A program made the translations under genes and the position numbers. Below are positions 1 to 64,000 of a stretch of DNA of 64,000 bases, piece by piece. Positions within the stretch are counted from its first letter, which is position 1. The number at the start of each line of letters is the position of its first letter. The notes below the pieces were generated by a model, which was not told where the DNA came from, did not search any database, and saw only the letters and a program-made list of their open reading frames with translations. Origin of the DNA: Octopus bimaculoides (taxonomy: Eukaryota); contig NC_068982.1 of NCBI RefSeq assembly GCF_001194135.2, forward strand, positions 151,181,308 through 151,245,307. Reading direction: 5' to 3'.

Positions 1-432
1 AATAATAATCTTTGGAAATGAGTTTTCGTTATTCAAATTTTCACACTTTCAAAGTAATCTAATTTTAAATTCTGTACCTGAAGATTACATAACCATGAAG
101 CATGGCTACACACTGAGGCATACTCACACAAACACGTATGCTCACTCACATATACTCACACGTATACACACACATATACTCACACAGAGACGTACGCTCA
201 CACACGCAGACATACATTTACACATACTCTCATTTTAACGCACCTATGAATACTCATAAGGTACACATGCACACACACATACACACACAGATGCACACAC
301 TCACACGCACACAAATACCAACATACACACATGCACATTGAAAGAGACGACAACATATGCACATACACAGAAATATAATAGAAACATGAGCACACACGGT
401 CACAGATATGTTTGCATCTGTATGTGTGTGTG

Positions 433-464
<32 letters not shown>

Positions 465-569
465 CATGTATATATGCTTGCGTGAATGTGTGTGTTTATG
501 CAGACACATACACAAATACATTTTTTATGACGTAGTTTATTTTTGCTGATCGTTGGATGCTTCATCGAT

Positions 570-632
570 CACGTGATTAATCTATTTCTGGTATCAAAAC
601 TCTCTCAGTGCAACTGATTGTCAATGACGTCA
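570..632. promoter_or_regulatory. E-box (CACGTG inside palindrome ATCACGTGAT) plus full CRE (TGACGTCA)
   Basis: CACGTG at 570-575 and TGACGTCA at 625-632 in unique sequence; motif match only. Confidence 0.25.
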
Positions 633-704
633 GTATAATATTTCTCCTGTCGCTCCAGTAATCTTACAGCATTTTTACCACTTCATCCTGTTATTTTCCC
701 TTAC

Positions 705-842
705 CTGTCACCATGGAGCGTCTGCATGCTAGCACAACATATTTATTGTTAGAAATAGCAGCCACATATCCCTTAAATCACACCCTATCTGTCTTATAAA
801 TGGAAAGCCACATTGGATGGTGTGGTTCGTGTGAAACTGTGT
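705..842 (-). other. Candidate spliced exon (138 nt), possibly 5'UTR plus start codon (ATG GTG ACA G)
   Basis: Minus strand: long pyrimidine tract ttttattttatgcttgttttgttttgttttttcag, then exon, then CAG|gtaagg donor. All three frames contain stops. ccATGG at 714-712 runs into the donor in phase 1. Confidence 0.35.
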
Positions 843-1339
843 CTGAAAAAACAAAACAAAACAAGCATAAAATAAAAAAAAACTGTTTGTCACAGGTAGA
901 GAAGAAAGCCTTTGATCGTAGGTCTGCTCCATCGCGGCTGAGTTGAAGTTTACAACAATATTGTTGTGTTTTTTTTTTAGTATTGCTTTTGTCTTCGAAA
1001 GGTTATTTTCTTTAGACGTCTTCAATCACATGACATCTTACGGGTACTTTCAATTGTCTTTTCTCTTCTCAAATTATTATTATTCGAGGTCTCATTTTTC
1101 AAGCTGAGTTTCAGGTCTATGTCGCCACCCGGTATAACCCCAGTATTTACTGTTGTTAATGTTTCACACAGCTATGGGTCGCAAGAGTGTTGTTTTCACA
1201 TTTTACATAAATATTTGTATATGACGTCTAAAAAGAATATGGTCTTGGTTAGAGAAGGCACTAAGAAAGTGTATGTGAAAGGGCGGCTCTTTTTTGTTGA
1301 ACGAACAGGGGTTAAATGAGAGAGAGCCAAAGAAAATAA

Positions 1340-2200
1340 AGAGTTTCGTTGCCGAAAACATTTGCTCTACCGTCAATGCAGTAGTTCTACGTGTAAAGCA
1401 AAGGCTATAGCAGCCTCAATGTTACCAGGGACAAAACAATCATCGCACACAACTATTACAATCGTTATCAAGAGCAACAACAATATAATCGTCAACAAAA
1501 GCATCAGCATCGTAATTCCACGAATAAGAATAAAACGGAACAAAAAGAAGCTGCAACTATTCTGTAAAAATGCAAACAATTGCTGCATGAATATAAATAA
1601 GCCCACAAAGGCTAGTTCCTTTATCGAATGAGAAGTTGAGCGAAGCAAAAAAGCATGTCAAGAAAGGTAGTATGTTGGTAAAATCGAAAGAAACCATTCA
1701 AAAAATGAAGCAGGGGACCACTGTCTATTTAACAAGCAACAAGCATCAACGAACCCTGTCCCATACGAAACAGCACACCAAAAGGTACGCCACTACTTAG
1801 CGCGAAAGACAGAACTATTTCTATGCCCTCTTATAGGGAACGTTATTTTACACAAGTAACCATATGAAACGAGCCACCGGGGATATTAATTAACAATATA
1901 AACCGGCCTATTAGGAAAACAACTTGTGATCACAACTAAACTGCGGTTCAACCATAACTAAACTGCAGTATCTGGTAAGGCAGAATAACAGAAAGAGTAT
2001 CTTTGATTGTCGGGGTGGTGGACACCTTTCCAAAAGATAGGAAACAGTACCAGAGTAAAGATTAATAGGGAAGTCATGGAATTACAGACTGGCACCCAAC
2101 GAAACAAGTTCATGCTTTCGGATAGTATTGTTGGGCACTAGACAAACAGATTAGTTAAGTATCTTGAGTTCTGATTTGGTTTGCAACTTTAAATATATGG
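1340..2200 (+). mobile_element. Possible highly decayed gag-like retroelement remnant
   Basis: 1999-2040 reads IFDCRGGGHLSKR*, resembling a CX2CX4HX4C knuckle with the first and last Cys lost; Q/N/K-rich frame upstream. Confidence 0.15.
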
Positions 2201-3825
2201 ATGCTGAGTCGAGGTTACAAGCAAGAGAGTCTCATTTAGAAATGGGCTAAGATGAAGCTATTCTTCAAAGTTCGGACAGAGGTGAAAAACGTGCATCTTA
2301 TATCTCTGTCATATATTACCGCCTGGCCTTTTGCTTTGTCCCATTATTTTTCTGATCAGAATGGAACTTATCTCTTCTACAAGAAGCGTAAGAACGAATA
2401 TTTCAGGCGGCCTATTTGCTGCTGACACCTGCATGGTATTTCTGGTCGGTATGGTGTGGCTGGTGATGCTTTGATGTGGTCTGGGAATGCAAATTTTACA
2501 AAGATTCTTATTCGACCAACAGATATGGTCGCTAATGTAAGGCATGATTTTCCACAGATAAACCAGCTGATAGAACTGCTTCCCTAGGTCAATAGTAAAT
2601 AAAAATTAGATACCTGACATTTGGAATGTTCTTAGGTGTCCACAGCTCTCTATCAACCGGGTAATACTGTCGATTGAGCTTACATGATAGCGTTTTAGGT
2701 AAGACGAGTATTAGGCAAGAGCACGATATTTTTGAGAATCAGCTTATTTTCTTTTTTGTTATTTTCTGCCATATCTTACTTTTGTATTTTGTGTTTTGCA
2801 TCACATTTTTGCATATTCCCCGATGTCTTTAAACTCTTGTTTGTAATAAAGAATTAATTATTCTCTTTCGAGGAGAGTAGACCTGTTCTACATTTTTGGA
2901 AGAATCGGATTACTGAATTTGGATTTAAGTGAAAAAGAAGTTTTGGACTATTACTTTTTTTGAACTTATGAATTATCATCTTTTTTACCTTGAAGTGGGT
3001 AAAAAGTTTGTAGCTGGACATTTTTGTAGATTTTATGTGGATTGACAGATCGTAAGACTTCCCGGTATTTTTCCCTTCCTGCCGAAATTAACTTCGCCAT
3101 TCATCCCTCTGAGTTCAATAAAATAAAGCACCAGTCAAATCCTAGGATCGATAGGATTACTAGTTTTGTGCTTAAATCAGGAACCATTATTGTCATTTGA
3201 AAGGTTGGATCTTTTGGTTAATTGTATCTTGTTTAGTAGTATTTTGGTTGTCAAGATAAATAGTTTCTCTAATGTTTTTAATAGGAATTACTTTGGTCAA
3301 GTTTCAAAACATAAGATATTCACCTAACATGCAATGGTCATCTTGAAGTAGAAATATCTGCAGTTAGTTTAAACAATATTTAACAAGAGTTGTTCAATAA
3401 ATCATCGACTGAAATAAATTAAGATGAGATGTATTTTGAAGGAGTTAAGAAAGCATATGTTTAGAGTAGATGGATCTCAAACGCTGAAAAAATTGTGATG
3501 CTTCCATGGAAACTTATCGATTTCGAGCCTGATCCTCGCTAGGAGTTTAAGCAATGAGGCACAAATTTGAAATAATGAGCTACAATATTTTTCCAGCACA
3601 TCAAAATGTATATTTTGTTGCATTTCAAACAGATATCAAAATACGAATCACGTACAAACACAGTGCTAGAAGTAAATTAGATACTGAGGTTTCTGATTAT
3701 TCGACTGTATATATAAGTCAACATAAATGGACTGGAGGCTATGATGGAAGAACAATATTCAATGTTGCAAAAATCATTCCTGGAGAATTCTGATTCAAAT
3801 GATAATGTGGCATAATGAATACTAA

Positions 3826-3995
3826 TACACACACACACAGACACACACACACTTACTAATTTATACACACACATATATATTTATACATATATATATACAC
3901 ATATGCATATATACAAATACACTCACACACACACACACACGCACACACATATATGCATACACACACATACATATGTATATATGTTGTGTGTGCTA

Positions 3996-4042
<47 letters not shown>

Positions 4043-4110
4043 TGCATGTAAGCATATAAATATACATGTGTATATCAGTGTGTGTACGTGTGTGTGTGTC
4101 TGTGTGTAAG
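3826..4110. repeat. Compound (CA)n/(TA)n/(TG)n microsatellite
   Basis: Direct reading. Confidence 0.95.
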
Positions 4111-4212
4111 TTGCGACTGTCATTCTCTTTTCCTCCTCTCTGGATTCTTGTATCGCTGTTTCTATCTCTTACCACATTACTTTTTGTCTTTCTCTTTCCT
4201 TTTTTATTCATT

Positions 4213-4434
4213 TACTTGTTTATAGTCATTGGACAGCGGCCATGCTAAGAGGCCTTGAAGAATTTAGGTGAACAAACCGACACCAGTAGTTATTTGAAAG
4301 ACTGGCACTTGAGTCTGGTACTTAATAAATCAGTTACCAAGCGGCGGTGGGGAATAAGCACATCACAAACACAAAGACAGACTAATAGACAGACAGACAG
4401 ACACACACACACACATACACACACATACACACAC

Positions 4435-4476
<42 letters not shown>

Positions 4477-4702
4477 ACATGCGCGCGCGCATACACATAC
4501 ACAAACACACACTCTCCCCCTCCCTTTCACACATATTCACACATATGAACGGTTTCTTTCAGTTTCTGTCAACTAAATCCATTCGTGCTGAGGGTATAGT
4601 GGAAGACACTAAAGCAGGGTGCTGCTCAGTGGCACTGATCAACTGATCCCAGGACCAAATGGTTAGGAAGTAAGTTCCTTAACCATAGCACCAGCCTACA
4701 CC
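4213..4702 (-). mobile_element. tRNA-derived SINE with internal (CA)n/(GACA)n microsatellite
   Basis: Minus strand: tRNA-like head near 4700, body, microsatellite 4385-4545, then tail segment ending gcatggccgctgtccaatgactataaacaagtaa; matches my recollection of an abundant octopus SINE. Confidence 0.7.
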
Positions 4703-4861
4703 TATAAAGTGTACATCACCTCTTCGGTTTGGAAACAAATTTTGCCCTCCTGCATAACACCCGCGGATCCCTATTTCAAATATCTTTATCAGTTTCATGT
4801 TATCAATATCCCAGAAATTTCACTTTTCTACATCATTTACTTTCCCTCCCTTTATCTCTAG

Positions 4862-4894
4862 AATGCAGCAGTAGAGTGGCCGTTTTAGTAGGAG
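4862..4894 (+). other. Candidate 33-nt symmetric (phase 1-1) exon, (E)CSSRVAVLVG
   Basis: Acceptor tttactttccctccctttatctctag and donor GAG|gtaagt; only one open frame. Confidence 0.25.
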
Positions 4895-5109
4895 GTAAGT
4901 AATTAAGAAGTATTGATGATGACGTAACAGGTAATCTTAATTTCAGCAAGCAGACAAATCTTATGGAAGCATTTTCAAATCACGATCACAATCGATTGGT
5001 TATAGATTATGTAGTCTTCAATAATATTACGGTGAAAGAGGACATGTTACAAACAGATATGTTAATATAGTTTACAAATTTACAACTCACGCCACCCAAA
5101 GAAAGTTTC

Positions 5110-5875
5110 ATAGCATCCAGATGACTTTCTTATATCAGGTGAGATTGCAGACACTTGCAAAGGGAAAGGGTGTTTTAGAATTGTTCAAATCTAGGTAGAT
5201 CATAATCTATGCAGTGCCCTTAACAAAAAGCCATTTCACATGGAAAACAGGTGCACCAAACAGGTTCCAAAAACATATATAGACCAGATCCAAAAAGGTG
5301 AAGATGGTTGAACCTTTTACAGAAAAATAGCACTAGAGCACAGGGGCTTTGGCAGTTTTTGATTTCACATCACAAGATTAGCAGCAGATGGATATTTCTC
5401 CATTGTTCGTTCTTGGGTGAGGCAATACATAATCAATTTTGAGTTCTGCAATTCAATAAAGATCAGCAAATATATAATAAAATATCTCTGGAAATATATA
5501 ACCAAAGGACTCGCCGCTGCAGTGTTTGCTCTAAAGCTTCAATATGTCTTGAAGTTACTCAATTTCAGCAAGGACAATGCATTGGTACCAATGGGTGTTC
5601 TTTTATCTTTCCTAATCACGAAGATACTCTATGATTCAACTAAATAGAGAAAGTTCAACAAGTTGGCTTCATTCAAGCAACTACTATACAGCAAGCACAG
5701 ATCCATTTCAAGCTGTACCATTCTGATCCTTTTGTGAAATAAAAACAACGAAAAACAAAAAGCAAAAAGAAGCTATGTAGGAGGGTCAAGTTCATTTCAA
5801 GATCTTCGATTAGCCAATGGCAAAATTTGAACCATATATAGGAAGACATACTTTTGTACTGGGGCTGATTGTATA
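5110..5875 (+). mobile_element. Decayed Helitron Rep/helicase fragment
   Basis: Collinear motifs across frameshifts: DFLISGEIAD, CSALNKKPFHMENRCTKQVPK..KGEDG*TFYRK, INFEFCNSIKISKYI..KYITKG..AAVFAL, EVTQFQQG..IFPNHE, FKLYHSDPF, VGGSSSFQDLRLANG. These match Helitron consensus ISAEIPD / CM..G.CTK.YPK / INVE.CNS.KSIKY..KY..KG / GPTSF.DLR.VNG. Confidence 0.75.
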
Positions 5876-6914
5876 TGTCTATACAAAATGTTTTCTCAGA
5901 ACGAATAGCGCAGTTTCCCGGGTTTCAATTGTATATCTGCGTTAAGTATGATATAAAGAATGCAATTTTGAACTAATACTGCTTCTGTCACTAGTAGTGA
6001 ATTTTTATCCAGTGTACCGGCTAATTGCGATGCAAGTGATTTGTTGATCATTGTTTTCTATAAAGGCAAAATTTGATTTGGCTTGCGGTTGTTAATGATG
6101 TTTGCTACCAATGCCACTCAAAGAAGCATATTTAGTAATTCCACCACCGTTTCTAGACACTTTTCATTTGCTACTGATATATTTCTGAGTTCTTTAATAC
6201 TATGAATCTACATAAGATGCTTTCTCAAGACAAATACCACAGTTTCTATGCTTACACCTGTGTTAGGTACCTTTATACACACACATATATATGTGTGTAT
6301 ATGCGTGTATGTGTGCGCATGACTGTATGTGTGTATAAATAAATGTGTATATATAAATATGCTTGCATATATGTGTGTGCATTAGTGTATATATTATATA
6401 TATGCATATATGTGTGCATATGTGTGTATACGCAAAATACACACAAACACAGATGCACTTGCACGTATACATCGCAGTAGAAATGTTACTTTAAAATATT
6501 TCTTAAAAAACAATGCATGATCTTAATTGAATGAAGTTTAAGACGTTTGGAATATTCCTACGAGAGCCAGAATTGCAATGATAAACAAAATGAAATTATA
6601 AACGTGAAATGATAAGAATGTCGCTCGCAATATTTTCGTTTTTGTTTTTGTTTGAAAATCAGAAAGATAAACGTTTTATTTTTACTATCATATAATATTT
6701 CAAAATATATTGTCATAATAAATGACAAAGGAAACACGTTCTGACTAACAGCTGAACAATTGAAAACTGAGACTATGGATATTATACAAGCATCTCGTTC
6801 TTGGCCACTCCTAGGTCTACTGCCCATTGGCTCGGCTGGAAGAAACTGTTTTGCGATTCTTTCCTGTTGTATTGTAAACACATCTTAGTACCAGAGCCGT
6901 GACCTTTCAATGCA

Positions 6915-9000
6915 AAGGAGTAGCGACTCATGTCTCATCGGTAGATGTAACCGTGATGACATTATCGGACAACAAAGTCTGCATCGGTTGTCATATTTTA
7001 CTGCTTTTCCTGCATCTGTGTCCCTTTTGTGAATCACGTACTTGGTTAATATTTATTGTTCCTGAATTGCAAACGCTTACTCTTCAAAGTGGGAGGTAGT
7101 AATCCGGCTATTGGTCCATGATATACGGCTTTGATGATCGATGTTACTATCATCACGTAGCTCTCTACTAACATATCCATGCATAGTCTTCTGCTTATAT
7201 AGGCTCCTCCTTTCATCTGATGATATTGCAGTAGAGTTGTGCGACTTCTTTGGGCATGAATTCTAGATTATCAGACAAAGCGTGTTGTTCAAGAAGCTGC
7301 CTTCCAAGTATTATGATGTTATCAGCATCATGTATGCAAACTTGGTCAAGGGATGCACAACGACACTTGGTAGTTAAAAGATGTTGCCGAAGGGATATGA
7401 TGCGACATTCAAAGGCATTTTGGATTGACGTTAAGCTTCTGCCGCCTTGTTTTCATTTTAGGTCCAGGTGGTCTACGTCATTGTTTATGTGGAAATTATG
7501 TGTGCTTGTTAGTATTTTTCAGGTTTTCACATCATTGACTCGGATCTCATCAAAGGCTCAATCAAGCAGCCCAAATGTTGGTATGGGTACTGGCACTGCA
7601 AACACATTGTGGGCTAATGTTTTATCGAATGCAGAGTTCTGAGGTCCAAATTTTCTTTATTCGATTGTAATATTCTTTAGTGACACGTGTTTTGTTACAG
7701 GTGCCATTGTAAGATATATATTCATCCGCTCCTAGGTACCTGTAACATTCCTCATCAGATATAGGGGAAACAGCCAAGTCATTGATGAAGATGTAACTAG
7801 TCTGGTTTATAGCTTTTCCCCTTTTCACAACTATATAACAATATTTAACCTGACCAAACTCCAACCCTCCATCCTTTGAGAATGTTGTAATTAGGTCAAG
7901 GCTGATTTTCATCTCATGCATACTCTTTGCATAAAGTTTTAAGTCATCCACAAAGAAACAGTGTGTAATTTTGGTATTCCTTGTGAACCAGTGAGGTATC
8001 CTTCAGACATCCTTAACATGAATGACAAGGGGTTTACAGAAAATATAAACAACAGCACAAAGAAGCTGTCTCCTTGGAATATGCCTTTGCGATACTATAT
8101 TCTATCGGTGATAATACAGTCACTCTGTGTTTAATTTTAAGATGGTGGCCCACGATGAAATCAGGTCAGCTATGGCTTTGACTATTATCACTGGAACTTT
8201 AGCAAGTTGAAGGGCTTCTAACATCCATGAGTGGGGAACAGAGTCAAAGACTTTCTTGTGGTCTAACCATATTGAAACTAGAATCCTCCTATGCTCTCGT
8301 ACCTCTGACATCACAGTTTTGTTGATTAACAATTGCTCGGCATATCTCCAGACTCCCTTTTTCTCAGTTGCTTGTTGTGCTGTGGTAATGTTATTAGTTT
8401 GACTGTGGTCCTGAAGGAATAGGTTTAAACATGCAGTATATCTTATACATTATGTTCTGGTATGCAATTGGCCTGTAGTTTTTTGCCATGTGGGCGGTTC
8501 TGCATTTGAGGATCAATTTTGTCTCTGCCAGAGCTAACCTGTGTGGATGAGAACTTGGTGGTACAGATTGATAAGATATGGTCGGTAGAATGTTAGCTTC
8601 TTGTATCAACATTCAACAATCATATCTATTCCAGGTGCTTTTCCATCCTGGAAGTTTGGATCACAATTGCAAGAGTTTCACCATCAATGTTGTATGTCTC
8701 AAGTGTAATGCAGTGGCAATAACGTTTTCGGAATTCTTCCAGTCACAGAGCATCTTAATTAAAATCCTTCTCTTCACTCCTGATTTCCCTCCAGAAGGAG
8801 TCTATGTCTTCTCGTGAAGGAGCTTCCGTGATGTTTACTGCTCCTCCTCTCACGTCTCTGTATACTGCTGCCTGGCTGCGGTTAAACTTTTTGTTTATTG
8901 TTCTTCTCTCGGTTATTCTCTTCTGATGTCGGAGCTTTTCACTGACTGACAGCTTTTAGATCCTGCTTGAAGGTAATCAGTTTGCAAGTGAGTGTCCTCT
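6915..9000 (-). mobile_element. R4/Dong-like RLE non-LTR retrotransposon, copy A (decayed, 3' end missing)
   Basis: Minus strand motifs: P.REDIDSFW, KAPGID, KNYRPIAYQNIMYK, WLDHKKVFDSVPHSW, QGDSF, VDD.KLYAKS, YRYLG, zinc-finger remnant near 6930-7000; clearly homologous to 33380-34703. Confidence 0.9.
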
Positions 9001-9042
9001 TATGTATGTATATGTATGTATGTATGTGTGTGTGTGTGTGTG

Positions 9043-9078
<36 letters not shown>
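9001..9078. repeat. (TATG)n then (TG)n, directly abutting the 5' junction of RLE copy A
   Basis: Direct reading. Confidence 0.95.
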
Positions 9079-9084
<6 letters not shown>

Positions 9085-9789
9085 CATTGCGATCTGGTAC
9101 TGGCTTTATTTGAAACTTCATTGCTTGGTATACATCGTTAATATTGTATGAAAGACCCAAACTAATTAGCTTCAATATTCTTTGGATTGGCCAGACTGTT
9201 AACGGAAACTCGAAAAAATGATACGAATTTTATATAAAAATTTGATAAAATTTAATAAAATAATTTAGCAATCTAGCAATAAATTTCAATGGATATTTGA
9301 AAATGAAAATAATTTTATTATGTAAGTGAAGTCTTGCATTTAAACCTTTTTACGGAGCAATTAAAAATTAATTGTTCGATCAGTAGTACTTCTCCACTTT
9401 GCACCATATTATTGATGAAAAAAATCGATAGATTAGTGCTAGGCCAAATAATCATCAAAAGTTAAGTGGTATGATAAATTAGAATATCAATTTTAAGCTA
9501 ATTTGAAAATTATAGATCTTATTTCATTTAGGATTGTTTCAGTTTTAAACTAGCATGTTTGTCCTACATTCCCTCCTCCCCACACACTCCAAGATGAATT
9601 AGGGGAAACATCAAACAGCTTTGTAATGCAAAAAATTTAATTACCAAATGAAAATTTCTGACAAGCATAGGATTTCTTGCGGAAGAATTTCGTTAAGAAA
9701 ACTTAGCTTGTAAGCATATTAATGTAGTGGCGTTCACCTTTATATTAGAAATATCGTAGATAGTAGTTTCTCTGAATAGATAGATAGAC

Positions 9790-9835
<46 letters not shown>

Positions 9836-9869
9836 TCAGAATGAGATAAAAATGCAAGGCTGTGATAGA

Positions 9870-10230
9870 TTTTAGAACATTTATAAATAGACGGTCTTAC
9901 AGCTGTTTCCGGGATATTTTATATATCCCTTCATTGGAGACGGTGTGAGAAAATGGTTAAGCAATAGTTAGTTTAGATAAGATATCAAATAGAGAGTGAA
10001 GTGGATTAATGAAAATAGATGTGAGATATGGAGGGATATTGCATCTGTAGATCAACTGTTTATGTAGAATAGTATACATATAAGATTCCAATACCTTGTG
10101 AGTAAGTTCCAATAATATTTAAAATTGGTCATTCCAAGTATAGAGTTTGTACACAGTGCTATTGAATCAAGGGTTTTATTTAAAGTGAACTATAAGCTGG
10201 GAATGTATTTGTAAGGTCAAATCGAAAACA
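9870..10230 (-). mobile_element. Penelope-like element terminal fragment
   Basis: Minus strand KVLESY..ILHKQL resembles the GIY-YIG C-terminus, followed by a hammerhead-like terminal motif. Confidence 0.4.
9891..9944 (-). ncRNA. Degenerate minimal type I hammerhead ribozyme-like motif
   Basis: accgtct-CCAATGA-a-gggatat-ataaa-atatccc-g-GAAAC-agct-GTA-agaccgt: stem I gtct/agac, 7-bp stem II, palindromic stem III ACAGCTGT, GUA site; two core mismatches versus CUGAUGA. Confidence 0.55.
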
Positions 10231-10324
10231 AGAAGAGAGGAATAAAGAAAAGAGAAAAAGAAAAGCAAGGAGAGAGATAGTAAAGAGATGAAGAGAGGGA
10301 AATTGTACTAGTTAGTGGTCAGTC

Positions 10325-10549
10325 AAGATAAATTGATGTTCTTATTGGAGTTTCCGGCGCCAATGCCAAGCAGTACATCATGCTTTTTCCAAATTTCTGG
10401 CAGAGTGAATTGTGTCAGGGTGCTGTTTTTCTCACAGACGGTGCCCAACTGCCCCTACTATACTATGTAGTCAACACAATCAAAAACAAATAATGCGCAT
10501 ACACGAAATTAAAAATATAAAATGGCAGCAATTTACCGATCGCACCCTG
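10325..10549 (-). mobile_element. Tc1/mariner-type transposon end
   Basis: Minus strand begins TA|CAGGGTGCGATCGGTAAATTGCTGCC, a TA target plus CAGGGTG terminus; partner TIR not found. Confidence 0.45.
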
Positions 10550-10566
10550 TAACCCCCCCCCCACAC

Positions 10567-10586
10567 ACATAGATAGATAGAGATAG

Positions 10587-10640
<54 letters not shown>
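10567..10640. repeat. (GATA)n(GA)n microsatellite
   Basis: Direct reading. Confidence 0.95.
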
Positions 10641-10641
<1 letters not shown>

Positions 10642-11184
10642 TAAGGGAGAGGAAAAAGAGGATTCACTTGTTACTGATTATACTATTATCATAGATCACC
10701 CGAATAAGTGATTTCCACACCTATTTATATAATAGAAGGATTTACTTTCATTTTGATAACATTCATCATCCCTCTGTCACTTTCGTGTTTTAAGCTGTCA
10801 GAATAGATCCTAAGAGCATTCTCTGCAAGAGATCCGGCATTAATGTTGATAGTATAGAAACATTGTTTCCGAGCCTATCAGAATGCTGCTTAAACCTCTG
10901 GTCTCTTAATGTGCCAAGGCAACTATATTTTATACTATAAGCATGAAATATTTTATGAAGAAAATAACTAAGAGGTGGGACATCTCCCTTCACGGTTACA
11001 GCTTCCCAGAGACTGGCGAGATGGATGTGATCGAGCTCCACTTCAATACCTACAGGTCGATGTTTTCAGGAAAATAGGGGAGATACAGGTACCGATTTGT
11101 GGTTTGTAGCTGAGTGAACTCCGTTAAAGGTATATAGTTGCTGTTAACTTTACAGCTATATATCACTTCCTCTGTAAGTGAGCA

Positions 11185-11460
11185 ATCAGCCTATTATAGA
11201 TGCGAGGACTTTGAATGTTACTGTGAAACAAGTAATAGGCCCATATTTTTGGAAGTTTTTCTTTTCGTTTTTGCAGGTTAGGAATCAATAGTTTTCACAT
11301 TCAGATTATGTTTACTCCTGTTCCATTTACTAGTCATTGAATACAGTTGCGACAGGTTCACAACTCCAGGTTAGATGATACAGGAAGTTTTTGTTAACAC
11401 CAACAGCTCTGCAGTTGCTTTGCAGCTTATATCGTATCCTGGAACATTTTGCTAGCTAAG
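11185..11460 (-). mobile_element. Old RLE-type LINE RT N-terminal remnant
   Basis: Minus strand: K.PGYDI-like motif, LIP, then KNFQKYGPITCFTVTFKVLASII, resembling NYRPITCL.T.YK..TSII. Confidence 0.5.
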
Positions 11461-12182
11461 CTGTCATGTTAATATTATCTATTTTCCCTTTCTCTTCTGA
11501 TCCAATTTATTTTCAATTGCGCTGAATGTTTTTGAATCTGATTTTGCTAATATTAATGGCTAATCAGCAGAATTATTGCAAACAAAAGATTCTGCCCATC
11601 CAGGCGGTTTTCTGTTAGTTTATCTAATATACATTTTATTGACACAGCCCAGTTTTTATTGTGTTGAAGTTGTTAAGTGGTGGTTTTACTGACTTGCTTA
11701 ATCAGTGGTTGCAAATACTTCTCTACATGCTGGAATGGTGCAGTTCAGAGGTGCTTATGATGAAACACCTCAGCAGTGAGAAAAACTGATTCAGTCACCT
11801 CTCTTTGCTCCGGAGTCTCTGCTGCAAGCTGATTCTTTTGCTTGAGAGATCCTGGTTAGCTTGGTCTGCCTGGCAGAATCATATTCCTTTTATCTTTTGT
11901 TGCGGTATACAGACATTTGATTCAAATTTTAAACCTCTTATTTCCTGATCCAATTGTACATCTCTTCATTTACTGTGGTGCATTTGTCACTTACCATTCA
12001 GATATGGTTGCATAAAATGTGTAGCACATAAACGGTTCACATATAATTTATTTTTAAAAAGGAAAAATTGAATGTAACAACCATTATTACCACGATAAAA
12101 AATGCCAAGGGAGACAGTATGATAAAGTTGTATATAAAGTTGTATAATTTCATTGTTTTAGATCTCAGCAAAAATAAGATTG

Positions 12183-12197
12183 CGTGTGTGTGTTTGT

Positions 12198-12268
<71 letters not shown>
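12183..12268. repeat. (TG)n microsatellite
   Basis: Direct reading. Confidence 0.95.
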
Positions 12269-12270
<2 letters not shown>

Positions 12271-13246
12271 CCTCTTTTTACCAGAGAATGACAGTCGCAG
12301 ACGCAATGAAGTGAGATAAGAGAAACGGAAAACATTGGAGGATATCCACCAGAATTCTTCCCATCATCATTGTAGTGAATTCAATATAAATTCAAAAAAT
12401 TTTTGCGGTGATGATGAGCAAGTTAATGAACTGCTAAAGAAATATGAACTTTTTTGTTTCTGAATAAAAAAAAATGCAAGCAAAAAAAAAACAAACTCTG
12501 CGCTTAGTCTCATACCTCATGGGAAACAAAAAGAATTGTGTTTTCTTCATTTTAGTATCCTTGCATTTGATATAGAGTCAATTAGCTTCAATTTTTTATG
12601 CTTTTGTCTCTCATTTTTGAAACCTTTTCAGTTCTCAGGAGATATTGGATACCAGAAACAACATATTCCTGAATTTAGCCACATACATACATGGGTAAAT
12701 GCCATCCAATGTCTTCTTCATCTTTTTCAATAAGACAAGTGTGATCTCAGGGAGATTTAAGTGTTCTTTTAGCTGGTCGGGTGACGGCATCCAGGTCATT
12801 GTGCTGCTATGTCAATTGGTAAATGTGGAGAATTTCGGCGCAACTTCGAAGAAACTCTGATGTATAAAAATATGGTTTAATTGAAATACCGAAACGAAAA
12901 CGGAATATTATTTAGCATTGCAGTGGTCACAAACACAGAAAGTTCGTAATTTGTGCTGTCATTACGTCGTATAGTTAAATACTTATAAATTACCTAAATG
13001 TTTTTCTCTCTCCTCTATACTTGCTTTCAAAAATTGACGTACTATTTCGCTTTGTAATAAGCAATATTTCGTTTTCGTCACGATAACCGTAACACACACA
13101 TACACACACAGGTGTGTGTGTATGTGTGTAGTTTGTTTAGTACCAATGCACGAAACTCGCGGTCCTCGAGTTACTCTCTAGCTTCTGCCTGTTAATAATG
13201 ATATACCCATACATCGAGTTCTGTTTTCGTGCTTGTATCGCCAACC

Positions 13247-13271
13247 CTACATACATACATACATACATACA

Positions 13272-13300
<29 letters not shown>
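13247..13300. repeat. (TACA)n microsatellite
   Basis: Direct reading. Confidence 0.95.
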
Positions 13301-13304
<4 letters not shown>

Positions 13305-13339
13305 GGATTTTTTTGTCGACAATTAGACTGCCAAAAGGC

Positions 13340-15874
13340 TACCTTTCTCCCCATCAGCCGTCTCAGAGAGGATTATGAGCCTACGGATACCAATCGTGAA
13401 TAACCAACATCTGACCCTCGTCAACGAGCATGCTTCAACAATGACCTACTGTAGGAGCTCTGTATCATCAACATGTTCTTTGATCAGCCAACCAGATTTA
13501 TTTCACGTGGAAACTGCTCGGTCCGATCACTATGATCAATTGGACTATGTCGTTACCCAGAAGATTGGGCTGTAGGACATCCTGTGCGCGAAGGCCATGC
13601 TTAGGGTGGAATGTTCAACTCACCACTACCTTGTGAGGAATCAAATGAGACCCAGGTTCAACCTGGCCGGAGAAAGATCCCAACCAGCACAAAGCCAAAG
13701 CAGCTTGACGTCAGCAATCTAGCAAATGGGAAACACTGTCGGAGACTGACTACTGCTGTCACGGCTACGGTCGAGTGCAGGGCAGCCAACTCAGACGGAA
13801 TGGATGGCATCGAGGAGTATTGGCAAATGTTAAAAAATCAGTCTTGTCTGATGTGAAACACCTGCATAAAACACCCGATTAGTTCTGGGAGCACTGAGAG
13901 GAGATCCAGAAGCTGCTTGACGGAAAGCAACAACCACACCAGTGACAACTGCAGAACTCGGAGAGAAGCAGTGTCACTTTTGCTGAAATCAAGTCCAAAG
14001 TGCAGAGAGAAGTGAAATCGCTGAAGAATGATTGGTGGTGCAGGTAGGCAGATGCTCTGCAGAGCATGGCTGACATGCACAACTACCATGGGCTGTTTAC
14101 AGGAGTGAAAGCTATCTATGGCCCCCAGGAGTAACGCAGTAACACCAATCAAGTCTTCAGACGGGAGCCAACTGCACTCCGACCTCTAAAAGGTCGGAGC
14201 TAGGTGGAAGGAACAATTTCTGTAACCTCTTCGATTAGCAAGGATCAGGATCCGTTCAACCAGCTAAGGCGGCACCAGAGTCGAGATTACCCCTGTCTTG
14301 AGATCGCTATGCGGGAGCTGGTGAAAGCCTTAAAGGCTAGACTATGTCGCGAAGCACCAGACCAGGATGGTACTCACTCACTCGTGCTCAGAAAAGGTGG
14401 GCAAAATCTCCGTATTGAGCTGTTGAAACTGTACAACGCTTGTCTTCCTAATGAGTGTATATCCTAGGACCTCAAGGATGCCCTGATAGTCATTATTTAT
14501 AGAAAGAAAGGTGATCAAGCGGAATGTAGGGATCACCGGGACGTTACTTTGTTGGTCATTGCTGGCAAAGTGTTAGCGAAAATCATTTTCAACCGGTTGA
14601 AAAACATGTCAGATTAGGTCTTACTAGAGACTGAATGTAGCTTCAGATCAAGGACATTAACCACAACGGACATGAACTTTTCAAGCAGTTTCTCACAAGA
14701 ATGAAAGGACGAGTCTCAGTTGGTGTAGAATTTAGTGAAGCGTTTCCATTCAACCATGGTGTGAAGCAAGGGTACGTGCTTGCCCTCGCACTTTTCTCTC
14801 TCTAACTTGCAGCTGTGCTTGACACCATGCTAACCAATCCGCACCAGAACAGATGGAAAGCTCTTCAACTTGGTCCGTCTTCGTGCCTCCAGCAAAAGCT
14901 GGGAAATTTGTGTCTCCACGGAGATGATACAGCGCTCATGGCCAACAACATAGAGGACATGCAACACGTTGTGGGCCGGTTTTCTTGTGCAGTAGATATG
15001 TTTGGTCTGAAGATCAACACTTCTAAGACTGAGCTACCCCACCAGCCTCCACTAAAATGTCATATAGATGATAGTAGCCTAGTCAGTGTCGCTACATGGA
15101 GAGCCCCTAAAGTACACCGAGGCCTTTACCTATCTCGACAGCGCAGTGGCTTGTATTAATTCTTCTTACTTCGAAGTTGAGAGGCGAATACAGTCTGCCA
15201 CAAAGGCTTTTAGCTCACTCGAGAAGCGTCAATGGATCTGCACTGATATTGCTTGTAACACGAAGAAAAAGGTGTATAGTGCCACAGTGCTCTCTTGCAT
15301 CTTCAACACCACGGAATGCTTGTCTTTCTACCTCAGGCACAATAAATCCCGGACGCAATCCAACTTTACCATCTGCTCTCCATTTGCATATCAGATGACG
15401 GGATCACATTCCCGATGTAGAAGTTCTGCGCTGCGCTAGCTCAGTTAATGTGGATGCTCTAATCAACACTGGTCAAGACATGCTTGCAGGATGGAGGGCG
15501 GCATGCTCCCAAAGGCAGATTTTTACGCTGAACTGCATCAATGCACGAGGAGCCGTGGTGGCCGGAGGTTGCGACAGAGGAGAAGAGATATATGAAGAAC
15601 TCCGGCGTTCTCCAGACACACGGGAGAAGTAGGCTCTGCGGCGCGATAAATACACCGATCGCTGAAACTTTTAATTCTAGTCATTGAAGAGAAACAACAG
15701 AAAGAATACGAAAAAACACATAAGGGGCAACACTTTTCAGTTGCGGGAAGTAACTTCACTTGCAGCATATGCCATCGTTGCTGTAGATCAATAGCAGGCC
15801 TTGTAGCCCATTTACGAGCCTGCCAGTGATGATTTCTGAACAGAACAGTCAATGTCGACCTACGACGGATACTC

Positions 15875-15940
<66 letters not shown>
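13340..15940 (+). mobile_element. RTE-clade LINE (BovB-like), decayed, 5'-truncated, with internal RT deletion and (GAT)n tail
   Basis: APE motifs (IMSLRIPIVNNQHLTL, QLDYVVT); RT motifs (DALIVIIYRKKGD..C.DHR..TLL..AGKVLAKII.NRL, GVKQG, HGDDTAL, FGLKINTSKTE, FTYL.S, RIQSATKAF); C-terminal CSICHRCCRSIAGLVAHLRACQ*; (GAT)n at about 15876-15939. Confidence 0.92.
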
Positions 15941-16004
15941 ATATATATATATCTCCGACGCTACTCTATCTCTTTCTCTTTCTCTTTCTTTTCTCCCCCC
16001 CTCG

Positions 16005-16116
16005 TTCTTCCTCTGTACTACTACGTATCTCGCCTTACCCCTCTTGTTCTTCCTCTGTACTACTACGTATCTCGCCTTACCCCTCTTGTTCTTCCTCTGT
16101 TACTACTACGTATCTC
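16005..16116. repeat. 42-bp minisatellite, about 2.7 copies
   Basis: ttcttcctctgtactactacgtatctcgccttacccctcttg starts at 16005, 16047 and 16089. Confidence 0.9.
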
Positions 16117-16175
16117 TTTTTTCCCCCTCGTATTTCCTCTTTTTCTTTTTTCCTCTCGTTGCTCACCATTCGTCT

Positions 16176-16903
16176 NNNNNNNNNNNNNNNNNNNNNNNNN
16201 NNNNNNNNNNNNNNNNNNNNNNNNNNNNNNNNNNNNNNNNNNNNNNNNNNNNNNNNNNNNNNNNNNNNNNNNNNNNNNNNNNNNNNNNNNNNNNNNNNNN
16301 NNNNNNNNNNNNNNNNNNNNNNNNNNNNNNNNNNNNNNNNNNNNNNNNNNNNNNNNNNNNNNNNNNNNNNNNNNNNNNNNNNNNNNNNNNNNNNNNNNNN
16401 NNNNNNNNNNNNNNNNNNNNNNNNNNNNNNNNNNNNNNNNNNNNNNNNNNNNNNNNNNNNNNNNNNNNNNNNNNNNNNNNNNNNNNNNNNNNNNNNNNNN
16501 NNNNNNNNNNNNNNNNNNNNNNNNNNNNNNNNNNNNNNNNNNNNNNNNNNNNNNNNNNNNNNNNNNNNNNNNNNNNNNNNNNNNNNNNNNNNNNNNNNNN
16601 NNNNNNNNNNNNNNNNNNNNNNNNNNNNNNNNNNNNNNNNNNNNNNNNNNNNNNNNNNNNNNNNNNNNNNNNNNNNNNNNNNNNNNNNNNNNNNNNNNNN
16701 NNNNNNNNNNNNNNNNNNNNNNNNNNNNNNNNNNNNNNNNNNNNNNNNNNNNNNNNNNNNNNNNNNNNNNNNNNNNNNNNNNNNNNNNNNNNNNNNNNNN
16801 NNNNNNNNNNNNNNNNNNNNNNNNNNNNNNNNNNNNNNNNNNNNNNNNNNNNNNNNNNNNNNNNNNNNNNNNNNNNNNNNNNNNNNNNNNNNNNNNNNNN
16901 NNN
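16176..16903. other. Assembly gap
   Basis: N run. Other gaps: 22352-22701, 25589-26382, 27650-27721, 34942-34951, 36932-37277, 49965-49974, 50360-51059, 60837-60846. Confidence 1.
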
Positions 16904-17979
16904 ATATATATATATATATATATATATAGCATAATGTAAAATATGTATACACACACATAGTGTATGCGATATGTAGCCAAGCTGTCTGTCAGTCAGGTCA
17001 GTATAGCTTGCATCAATTTCACTTTCGCAAAACACCTTCATGTCGATAAGTATCCTAGATTAGGACTTGATTTTTTTCCTATGTTTTCTTTCTTTACATA
17101 TCTGTTAGATGTCCTGTTTGTTTGCTGTTATGTTTTTGTCTATTAATATTGACATTCAATATTAATCATTTGGGCATATATGCTAAATCTAACCGAGAAG
17201 TCAAAATATTTGAAATTTCAAAATTACTTTAATTTTTAAAAATAGGTTTAGAATCACATAAAAGCATATGGCAACAAAATTTTTATGAAAATTTACTAAA
17301 ATTAGAATTTTGAAGAAGTTTTTCTATTTTATCCATACTTGTAATAAAAATAGCTAATTAAAAACAATGAATAAACACAATAAATAGCTAAATAAAAACA
17401 ATGAAAATAGCTAAATAAAAACAAAAATTTAATGTATATTTCACCTCTTTATGTTTTTGAAATTCTCATTTATCCTTAAACTAATAGTTATGACTTGTAC
17501 TTTTGTTTGCATAAACATTATGAAAACACTAACCAGAGGCAAGAAATTTACAAACATTGAGAATTACGATGAAGTTTATAATTTATACAAATCAGTGTAT
17601 TTATACTGATAAGTGTACACTATTTGATAAAATTACACATGCATTTTGTATGTACAACCTAAGTGCATAAACATTGCGAAAAGATTTACTTCAAGGCGTG
17701 TTCTTTACGCCTGCAAGCGAGAAACAAATGCTGAATCAGAAGTGAATCAGGAATCAATAAATTCAAAGATGGAGACGCGTAGCGATAAGATTCGTTTTCT
17801 TATTTGACTGTGTAGTTGATAACGGCATTAAAAAAGAACTATGCCTAGCTACATTTTCATGAAAATATATCGTTGGAATCTGATTTTTTAAAATTTTATT
17901 CTTGACTTAAAAGAAAAACTTTGGTTCAGTAAAAGTTACCTCGACTTATTACTATTTCTTCATTGCCTTTCTCTATTAT

Positions 17980-18530
17980 TATTATTGAGTGAGAGAGCAG
18001 AGCATGCCATCAAAGTGACACTGGGGTAAAATATACGAAGCCCATTATACCCATCATGACTACTCGTCTGATAAGGGTACATCAGGCACATGCATCACAA
18101 CCATGTGTGCGCGACATGGTGATCTCATATCAAGATAAACAGCGCATGACCTTGCAGGTGGGACCCAGTTACAATCTTCCTCAGATCGAGTATCCCTTCC
18201 CGCTCAAAAGGTCTCTGAATAAGAGTTCTTTAAGGATGTTGGACGAAACATTCATGTTTCCAGAGGTGAATCATCCAAACCTCGAAGAATTCCTCTGAAC
18301 ACATGGCTATGATGCTCCCTACTACTTCTGCTCGTGATGAGAGATGCACATATCGTCAGCCACTAAGAGACATGCTCAACAGATTCAGGTCAAAGAACTG
18401 ACAAGCAAGTCTGTGGTATTGAGCAGAATATTTGGTGTAGCCCATCTTTTATACCAATACAAAACAATGTACATGATAACACTTCCAATTACTTAAGATC
18501 AGAAACCATGAGAGCCACTATCTGGTACAT
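17980..18530 (-). mobile_element. Unclassified retroposon 3' region ending in an (AAT)n tail
   Basis: GC-richer island ending ctctctcactcaataataat on the minus strand; resembles an abundant octopus interspersed repeat (recollection); no coding motif. Confidence 0.4.
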
Positions 18531-18540
18531 TATCATTGCT

Positions 18541-18711
18541 CTTCTTCTTCTTCTTCTTCTTCTTCTTCTTCTTCTTCTTCTTCTTCTTCTTCTTCTTCTT
18601 CTTCTTCTTCTTCTTCTTCTTCTTCTTCTTCTTCTTCTTCTTCTTCTTCTTCTTCTTCTTCTTCTTCTTCTTCTTCTTCTTCTTCTTCTTCTTCTTCTTC
18701 TTCTTCTTCTT
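18541..18711. repeat. Uninterrupted (CTT)57 / (GAA)57
   Basis: Counted from the sequence. Confidence 0.97.
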
Positions 18712-18810
18712 GTCTTTGCACAGCTTCTAACACTAGAGATGTACTAAGGTGCCAGCTGTTCACTATTAGGAGCACCATCCGGAGTATCCGAGCGGTTCGA
18801 AGCAGTGCTG
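18712..18810 (-). mobile_element. Extreme C-terminal fragment of a second R4/Dong-like RLE element
   Basis: Minus strand TALLRTARILRMVL resembles the R4-clade terminal motif ALLGTARILR.VL and runs into (GAA)n. Confidence 0.55.
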
Positions 18811-19304
18811 TATGTATATATATATATATATATTCCATATAAGAAAAATCTTTCAGTTTACTTTGACCCTTCATAATTTTATAGAAGGCATAGTGTTTGT
18901 AGGAATATATTATCCTTAGTTCTCCCTTTTTAGTACAGGTAAAATCTATTTTAAGGTGCGAATTTTAAGGTCCAAACCATATTATAAATCTGAAAACATC
19001 AGTAAACATTAAAGAATTGACAATTTACAAAGTAAAATACTTTCAAAATATTCAAAGCAAACGGAAATTTAATTAATACCTACAAGAATAAAAAGCAAGA
19101 AAATATGAAGGAAGATGTATGATTTTCAGATTCTTGATAGAATGTTATACCTAACAAATTCTCTAAATAGAAGTTTGGCATTAGATGGACGGTAGGTGAG
19201 GCTTTAATAGTCTTCTCTATATTTTCCTCACAATAATAATATTAAATAAATGATTAAAATATAATTTTTCTCCTACAATTCTTTTCCTTTACTTATATTA
19301 CTGC

Positions 19305-19305
19305 G

Positions 19306-19379
<74 letters not shown>

Positions 19380-19380
19380 A
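19305..19380. repeat. (CAA)n(CTA)n compound trinucleotide repeat
   Basis: Direct reading. Confidence 0.95.
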
Positions 19381-20976
19381 TCGATTATTATTATATATAT
19401 TTGCCAATCATATTTCTCTTATTTACCAATTATTTGTCGAGTTTTGGCCAAGAATAAATACCAAAGGTGGCAGAGAATGTCACTAACGTTTAGAAATCAC
19501 AGGTTAGCAATTAATTCGTCCTAATCATGTAGTCGATCACTCCTTTTCACAACAATGCAATGCAATGTATGTATGTATGTATGGATGGATGGATGGATGT
19601 ACTAAGTAAGATTAATGGAATGATGAAGGGAACAGGAATTGCGTAATAATCTTCTTTGGCTTACAGCTAAAAGAAACAGTGAACAAATGTAATCGGCGAT
19701 GCTTGTTTAATGTGGCAAAGTAACATGAAGCAGTGAAATAGTTTGATGTCATTTAAACAGAGATTAGGCTGCGAATTCCAACGCCTTTAATTACCGCGTG
19801 TAGAATTTATTATTTTGCTTATATTTACATATACATACATAAGACAGTAGTGCGTGATTCGAAGGAAATTTGTCTGTTATTTTTAACATACTGAAACAAT
19901 TGTAGTCGTTTTCCACGTTGAATCACATACATGAAAATACGATGGTCTATGAATGATTATAGATGGTGCAGTGATAATTATTTAGCAACTCATTAAATAA
20001 ACGTTTAAAGATGATTGGACAGGGAGTGTTACTTTTCAAACTTACTGGAATCTGTTGCCTAAAAACAACTGACTGTCGATGAAAAACTAGAAACATTAAA
20101 AATGAGTCGAAACCGGATTAAGACTAAATAACATAATTCGTTAATACACATGGAGATAAATATAATAATTCCAATGAAGGGAAAATAATGGTTTTAGAAA
20201 TTAAGATCTTAAGAAAAATATGTCGTAGAAATATGAAGCCAAGGGCGAAAGAATATCCAAAAAAACAAGTAAATAATGAATAAATAAGTTTGCCAAAATA
20301 AAGTGAGAGTGGAGAATTCAAACCAGGCAGCGAAGAAACTGAAAGAGAAAAACGTGAAAAAGATAACAAAAAGAAAATAAAAAATAATAAAAAATGTAAT
20401 GGCAGTTCGTATGAAATATATGGATACCGGACCAAAACAAATACGTTTATATGTTCATAGAAGAGATTGAAGCAATTAGAAAACATGCATTAGATAGGGA
20501 AATTAGACAGATTAAGTTCTAAAGGTATGCACCAAGCACCCCACCCCAAGAAAGATAGAAACCGGATGCGCAAACACAGGAAAAACTGATCAAACTAAAT
20601 CGGACGAAATCCAATTTCGAAATATGTGAGATCAAGCAAAAAGGTATTCGGGATTAAATGAAAAAAATCAATGAAATCAGTTCAAAGCTAGAGTGATAAT
20701 TTTAGAAATGAGTAATAAGATAAACGTGTATATCCTATAATCTGGTCGATGAACTTAATGGCTTCCATGCAAAGGGCTAAAAGCAAAAGGTAAAAAGTTA
20801 AAAGCAAAACTCTTCTAGAATTATATATTGTGATTGAATGTGACGGTCAGAAACAAGCAATATAATTTCAATAATACGAAAAGAAAAACGAAACAAAACA
20901 AAAACAAAAATACATTCAACATATTCGAAATAATAAAAATAATAAAACATGTAATACACACACAAACACACACGCA

Positions 20977-21055
<79 letters not shown>

Positions 21056-21249
21056 TTCACACACAGACTCACATTAAAAGGTAATATTGCTCTCCAACTT
21101 AACGTGAAAGTTGTATTAGAACACAGAATATTGCGTTATTTACTTTAAGAGTATCTCTGTCATAAGGATACGTGATGCATAAAAGCATACGTAAAAATAG
21201 GGCAAGATTATTTTTTGGTATTAATACTGCCGCTATATTAATAATATAT

Positions 21250-22130
21250 TCTATAAGCTTCAGCTCAAGGTCCGGTGTTGCTCCGCCTTCATTAATCCTT
21301 CTTTAATAGCTGGCGTTTGGCGAACGAAGAAGTTTGATGCGGCATCCTTCATTTCCACTTACTGCCGTGAAGTTGGCTGATCTGGGACTCTTGACAGTAG
21401 GAGATCCAGTTTAGTTCTGAAGACATCTGCATCCACTCTATGTAGGTCTCCCAGCTCCATCAGGAGGATATTGAAGAGTTGTGGACCTTTGAAACTCAAG
21501 CTGTTGCAGTACCTGGTCCTGTATTTTGACAGCAGAAGAGGGATCTTAGGCATTATGCAATGCCATTCTGTTCTGGAGTTTCTATAACTTTCAACGTCAA
21601 ACTTTGGGGCAAGTTCCTTCAAGATCTTCCAGATGTATATTGTAGCATATCTTTCTCACTTTCCTTTCAGGACGTAAAGTCTTAACTTTTTTCTGCCTTG
21701 CATTTAACGTTGTCTGTGGATGGCTTTGTGCTTGAAACTTTCCAGTGTCAAACTGAATGTCATTGTCGTCAGCTCACTTGTATATTGCATCTAACTCTTG
21801 CTACAGGTGCATGCCATCTGCAGGGCTTTGTATTACATGTGAAACTTGTGTGTCGTTTGCATAGCTTCTGAAAGTGGTTCTCTATGTAGATGAAGGAATA
21901 TCTGAGAGGGCCGATATGTATAGTAGTGGCCCAAAGATAGCACCATGTGGGACTCTACTCACTATTTGTATTTCCTTGGAGGTAGCTCCATTCACTACCA
22001 TTGCCAGACTTCTATCTTTCAAAACGTCCTGTAGCCACTCTCCAACTTTTCAAACTATGACGCGGTCAAGCAGTCTGTGATATATCATTCCACGATCGAC
22101 TTTATCGAAGGCCTTCGCAAAATCGAAATT
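21250..22130 (-). mobile_element. CR1/L2-type LINE 3' portion, decayed with internal deletion
   Basis: DFAKAFDKVD, VNG..S..I.S.VPHG.IFGPLL, SYANDT, FDTGKF; then IYIWKILK, SLSFKGPQLFNIL, F.TKLD..LSRVPDQP. Confidence 0.9.
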
Positions 22131-22319
22131 TATTAATTTGATTCAGGTCCCTTTTAGTGTATATGTTTTCATTCATGTGCATTAACACAAGCATTAGAAC
22201 ATTTTAGTTCGTATTTCTAGCAATGTAGGTATTTCTTAACACCCTAGTTACATTTAGCGACAATTGTACTGGTCCCTTTTCGTGAAACATTGCAACCTGG
22301 TGCTTATATTAATTTTATG

Positions 22320-22351
<32 letters not shown>

Positions 22352-22701
22352 NNNNNNNNNNNNNNNNNNNNNNNNNNNNNNNNNNNNNNNNNNNNNNNNN
22401 NNNNNNNNNNNNNNNNNNNNNNNNNNNNNNNNNNNNNNNNNNNNNNNNNNNNNNNNNNNNNNNNNNNNNNNNNNNNNNNNNNNNNNNNNNNNNNNNNNNN
22501 NNNNNNNNNNNNNNNNNNNNNNNNNNNNNNNNNNNNNNNNNNNNNNNNNNNNNNNNNNNNNNNNNNNNNNNNNNNNNNNNNNNNNNNNNNNNNNNNNNNN
22601 NNNNNNNNNNNNNNNNNNNNNNNNNNNNNNNNNNNNNNNNNNNNNNNNNNNNNNNNNNNNNNNNNNNNNNNNNNNNNNNNNNNNNNNNNNNNNNNNNNNN
22701 N

Positions 22702-22769
<68 letters not shown>

Positions 22770-22886
22770 ACATACGAGGATGGGATGACTATGAAGGAGT
22801 GATGATAGAGCTGTGAAATCTTGCATGCATTCATTTCCACATTTCTTATTACTAACTGCATTGTTTCTTTCCAGGTAAACAGACAT

Positions 22887-23192
22887 GCGTGAATATGGCT
22901 TTGAACTGGTTGGTCTCCCTCACTATTCTCCTGATTTGACCAGATCTGACTATCATCTGTTCCCCAACATAAACCATTGCTGGGAACCGGTATCGAAGTG
23001 AAGTCAATTCTGCTGCTGATGACATTTTTTTACCAACAGAATGAAAGCTTCTTCACTAATCAGATTCAAGCAGTGCAACACTGATGGAAGAAATGTGTGA
23101 CCCGCAAGGGGGAATCTGTCGAAAAATAAATCTCATTTGGTCATATTCCGCGAGAGTATCTTGACCAGCCACTAAACTTTTCAGCCCAGCCT
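22887..23192 (+). mobile_element. Mariner transposase C-terminus plus right TIR remnant
   Basis: GFEL..PHYSPDLTRSDYHLFPN (YSPDLAPSDY motif), WKKCV.RKG.SVEK*, then aacttttcagccc. Confidence 0.88.
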
Positions 23193-23374
23193 TTTATATG
23201 AACAATATAAGGTTTGATATGAGAGAGATTTGACTATTATTTCTGTTGCATCAGGAAAACAGCTAGAAGCATCGATGAAGTGTCGGAACAGGTAAATACA
23301 TACATACGTACATACATACATACATACATACATACATACATACATACATACATACATACATACGTACGTACGTA

Positions 23375-23810
23375 CATAGTGCATAAAAATCAATTTTGAG
23401 AAATTATGCTTCTCAAAACCAGAAAGGAGAAAGCTTATCCGAAGACTACAGATCCAATCCATCACCGGAACTGTGAAAATCTGTAAAACTTTCCAGAAGT
23501 TTATCATTTAAATATATATGAGCATGTCTAGTTATGCAACTATATGCATGGGGATATATACATAAACCATACAAATCTGCACATTCATAGATAGATAGAT
23601 AAATAGATAGATAGATACATACATACATACATACATACATACATACATGCATGCATGCATACATATATACATATATACATGCATACAAACAAAAATACCC
23701 TGTTGTTGATGTTGAAATTACAATGAAGAAGCCTTGGATCTTGGTTAGAAACCGGTTCTTTCTCTACTGGCAAGAAATCTTGAAATAAACTGAATAATGA
23801 CATACATACA
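23375..23810 (+). mobile_element. R4/Dong-like RLE element copy C: 5'-truncated ORF end plus 3'UTR, between (TACA)n tracts
   Basis: KLIRRLQIQSITGTVKICKTFQKFII* and a 3'UTR matching copy B (internal microsatellite, then aaaaataccctgttgttgat...gaaatcttgaaataaactgaataatga). Confidence 0.9.
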
Positions 23811-24384
23811 TACATACATTCATACACACACATACATACATACATACATACATACACACATACATACATGCATACATACATAAGCGTATGACGTAATTTC
23901 AAGCTTTTGGGAGATATATTTAGCTTGCATGCTTAAGAAATTTTGGGAATGTGAAATGCGACGATAGCTGACAGATAAATGATTAATTCTAACATGCTTC
24001 TGATTCTCTTTGCATTCAGATTTATTAAACCTCAGTAATAAAGGTCAGATAAATGAACAAATTGTGTTTATCATATACTTTAAGAAAGTTTCCAGTACTG
24101 AGTCATTAGTTTCCTGTTGTCTGCGCTCAACATGTTTGAGATCGCCCCTCTTCTAGTTCTTCCATACATACAATTTATTTAAAACTATGAATTCCTTCCC
24201 ATATATAATGTCAGTATCTTTAAACTTGTTCTTTTGCCGAGGTGTTTTACAGAGATTGAGTGAAAGCTACGTTATACCTATTTTTTAAACGTGGGCTTGT
24301 TATCTCGGTCACTTTTTACACAGCCATTCACCTATTAAATATTAAAAACGCCCTGTAAGATTTTATTCTTTCACATTATGTGAT

Positions 24385-24517
24385 GTATGTATGTATGTAT
24401 GTATGTATGTATGTATGTATGTATGTATGCATGCATGTATGCATGCATGTATGTATGTATGTATGTTTGCATGCATGCAAGTATGTATGTATAGATAGAT
24501 AGCTAGACAGCTAGAAT

Positions 24518-24550
<33 letters not shown>

Positions 24551-25190
24551 ATAGATAGATGGGCAGGTAACATTTCCGTCTCTCTAAATTAGTCAATTAT
24601 TTGTACTATGTACAGATTTTTGTATTCGATATCATTCACATATAAACAAAAGTAACTACATTGCGGTAAGTAATTTTTTCCGGTTTCTTTGGCATAAGTC
24701 ATAAATATGAACAGCTTTTTAACATGGCAGAATCGTTAGCATGCTGGGTGAAATGCTTAGCGGCATTTCGTCCGTCTTCACGTTTTGAGTTCAAATTCCA
24801 TCGATGTAATAATTACCAGCTGAGTACTGGGGTTGGTGTAATCAACTTACCGCTCCACTCGAAATTGCTGGCCTTGTGTCAAAATTTGAAATATATACGT
24901 GAATCTTTGTCGCTTTTGGCGGTGCTGACCTAACCGAGATTTAATATGATAATGTAGAAAATTTTATTGTTTTAACCTCAATAATAAATTAAAAGAATTT
25001 ATATAAAATTTATTCTGCATAGTTAATTTTCTTTGGCTCCTATCCTTCAAAACGTTTTCAATAAAAACATATTTAATCTTGCTATACAGTTCTATATCAA
25101 ATATAGGATTGTTTATTACGTCGGTGAATTTATTGAATTCCATTTTAACATATTTCTTTTAAGTTATCACTTTTATGGCACAGTACACGT
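24385..25190 (+). repeat. Local duplication, copy 1: (TATG)n(TAGA)n plus about 630 bp of unique-looking sequence
   Basis: Shared blocks with 26550-27300, e.g. ttcacatataaac.aaagtaact, ccgagatttaat..gataatgtagaa, ttgttttaacctcaataata, gtttattac.tcggtgaatt. Confidence 0.85.
24725..24893 (+). mobile_element. tRNA-derived SINE (family 2) with internal deletion
   Basis: tggcagaatcgttagc head, B-box GTTCAAATTCC, tail ggccttgtgtcaaaatttgaaa; same family as 47211 and 62487. Confidence 0.85.
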
Positions 25191-25550
25191 GTATGTATAT
25201 GCGCGAGCGCGTGCGTGTGTATACATACATATATATATTCACACACACACATATATATACACATACATACATATATACATGTGTACACATACACACACAC
25301 ATATATTGTTGTTTTTCGGGTTTGGTCAATGTTTTTTTTTTCCAAATAAACCACACGCACTATATGTTCGTTTTTCACTCGCTTATTCTAACTCTTGTCC
25401 ATTGTTCGGAAATCTTTCGTCACGTATCTCTGACCATTTCAGCAACACTTTCATGGACTAAGCAAAAAAGAATGACCATCCCGAAATACAAGAATATCTG
25501 TTTCAACACAGGGTTTCACATCAGGAATCTTGCAACACAAATTCATAAAA

Positions 25551-25588
<38 letters not shown>

Positions 25589-26382
25589 NNNNNNNNNNNN
25601 NNNNNNNNNNNNNNNNNNNNNNNNNNNNNNNNNNNNNNNNNNNNNNNNNNNNNNNNNNNNNNNNNNNNNNNNNNNNNNNNNNNNNNNNNNNNNNNNNNNN
25701 NNNNNNNNNNNNNNNNNNNNNNNNNNNNNNNNNNNNNNNNNNNNNNNNNNNNNNNNNNNNNNNNNNNNNNNNNNNNNNNNNNNNNNNNNNNNNNNNNNNN
25801 NNNNNNNNNNNNNNNNNNNNNNNNNNNNNNNNNNNNNNNNNNNNNNNNNNNNNNNNNNNNNNNNNNNNNNNNNNNNNNNNNNNNNNNNNNNNNNNNNNNN
25901 NNNNNNNNNNNNNNNNNNNNNNNNNNNNNNNNNNNNNNNNNNNNNNNNNNNNNNNNNNNNNNNNNNNNNNNNNNNNNNNNNNNNNNNNNNNNNNNNNNNN
26001 NNNNNNNNNNNNNNNNNNNNNNNNNNNNNNNNNNNNNNNNNNNNNNNNNNNNNNNNNNNNNNNNNNNNNNNNNNNNNNNNNNNNNNNNNNNNNNNNNNNN
26101 NNNNNNNNNNNNNNNNNNNNNNNNNNNNNNNNNNNNNNNNNNNNNNNNNNNNNNNNNNNNNNNNNNNNNNNNNNNNNNNNNNNNNNNNNNNNNNNNNNNN
26201 NNNNNNNNNNNNNNNNNNNNNNNNNNNNNNNNNNNNNNNNNNNNNNNNNNNNNNNNNNNNNNNNNNNNNNNNNNNNNNNNNNNNNNNNNNNNNNNNNNNN
26301 NNNNNNNNNNNNNNNNNNNNNNNNNNNNNNNNNNNNNNNNNNNNNNNNNNNNNNNNNNNNNNNNNNNNNNNNNNNNNNNNNN

Positions 26383-26421
<39 letters not shown>

Positions 26422-26549
26422 GAGATAATTATGTGATCTGAAGGCACTTGCTTGCCATATTTCGCATGTTGGGAACTCGATTAACTCAAAAATTCTTGTT
26501 AGCAACCGTCTTGAACTCTCAAGAACTTGAATTAAACACCAAGGAAAAT

Positions 26550-26559
26550 CATACATACA

Positions 26560-26591
<32 letters not shown>

Positions 26592-26712
26592 CATACACAC
26601 ATACATACATACATACATACATACGTACATACATACACACATACATACATACATACATACATACATACATACATACAAGTACGTACGTACGTACGTACGT
26701 ATGTATGTATGT

Positions 26713-26757
<45 letters not shown>

Positions 26758-27300
26758 CAGATAACATTTCTGCCTCTCTAAACTAATCATTTATACTTAT
26801 TATTTACATAATTTTTAAAATCATGTATCACAGTTTTATAACTAATGAAGAGTGCCATAACTTGGAACCTCTTTTAGAGACGAAAATTTTTAACATATTT
26901 TTGTTTGCAGTATTATTCACATATAAACGAAAGTAACTAAACTGTGGTCAGTACACTCGGCAGAATTTTCCCGCATTCTTTGGTATAAGCCATGGATATG
27001 AATGGTTTCTAAAATATGTGCGAATTGCTGTCTTTTTTAGCGGCGCTTATTTACCCGAGATTTAATAAGATAATGTAGAAGATTTGTTGTTTTAACCTCA
27101 ATAATAGAAGAATTTACACAAATTTTTCCTCATACGTAATTTTCTTTGGTTCCAACCCTTCAAAGTATTTTCACTAAAAATATTATTATTTTTGCTATAT
27201 AATTCTTTATCAAATAAGAACTGTTTATTACATCGGTGAATTATTAAATTCCATATTAGAATATTTCTTCTAAATCGGTAGCACTTTGATGATACTATAT
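26550..27300 (+). repeat. Local duplication, copy 2 (lacks the SINE)
   Basis: Collinear with 24385-25190 except for the SINE interval. Confidence 0.85.
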
Positions 27301-27805
27301 ATTTGTGTGTGTATACACACACACATACACACACACACACACACACGCATACATATTCTTACATTCATACATACATGTATACGTATATATCTATGAATAT
27401 ATAGTAATAATTCATATTCGGGTAGACACGTTGTGGTATGCTGTTTGAAACCCGTCTACACTATTCAGCTACCTGATGTAAATAACACAGTATGGAAGTA
27501 TATGACACTGGATTTAGTTCAGGAATCCCTTTACCTTTATGTCCGTAGAGTTTATATAAAAAGATGAGGTAGAAAACAGAATTCTCGCGATTCTCTGTTC
27601 TGAATCCCTACAATCGTAGTGATTCTGAATAAAGAGTCTCATGATTTATNNNNNNNNNNNNNNNNNNNNNNNNNNNNNNNNNNNNNNNNNNNNNNNNNNN
27701 NNNNNNNNNNNNNNNNNNNNNTATATATATGTACATCCCCCCACACACAAACACACACACACACACACACATGCATACACTCACACACGTATATATATGT
27801 ATATC

Positions 27806-28605
27806 ACCTTGACCGACCAGTCCGTCAGGCGTCCATTTGACACCGCTCGCACGGGTACCACTCGACAACTGCGCGGGACCACCGTTTATCGGTGAGCTGG
27901 GCGACGTGTCCAGCCCATCTAAACTTGCTGCGTGTATATTCTACGATGACATCCCTCACGCTGGACTTCTGTCTGATGACATCGCTACTGATGTGCTCCC
28001 TCAACGAGATTCCAAGCATTGATCTCTCCATGACTCTTTGAGCCGTTACCAATCTCTGCTCTTCTCTCTTTGTTGTAGCCCATGTTTAACTACCATATAA
28101 CATTGCAGGTAGAACTGTGCTATTGATGAAGTTGGCGCGGGCGGTCCTGTCCAACCTTCCCTTGAGCACATCCCTTATGCCATTAAACGCCTTCCATCCG
28201 GCCCTTATTCTCCGCAAGATCTCTTTTTCGATGTCGCGGCACATATTCACTTCCTGTCCCATGTAGACATATTCCTTTACCTCCTCTATTTCATCACTGC
28301 CGACCACCATTCGACCTGTTGGTACGTTGTCGGACTGCATGAACTTCGTTTTCATGCGGTTCATCTTGAGATCTACTGCAGAGCTTTTGATGTCGAGCTA
28401 CGTCAGCATGGTCTGAAGCTGAACCGTGGTTTCAGCGATGATTACGATGTCATTAGCAAAGCGGAGGTGGGTGAGTAGCTCGCTATTGATATTGACACCG
28501 CCTTGCCAGTCGATGCCTCTGATGATCTGCTCGAGACATGCGGTGAAAAGTTTTGGAGAGATCGTATCTCCTTGCTTCACTTCCTTCTCGCACGGGTGAT
28601 GACAG
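27806..28605 (-). mobile_element. RTE-clade LINE 3' half (RTE-1-like)
   Basis: VKQGDTISPKLF, HLRFANDIV, MNRMKTK, YVYMGQ, RRIRAGWKAF, VLPAMLYGS, MERSMLG, KFRWAGHV. Confidence 0.93.
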
Positions 28606-28679
28606 CAGATCTATGTCTGTGGTGCATCCGGAATTTGCTTCCCTGTGTATATATATATATTTATATATATATATATCCT

Positions 28680-31008
28680 CCACTATTCATGACCTCATTT
28701 CATCCTCCCGTCTCCCTCCCACTGCCTCCAACCTCATTGTCCACACTCCACGCCCTCCACTATTTACTTCCTTCCCAAAATTCACAAGCCCAACAACCCT
28801 GGCCGCCCCATCATCTCCGTCTGCAACTGCCCCACAGAAATGATCTCCAAATACTTCGACCGTGTCCCCCTAGTGGCTTCCCTCCACTCCCACGTACACG
28901 ACACTAACCATGCTCACCGTCTCTTTAACTCTTTCTCCTTCCTTTCTGGCCCCTCTAAATTTCTGTTGACTCTTGATATCAAGAGCTTACGTACGGTAAT
29001 CCCACACATCGAAGGAATTCTTGCGATGAAACACTTTCTGGATCTTTGACCTGACCCCCTACCTAACACCTTCACACTTCGTCTACCTGAACTTTTTCTC
29101 TCCCTAAACTGTTTCTAGTTCGCGGGGTTTTTTACCAACAGTTCTCGGGAGTGGCCATAGGAACGAGAATGGTCGCCAACTCTGTGAACCTGTTCGTTGG
29201 CTATATTGAGGCCCAAATATTCTCACAATTCACTGGTCCCACCACCGAACTATACGGTCGTTATATCGATGTATGTATCGGCGGGACCTCAATTTCCCGT
29301 GAGTAGCTAGAGTCCTTCCTCTCTTTTGTCCAATCTTTCCATCCGGCCTTCGAATTTTCCTGCTATATATCTAACACTTCCGTCGAATTTCCTGACATTT
29401 CTGCCTGAATAAACCACTCCGCTCTCACTACTTCCATCCGCTACAAACACACTGACTCACACTCCTACTTTAACTTCTCCTCCTCCCACCCTACCCACAC
29501 CAAGCTCTCCATCCCCTATTCCAAATTCCTTCGCCTGAGTAGGCTCTGCAGTGACAACCATGACTTTAAGACTAAGTCTAAACTCATGGATCGCCACTTC
29601 ATCCTACATGGATATCTCCTCACCACTGTCCACACTGCCCTTGCCAGGGCATGATCTGTGGACCGCGCCTCTGTTCTTTCTCCTCGCACCCGCCCTGCCG
29701 TTGCCCATCCCCCATTTCCCCGCACCTATCACCTCTCCATACTGCCCCTCCAACGCACCATTCTCCGAGCACTCCAGAGACTCCAGTCCAACCCTTCCAC
29801 CTCGCACAACTTTCCCGACCTACTCCTTCTCTCCTTTAAACGAGCCCATAACTTGCGTACCTCCTGATCCACAGTTTCTTCCCTAAGCCCACCTCCCAGC
29901 TTAACTCGTTCCCCTGCTCCCGCCCACGGTGCTCTCTCTGGCCTTCCCTGTACATCGGTCAAACGGGACGCCGCTCGGCTGACCTGTTCGCGGAGCACCT
30001 CTGAGACATCAGACTCAGCAATGACACCCCAGTTTCGCGCCATTTCCGCTCTACTGGTCATTCTCTACAACACCTGTCTGTGTTCGGACTGTCTTTGCAC
30101 AGGGGCCATTCGGACTCCTGCATTCGCCGTGAACAGAAATGAATCTTCTCTCTTCGCTCCTTCGCTCCACGTGGGCTAAACTTACCTCCTCTCTTCATCT
30201 GATGCCAACCTCACTCCCTCTCTTAATTTGATACCAGCCCCACACCATTTCACACACACTAGTACTGACCAGTTCCAGCACCCACACTACACACCCACAT
30301 AAATCTTCAATAGCGCCACCATACATACCACTATATGAGCAGCCACGTACATTGTTTAACTCCGTACACACACCACACATCATCATTCACACTCTCACAC
30401 CCACACAAGAACACAATACCTGAGCACAGACAATATATACACCTACACCTACATAAGCACATAATACCTGAATACAGGCTATATCTACATACACACGCAA
30501 CACGCATTAACATACGCAATATACATAGACAATAACTTTCACCCACATATATACACCATATACATGCACACTGTTTGGTCACAGATACACACACTCATGT
30601 GCACACATCAACTGCTACACGCGCGCGCGCGCACTCACACACGTCAGAGTCACTCGCCCCTATTCACACACACAAACACTTACACACTCACGGACACCAT
30701 TTTCACATACACGCACGCGCACCTTCTCTTGTTGGGATCACTGGTACTTTATTATCTTCCTCATACAATCTCTTTTTTTTTATCATTATCTCCCTTTCTT
30801 TCAACCTTTTTTCTTTCAACCATGCAAAAATCGTTGAAATCTAAAGTTTTTTTCATTCTTTCTCTGTTTATTTTCTCTTATTCCTTTCTGTTGAAGCGCG
30901 CAGGCTTGAAACGCAAAAGACTTTTTCATTTTTCCCGAGCATTAAACTAATACACTTGCTTGTTGTTCATACACCTGTCTTCGTGATTTGTTTTTCTATA
31001 AATTTCAA
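28680..31008 (+). mobile_element. Penelope-like element: RT, GIY-YIG endonuclease and terminal repeat, inactivated
   Basis: YFLPKIHKPNNPGRPIIS, LDIKSL.T.IPH, G.A.GTRM, RYIDV (YIDD mutated), YK.TDSHSY..FSS.HP, YIGQTGR, PVSRHF, PRGLN; low-complexity tract 30280-30720; terminal segment to about 31008. Confidence 0.93.
30884..30918 (+). ncRNA. Degenerate minimal hammerhead ribozyme-like motif in the PLE terminus
   Basis: cttt-CTGTTGA-a-gcgc-gcag-gctt-GAAAC-GCA-aaag: stem I cttt/aaag; core A6 and the NUH U are mutated; stem II is imperfect. Confidence 0.5.
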
Positions 31009-32426
31009 CTATATATATATATGTATGTATGAATGCCCACAATTTCACTGATGGTCTGTTGTGAATAAATAATTTATTGGAAGGAAAATTATATATTATG
31101 CATAAAAAGCATCAGTTTGTTTTATCTTTTTATCATCAATAGTTTCTGTTCGAAAATATCGATTTTTATTTTATCTACACTTTGCAGTTGTATAATTTAA
31201 GGCCGTTAGTGTTTTTAGTGTTTTAGGGTTAGAGTATGCGATAGATGCATTTCTTTTGATAAGGAATGAGGGGGCGTTAAATGGTTTCTTCCTAGATTGA
31301 TACTGTTTGCATTCTCACTTGGTATGGGCCTTTTACAAGGCTGTGTGACACTTTGCACTGTAGAAGTCTTCAATAAAATAGCATTAAGATGTCTAGTTGA
31401 ATTTCAACGATAATTTTCCATGTTACTGTAATATCTTGTTTCTATGTTACCCGATAAACTGGACAAGAAATATAATTTTTCCTGTTCCTTGATATCAAAT
31501 ATAAAATAAACGTATTGATGGTGACGGTTTTTGGAAATGCTTCCTTTAAGCACCTTATGAATACTCAAGATACAATACTTTTTAGGAGACGCAATCCATC
31601 ACGAGGAAAGGTATCTGAACGTCACCAATTTTAAGTTGGCTGTTGACATAGGGACTGTGTAGAAGTTTGATTGTTGAAACGATGTTTACCATGCAAGAAT
31701 AGCTGAGATTAACGTTTTATGCATTGAAGATATATCAATTGTTGGTGGAAAGTCCTGCCTCACTAATGTTATGAATTTAATGGCTAGGATTATAGAAATG
31801 TCCAAATCTTGGGTTGACTTAAACTAAATTACCTGTCTGTTTTTGATTCTTCTCTGGTGTAGAGTGAGTGGTGTATTTTCGCTATTTCTAGCTAACACCT
31901 CCTTATAATTGTGGCTGGCTCTATTTTCTCTATTTGATGATTGAATGGAGTCTTCCTTACTCTGACAAGTGGCGATGACTGGAATTAGTGTGCAATATAT
32001 TTTCTTTTGATTTCTCTTGAGGTAATGCTTTCACTTTCTTTAAATCTAATGCTATAACTGGAATCGTGGTTATGTTTCAATAAAATGTCTTAAATATGCC
32101 ATGCCTATTAAGTCCTTTCTAAATCTGTTTATGGTCTTAGAATGTCCATTGCATTAGAAATGATCATACAAGGACTATTCTGAACAATGAAGTTAGTTCA
32201 CTTTCGAAGGGCGTTAAGGATAAACAACCCGGCTATGTCATACCCTTCAGCTTCATCCTCCTCCTTACGGTGAAAACGGAATCCTTTTTTATTCCAGTAG
32301 GAACCATCAGAATTAATCAGTGACAGATTAGCGTCTTACTCTCTTAATCTCAATGTCATTGATTGTGCTGAATTGCCCAATGCCAAAGGAGTTCATCATC
32401 AGTCTCCTTAAATTCTGTTTTATCTC

Positions 32427-32535
32427 ACACATACATACATATATACATACATACATGCATGCATGGATACATACATACATGCATACATACATACATACAT
32501 ACATACATACATACATACATGCATGCATACATACA

Positions 32536-32566
<31 letters not shown>

Positions 32567-32644
32567 CATACATACGTACGTACGTACATACATACATACA
32601 TACGTATGTATACATACACATCCATATATATGTATGCATGTATA
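32427..32644. repeat. (TACA)n tract at the 3' end of RLE copy B
   Basis: Direct reading. Confidence 0.95.
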
Positions 32645-32796
32645 TCATTATTCAGTTTTATTTTAAGATTTCTTGCCAATAGAGAAAGAGCCGGTTTCTA
32701 ACCTAGATCCAAGACTCCTTCATTGGAATTTCGATATCAACAACAGGGTATTTTTCTTTGTATGTATGTATGTATGTATGTATGTATGTATGTATG

Positions 32797-32828
<32 letters not shown>

Positions 32829-34703
32829 CGTGCAGATTTTGTATGTTTTGTTTTATGTATGCATTCATATGCATATAGTTGCATATCTAGACATGTTCAT
32901 ATATATTTAAATGATAAACTTCTGGAAAGTTTTACAGATTTTATAGTTGCAGTGATGGATTGGATTTGTAGTCTTCGGATTATCTTTCTCCTTTTCGGTT
33001 TTGAGAAGTCTAATTCCTCAAGATTGGTATTTAGGCAGTGTGATACATATCCCAGGGCCCCAATAATTACAGGTACAAACTCGAACTTGTAATCTGGATA
33101 GAGTAACTGCAGCTTTCTTAATATTTCAGCGTAGGCATTCTCTTTTTCTCTTTTTCACTGATCTTCAGTTTTATGTTAACATCCGACTGTACATTGCTTC
33201 TGTTTTCTATCCAAAATCATTATATCAGGTCTATTGTGCTTTTATTTTATTGAGGTTTTCGCTGTGACATTCCATCAGTACTCCTTTTTACTATGAGTGG
33301 CTATGGCTTCTACCATACAATGGGTTCTTATTTCTTTGTCCTCGGGGTTATCATTTCGACAGATTTCATTATAGAGTGTCCTAGTTACTACATCATGTCT
33401 CATCGGAAAATAATATCGTGATGACATTTTCGAACAACTGCTTATGATATGGGTGACATCTTCGGTGTTGACTCCACAATGTCTGCATCGGTTGTCACAT
33501 TTTACTGCTATTCCTGCATCTCTATTCTTGTTGTTCCTGGATTGCAAACACTCGCTTCGAAGTGGGAGGTAGTAATCCAGCTATTGGTCCATAATAGACT
33601 ACTTTGATGATCAATGTTATTAACATTTCGGAGCTTTTTACTAACATGCATAGTCTTCTCATATATACTTATCCTTTCATATATCCTCATCTGATGATAC
33701 GTTGCAGTAGAGTCGTGCGACTTCTTTGGGAATGAATTTAAGGTTTATAGACAATGAATGTTGCGCAGGGTGCTGCCTCCAATATCCTATGATGTTAGCC
33801 TCATGTATGCAAACTTGGTCAAGTGATGGACTTCGACACTCAGTGGTTAAAAGATGTTGCCGAAGGGATATGATACGACATTCAAAAGAATTTTGGATCG
33901 ATGTTAAGCCTCTTCCGATTTGTTTTCGTTTTAGGTGGAGGAGGTCTATGTCACTGTTTATGTGGAAATTTTGTCTCCTTGTTAGTATTTTTCGGGTTTT
34001 TACATCATTGGCTCGGACCTCATCAAGCGTCCAATCAAGCAGCCCAAATGTTGGTATGTGTACTTGCATTGCAAATTGTGGGCCGCACGCAGTTTTATTG
34101 AATGTAGGAAGTTCTGAGGTCCAAATTTTCTTTATTCAGCTGTAATATTCTTTAGTGACACGTGTTGTGTTACAGGTGCCATTGTAAGATATGTTTTCAT
34201 CCACTCCTAGATATCTGTAACATTCCTCGTCTGATATAGGGGAAACAGTCAAGTCATTGATGGATATGCTGCTAGTCTGGTTTACAGTATTCCCCCTTTT
34301 CACAGCCATATGTCAACATTTATCCTGACCAAACTCCAACCCTCCATCCTTTGAGAATGTTGTAACTAGATCAAGGCTCTCTTTCATCTCGTGCATATTC
34401 TTTGCATAAAGTTTTAAGTCATCCACAAAAAGAACAGTGTGTAATTTTGGTACTTCTGTTTCCTTGTGAACCAGTGAGATATTCTTCTGACTCCCTTAAC
34501 ATGAATGGCAAGGGGTTTACAGAAAATATAAACAACATCACAGAGAGGCTGTCCTTTGCAATACTGTATTCTATCAGTAATAATACAGTCACTCTTAGTG
34601 TTTAATTTCAAGATGGTGGCCCACGATGAAGTCAGGTCAGTTATGGCTTTGACTATGCTCACTGGAACTTTAGCAAGTTGAAGGGCTTCTAGCATCCGTG
34701 AGT
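32645..34703 (-). mobile_element. R4/Dong-like RLE non-LTR retrotransposon, copy B (5'-truncated, intact 3' end)
   Basis: RT (MDD.KLYAK, YRYLG); CCHC finger CRHCG..EDVTHIISSC..RYYFPMRHD; RLE NRPDIMILD; PVIIGALG; stop at 32907-32909; 3'UTR with internal (TACA)n at 32760-32824. Confidence 0.95.
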
Positions 34704-34704
34704 C

Positions 34705-34925
34705 TACGTATGTATGTATGTATGTATGTATGTATGTATGTATGTATGTATGTACGTATGTATGTATGTATGTATGTATGCATGTATGTATGTATGTATG
34801 TATGCATGTATGTATGTATGTATGCATGCATGCATGTATGTATGTATGTATGTACGTACGTACGTATGTATGTATGTATGTATGTATGTATGTATGTGTA
34901 TGTATATATATATATGTATGTATGA
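34705..34925. repeat. (TATG)n tract abutting the 5' junction of RLE copy B
   Basis: Direct reading. Confidence 0.95.
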
Positions 34926-35149
34926 TGTCGTACAAGTACTTNNNNNNNNNNTATATATATATAACATGTATATATGAGTGCGCCCCCTCCACATACACAC
35001 ATTAATATCTGAATTTTATCTGGGACATTTGCAATAAATTTGACAGTTATCCACTGGATAATACTCTGTAGTTTTTCTTTAAAATACATTAACATATACA
35101 GGTCAAAATACAACAATAATAATGATAAAATGAATGTATATATATCAAC

Positions 35150-35970
35150 CAACAATAAATAACAAATGAATTTATATAAAAATACTTATTACATGAAAAA
35201 AGAAAAATGTTTAACAATATTATTAAAAATAAGTGTAATACTTATCTAAACTAAAATTATAAACGTGACATTATTAACTTTACGTTTATTAGAATATAAA
35301 CCTAACAGAAATATTAGATGAATTAATATAAAAATATTTATTTCACCAATAAATAGAAGAAAAACATTTAACAATATTATTAAAATAAATGCAAAGCTTA
35401 TCTCAACGAATCTTTCGTTTAAAAACAATCTAAACGTTATACTATTAACTTAGCGTTTTACTAGAATATAAACTAACAATACACGAAGTTATATAAAAAA
35501 AATAGTTATCTTACCGATAAATCAAAGAGAAATATTAAACAACATTATTGAAAAAATTCAACACTAATCTTATTGCAGTTTTGGTTTAAACTAAAATGTT
35601 AAACTTAGCGTTAAGTAGTATATCAATTAACAATAAATAACAAGTGAATTTATATAAAAATACTTATTTTACCAATAATCAAAAGAAAAACATTTAACAA
35701 TACTATTGAAAAAATAAATGCAATATTTATCTTAACGAAGTTTTAGGTTAATCTAAAATTATAAACGTTATATTATTAACTTTACGTTTATTACAATATA
35801 AGCCAACAAAAATAATAAATTAATTTATATAAAAATATTTATATCACCAATAAATAAAAGAAAAAACATTTAACAAAATTATTGAAAAGAAATGCAAAAC
35901 TTATCTAATCGAAACTTTAGTAAAATTAAAATTTTAAATGCTATACTATTAACTTAACCTTATTTAGAAT
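35150..35970. repeat. Diverged AT-rich tandem array, about 5 monomers of about 160-170 bp
   Basis: tt(t/a)atataaaaa(t/a)a recurs near 35171, 35327, 35490, 35650 and 35824, each followed by ..aaaa(c)atttaacaa and (in most) tattaactt.cg blocks. Confidence 0.8.
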
Positions 35971-36399
35971 ATTTAGAGAGCATGCATTGATAGACATGGT
36001 GATGCCTAGGTCGAACAATTGATTGTAGATCTACTGAAATTTTGAAGCTTTGAACAATACGTATTTCCATTCACCCTGTTGTATATAGCTACTCAGATTT
36101 TGTTGGAATGCATAAATATTATTGTTTCTATTGATCTCTATCATCCCTTAAGGATGTCTGAAAATATGCTGAATGTTGAAGATTGTAAATTGTTTGCTGT
36201 GTCTGCTATTACGAAAAATAAAAGGGTCATGGAACGGTATCGTCTGGCTTTTTACTTACTGCCACAAACTTTTCCTATATGTCTCTGTTTTCCGCTCAAA
36301 TCTGAGATCGATGTTTCTGAAAATCGGAGATGCAAATCCCATGCCTCCCGATATTCTAATATATTTGCTCTTCATAATTTAAGATTTCATTCTCGACCT

Positions 36400-36856
36400 C
36401 AAACACCTTGAGAAAATAATATTAAAGATTGAAAAACTTTCAGATTTTTGTCGTGATGTGGAATTTGTATATGACAATTTCTTACCATGTGGTACGCACA
36501 CTGCTTTTCTTCCAGTTTGCCCAGAAATTCTGGAGTAGTATTGAAACTTAGAATGAAAATTATATCTTGAAGAGTTCACTACAGAGCGTAGAAAGTTGTA
36601 TTTCCTTTGAGCGCCTGACTGATACATTGCTAAAAATTCGTTTGGTTTAAATGGTTTATTATCCTCTCCATGCAAAATGTGTGTACAACTTTGCATTTGT
36701 GTACGTGAAACAGAGAGAAAGATTGCCCCTCCGCGTAAAAAAGTATACACTTTATATGTACAGTTGTGTCAATTTGTGCGTGTGCATGCGCGTGTATGTG
36801 TGCGTGCGTGTGTATGTGTGTGCCTGTGTCTGTGTGCACGCATTTCTGAGATAGAT

Positions 36857-36931
<75 letters not shown>

Positions 36932-38620
36932 NNNNNNNNNNNNNNNNNNNNNNNNNNNNNNNNNNNNNNNNNNNNNNNNNNNNNNNNNNNNNNNNNNNNN
37001 NNNNNNNNNNNNNNNNNNNNNNNNNNNNNNNNNNNNNNNNNNNNNNNNNNNNNNNNNNNNNNNNNNNNNNNNNNNNNNNNNNNNNNNNNNNNNNNNNNNN
37101 NNNNNNNNNNNNNNNNNNNNNNNNNNNNNNNNNNNNNNNNNNNNNNNNNNNNNNNNNNNNNNNNNNNNNNNNNNNNNNNNNNNNNNNNNNNNNNNNNNNN
37201 NNNNNNNNNNNNNNNNNNNNNNNNNNNNNNNNNNNNNNNNNNNNNNNNNNNNNNNNNNNNNNNNNNNNNNNNNNNNNATATATATATATATAAATCGCTG
37301 TATGCGTGTTTGTACGCCTTTCCTTTATAACTATTTATAAAGAAAGAGTTGGTTCTAACACAGGAACAAAGCTCTATCGCTGAAACTTAGAATTTGGATA
37401 AAGCAATCAATAAGTGTTGAACAATATTAGTCTCGCTTACAGATTGTATTTGCAAAATGCATATTTAGCTGGTATTATTTTTTGCCTGAAAGCACTAACC
37501 TTTAGAGTTTGCTACTTATACATTTGCTTACATACTCGGGTGCACCAATAATTAGGTATAAATGTGAAGCTGTACTCTGGGGAGAACAGCTATAGATTTT
37601 GAAGTGGTTATCCATGAATATTCTCTTTTTTTTTTAGCGATTTGGAAACAAATAACAAATAATCATATCGAGCCTGTTATGCTTGTACTTGGGGGAAAGT
37701 TTGATAGGGATGTTCCCCCAAAATTCTTTGAGCTAATACGTATTTATGTATTCAATAACTGGAGCGTTCTTTTTACTCATTTCTTTTTAGTCATTTCTGT
37801 GTTTGACATTCTATATCATTTCAGTGACAACCTTCTTCTTCATTGGAAGGTATTTCAATGAGGATATTTTTAGCCGATGCTGTCCACATGTGCAATGACC
37901 TTCTCAGAATGTGATATGATCAACTCTCCCACTTAGATCTTGGGGGTTTAAGGATCTCACTGTATCTTATGTTCATTTGTATTTTGTAGCGATCATATGC
38001 TCTTGGATTGAAAAAACGTAGTCTTCGAAATATGACATATTGTAACGGAAGCGAGCACTGGTAAGGTTACACTTAATGTTAGCATCATCCTCAAGATTAC
38101 GGGAGACATACTCAAACATCTCTATTTTTTATGCGGAGCATTTCTCTTGCAAGACAAGTACACTAGTCTAGTAACTCTAATGTTATAGGGAAGGTCACAG
38201 GAATAATATTTCTTGATGAGTTCTCTACTAATCCAAAAGACCAAAAGAAGTTGTTCACTTTACTTCTGATGAACTTATTCTTGCTGCTGCAGTTTAGGAG
38301 ACCCTGTGTGACATGTACTAACTTTATTTAGACATATTCTTCCTCTTGGCTCTTCATCAGCGATAAAACTGTTTCTGTGAAAACTTCCACCTATTACTAG
38401 GATTTTCCGGATTTTAGTAGGTATTCTCTTCAAAACTCTAAAGTATTCGAGTTGTTGGTATCATTACTGATGTTACAAATGCATTGTGGGATATTGCCTT
38501 GTAAGAAGAAAGCATCGACTACCACATACGTACTTTTGAGACTTGGTATAATATTCTGTCTTTCTTTGTTAACAGTATCTTTTGTATATGTTTATGTTAG
38601 AAACTAGATATTATAGCACA
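36400..38620 (-). mobile_element. Possible very old PLE remnants
   Basis: Minus strand SGQTGRK near 36510-36530 (GIY-YIG YIGQTGR-like) and ILYQVSKVRMW*S..S near 38510-38560 (RT Y.Q..G..MGS-like); weak. Confidence 0.2.
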
Positions 38621-39618
38621 CCTATAGAAGAGAGGAGAGACTATAGAGATAAGGTTTGACGTTCAGAAATCAGTTATTCCATGTTAATTTTTTGTTGGTA
38701 TTTTAATGGAAATAACTTTTTAAATGTATAATATACTTACTGTGAACTTAGCTGTGTAAAATGTCAGCGAAAATGGTAAAGAAGTTGAATACTCTAACGA
38801 TGACAACCCAAAATGTTCAACGTCATATGGCAAGATGAAATGAAAATATGAGCATATCCTTCTGCAAATTAAGTTCTTACTGCTGCAAAATGTGATGAAA
38901 CTGCGATAGGTTTCGCCCGGTAGATCACTTTTCACGACCGTCAGATATTCGGCATGCAAAGACTACAAGGGCATGGTCACTGGAAGAAAGAAACTCCCAA
39001 AAGGACCAACTTAAGTACACCTAGTACCGGACATTCCCGAAAAAACTTAAGTGTACAAAGATCAGTTTGGCAGGAGCAGAGAAAACTGCAGCAGATCGAC
39101 AACACTCGAAGACGCTCATTGCCTTATGTATTTCACAACTTTGGAAAATTCATTCATATCTATTGGCACAAAATAGGGAAATCGGTAAAATATCGAAAAC
39201 AATTTTGGTATCCTACAGTTACAGTTACATTGTCGTAATTAACAAGACCCTTTTAAATTCCGGTTACGTCACTTTATGCTATCAATAAAATAATGCCAAC
39301 TAGAAGTATAAATTGTGTGATTGATGTAACCGACTAAAACCCTTGAAAGTGATGCAAGAATGTTAGAATCCAATGACTGAAACCAGTAAGAAAGAATAAT
39401 TAGATAACACTGCTGCGTGTAGCAAAAATTAATTGAATATCTCATTCATAAACTGTCTTCAATGTGAGTGACGCATGAAACCATCAAATGCGGAAGTAAC
39501 GTAATAATCAGATTATATGACTTTGTTACAGAAGACCAAGGTCAATATGAAGTAACTGAAGATTCAAATGAAATATCTATACATTTTAATGTATTCTCAC
39601 AGTACATAGCATAAACTA

Positions 39619-39720
39619 TTGAAATTCCAATGAATGAGCCTTGAATCTAGGTTAGAAACCGGCTCTTTCTGTTGTAGCAAGAAATCTTGAAATAAACTGA
39701 ATATTGACATACATACATGC
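39619..39720 (+). mobile_element. R4/Dong-like family copy D: 3'-terminal 100 bp with catacatacat tail
   Basis: ttgaaattccaatgaa.gagccttg.atctaggttagaaaccggctctttct..tagcaagaaatcttgaaataaactgaata matches the termini of copies B and C. Confidence 0.88.
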
Positions 39721-39733
39721 ATGCGTCCATGCG

Positions 39734-39782
<49 letters not shown>

Positions 39783-39943
39783 GTTTCCCTGATTTTATTT
39801 TTCGAATGTTTTACCAATGGAAAAAGGGATTCTAGCCTAGAGATAAGGCTATTTCATTAGAATTTGTACATCAGCAAGGTATGCATGTATATACGAAGTA
39901 TATATGATGTCAATACGAGGTATATATGATACACATATGTAAT

Positions 39944-40277
39944 GACCTACGTCGGTTATTGTGACAAGTGTTCCAGTTGATATGATTAATGGAACAGCCT
40001 GCTTGTGAAATTAACATGCAAGTGGCTAAGCGCTCCACAGACGCGTGTACCCTTAAGCTAAGTCTCAGAGAGATTACCCTTAAGGTAAGTCTCAGTTCGA
40101 TACAGTGTGACAAGTCTGGCCCTTTGAACTACAAGTACTACTCGTTTTTGCCAGTTGAGTGGACTGGAGCAACGATAAATAAAGTGTCTTGCTCAAGGAT
40201 GCAACGAGCTACCAGGAATCGAACTCACGACCTTATCATCATTAGCCGAATACCTTACCCACTAAGGCCAGCGCCTT
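39944..40277 (-). mobile_element. tRNA-derived SINE (family 3)
   Basis: A-box TGGCCTTAGTGG, B-box GTTCGATTCC (40215-40224), central ccttgagcaagacactt; homologous to 57119-57395. Confidence 0.88.
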
Positions 40278-40370
40278 GGAATGTACACACACACAAACTT
40301 GCGTGCGCGCGCACACACACACACATGCATGCATCATATATACATATAAGCATGCATATACATATGTGCC

Positions 40371-40454
40371 GTGGATACGTTGTTGTCGGTATGGAGGTCA
40401 TAGCATACGTGGATATGTGGCTGTCGGTATGGAGGTCATAGCATGCGCGGATAT
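40371..40454. repeat. 38-bp tandem repeat, about 2.2 copies
   Basis: gtggata.gt.g.tgtcggtatggaggtcatagcat at 40371 and 40409, partial third copy at 40447. Confidence 0.85.
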
Positions 40455-41654
40455 TTACGCTTTGTCTTATGTATGTGTACACAATCATATGTTTGCAAAT
40501 CTATATGTCTATATATGCCCTTTTTACAAACTAAAACGTTTTGAATGTTTTACATATAACTGACTCTTTGATGGTTTGGGATGCAATTAAGAGTAGCATT
40601 TCTGGTTCTGTGAAACCCAGCTATTTAATACCGGTTATGAGGTAATTATTCACAGATCTATTCGTTCCAATAATTATTGATAGATTTCTAAATCTGTAAG
40701 TAGAATAGAGTAGCTGCAGATTTCTCATCAGTTCGGCATACTTTTTTTTTTCAATAACATTTAACATTGTTAACATTTGGGCAACTGATTTCAGGCACTG
40801 TGAATTTCTTTTCTTAGATCAAAGTCATTGTCATCGTTGTTTGTTATTCTTGCACTTTATTGAAAACTCAATAAAAATATTTTAGCCGTATTCTTTCGTA
40901 TTATATTTGATTATGCTCCCCTCATCACTGCAAGTTCTTAAATTTGCATCGTCAGGTTTGACCTTTCACCGGATTTTGTTATATATTGCTCAATCTATGC
41001 TGTCATATTTAGGTATCATTGTAATAACATTTTCGGGCATCTATTTATGATGCGAGTGATATCGTCAGCGTTAATTCCACAGTATGCAATTGTTATCGCA
41101 TCTAGGTGGTTTACTTGCATCTCTATTTCGTTTGTGCGTCAGATATTTTATTTTCTCCAAAAGCATATCATTCAAAGTAAGAGCTAATATTACGGTTGTT
41201 ACTTCCAGATAGATACTATAATTATTGAAGTTGCAGCAACTTTGAGGCTTTTTGGGACAGTAGCCAACCATGAAATTCGCAGATATGTTCACAGATTCTT
41301 TTTAGTAAAGTTCTGCAAATTCTCTAGGTATATATCCTTAGTCATCAATGAAAATTATTTTTGAGTAGTTCTTTCCCATGGCTGGATTTCAGCATTTGGT
41401 CGTTCGTATATGTTGTCGAGGGGATATGATGCAATATTCTGAGGCCGTTTGAAGCGACGGCAAACTTCTGCTACATGATCTTTAAGTTAAAGTAGTCTCC
41501 TCAGCGTTGATATGAAAATATCTGGTTTGGGTTAGCAATTTTCGAATTTGAATAGCCGTATCTCATCCAAGTAGCCTCAAATGCTGATATTTGTACTGAT
41601 ACAGACACATACATACATACATACATACAGACAGACAGACAGACAGACAGATAG

Positions 41655-41689
<35 letters not shown>

Positions 41690-42665
41690 CACTCACACAC
41701 GCACACGCGTATCCAGGCGTACGTACGCATGTACGCGTTTATGAATGCATCTTCTATTTTTAATTAAATGAAGTCTTACTCTAAGGAAGGAGCTCCATTG
41801 TTAACAGATGTTAACAAAATGTAGTTAACAAAAACACTGTCACATATTGAACTTGAGAAAAACCTTACTGTCCACTTACAGATTGCATTGTTAATGTGAG
41901 TGTTAGCTGGTTGATGTTTTTTTTCCTTGGAAAACCCAGCTTTTCCAGGTTATCACTTCGGCGTTTACAACCAAAACCAAGAACATCAATGATTTTGGTA
42001 TAAAAGTGTATTAAGGATAATTAGATTGCATGGTCGGTTGTAATGGAGAAGAGATATGGAGAATTTTTCTTCATTAAATTTTAGGTTGCGTTATTGTTTT
42101 GCAATCAGGTGTGTCTAATTTGATGTGTCATCTTCAGGTCACGAGGATTCACAAAAGAAGGTATATTAGGTGGAAGGTATATGTTGGTCAGCAAATGTGT
42201 AACTAGGTTTGGTTGTTGGTTTTACTTGAATATTAATGAGATACTTAACCATTAGTTTTGAGAATGAGAGGTTTAGAGCTCGGAGTTCAGTCCAATGTTT
42301 AAGTCTTTGTAATTAGGTGTGTTGGCTTTTTGGTAATAGAGTTTTTAAGGGTTTACAACAGAATTTTAAAAAGGTGTTAAATTTTAGTCTGTTGATAGTT
42401 TTGTGTTATTTATTGTCACAGCACAACCATACAAAAATAACGAACTTTATACCAATAAATCTTGCAACAATGCTATTTTCAAGAAACAAATTCAGAACTG
42501 AAACTCTAAATTAGTCTTTTCATAATAAATTCATACCGTACCAACAGTATTGAGTAAACCTTCAGTTTAATGTAAAACTGCGTTTTATCATTACATAGAA
42601 ACATAATTGCTTTTATTATTTTACATAAAGTCAAATTGTTTTTGTTATAACACACACACATAGTA

Positions 42666-42727
<62 letters not shown>

Positions 42728-43213
42728 GTGTGTGTATGTGTTTGTGTGTGTATGCGTGCGTGTGTGTGTGTGTGCGCGCGCGAGTGTGTATACGCGTGTA
42801 CGTGTGTGTGTGTTTGTACTGAGTGAGAATGAAAGACAAATGAGGTACGAGAGAGGTAATATTGGAGCCTACTTCAAATTCCATCCTTCAAGTTATACTC
42901 ATGAACAACAGTTGAAACGCAAGCTCTTGAAAGATTTGCCAGTTTTATCTTGCTGCCACTGTTTATAGCTCTACGGCATTCTTCCATTTCAGCTTGTGGA
43001 ATTTAATTCTAGCTAGATAATATGGGCCGTTGGCAATTAAATGCCTTCGCCAAAGACATACTGCAGTGAAAGGGAGAAACAATACAAATTGCTTGATATA
43101 TATAAAGGGTCAGAATATTGATTTAACCTTCAGATAGACACCCAGACATAGATACAAAGGTGCACTAGCACACACACAAGCATAAACAGATGTATATGTA
43201 GTCTGCATGTGTA

Positions 43214-43304
<91 letters not shown>

Positions 43305-43494
43305 TTCATGTATACACATACACGTGCGCGCACGCACGCACACACACGTATATGCAAGATAGATAATAAAGATCCGAATGATGTTTCAAAATTTCTTAAT
43401 GTTTCACAATAGTTTTCACAGCTTAAGTGTGAACATAATCAAGTAAAAATTACATGACTAACACTTACTTCTATCTATGTATACCTACGTTTCC

Positions 43495-43537
43495 ATCCAC
43501 CCATCCATCCATCCATCCATCCATCCATCCATCCATC

Positions 43538-43578
<41 letters not shown>
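43495..43578. repeat. (CCAT)n(CTAT)n compound microsatellite
   Basis: Direct reading. Confidence 0.95.
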
Positions 43579-43598
<20 letters not shown>

Positions 43599-43749
43599 GA
43601 CTGAAAGACGGAAAGACAGACAAATAGAATAGATAGAACGTTCAAGAAAACGCCTAGCCTCATTGAGTCCCATTTATAATTTTACAAGTTAAAATCAGGC
43701 CGAGATCAAATTTGCTTTTGTCTCTTCTAGTGTTGGTAACAAAAAGTAC

Positions 43750-43863
43750 CTGTAAAAGTGGTGAGAATTGTACCTGAGGTTTGGAGAAAGTGTTTCGTGT
43801 TATTTGTTCAGTCTCTTTATTTTCGGAGTGTAAATTTATCTGTACCTGGCTGATAAGATGGAG
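43750..43863 (-). other. Candidate micro-exon pair (18 nt at 43846-43863 and 24 nt at 43750-43773) with a 72-nt intron
   Basis: ttttttttcttcttttttcaaag|CTCCATCTTATCAGCCAG|gtac...ctcag|GTACAATTCTCACCACTTTTACAG|gtac; open in phase 1 as PSYQPGTILTTFT. Confidence 0.18.
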
Positions 43864-44253
43864 CTTTGAAAAAAGAAGAAAAAAATACTCGAAGACAACG
43901 AGGAACCACCTTTGCATATTCAAACGAAAATTCCATAGTAATCTTATAGCATTTGTAAATTAGGTTACTAATTGTCGTTCGTTGGAGGAAGGAGTATTTT
44001 TCCTTTTGTAAGACGAGAAGATATTGAGGGAGATTTGGCTGTTATTTATTGCAGGTTTAGTTATACTGTAGTGGTTCCCTCGTTTGATCGATGTTAGTTC
44101 TATAAGGTCAATCAACACCGAATAGTTACAATGTGTAATAATTACCAACTATCGAAATTGATCAGTTAGACATCAGATTAGTTCAATCAAATTACACACA
44201 CGTATGGGTGTATGTATGTGTGAGTGTGTGAGTGTGTGAGTGTGTGTGTGTGT

Positions 44254-44296
<43 letters not shown>

Positions 44297-44762
44297 TATC
44301 GGTGTGTATGATTGTTTATTTGCGTATGTGACAAAATAGAAATAAAAATAAATATTAGACAACGTAAAGCAAACTTTGTGTTCTTTGAACTTGTTTCAAA
44401 ATTTCTTTAAAAAAGACTTCAATAATGTCAATCGTTCTACTTGGAGCTAGTATCACACTTGTTTGCTTGTAGCTATTATCGCACTTCTTTCTTGTTAGTA
44501 ATTTATTGTTTCACATCAAAGAATGTTATTCGACCACATTTGCTCACAAAAAAAGACTGGAAGACATCCTAAAAGAAAAACCTCATTTGAAACATTTTAC
44601 TCATCTCTGAATAACCTTTATAATTATACAAAATATATCTGGAAGTTCTGTGAAATTGACTGAGAAATCCTTTTATCTAAATTTAATTAGAAACTGTAAA
44701 AAATATCACTTTTAAGCAGTAAGAAATAGCTTCTATCAACTCCCAAAATACACGCATTTTTA

Positions 44763-44797
<35 letters not shown>

Positions 44798-45062
44798 ATG
44801 TGCTTGCGCGCGTGTGTGTGTGTGTGCATGTGCTTGCGTACACACACAGAGTTATAGGCCATTGACATAACAAACACATCTGCACAATCATACAAAATGT
44901 CTGCAATATATAAAAAAATAGAATTCCTGAAATTTTGTACTATTCGTTAGAAACACTGAAAAGGAAAGCTTATAAGTCATGCAGTGAACATTCCTGGAGT
45001 TAGTATGTTTGTGCCAACAGCATACACATTGTATCTAGGTTATAATAAACAGATCTGGGCCA

Positions 45063-45185
45063 AGACGTGTGCATAGCTTAGGACGTGTGCATAGCTTAGG
45101 ACGTATGCATAGCTTAGGACGTGTGCATAGCTTAGGACGTGTGCATAGTTTAGGACGTGTGCATAGCTTAGGACGTGTGCATAGT
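45063..45185. repeat. 18-bp minisatellite (ggacgtgtgcatagctta), about 6.8 copies
   Basis: Near-perfect head-to-tail units without spacers. Confidence 0.97.
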
Positions 45186-46932
45186 CATTTATTTCATATA
45201 TAGTTACACAAATCAACACTAATCTCTTTCCAGAGACCTCTCCTTTCCAGAATTGCAGTTTACTGTACTTCCCTTCCAATCAATGTTTCCCTCAATGACT
45301 AACCAGCATATGTTCAGCTGAAAATCAACCACATCTGGGAAGACTTATAAAGAAAATGAACACAGTCTATACTCCTCAACTGAAAGGGAAAAAAAACCCA
45401 CTAAAAAGGCATGACATTGATAATTTCTTTAAGCTGTTCTTGTTAGCAGATTTGGGAATATGTTTGAAAGTATAACTGAGGCAAACCAAGAAATCTCAGC
45501 TAATCGCAGCTTGTTTAGTGATGTGTGAATGTAACATTTTGGAATCACTTATATGATACAATTTTACGTCACTGTACACTGTTCATGTAACTGTTGAATA
45601 ATATATGAGACTATATCTTTCGGATATTTTAGCTATAGCATATTATCAAGTACGATGATAATATTTGTTAATATTGTTGTCTAACAAGAATAATAAAAGC
45701 AACTGGATAATGTTCTTAGTTTATCTAGTCCGTTACCCAGCTAGGAAATTCAAAGTACTACCTACATTATATTTTAATGTCTCTATTACCATTAAAAAAC
45801 TCAGTTAATAAAATAAGAGAAAAACTCTAAAGCATGCGACATTAACGTTCTTTTAGGAATATATATTTATGACGTTGCTTCTATGCATTGTTATTAATAA
45901 ACTGTTTCCAAGGAAAGGATATTTCTTATGAATCTGGAAAAAAGATTATCAGAAAGAATTATTCTTCTTTTTCTGTCAGATGGGATATTTTAATAAATCA
46001 AAAATTAATTACGCATGGTATTTCATATGACCTCACTGTCTTGTATGCATGTATGTATGTATGTATGTATGTATGTATGTATGTATGTATGTATGTATGT
46101 ATGTATGTATGTATGTATGTATGCATGGATGTGTGTGTATGTATGTATGTAGGTAGGTAAGTAGATAGGTAGGTATGCATACATCTATGTGTTTATATAT
46201 ATGTGTGTGTGTGTATATATATATATATATGTATGTGTACGTGTACATGTATATACATGAATGTGCGTGTCTGTGTGATTATCAATATCCTATCATGCAC
46301 GACAAGTGACCAGTTATTTTCCGGCTCAATATTCAGTTATAAATTAAACATTTATACCCTACATACGACTTGAATACAATCATCACATCGAAGGATAGGC
46401 TAAAATGCAGTTTCCGCTCCTCATAATTAGAAAACCAAAAACGCTTTTGATATATTTATGAATTTCGATACACGTGTGTCAGTAAATAACTCATTTCTCT
46501 AATATATCGGTAACAAATAAAACTTCTAAGTAAAATTTCTGACCCTTTTATACACCCGCAATTATAAAACGTAATAAAAGCAAAATTGTCAACCCATTAA
46601 AGCTGAATGAAGTGATGAAACATATATACACTATACGTACATATGACTACTCTTTTATTAATGGCAGATTTACAGTATTTGCAGCAAAGTTATCGTAGAT
46701 CCACAGGATAGAATATATCGAATTCGAGTCGATTATGACAACGATCATTTACATTCCTGAACATAAAGATAAACATCTTTGGTCAACGGCTCAAAGTTTG
46801 AACCATATTCACACATACATCAAAAACACTCACAAACAAACCCACATATTTCATGATGCACAATAAACAATATGCACACAATATCACACACATTTATATG
46901 AGAAATATGTATGTAAATATGTGTATATGAGA

Positions 46933-46963
<31 letters not shown>

Positions 46964-47210
46964 GGGAGGTAGAGAGAAAGGGAGAGATACAGTTATATCA
47001 AATATTATGCAACATAAATTCTTGATTTATTAAAATTATGGATATATCCTAATTACCAATTGACAGTTAAGACCAGCTCCACTTGAAACTGTGAGATAAC
47101 CTCATGAGTGAAGAATTTTCCAGCATGACAAGCCATTAAGGAAAAGGAAAGGGTTATATCTAGAATTGATACGACAGACATTGACACGTGTTTCTGATGC
47201 AAATACTCTA

Positions 47211-47350
47211 ATATTCTTTTCTACTCTAAGGCACGAGGCCCAAAATTTTCGGGGAGAGGGTCAGTCGATTAGATCGACCCCAGTACGCAACTGGTACTTA
47301 ATTTATCGACCCCGAAAGGATGAAAGGCAAAGTCGACTCCGGTGGAATTT
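47211..47350 (-). mobile_element. SINE family 2, 3' part
   Basis: tcgaccccagtacgcaactggtacttaatttatcgaccccgaaaggatgaaaggcaaagtcgac...ggaattt. Confidence 0.88.
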
Positions 47351-48095
47351 ACAAGTACTCTAATATTGACACACAAAACTGTTTCTCTTTTATACAACAG
47401 TACATCTGCCCTTCTCACACACTCCAAATACATATCAAAGCTAGGTATGACTTTAAGCTGCATTTCGTTGTAGGGCTCTGGTTGGGAGTTTCAGAGTTTT
47501 AAGGAGTGTGTAACCACCTCATAGCCACTATTTTTCCCATGTCTATTTTGACCTGGAGTAGTAGCACGTAACAGTGTCCCAGCTATGGGTTCACTAGCAT
47601 ATGTGATGACAGTCCATCTGAACGCAGGGATGCAAAATTACCCTAGATTGGTGTCAGGGCGTGCAGTGAAACCACCGTGAGTTAGGAACCATTAGTTGTC
47701 ACAACATCCTTCTAGGAAAGGGACACCTTGGTGTAAAACCTGAAGCTTCACGTGATTATTGGTAGTCTCCCTTCGGCCTGTTACTGGGAAACTAAAATAG
47801 TGATACTCGTGTTGTACAAGCATTTATCACTATAACCTAGTGTCTTTTTATATTGACCTCATTCGTCATCCCATCTGAAAATCCTATGAGGAGAGAAGAG
47901 TGTGCAGACCTAATCATTTGGAAGCACATAATAAGTTACAACTTTTGTCTGTCGCTTATACTTCAAACCATGCAGATTTGCAGCGAGACTGAATAGTCAT
48001 CTGAGAGATCATGAATGGGAAGTCAGAAGTGCCATTGACGATAAGGTAGTATAAGGGGACGGCAATCATCTGTGCATACTGAGCAATCAACACAT

Positions 48096-48109
48096 ACGCA
48101 CACACACAC

Positions 48110-48197
<88 letters not shown>
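48096..48197. repeat. (CA)n microsatellite
   Basis: Direct reading. Confidence 0.95.
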
Positions 48198-48348
48198 GTA
48201 TGTACACACATTCTTTTATTCTTTTATACGTTTCAACCCTAAAACTGTGGCCATGTATAAAAAATACTTATTTTCTATACATGATTCAAACATATTCATA
48301 TAGGGCCCCTCATACTCCCAGACGCATGTGTGTGTGTGTGTGTTTATG

Positions 48349-48386
<38 letters not shown>

Positions 48387-51282
48387 TGCGTATACTCGCA
48401 CGCACAATTAATCTTATGAATGCATAACCCAATACACATGACCACACATGAACACACACACACGCGCACACATACACACACACACGCACACACACATATA
48501 CATACAAAGTATACGGACAGGATATATGCTAATGCTCTCCCAAACTACAACCATATAGTTGCAAACTATACGCATTATTTAATATTAATACGACGCTGAC
48601 ATACATACATGCATACATACACATGGTTAACATAAAGAATAGTATACTAAGTTACCGATTACAAACGGTATGTGTATATCTCACAATCAATAACGAAACA
48701 ATAATAATGCAAATGTCACCGAAAAACTATACAATGAATTTAAACACAGAGAATATATAATTATGCATATGAAATAAATGTAAAAACAATAATAATAAAA
48801 GTAGAAATAAAAAATATAATAAACTTTATCCAATACCTATACAAAGAGAAATATTAGTAACAAAATGAAAAAATACAAAAATATAAGAAAAGATAATATG
48901 AAATGAAAAAGGAAAATGCTTACACATAGCTGCACGTATTGTACAGATAAAATGACACGATAATTGATAAAAGACAGTAAAAGCAATCTGATAAATAATT
49001 TGTACAACATTTACGAAACAGACCGCGAATACAAGATGTACAAGCAATGAGCCAAAGATCCACGAATAAGAACAGTTAACAGTTTCCCAATTAGGAATTA
49101 CGACATTCGGAAGATTTATTCGGAATATAGTCCCTATATAAACATAAGTAAATGAAGTCAGTAATCAGCAAGTTAAGATATATACAAAGTCAATCACAAT
49201 AACAGAACAGTCCATGATATTGTATTCTTCACTTACATTTTCCTTTTATTGCAAAATATGCACCAAATTCAATAAAAATATGAAGGTTACTCTGATTACT
49301 CTGCATAAAATACAAAATATTAATATTTTTGTAGATTAAGTAGGCATAACTCTCGCCCCTGCCTTTCAATCTCAGTATTAAAGCTACACGTAGTATTGCT
49401 GTAGTACGAATGCTGCGTACATTTCTACAACAACGTTTTCTTTACGTACTATGAACTCAACTGGTCGTCCTGTCCGATCTTCAACTTAAAGGCTGAAATC
49501 TCCACATCTGAATTTTGCAAACTATCTTCTGCAAGTTCTTTCAGTCAAGCATTCTTTCCCATAAACTGAGTATATGTTTCGAGTCGCTTCGGCTGCAGAG
49601 TTTCCTTTTTTGTACTCATAAAAGCATAATGTGCCTTAAATGCTCTTTAGATACTTCCATGTTAGAAAGGGTTTCAATCAAAGAAATTTTAATTCTATTA
49701 TTCTGTAAAATAATATTTAATTAGTTTAAATGTACACAAATGCATAAAAATAATTTTTAATTCCACTAGACATTCTAAAATATTAAATTTCATTCAATTT
49801 TAAAAGCGGTAAAATCGGACGGGTTGTCCTGATACTCATTTAGGGATGTCCTGATATTCATTTAGATCCAAATGGATGGAGAGTTACTGAGTATGTAAGG
49901 AACTCTTCATCCATTAGGATGTAAATGAATATACATGAATATATGTCAATTTTGTCCTGAAGAANNNNNNNNNNATATATAAATTGAGTTTCTGTATTTA
50001 CACTCTCCATTTTCTTTATGCTTTATCTTTAAATTCTATTCTCCTATATCGGATAGATTAAAACTTCTGTAACTACAACTGGAACTTTATAAGGGTAAAA
50101 CGCTAATGTCGAAAAAGAACCAACAATAAACACTAATACTGTGAAAGAGGTACCGCTTTCCATTCGAAACTTCATAATCACTCGTTACATACGTACATAT
50201 ATACATACCAACATACACACACAGACACACAGACACAGACACACACACAGACACACACATGCACACGCGCACACACACACTCATATACACACATATTTCT
50301 TATATATATATATACATACATATATCTATATACGTATATATATATATATATATATATATNNNNNNNNNNNNNNNNNNNNNNNNNNNNNNNNNNNNNNNNN
50401 NNNNNNNNNNNNNNNNNNNNNNNNNNNNNNNNNNNNNNNNNNNNNNNNNNNNNNNNNNNNNNNNNNNNNNNNNNNNNNNNNNNNNNNNNNNNNNNNNNNN
50501 NNNNNNNNNNNNNNNNNNNNNNNNNNNNNNNNNNNNNNNNNNNNNNNNNNNNNNNNNNNNNNNNNNNNNNNNNNNNNNNNNNNNNNNNNNNNNNNNNNNN
50601 NNNNNNNNNNNNNNNNNNNNNNNNNNNNNNNNNNNNNNNNNNNNNNNNNNNNNNNNNNNNNNNNNNNNNNNNNNNNNNNNNNNNNNNNNNNNNNNNNNNN
50701 NNNNNNNNNNNNNNNNNNNNNNNNNNNNNNNNNNNNNNNNNNNNNNNNNNNNNNNNNNNNNNNNNNNNNNNNNNNNNNNNNNNNNNNNNNNNNNNNNNNN
50801 NNNNNNNNNNNNNNNNNNNNNNNNNNNNNNNNNNNNNNNNNNNNNNNNNNNNNNNNNNNNNNNNNNNNNNNNNNNNNNNNNNNNNNNNNNNNNNNNNNNN
50901 NNNNNNNNNNNNNNNNNNNNNNNNNNNNNNNNNNNNNNNNNNNNNNNNNNNNNNNNNNNNNNNNNNNNNNNNNNNNNNNNNNNNNNNNNNNNNNNNNNNN
51001 NNNNNNNNNNNNNNNNNNNNNNNNNNNNNNNNNNNNNNNNNNNNNNNNNNNNNNNNNNNTATATATATATATATATGTATATATGTGTGTATGGGGAGGC
51101 AATATGATAATTTGTATCAATAACTGCTTACTGCATCGAAATCATTCACATTTTCTTCAATGCGCTGACACAGGCTTGGAAGTGGATTTAGAATATCGCC
51201 TGAAAGACACATAACAGCACGTAGCTCTTATTTATGGAAAATGAATTATAATAATACAATGAAGAAATTCAAAATGATACAT

Positions 51283-52300
51283 TACAAGAAACGTTACTTG
51301 TCTACGAATGAATATCATATATTTAAGTATTTCTACAAACAGATTGGTTGTTAAATACTGTATTTGTATTTTAACAGTATGAAATTTTTTTCCCACTTTC
51401 TGAAATCAAGTATTAAATGTAGGAAGTTGCTTGTAACCACTTCTGATTATGAACAGTGGTTAGCTGTTGGGTGGAGCTGGAACCTAGCTGCATGGTAGAA
51501 TAATTCTATTATATAAGAGATGTTAGTTTTAGCCTTACTAAGTAAAACATCATCTGATGAGAAACATTTTAATATTCAGATCATCGAATTACAATGAATA
51601 AATAAAAATTATGTTCCTTGTGTTACAAAGCAACACATGTTTTATTGGAAATTAAAACTAATATAGTTTCTTGACTTCACAAACATGCATTTTAGAAAGA
51701 AATATATCAAATATATTTCTCTGAAAATGATGGGTTAATGTGTAAAATAATACTGAAATTGTTGCGGCGAGCTATTTAGTACAAACAATAAATTCATGAC
51801 GCAGAAATCACAGTACAGTATCGAAATTGAGTTTCTTTTGAATCTCTGATATCCGCGAAGACGTCATAAATATGAAAACATTACATTTTATTCATCTTCT
51901 GTATATGGGCTGAAGAAATCCGCATCATACAGAGCAATTAAGACTAGTAATATAAAAATACTAAGTATATTCAATACACCGTCTTTACATACAGATATCT
52001 ACCATTTCTGCTACCCGCATACCATTGCATACACACCTCACACGACAATCAGCTTATATATTACAGCTCATTTACAAAGCAACTTAATTACCACAATTCA
52101 ATTCATACATAACTTTTCCGAATATATTTCGAAGATATTGAAAATATTGCAATTCTTTTCAACTAGTTCATACGAATAACGAATTTGCTGCCTTTTCTTC
52201 CAGAAAATATTTAAAAAACCAGCAATCATAAAATTATATACATATAGTGTTAGATAGGGAGATGGACATACATACATACATACATACATACATAGATACA
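51283..52300 (+). repeat. Left arm of a long inverted repeat
   Basis: Reverse complement of 53222-54177; e.g. gtatattcaatacaccgtctttaca / tgtaaagacggtgtattgaatatac. Confidence 0.93.
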
Positions 52301-53221
52301 TACATAGGCCGGGAATAGTGAGAGAAGAATAGATAGTTCTGGAAGAGAATAAGTTTAATAATGAAAGTACTGAGGGAGGTGGTAGTAGAGGTGGACAGTT
52401 GGGAGGTGAATAGGAGTGGTAGGATAGAGAGTGTTTGAATCGTAGTGAGTTGTGTTGGATTTGTGTCTAGGTATCAAAGTTTAGGGATAATAGCTATAGA
52501 ATTAGATACTAACCTTTCAACCTTTCCCTCCCTTTCTATTTACTCTTTGTATTCAATTTTATACACTTCTGTATACTTCAGTACTCCCCCTCAAATACCG
52601 ATCCACATTTATTATTCTACTAACCACTGCTATCTTGACCACCAACTCACCCGCACTCTGTCCACCTCCTTATAAGTTCTCTCATACCTTTCTACGTACC
52701 TTGGTAATCTTCGTCTGCCACTGAATTAGGCATTTTATCTCCCTCAAATAATAGCCATTCCTTTTCTCACTATCTCAACTTCCAATAATTCTACTATCTA
52801 CCAACATTCTTATGGATCTACGAGCCCCAGAAACAGTTGTTTGACTAATACCACCTTTCCACCCGCCACTTAATTTTCTCTCCCTTTTGTACTCTGTGTA
52901 AGTTGGACCTATTAATATAAATATCTATATATTTATACTTAAAAATTCATCATCTGAAAGTCTCCAATTTTTGCTTTCTCTTGTTTTGCGTGTATACATT
53001 TATACATATTTTGTATTTAATACCCAAACTATTATATTTAATATATTTGATGTATCTAATTTGTTTATCCCCATAATTGCACCTATACCCGCTCAACCTG
53101 ATCCCTCTTACCACTATTCTTTATCTTGCGAAATCGATACCCTGTAAATACATCGGTGTCTAAGTTTGAAACTTTTGAACACTACTAAGTGTCTTCTTTA
53201 CTGGATCTCACCTGTGGACTA

Positions 53222-54177
53222 CATGTATGTATGTATGTATGTATGTATGTATGTATGTATGCATGTATGTATGTATGTATGTATGTATGTATGTATGTAT
53301 GCGTGCGTGTATGACAATCTACCTATCTAACACTATATATATGTAATTTTATGATAGCTGGCTTTTCAATATCTTCTGAAAGAAAAGGCAGCAAATTCGT
53401 TATTCGTATGAACTAGTTGAAAAGAAATGCAATATTTCCAATATCTTCGAAATATATTTGGAAAGGTAATGTGTGAATTGAATTATTGTAATTAGGTTGC
53501 TTTGTAAATGAGCGCTAATATATCTGCTGACATTTGCGTGAGGTGTGAATGCAATGCTATGCGGTAGCAGAAATAGTAGATATTTGTGTGTAAAGACGGT
53601 GTATTGAATATACTTAGTATTTTTATATTACTAGTCTTAATTGCTCTGTATGATGCGGGTTTCTTCAGCCCATATACAGAAGATGAATAAAATGTAATGT
53701 TTTGATATTTATGACGTTTTCAGGGGTTTCGATACTGTGTTGTGATTTATCTGTGTTATGAATTTACTGTTTGTTCTAAATGGTTTGCCGCAGATATTTC
53801 AGTATTATTTTACACATTAATCCATCGGTTTCAGAGAAACGTAAGGAACGTCATTTTTATTTATTTATTGTAACTCGATAATATGAACATTTAAATGTTT
53901 CTCATCGGATGATATTTTACTTAGTAAGGGTGAAACTAACATCTCTTGTATAGTAGAATTATTCTACCATGAAGCTAGGTTCCAGCTCCAACTAACAACT
54001 AATCACTGTTCATAATCAAAAGTGGTTACAAGCAACTTCTTACATTTAATACTTGATTTCAGAAAGTGGGAAAATAATTTCATATTGCTACTATACAAAA
54101 TACAGTATATAAACAATCAATCTGTAGAAATACTTAAAGATATGATATTCATTCTTAGACAAGTAACATTTCTTGTA
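53222..54177 (-). repeat. Right arm of the long inverted repeat
   Basis: Collinear with the left arm from the inner (TATG)n to the outer ttcttgta; lacks about 100 bp present near 51620-51720. Confidence 0.93.
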
Positions 54178-55491
54178 TAATAATTCTAGAAGATGTATGT
54201 TAGTTATGAAAATACATGAAGAAATAGAACTGAATTTGGAAGAACAGGACAAACCGTTCAAGAATTGTACCCCATGAATTATTATCTCTTTGGCAGACAT
54301 CAGCATGCACCAGTAAATTATTTGATTGCTGTAAACAAAAGCCCTTGTTCTTGTGAGATTCATCGGTCCGGCAGGGTAAATTTAAATGACACACAATAAG
54401 CTCAAAACACCACGGTGTCTCGAAGTCCCCCTATCACGTGCGCAATGAGCACACATGGTCTAAAGGGAAGCCGTATTCTTCGATGACGAAAAGCAACAGT
54501 GGTCAGCTATTAACATTAGAATATTTCAGATCGTGTTAAGAAGAAATAGATGCGTTATTGAAATTATAAAATTTTATTAAGTGAACTGATGTTCATTTAA
54601 AAATACCATTGCCAGAATTATTTATTCAATTACATTTCCAAATTCAAAAACCATACAAATTGATATTATGGCCGCCGGAATAGGATTTATTCAAGCTTAA
54701 TCAAAAGAAAATTTCTATTCGTGAATTTGGTAATGAAATGAAAAAGCTAAGTGCATGACTCGGTTAGAACAACCATTAATTTATGAACCAACCAAAGTGA
54801 CTCCACATGTTTATTCGACACTTTGGAAAACAACACCCGACATCCCTTCAAATTACACCCTGCCAGCTTAAAGAAGATATGGTACAATGGACATTCCTGT
54901 ACTAAATATATTAGCCTGAGAAAAAGAGCGGCCAATCAGCTTTGGAATATTGTTGATTGTAACTGTCATCATCTAGGACTGAAATGGTACTAAATACCAA
55001 CAACATCTCAACAACAACTACTACAAGTCAGTGAGGAAATTTCTTCTTGGTCATTCAATCTGCTTGAAATACCAGTTAAAATTACCTCAGATCACACTCT
55101 GTCGTCGTCGTCGTTGTAAAGAACAAGACATTTGAGAGTAGATCGATGACGGTATTTGAGAATAAGTGTGAAAATGGTTACAGATGGAATATAATTTTGC
55201 TTAATGAAGGGTAACTGTAGCAAAATAACAGCTACCAGAAATCATTAATTGAACGACTGTACTTTCTACTCGAACTTTTGTAGTCAATGATAGACTCTTA
55301 TCAGTAATGATAAATGGATGTTGTGACATTCATAGTTTTGGTTCGGATATTACGAGTGTCATTTCAAACGTCTTTTGAAATAGAGAACGGGTCGCTTGTC
55401 GGTTACTTTTTTTATAAAGCTACAGATGTAATTTAATTTACGGTAGATTTACATACACGCTCGCGCGCACATACAAACGCCCGCGTGCCCG

Positions 55492-55523
<32 letters not shown>

Positions 55524-55739
55524 CACACACACACACATATACATACTTACATACATAGCTACATTGTGGACTTCATCAAATCAAGAAATGGGAATTCAGG
55601 GGGACACTGCCAAAACCGAGCATCACCTTGTGGTTGCCTGTGTGCAGAGTGAAAGTTGAAGACACTTTCTCCTGTTCTTGTCAACTCTTCTCATAAGTTT
55701 CAAGACTTACGAAGAAACTGTGACGGTGTTGCTACAGGT

Positions 55740-55925
55740 GTTTTGATTTGCTGAACAAACAGCACAGTGAATATTATTATAGTAGCTGTGGATCGTGCAG
55801 AGCCAATCCGACATTTTCCGTTCTTCAAGCTCATATTGGTCTGTTGCGACAAATGCCAAAAGATCAGTAGTTATCAGAAAGCAAGATCTTCTTGGAGTTA
55901 CAACTAAAGAGATGAAGGGACTCAT
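55740..55925 (-). mobile_element. Possible Helitron PIF1-helicase C-terminal remnant
   Basis: Minus strand LAFVAT, then after a frameshift VGLAL..P, resembling LAFA.TI.KSQG.T...VG.DL..P; weak. Confidence 0.2.
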
Positions 55926-56400
55926 CTGCCTTGAATCCAGTGAGATGTCTGTGAGTGCCTTTCTTCCAGGTGAAATTCCATGACATGCTAATTAACCCAT
56001 AGCTAGGACCCTGATATACATACAGAGATATGTATAAAGACATATATACATGCAAACACTGCTGTTGCTGAATTTTCCTGAACAATCAGTTGAGAAGAAC
56101 ATCTCATCGAAGAATGTAATGCTTTTACTACTACTATCAAGCCTAATTGAAACTAATAGCTGAGTAAAATTCGTCTTCGAATAATGTCATACTTATATAC
56201 CCTGATGTTATCGTACTAATAATGCAAGTTCGCTGCGTACGAATATGCAATATGCAGTTAGTGCGATCGAAACACGTATCGGACAATTATCATGAATAAA
56301 CTAACTGGAAATAAACACAAAGTTTGAATGTTCAAGTTCTTCATTCTCCTTATCAATATGTATGTGTGTATGTATGTATGTATGTATGTATGTATGTATG

Positions 56401-56443
<43 letters not shown>

Positions 56444-57118
56444 ATATATATATATATATCTATATCTATATATATATATATACATACATATATACAGACA
56501 TATGCATACATATATACGTATTTTGATAGATATACTTTTATAAATACATACACATTCACATATATATGAACACAGTTATACATATACATACATGTACTGA
56601 CTGTTTGAATCTCTGACGAGCAATCGAAGAGCCTAATTTTAAGGCACAGTTTAGGCTAGTAGCGGTTGATATATAGGAACCATTCAAATGTCGGTCTTTA
56701 TGCGTTGTAGTGGACTTGCAGATTAAATCATTGCTGGCCTAAATGAGAAACTCCAGTTTGTACAAACGCAAGCGGTTATATAACCTTGAATTTGTAATTA
56801 CTTTCAGGTATCGTCTGTTCTTCGAAATGATTTTATACTATATTCTTTCCTTGACATACTATCACTATTTTGAATTCGTGTATTGGTAAAAATATTAAGT
56901 TGTCATCTTGTCGTTGAAGATCTTTTCTGAGGTTAGTGCAGCTGAAGCTTGTTGTCAGATTTCTAGGTTGTGTTTGGCCCATGTGAGAAAGGTGTATGTG
57001 GTAGGGTGACAATAATAGTGAAGGTATTAAAGCTTTGAATGGAATACTACTTCTAAAATTCATAAAATGAATTTTATTCCTACTGAATCTACACCTGTAT
57101 AAATTTCTGTACACAACA

Positions 57119-57395
57119 ATGAAGGTGTGTGGCTTAGCAGTTGAGTTTTTCAGCTCATGGTCTGAAGGTTGCCAGTTCCATTTCCAGCTGCGCGTTGTGC
57201 CTTTGAGCAAAGCACTTTATTTCACATCACTCCAGACCACAGAGCTACCAAAAATGAGCTGTACCCTGTTATTCAAAGGGCCAATATTGTCGCATTTTGT
57301 GTCAAGCCGAATCTCCCTGAGGGCTATGCTAGGGTACACAAGTAGGCTGTTCCGTTGATTGGATCAACTGAAACACTACTTGTCGTAACCGACGG
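57119..57395 (+). mobile_element. tRNA-derived SINE (family 3), internally deleted
   Basis: gaaggtgtgtggcttagcag head, gtgcctttgagcaaagcacttt core, gtcgtaaccgacggag tail. Confidence 0.85.
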
Positions 57396-58648
57396 AGGGC
57401 CATATTTTAAATATTTTTATACACTACAATTTATAATAAAACACGTTGTTTTATTCTGCTATGATGGAATGGAACAATATGCAATATTTCTAAATGGTTC
57501 TCCCAGGATTACTCTGATTGGAAATATTTGTCAAATATTTGAGGATATTTGTCTTTTGAGAATAACTTTCATATTTACACTAGCAGGCTATTGCTACTAA
57601 CAGAATATCGTTTCAGCAAGTTTCAGGTTTAGAAATTTCTGTTGAATTGTAAAAGCTACAGAGATAAATAAAGTCACCTTTGAATTTAACTAATTTATTC
57701 AAAATATTGCCAGGTAGCTATTTAAATCTTTCTAAAAGTTTTGATAGAATTAATTCAGTGGTTAATATGTCAGTCTATTGGATAAAGTGAAGTGAATATT
57801 CAAATTCAAGCAATATGATTTTTCTTTAGCTCTGATACTAAGTATCTCCTACCATACTTGACTAACTGCGGAAAGACAAGAAATAGATGAACAGGTCAGT
57901 GACTTGTATTGCCGGGACCAGATCTACACAAATGGAATTAAATTACAAAAATAAGGGTTCATCGGTCTTTTAGAAATAATTCATAGCCACTTGCTACTAA
58001 GTTAAATAGCTTTTAGAATCCTTCTATGCGTTATATTCCGAAGAAGTTTTTCAACCAAGTGCCTAAATCATACCACTTTATTCCTGACGATATAATTAAA
58101 ATAGATCATCGATTTTAATATGTAATATTCGTAAAACCTGTATGTTTGGGGAATGTAAACAAGTTGGAGCTTGCTGTCGCAAGAAAATTCAATAATAATA
58201 CATTAGTATCGATTTGCCTGTCTAGAAAATCTGTAGCATGTCTAACAGTACATAACACCTACTCAAATGTACTATGCTTGACGTTTGTTTGTACAACGAA
58301 AAAAGAAAAAAATCACAATCATCACTCATTTAGCTAATGCAAATTTATACAAAACCTAACAGATAAAGGCAAATTAGTTTCGTATTTTTAAAATTTAAAT
58401 ATAAAGTTAGTACGAATGTACATGTGCATAAAACCCTAAGGGGTGGTGAATTGCTTTTTTTTAATGCGTAGATGTTGTCGACAAATAACGCCTACTTTAC
58501 TCATATGCATACACCTGCATACATACGTATAACAAGGCATTTACAGATACACATCGCACCCATAGCTTTTTACAGATGTAATAATACGATAAATACATTT
58601 AATCAGAAATTTTATATTTATATATGTAGTTGGTACTCATTTGTGCTT

Positions 58649-58688
<40 letters not shown>

Positions 58689-60349
58689 CATGTTACTTAT
58701 GTAGTATAATTATATTTTCATTATATCTTCAACAAAGCTATGATAAATTTGTCAAATTTGAAATATTGTTGAATTCAATTTAAAGTACTTCATTCTACTA
58801 ACTTAAATGAAACTTAATTTTGTTACTTAATTTTTAAAAGTTCTTGAAAACATGTTTCTTGTCATGTAAATCTGGCACCGTGCCAATGTCTACGCGCTTA
58901 CTTGACCTGCTGAAAAGAACAATAAAATCACCTACAAGTCGAATTTTACCAGCTTAAAAAAAGAAAGGATGATCCACTGGATTTTATAGCCTTACTTAAA
59001 TTGCAAGGAAGTGAGATCGGGTTGTGATATTTGGGATACCTTTGAACTTAGGTCTGCTTAATGAGTGCTAATTTGATGTAAACGACGGATACTACAACCA
59101 CTACTTGTTTTATTTTTCATGTGAGTTGATAGACTTACTCTGATATATAAAACTATATCTATTATTTCATGGATTGTATACGGATTTAGAAATACGTTAT
59201 TTATTTAGCATTCACGGTGTTAATGATAGTATAAAGACACAACTACGAATCAATGCGAGGATTTGTCTTCCTTCATACTGCCCGAGCCGAAAATCTAGGA
59301 ATTTTAAATTTCCTTACTTTTGTTTTAGGTATTACATTTTTTTTTGGATTATTTGCTGGCTGTGAACACATTTCCTCAGATTCTGGATTCTTATGTTAAT
59401 TGTAGCACACCAAAATTAACTGAAACATATCTTTTGAGGGTAGTTATATTAAAAAGTCTCTTGTAATTAATGCACATACATACAGTTTAAATAGCAATGT
59501 TTATATAATTACAAGCACAAAATGCATATTCATTCATAAATCTACAAATGAAATGTTCAATGAATAAAAACATTAGAATAAAAAATAAACAATACTTTAG
59601 AAATAACCCATTTATAATTTCATCAATACATATGAGACATTATAAATATTCATGAAGTCTAATTACATATTCATTAAAGAAAAAAAACAAATTCCAATTA
59701 ATACAATACAAATTTGTACGTATTAAGACCATCCCTATTATTTTAAACAACTTAAGAAATCGAGTAAATAAATAAATAATTTATTATAATATGTTGAGAT
59801 CTTCTTTGCAACAACAAGATATATCGCAACATTAATTATCAGCCAGTCAGAAGCTTACAAGTTACTTTGAAACGACCAATCGTATGACAATTACCGCCCA
59901 TTACTCGAACTTATCACTTGTTTATACCATTTTTACTAAAGTAGGAAAGGAATGATGAGAATATATTCGAGTGTTCAACAGCTAAATTAAATAATAACCG
60001 TACATGAATATTTCAACACTAATTAGGTCAATGCGTGGAGGCGGAAAGTAAAGGGTATATTTCATCTCCCTTTGCAGAGAGAGCATATTATATTTATTTT
60101 ATACACAAAACTTTTGCACGAAGAAAACGCATTTGAAGAATATGAACTACTGAATATTACATCTGTTAACGGACGCAGTAGCGAAAACCATCGCAATCAA
60201 AATTAAACTAGAACTAATCTGGACTTCTAGGCAGTCTGAAATTTGGAATCTCTTTTCGAGGCAATCAAGAATGTAATGGCCAGTTTAAACAACGATACGT
60301 CTCCATTTTGCTTATTTCGAAAGCTAGTTAAAAACCACTGAGTGAAAAA

Positions 60350-60634
60350 TTGTTGTTGCTGTTGTTGTTGTTGTTGTTGTTGCTGCTCTTCTTCTTCTTC
60401 TTCTTCTTCTTCTTCTTCTTCTTCTTCTTCTCCTCCTCCTCCTCCTCCTTCTTCTTCTTCTTCTTCTTCTTCTTCTTCTTCTTCTTCTTCTTCTTCTTCT
60501 TCTTCTTCTTCTTCTTCTTCTTCTTCTTCTTCTTCTTCGTCTTCTTCTTCTCCTCCTCCTTCTTCTTCTTCTTCTTCTTCTTCTTCTTCTTCTTCTTCTT
60601 CTTCTTCTTCTTCTTCTTCTTCTTCTTCTTCTTC
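60350..60634. repeat. (GTT)n followed by (CTT)n with CCT interruptions
   Basis: Direct reading. Confidence 0.97.
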
Positions 60635-60846
60635 TCGCTGTATTTCTTCCAACTTCCATCCTATCCCATCGTTTCTTCTGTTCTTTCCGTTTTTGCTTTA
60701 TTTTCCTTCCTCAAGCCTCTGTCTGTGTGTATGCATGCATGTACACACACACGCACACACACACACACATACACACACAGAAACACACATACACACACAC
60801 AAACACACACACAAACACACACACACACACACACACNNNNNNNNNN

Positions 60847-60888
<42 letters not shown>

Positions 60889-61034
60889 GACATACATGAG
60901 TGCGCGTGTGCGTGCGTGTGTGTATATACATATACGCATAAGCATTTTGCTAAACCAGCCATAAATTTTTATACTGGCAGAATAAGACAAACGATCGACC
61001 GTTTGAATAGTCACTACCGATAATGCCTTCAAAG

Positions 61035-61608
61035 GATATATTGTTCAACTGAAACACGAGTATCTTTTTGGTCAGCTGTAAGCAATTTTGGCACAAACTT
61101 GGCCGACACGCATCTCATGCTGAAATCTTCAGTTGATAATGGACTGAATTAAACCGTAACTAATCTGCACATCCTCTGATAACTCATCGATGGTGATTCC
61201 ACGATTTCCCCTCACAGCTGCATGCACATCTGCGATGTTTTCTTCAGTTCTGCTGGTTGTGGGTCTCCTAGAACCTTCACCAATATCAACATTTTTGGGG
61301 CCATCTTGGAAACGTCTGAACCACTCATACACTTGTGTGCAGCTCATACACTCCTCTCCATATACTTTCTGTAGGCCTCTAAGCAGATATCGCCATGACA
61401 ACTTTCTCTGTCATGGTCAATGCGACGATCACACGCTAAACACCCCACTTCCAAGTACTGCTGTAAACATTGGAAGTTAGCTAGAACGTTAAAACCTAGT
61501 GCACATGCACAGCAGAGTTCAAGGTTAATCTTTGCCAAGTGGTTTCTCTATGCGTGCTTTAGCTTCGTTACTATGGCAACAGTCCGGATACTTAGTGATC
61601 AGACCTCG
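61035..61608 (-). mobile_element. Mariner element 5' part (left TIR plus transposase HTH region)
   Basis: TA|CGAGGTCTGATCACTAAGTATCCGGACTG terminus; LQKVYGEECMSCTQVYEWFRRFQDG..RPTTSRTEENI..RGITIDELSE; VSAKFVPKLL. Confidence 0.9.
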
Positions 61609-62308
61609 TATATATGTAGATATGAACAAATATGAGCTGAAAGAAATAACTCACAATGGTAAGTGGCTAGTACATGAACAGCATAGACAAATACATCTAT
61701 ATCAAATAACACATAAGATAAATTCTTAATTTATTAAAATTGTCTCCGTGTCTAGACATTGCATCATAATTAACAAATGGCAATTAAGACCAGCGCCGTA
61801 TGAGAAGGGGAGATAATCTCAAGATTCAAGCATTCTCCAAAGTTGACACACCATAAAGGAAAAAGACAGGTTTATTGTCTGGAGATAAGTGAACGTTCGT
61901 GACATGTCTTTCTGACTCAAATGTTTTCATCAGCACGACAATTGTCCAACCTTATCTCCGGTAGTCAAGATTAGAATACGTTTATGGTTCAGGTAATTTG
62001 CAGATTTGAAAAAAAAAATACTCTTCATAACGGAAGGGCGTGAGTGTTTCTAGAGGAATTAGATATATACATGTCAAAGTAGTGAGCGTGTTAGTGTTGA
62101 TACTGACAGTTCTATTTACAACACAGTATCTTGACAGTCGCAACTCTGGAAAATGCCAAGTTTAAGAATTTGCGAGCCGTCACGTTTCGTAAAAACACAT
62201 GACTAAGTTCCTGACATACAGTGTATCAGTGAAATGCCTTTTTTGTTGTCATCAGATTCGTCCCCTTTTACAGAGCTCTAGAACAAATGTAACTGAACAC
62301 AACTGTGT

Positions 62309-62386
62309 TGACGTCATCACTTGAAAATCCAAGATCTGTTTCTTATAATTTGGCTGCCTAAATTAATGCTGACGTCACTACCCAAT
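62309..62386. promoter_or_regulatory. Two full CRE palindromes 61 bp apart plus a CCAAT box
   Basis: TGACGTCA at 62309-62316 and 62370-62377; CCAAT at 62382-62386; TATAA between the CREs. Confidence 0.35.
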
Positions 62387-62486
62387 CTGAAAGATTTGTT
62401 TATATACATCCATTTGTAAAGAAAATAGTCCGGTTTCAAGTAAAGATAAAGACCTACAACACATTTTATAGTTCAGATAATTAATT

Positions 62487-62650
62487 ATCGGTTTCAAACT
62501 TTGGCACAAGGCCAAACATTTCAAGGAAGGGGTGTGTCGATTAGCTCGACTCCAGTGCTCAACTGGTACTATTTTGTCGATCCAGAATAGGTGAAACACA
62601 AAGTCAACTTCAACGGAATTTGAACTCAGAATGTAAAGACGAAGATAATG
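62487..62650 (-). mobile_element. SINE family 2, diverged copy
   Basis: tttcaaactttggcacaaggcc...tcgactccagtgctcaactggtact...ggaatttgaactcagaatgtaaagac. Confidence 0.8.
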
Positions 62651-63659
62651 AAATATTCAGCTCGGAGACACATTTTTCTCTACATGAAGAGTGTCATATT
62701 TCCATCATTTACCAATATACAAAACTATTGCATAGAACAAATGAAAGCGCCTCTACACGATCTTTCAATCTGGTAAGATATAGCAGTCAAAAGTCCATTA
62801 AATAACACTCTACCATATTACAAAATAGAAGGACACATTGCCATAAGAGTATGAGACAGTCACGGCCTAAATGCCTTTAATCATAGACCTCCCCGATCAA
62901 GTTTGGTCTGGCTTCTTAACAACAGACAATATGTATTGTGACGTGTAATTATGTACACGCATTTGTAATTTAGGATAAAAATATTATTAAAATGATTTCC
63001 CAACTATATGATAACCATAGGTAGCACACACACACACCTACACCTGCACACACATACATACGCACAGACACACATACAGACACACACAGAGACACACAGG
63101 CACACATATACACAGAACTCTCTTACTGTCTTTTAAATTATTGCCTTCTCGTTAGAATATCCATAGGCAGTTGCCTTGAATTCGATTATTCAGTCATTCA
63201 AACACTAATTACAATTACATTTTAATTCATGAATGCATTATACGCAATTAATTATCCTTCAATTAATCTAAATGCAGGTGCCAATTTACAGCATGCCAAT
63301 ATTGATTAGGCTGTACACAGCGGCCCTCTTTTCAAATTGTTAGCGAACTCAAACCAGAAAATTAAGCTGACTCGAAAAACTATAATCAAACCTGTTTTGT
63401 ATTTCATCTTGCAATAATAGTTTCATAGAAAACCTAAAGTTGTTTTAATTAAACATTACACGAATGATGTGGTGCAGAAAATAAATTAGATTAATCAGTC
63501 TTTTTGGAGTTTTCCTTTACTTATAGATGGTCCATAGTAATTGGACAAAAAAATTAAGAACTTAATATATATTTTATTGATTTTAGCTTGAAATTAGCAG
63601 ATAAACACACACATACATGCATACAAATATACATACACTTATACATACTCGCATACATA

Positions 63660-63860
<201 letters not shown>

Positions 63861-64000
63861 TATATCTCGGTTCCGTGCCTCATCGCGTTCATACACACAT
63901 AATTTTTCTCGTCTGGCCGTAAAGCCTTTTCTGTTTGTTTTCCTGTCTTGTTTTTTGTCCGCCACTACATTCCTCCACGGCTAGATTTAATTTGCGTATA

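Follow-up and report, generated by a model that had tools for sequence, protein, structure and literature searches.

In a 64,000-nucleotide stretch of Octopus bimaculoides DNA (the window), four copies of a repeated element are very probably the relics of a single-ORF LINE with a restriction-like endonuclease (RLE), one that comes from a sister lineage of the (TAA)n-flanked Dong-type elements and whose integration is specific to (ACAT)n·(ATGT)n microsatellites in one orientation. Full-length copies and copies truncated at any 5' position alike carry sense (ACAT)n upstream and sense (ACAT)n downstream. The same repeat on both flanks, a fixed orientation, and several differing 5' ends, by which Kojima and Fujiwara operationally define a microsatellite-specific LINE (summarised in PMC3812793 and PMC4640811), were found in window copies A, B, and C, in relatives L002, L005, and L087, and in the Argonauta hians copy chains L089-L091.

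That the window copies A, B, C, and D form one family, as a first-pass annotation had proposed, was confirmed by a blastn comparison of copy B with the window and by pairwise alignments, with ca. 89% identity at aligned positions in all pairs. Copy B (32645..34703, minus strand), delimited by blastn and by tblastn to proteins P0001, P0003, and P0005 (39-46% identity), is 5'-truncated; it starts at approximately residue 538 of a ca. 1150-residue ORF and contains the C-terminal half of the reverse transcriptase (RT), the linker, the CCHC knuckle, the RLE, and the 3'UTR. At least five frameshifts and several in-frame stops make it a dead copy. Copy A (6925..9000, minus strand) is 5'-truncated at about residue 295; positions 8232..6972 match B positions 1-1228 in blastn, the 5' end reaches 9000, and protein similarity extends to ca. 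6925. Its 3' part is gone and the copy stops inside the CCHC region, and it must thus have been cut or deleted after insertion. Copy C (23379..23800, plus strand) consists of the final ca. 40 codons and the 3'UTR (23380-23800 matching B 1667-2059), while copy D (39617..39707, plus strand) is a 91-bp 3' end only (39617-39707 matching B 1968-2059); both were defined by blastn and pairwise alignment. The 5' truncation points of A, B, and C differ, as had been noted earlier. These four copies, of which A lacks its 3' end and D a 5' tract, constitute the host-genome sample of the family, and a search with the 116-bp 3' end revealed no further short copies beside unassociated arrays in the window. 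With ca. 11% pairwise divergence, the four copies are, on their sequence, old, non-functional relics. Nearly all window ORFs of 130 or more codons are artefacts of N gaps and simple repeats, and Rfam and tRNA searches of the window produced no matches.

The CCHC, PD..D, and IIGALG motifs previously reported in copy B were all located on its minus strand. An RT active-site box, FVDDLKLYA (FVDD), lies at 34403..34429 (motif search and Pfam RVT_1) and a CCHC zinc knuckle, CRHCGVNTEDVTHIISSC, at 33434..33487 (motif search, alignment with the R2 CCHC). Within the RLE catalytic region (33145..33238), HNRPDIMILD is in frame (RPD 33209-33238), while the D..N..K half (SDVNIKLKISEKEK) is frame-shifted past a small deletion (33145-33186). 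The sequence VIIGALGYV at 33044..33070, found by motif search, contains IIGALG with the conserved G..G of the RLE domain. Among homologues, P1041, D1042, D1063, and K1073 are invariant, as are G1101 and G1104 and the C/C/H/C residues of the knuckle (A1 and A6). Pfam RVT_1 matches the translation of copy A (E 1.7e-8), and PF00078 is present in all homologues. The best, and the only, relatives of solved structure are R2 proteins (8gh6, 8ibw, 9dou, 9nl3), with RT similarity at E 3e-28. A model of the C-terminal domain (pLDDT 91.6) superposes on the R2 zinc-knuckle/RLE region, and its top seven Foldseek matches are all R2 (TMq 0.70-0.76, rmsd ca. 3 Å).

Intact relatives encode one ORF of 1130-1220 residues, in which RVT_1 is the only Pfam match, sometimes accompanied by zf-RVT. 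The protein has four parts, namely a three-helix domain at the N-terminus, the RT, the CCHC knuckle, and a nuclease of the PD-(D/E)xK type; the single-ORF layout is read from these relatives, the window copies being too truncated to display it. Exo_endo_phos, which would indicate an APE-type endonuclease, did not match any relative, and the endonuclease is the C-terminal RLE. The N-terminus carries a conserved W19...W51 block (W-x31-W) and no Cys/His finger pattern. An AF2 model predicts three helices (pLDDT 83), for which there was no match in Pfam and no significant match in Foldseek (best TM 0.49, to 6taz). A LINE-type RT, a CCHC knuckle, a PD-(D/E)xK nuclease, and a single ORF, as judged from sequence and structure models, support the assignment of the family to the RLE-bearing non-LTR retrotransposons (R2 group: CRE, R2, R4, NeSL, HERO).

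The 5' junctions of copies A, B, and C each abut a (TACA)n tract that reads ACAT on the element sense strand, as had been claimed for them. The flank of copy A is a short tract of ca. 27-37 bp (9001..9037, minus strand) followed by (CA)n to 9079, and the junction reads ...catacatatacatacata|agaggac. In the case of copy B, ca. 55 sense (ACAT/TACA)n units with TACG and TGCA variants (34704..34928, minus strand; the array itself 220 bp, 34708-34928) end in ...catacatacatacgtag|actcacgg; the 10-N gap that had been pointed out beyond this array is real (34942-34951, 14 bp past it) and makes the array length and the upstream context uncertain. Copy C is preceded by ca. 21 (ATAC)n units (83 bp; 23296..23378, plus strand), with the junction ...gtacgtacata|gtgcataaaa. 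Upstream of copy D no 5' repeat tract was found, only 'tacatagcataaac', in agreement with the earlier reservation about this copy. The sequence upstream of each window 5' array is unique and is not another element's 3' terminus.

The first-pass annotation also had the 3' ends of B, C, and D running into CATA repeats, which holds fully for C and loosely for the other two. Copy C continues into ca. 21 (ACAT)n units (ca. 83 bp; 23801..23882, plus strand) and then unique sequence. Copy D is followed by a (CATA)3-like stretch (39708..39725, plus strand), then by GC-rich bases and (TG)n. The tail of copy B is ca. 20 bp of imperfect sense (CATA)-like sequence (32624..32644, minus strand), beside which lies a 175-bp array with ACAT on the plus strand (32429..32603), that is, inverted relative to B. 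The 3' flank of B is thus mostly an inverted array, and its origin is not accounted for by simple insertion into a single array.

B and C share an internal 3'UTR array, which had likewise been recorded, at one position: in B it is (TACA)17 of 17 perfect units (32759..32826, minus strand), in C (ATAG)n plus (ACAT)n (23581..23691, plus strand). The terminal 3'UTR domain (32645..32758, minus strand) is common to B, C, and D and contains a predicted hairpin at ca. 32684-32721, which is kept in fragment F; of its 14 predicted pairs, one shows a compensatory change, which is weak. The internal array was also considered as a nested chimera of a tail and a fragment. This was rejected: the contiguous 3'UTR of an Argonauta relative lacks the array, and fragment F has the terminal hairpin, and for these reasons in-place expansion is the simpler reading.

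Arrays of this kind are common in the window, as had been cautioned: 14 strict (ACAT)n arrays make up 2.5% of non-N bases. Six or seven of them touch a family copy and about half touch none. A randomly placed, oriented junction would fall no more than 5 bp from the correct end of an array with a probability of ca. 1.3e-3, and the probability that three of the four window junctions do so by chance is ca. 8e-9.

Sense (ACAT)n also flanks relatives from outside the window whose ORFs are intact (35-45% amino acid identity). The repeat was observed on the 5' side of L001, L002, L005, L087, and L092, and also on the 3' side in the last four, the contig of L001 ending first; at L004 it was seen on the 3' side. 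Many relatives sit on short contigs that end inside the repeat. L092 repeats the layout of copy B, with a 5' array and, on the 3' side, a short sense tract that gives way to an inverted array. In Argonauta hians, full-length copies and copies with various 5' truncations are chained in one orientation at loci L089-L091, with nothing but (ACAT)n between them. At L089 the order is unique sequence, (ACAT)11, fragment, (ACAT)12, fragment, (ACAT)5, fragment, (ACAT)4.5, full-length copy, (ACAT)4, fragment, (CATA)12, and unique sequence; L090 and L091 resemble it and include a family that aligns to copy B with 65% nucleotide identity over 1.5 kb. Such head-to-tail chains are the product of repeated insertions into one array. 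Taking window copies and relatives together, sense (ACAT)n abuts 16 of 17 5' junctions, which are not independent because an array within a chain counts twice, once for the copy before it and once for the copy after it, and a single orientation is observed in all flanks. These comparisons support the view that the lineage as a whole, and not the window alone, is associated with (ACAT)n. Together with the R2-like RT and RLE, the flanks of the relatives and the Argonauta chains uphold the original proposal of a tetranucleotide-specific RLE family.

A neighbour-joining tree (Kimura distance, 626 columns, 200 bootstraps), whose members were labelled by flank repeat, placed all (ACAT)n- and (ACTT)n-flanked elements, the window copy included, in one clade with 100% bootstrap support. 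This clade is separate from (AAT/TAA)n-flanked relatives, its nearest outgroup, to which the family is only 24-30% identical; internal nodes are weak (ca. 20-60%). Two-sided flanks are also found in sister lineages, with (ACTT)n and (TAA)n. The more distant relatives have (TAA)n on both sides, and (TAA)n occurs in that set only, being absent from the flanks of the window family and its closest relatives, which are all (ACAT)n.

As named references for R4, Dong, HERO, and NeSL are absent from the tree, it may be asked whether the family, though it does target the repeat, falls into a different RLE clade, HERO or NeSL-like, rather than into R4/Dong. Some HERO families and NeSL-related Togen elements do target microsatellites (PMC4640811), and the N-terminal domain has no Pfam or Foldseek match. 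On the other hand, the large set that forms the nearest outgroup carries on both sides the published Dong target, (TAA)n; the N-terminal W-x31-W three-helix domain without zinc fingers may correspond to the Myb/SANT-like, finger-free N-terminus described for R4/Dong (PMC7998251); and annotations of octopus genomes list Dong-R4 as the abundant class of RLE elements (PMC13282606, PMC8967140). We consider a different clade improbable.

Less probable still is a LINE of the ordinary kind, without target specificity, that has an (ACAT)n tail, the upstream tracts being coincidence or the tails of older neighbours. The 3' end of each copy does carry a sense repeat, if only a short one, copy D has a 3' repeat and no 5' tract, microsatellite tails are common in LINEs (CR1, L2, RTE), and LINEs seed microsatellites (PMC3812793, PMC2887409). 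However, a tail accounts for the 3' side alone, while nearly all 5' junctions, at many truncation points and in several hosts, abut the sense repeat. The unique sequence upstream of each window array does not end in the element's 3' terminus, and the two-sided pattern recurs in the sister lineages with other repeats. Least probable of all is passive accumulation, that is, insertion anywhere with preferential survival in or beside ACAT-rich, low-constraint DNA: it has been invoked in Drosophila for Waldo-A and Waldo-B, which lie near CA repeats (PMC3812793), and would fit the abundance of arrays in the window, half of them unrelated to the family, but it predicts both orientations and loose proximity rather than exact abutment in one orientation, and neither of the two other elements found in the window by eye, an RTE-like and a Penelope-like fragment, touches ACAT arrays.

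R2 and Dong suggest, by analogy, a mechanism for the preferred reading, integration into (ACAT)n. The repeat would be read by the N-terminal domain and nicked on its (ATGT)n strand by the RLE; the 3' end freed in this way would then pair with an (ACAU)n tail of the RNA and prime reverse transcription. Incomplete reverse transcription would give rise to 5' truncations, with the cDNA end rejoined into the same array. We infer that an array was present at each site before insertion. One insertion would split an array in two, and, since a third array is carried in the 3'UTR, the family could multiply ACAT arrays; it is a plausible seed of the local excess of TACA arrays. The arrangement common to the 3' junctions of copy B and L092, a short sense tail and then an inverted array, might represent an unrecognised side reaction of integration.

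Among known systems, the family is most readily compared with Dong (Bombyx mori; DongAg, DongBg; R4 clade), which inserts into (TAA)n in insects, molluscs, and cnidarians (PMC7998251, PMC3812793). Both have a single ORF with RT, CCHC knuckle, and C-terminal RLE, both lack N-terminal zinc fingers, and both show orientation-specific microsatellite insertion with the repeat on the two flanks and head-to-tail chains of copies. They differ in the target, a trinucleotide for Dong and the tetranucleotide (ACAT)n for the family, which is hence not Dong in the strict sense, and the family falls into its own fully supported clade shared with (ACTT)n-flanked elements, Dong being represented in this comparison by the (TAA)n-flanked set and not by a named sequence. 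R2 shares with the family the RT similarity and the fold of the C-terminal linker, CCHC, and RLE described above, a sequence-specific target, and target-primed reverse transcription (TPRT), which is presumed for the family. R2, in contrast, targets 28S rDNA; the RLE regions are only 13-16% identical, and the family lacks the N-terminal zinc fingers of R2. No HDV-like ribozyme was detected in the relatives' 5'UTRs, an Rfam search of eight loci at E <= 0.5 for HDV-like or other ribozymes revealing only microsatellite artefacts (mir-297). Waldo elements of the R1 clade (WaldoAg1, WaldoAg2, WaldoFs1) have ACAY targets, (ACAT)n included (PMC3812793), but use an APE-type endonuclease and belong to a distant clade, whereas the family uses an RLE; target choice is thus convergent. 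Togen (NeSL-related, from fish) and microsatellite-specific HERO elements are, like the family, RLE LINEs, but their target differs ((TG)n for Togen; PMC4640811), as does their clade on present evidence. Full-text literature searches, Repbase aside, turned up no RLE elements described as specific for (ACAT)n or (ACTT)n.

The family is thus very probably a microsatellite-specific RLE LINE, a kind of element already known, with an (ACAT)n target that differs from the published (TAA)n of Dong. R2 and other site-specific RLE LINEs serve as the model of target-primed reverse transcription, and their use for targeted gene insertion is under development (PMC13580325, PMC13586686). Closely related proteins with different, very simple targets are offered by a clade in which one architecture reads (TAA)n, (ACAT)n, or (ACTT)n, which would be useful for mapping specificity residues. 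More tentatively, and with somewhat less than even confidence, we suggest that the elements make up an undescribed, widespread sister lineage of Dong whose target moved by single-base steps from (TAA)n through (TACA)n to (TACT)n, ACAT having given way to ACTT at least twice. If this is true, the lineage would be a natural series in which to study target recognition by an RLE LINE and the way in which retargeting comes about. In cephalopod genomes, the finding would link one particular microsatellite to the abundant Dong-R4 class of LINEs (PMC13282606), and is relevant to repeat annotation, to assembly, as gaps fall at (ACAT)n arrays, and to explaining microsatellite content; in octopods, the lineage may be a real source of many ACAT arrays.

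Translations of both A and B, two of the four copies (A to D) of one family in the window, matched Pfam RVT_1. A stitched 686-aa translation had 160 homologues, the best only 42% identical, and many of these contained an intact single ORF of 1130-1200 aa. Of proteins with solved structures, only those of R2 retrotransposons proved to be relatives (E 3e-28), and the alignment to them included the CCHC motif. Across 23 intact-ORF homologues, the CCHC cysteines and histidine, the P-D pair, the second D, the K and the two glycines of the 'IIGALG' block were invariant; all these motifs were located in copy B, where the nuclease motif has its second half in a shifted frame. When the C-terminal 247 residues were modelled with AlphaFold (pLDDT 91.6), the top seven structural matches were all R2 (TMq 0.70-0.76, rmsd ~3 Å, probability 1.0). 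We therefore conclude that the element is an RLE (restriction-like endonuclease)-type LINE, as the first-pass annotation had claimed.

The window is eukaryotic and microsatellite-rich, with nine N gaps. When copy B (34703..32645, - strand) was used as a blastn query against it, all four proposed copies were recovered: A (8232..6972, -) aligned to B positions 1-1228, with a further 770 bp extending 5' to 9000, while C (23380-23800, +) and D (39617-39707, +) corresponded to B 1667-2059 and 1968-2059, respectively. Every pair showed ~89% identity over its aligned positions and many indels; since stops and frameshifts were abundant, the window copies are old and dead. Protein alignment placed the 5' ends on the ~1150-aa ORF at ~aa 295 (A), ~aa 538 (B) and ~aa 1109 (C); D lies wholly inside the 3'UTR.

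On the 5' side, an ACAT/TACA tract on the sense strand was confirmed to adjoin A (27-37 bp), B (220 bp) and C (83 bp), lengths that, like those of the other arrays in the window, are lower bounds because most assembly gaps in the window are edged by simple repeats (N gaps 16176-16903, 22352-22701, 25589-26382, 36932-37277, 50360-51059 and others) and a 10-N gap (34942-34951) lies 14 bp past the array of B. The sequence upstream of these tracts was unique, with no tail of another copy. The window holds 14 strict (ACAT)n arrays (2.5% of bases), and by chance three of four oriented junctions would fall at the correct array end with a probability of ~8e-9. The 3' ends of B, C and D had been said to run into CATA repeats. 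This holds for C (83 bp of (ACAT)n) and only loosely for D (three repeat units) and for B, where an imperfect sense (TACA)n tail of ~20 bp leads straight into a 175-bp inverted (TGTA)n array (tail and array together, 32429-32644). The array described inside the 3'UTR is real, and its position is identical in B and C. The layout 3' of B, a short sense tail and then a long inverted array, was independently seen at L092 (6428-6546), the locus of a relative from a different host; it might result from TACG patches decaying into both orientations, or may stem from inverted duplication during repair. Self-complementary TACG patches were present in several flanks, including (TACG)n in those of B and C. 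These patches hint at CpG decay in TACG as a possible source of ACAT repeats in either orientation. A 794-N gap lies between two compound arrays (26550-26763 and 24377-24560), one composed of (CATA)n-(TACG)n-(GTAT)n-(ATAG)n and the other of (CTAT)n-(ACAT)n. An inverted pair of ~0.9 kb non-coding arms (51283-52306, +; 53223-54177, -), 85-89% identical and each with an (ACAT)n array at its inner end, could be either an inverted duplication that took in a microsatellite or a pair of copies from an unrecognised element with an (ACAT)n tail.

Evidence on the target outside the window was taken from DNA around relatives in other genomes, in place of a junction count across the host genome. Elements 35-45% identical to the window family had sense (ACAT)n flanks: on both sides at L002, L005 and L087, on the 5' side at L001 (where the contig ends before the 3' end), on the 3' side at L004, and as a 5' array with a short 3' tract at L092. 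At three loci of the octopod Argonauta hians, copies formed one-orientation chains with only (ACAT)n between them. L089 reads: unique sequence, (ACAT)11, 3' fragment, (ACAT)12, second-family fragment, (ACAT)5, fragment, (ACAT)4.5, full-length element, (ACAT)4, fragment, (CATA)12, unique sequence; at L091, three consecutive copies are 5'-truncated at differing points. One Argonauta family is 65% identical to copy B in nucleotide sequence over 1.5 kb, and its 3' end ('...aaataaaattgaacagag' followed by acatacat) is closely similar to that of the window family ('...aaataaaactgaataatg' followed by acatacat).

A protein-alignment scan of metagenome contigs yielded 80 more loci, and the simple repeats beside the ORFs were tabulated. 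In the distant relatives, which share 24-30% identity with the window element, both flanks were (AAT/TAA)n; the R4-clade element Dong has been described as targeting (TAA)n in insects, molluscs and cnidarians (PMC7998251). At the Dong-like locus L006 (protein P0109), tandem copies are separated by sense-strand (ATT)n (34-54 and 3822-3866), the complement of the sense-strand (TAA/AAT)n of other (TAA)n-type relatives. Three closer relatives (L007, L008 and L088) had (ACTT)n flanks instead. In a distance-based neighbour-joining tree (626 columns, Kimura distances, 200 bootstraps; midpoint-rooted, no outgroup), the window copy and the Argonauta element grouped with every element flanked by (ACAT)n or (ACTT)n in a single clade separate from the (TAA)n set (100% support). 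Within it, a core group that includes the window copy, the Argonauta element and two ACTT elements reached 100% as well, and the nodes inside that core were weak. Since ACAT occurs on most branches of this tetranucleotide clade and ACTT in two places, the tree suggests that ACAT is ancestral and that the target changed at least twice to a repeat one base different. The tree compares the window element with relatives found by homology, and the targeting could be real in a family of another RLE clade, HERO or NeSL; we consider this unlikely, as a sister group flanked by (TAA)n and the architecture of the N-terminus both speak for R4/Dong.

Overall, sense (ACAT)n directly adjoins the 5' junction in 16 of the 17 cases examined, all but copy D, and no flank is oppositely oriented. 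It is by such a pattern that the literature defines microsatellite-specific LINEs (PMC3812793, PMC4640811). A non-specific LINE with an (ACAT)n tail would account for the 3' side only and is very improbable. Passive accumulation near ACAT arrays, which predicts both orientations and loose proximity, is scarcely credible. The junctions and the Argonauta chains thus bear out the original inference of a (TACA)n/(ACAT)n-specific RLE family, and the relatives outside the window provide the decisive support for (ACAT)n as its target.

Domain architecture, fixed orientation, two-sided flanks, variable 5' truncation and chains were all observed. By analogy with R2 and Dong, the N-terminal domain would recognise the repeat, the RLE would nick the (ATGT)n strand, an (ACAU)n RNA tail would give priming, and the cDNA end would be joined within the same array. 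The first 85 residues of the protein form a conserved region (W19, G42, W51) with no zinc-finger cysteines, and its model shows three helices (pLDDT 83). Neither Pfam nor Foldseek recognised it, so the label 'Myb-like' comes from PMC7998251. In the 3'UTR, the last ~115 nt are common to B, C and D and contain a predicted hairpin that also occurs in the much more divergent fragment F, with thin covariation support. No HDV-like ribozyme was found in the 5'UTRs.

Fragment F, the third RLE-LINE fragment (37300-38569, -; ~30% identical to relatives), has the 'gttagaacc..ctctttct' hairpin region of the main family in its 3'UTR, and its 3' end leads into (TA)n, followed by a 346-N gap. The second, fragment E (40534-41613, -), is very divergent (~25% identical to P0003, a relative's protein, aa 768-1155) and matches only tetranucleotide-clade proteins. 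Next to its 5' junction is (TG)n(CTGT)n(ATGT)n, as read on its own sense strand (41601-41706), and close to its 3' end is a (TG)n tract (~40300-40335), so its target may be a different repeat. Directly after this (TG)n is a tRNA-derived SINE-like sequence (ggcgctggccttagtgggtaagg...gttcgattcctgg; ~40120-40295, -), at which ARAGORN made no tRNA call. An RTE-like fragment (~27900-28620, -; RFANDIVIIAET..., ...MERSMLGISLREHI...) and a Penelope-like fragment (~28700-30100, +; FLPKIHKPNNPGRPIIS...) join at a (TA)n tract, neither touching an (ACAT)n array; together they account for the block at 28-30 kb that is rich in GC and skewed towards C. Three trinucleotide arrays in the window are very long and near-perfect: (TCT)57 (18540-18711), (TCT)83 (60387-60635) and (GAT)22 (15875-15940).

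Microsatellite-specific RLE LINEs are already known, namely Dong for (TAA)n, Togen for (TG)n and some HERO families, as are the APE-type LINE Waldo, which targets ACAY repeats, and the abundance of Dong-R4 in octopus (PMC3812793, PMC4640811, PMC13282606). No description of an RLE lineage with (ACAT)n or (ACTT)n as its specific target was found in the papers searched, a search of articles as distinct from Repbase entries. The mechanism of the family is conventional; what it adds is the clade-wide pattern and the single-base shifts of target.
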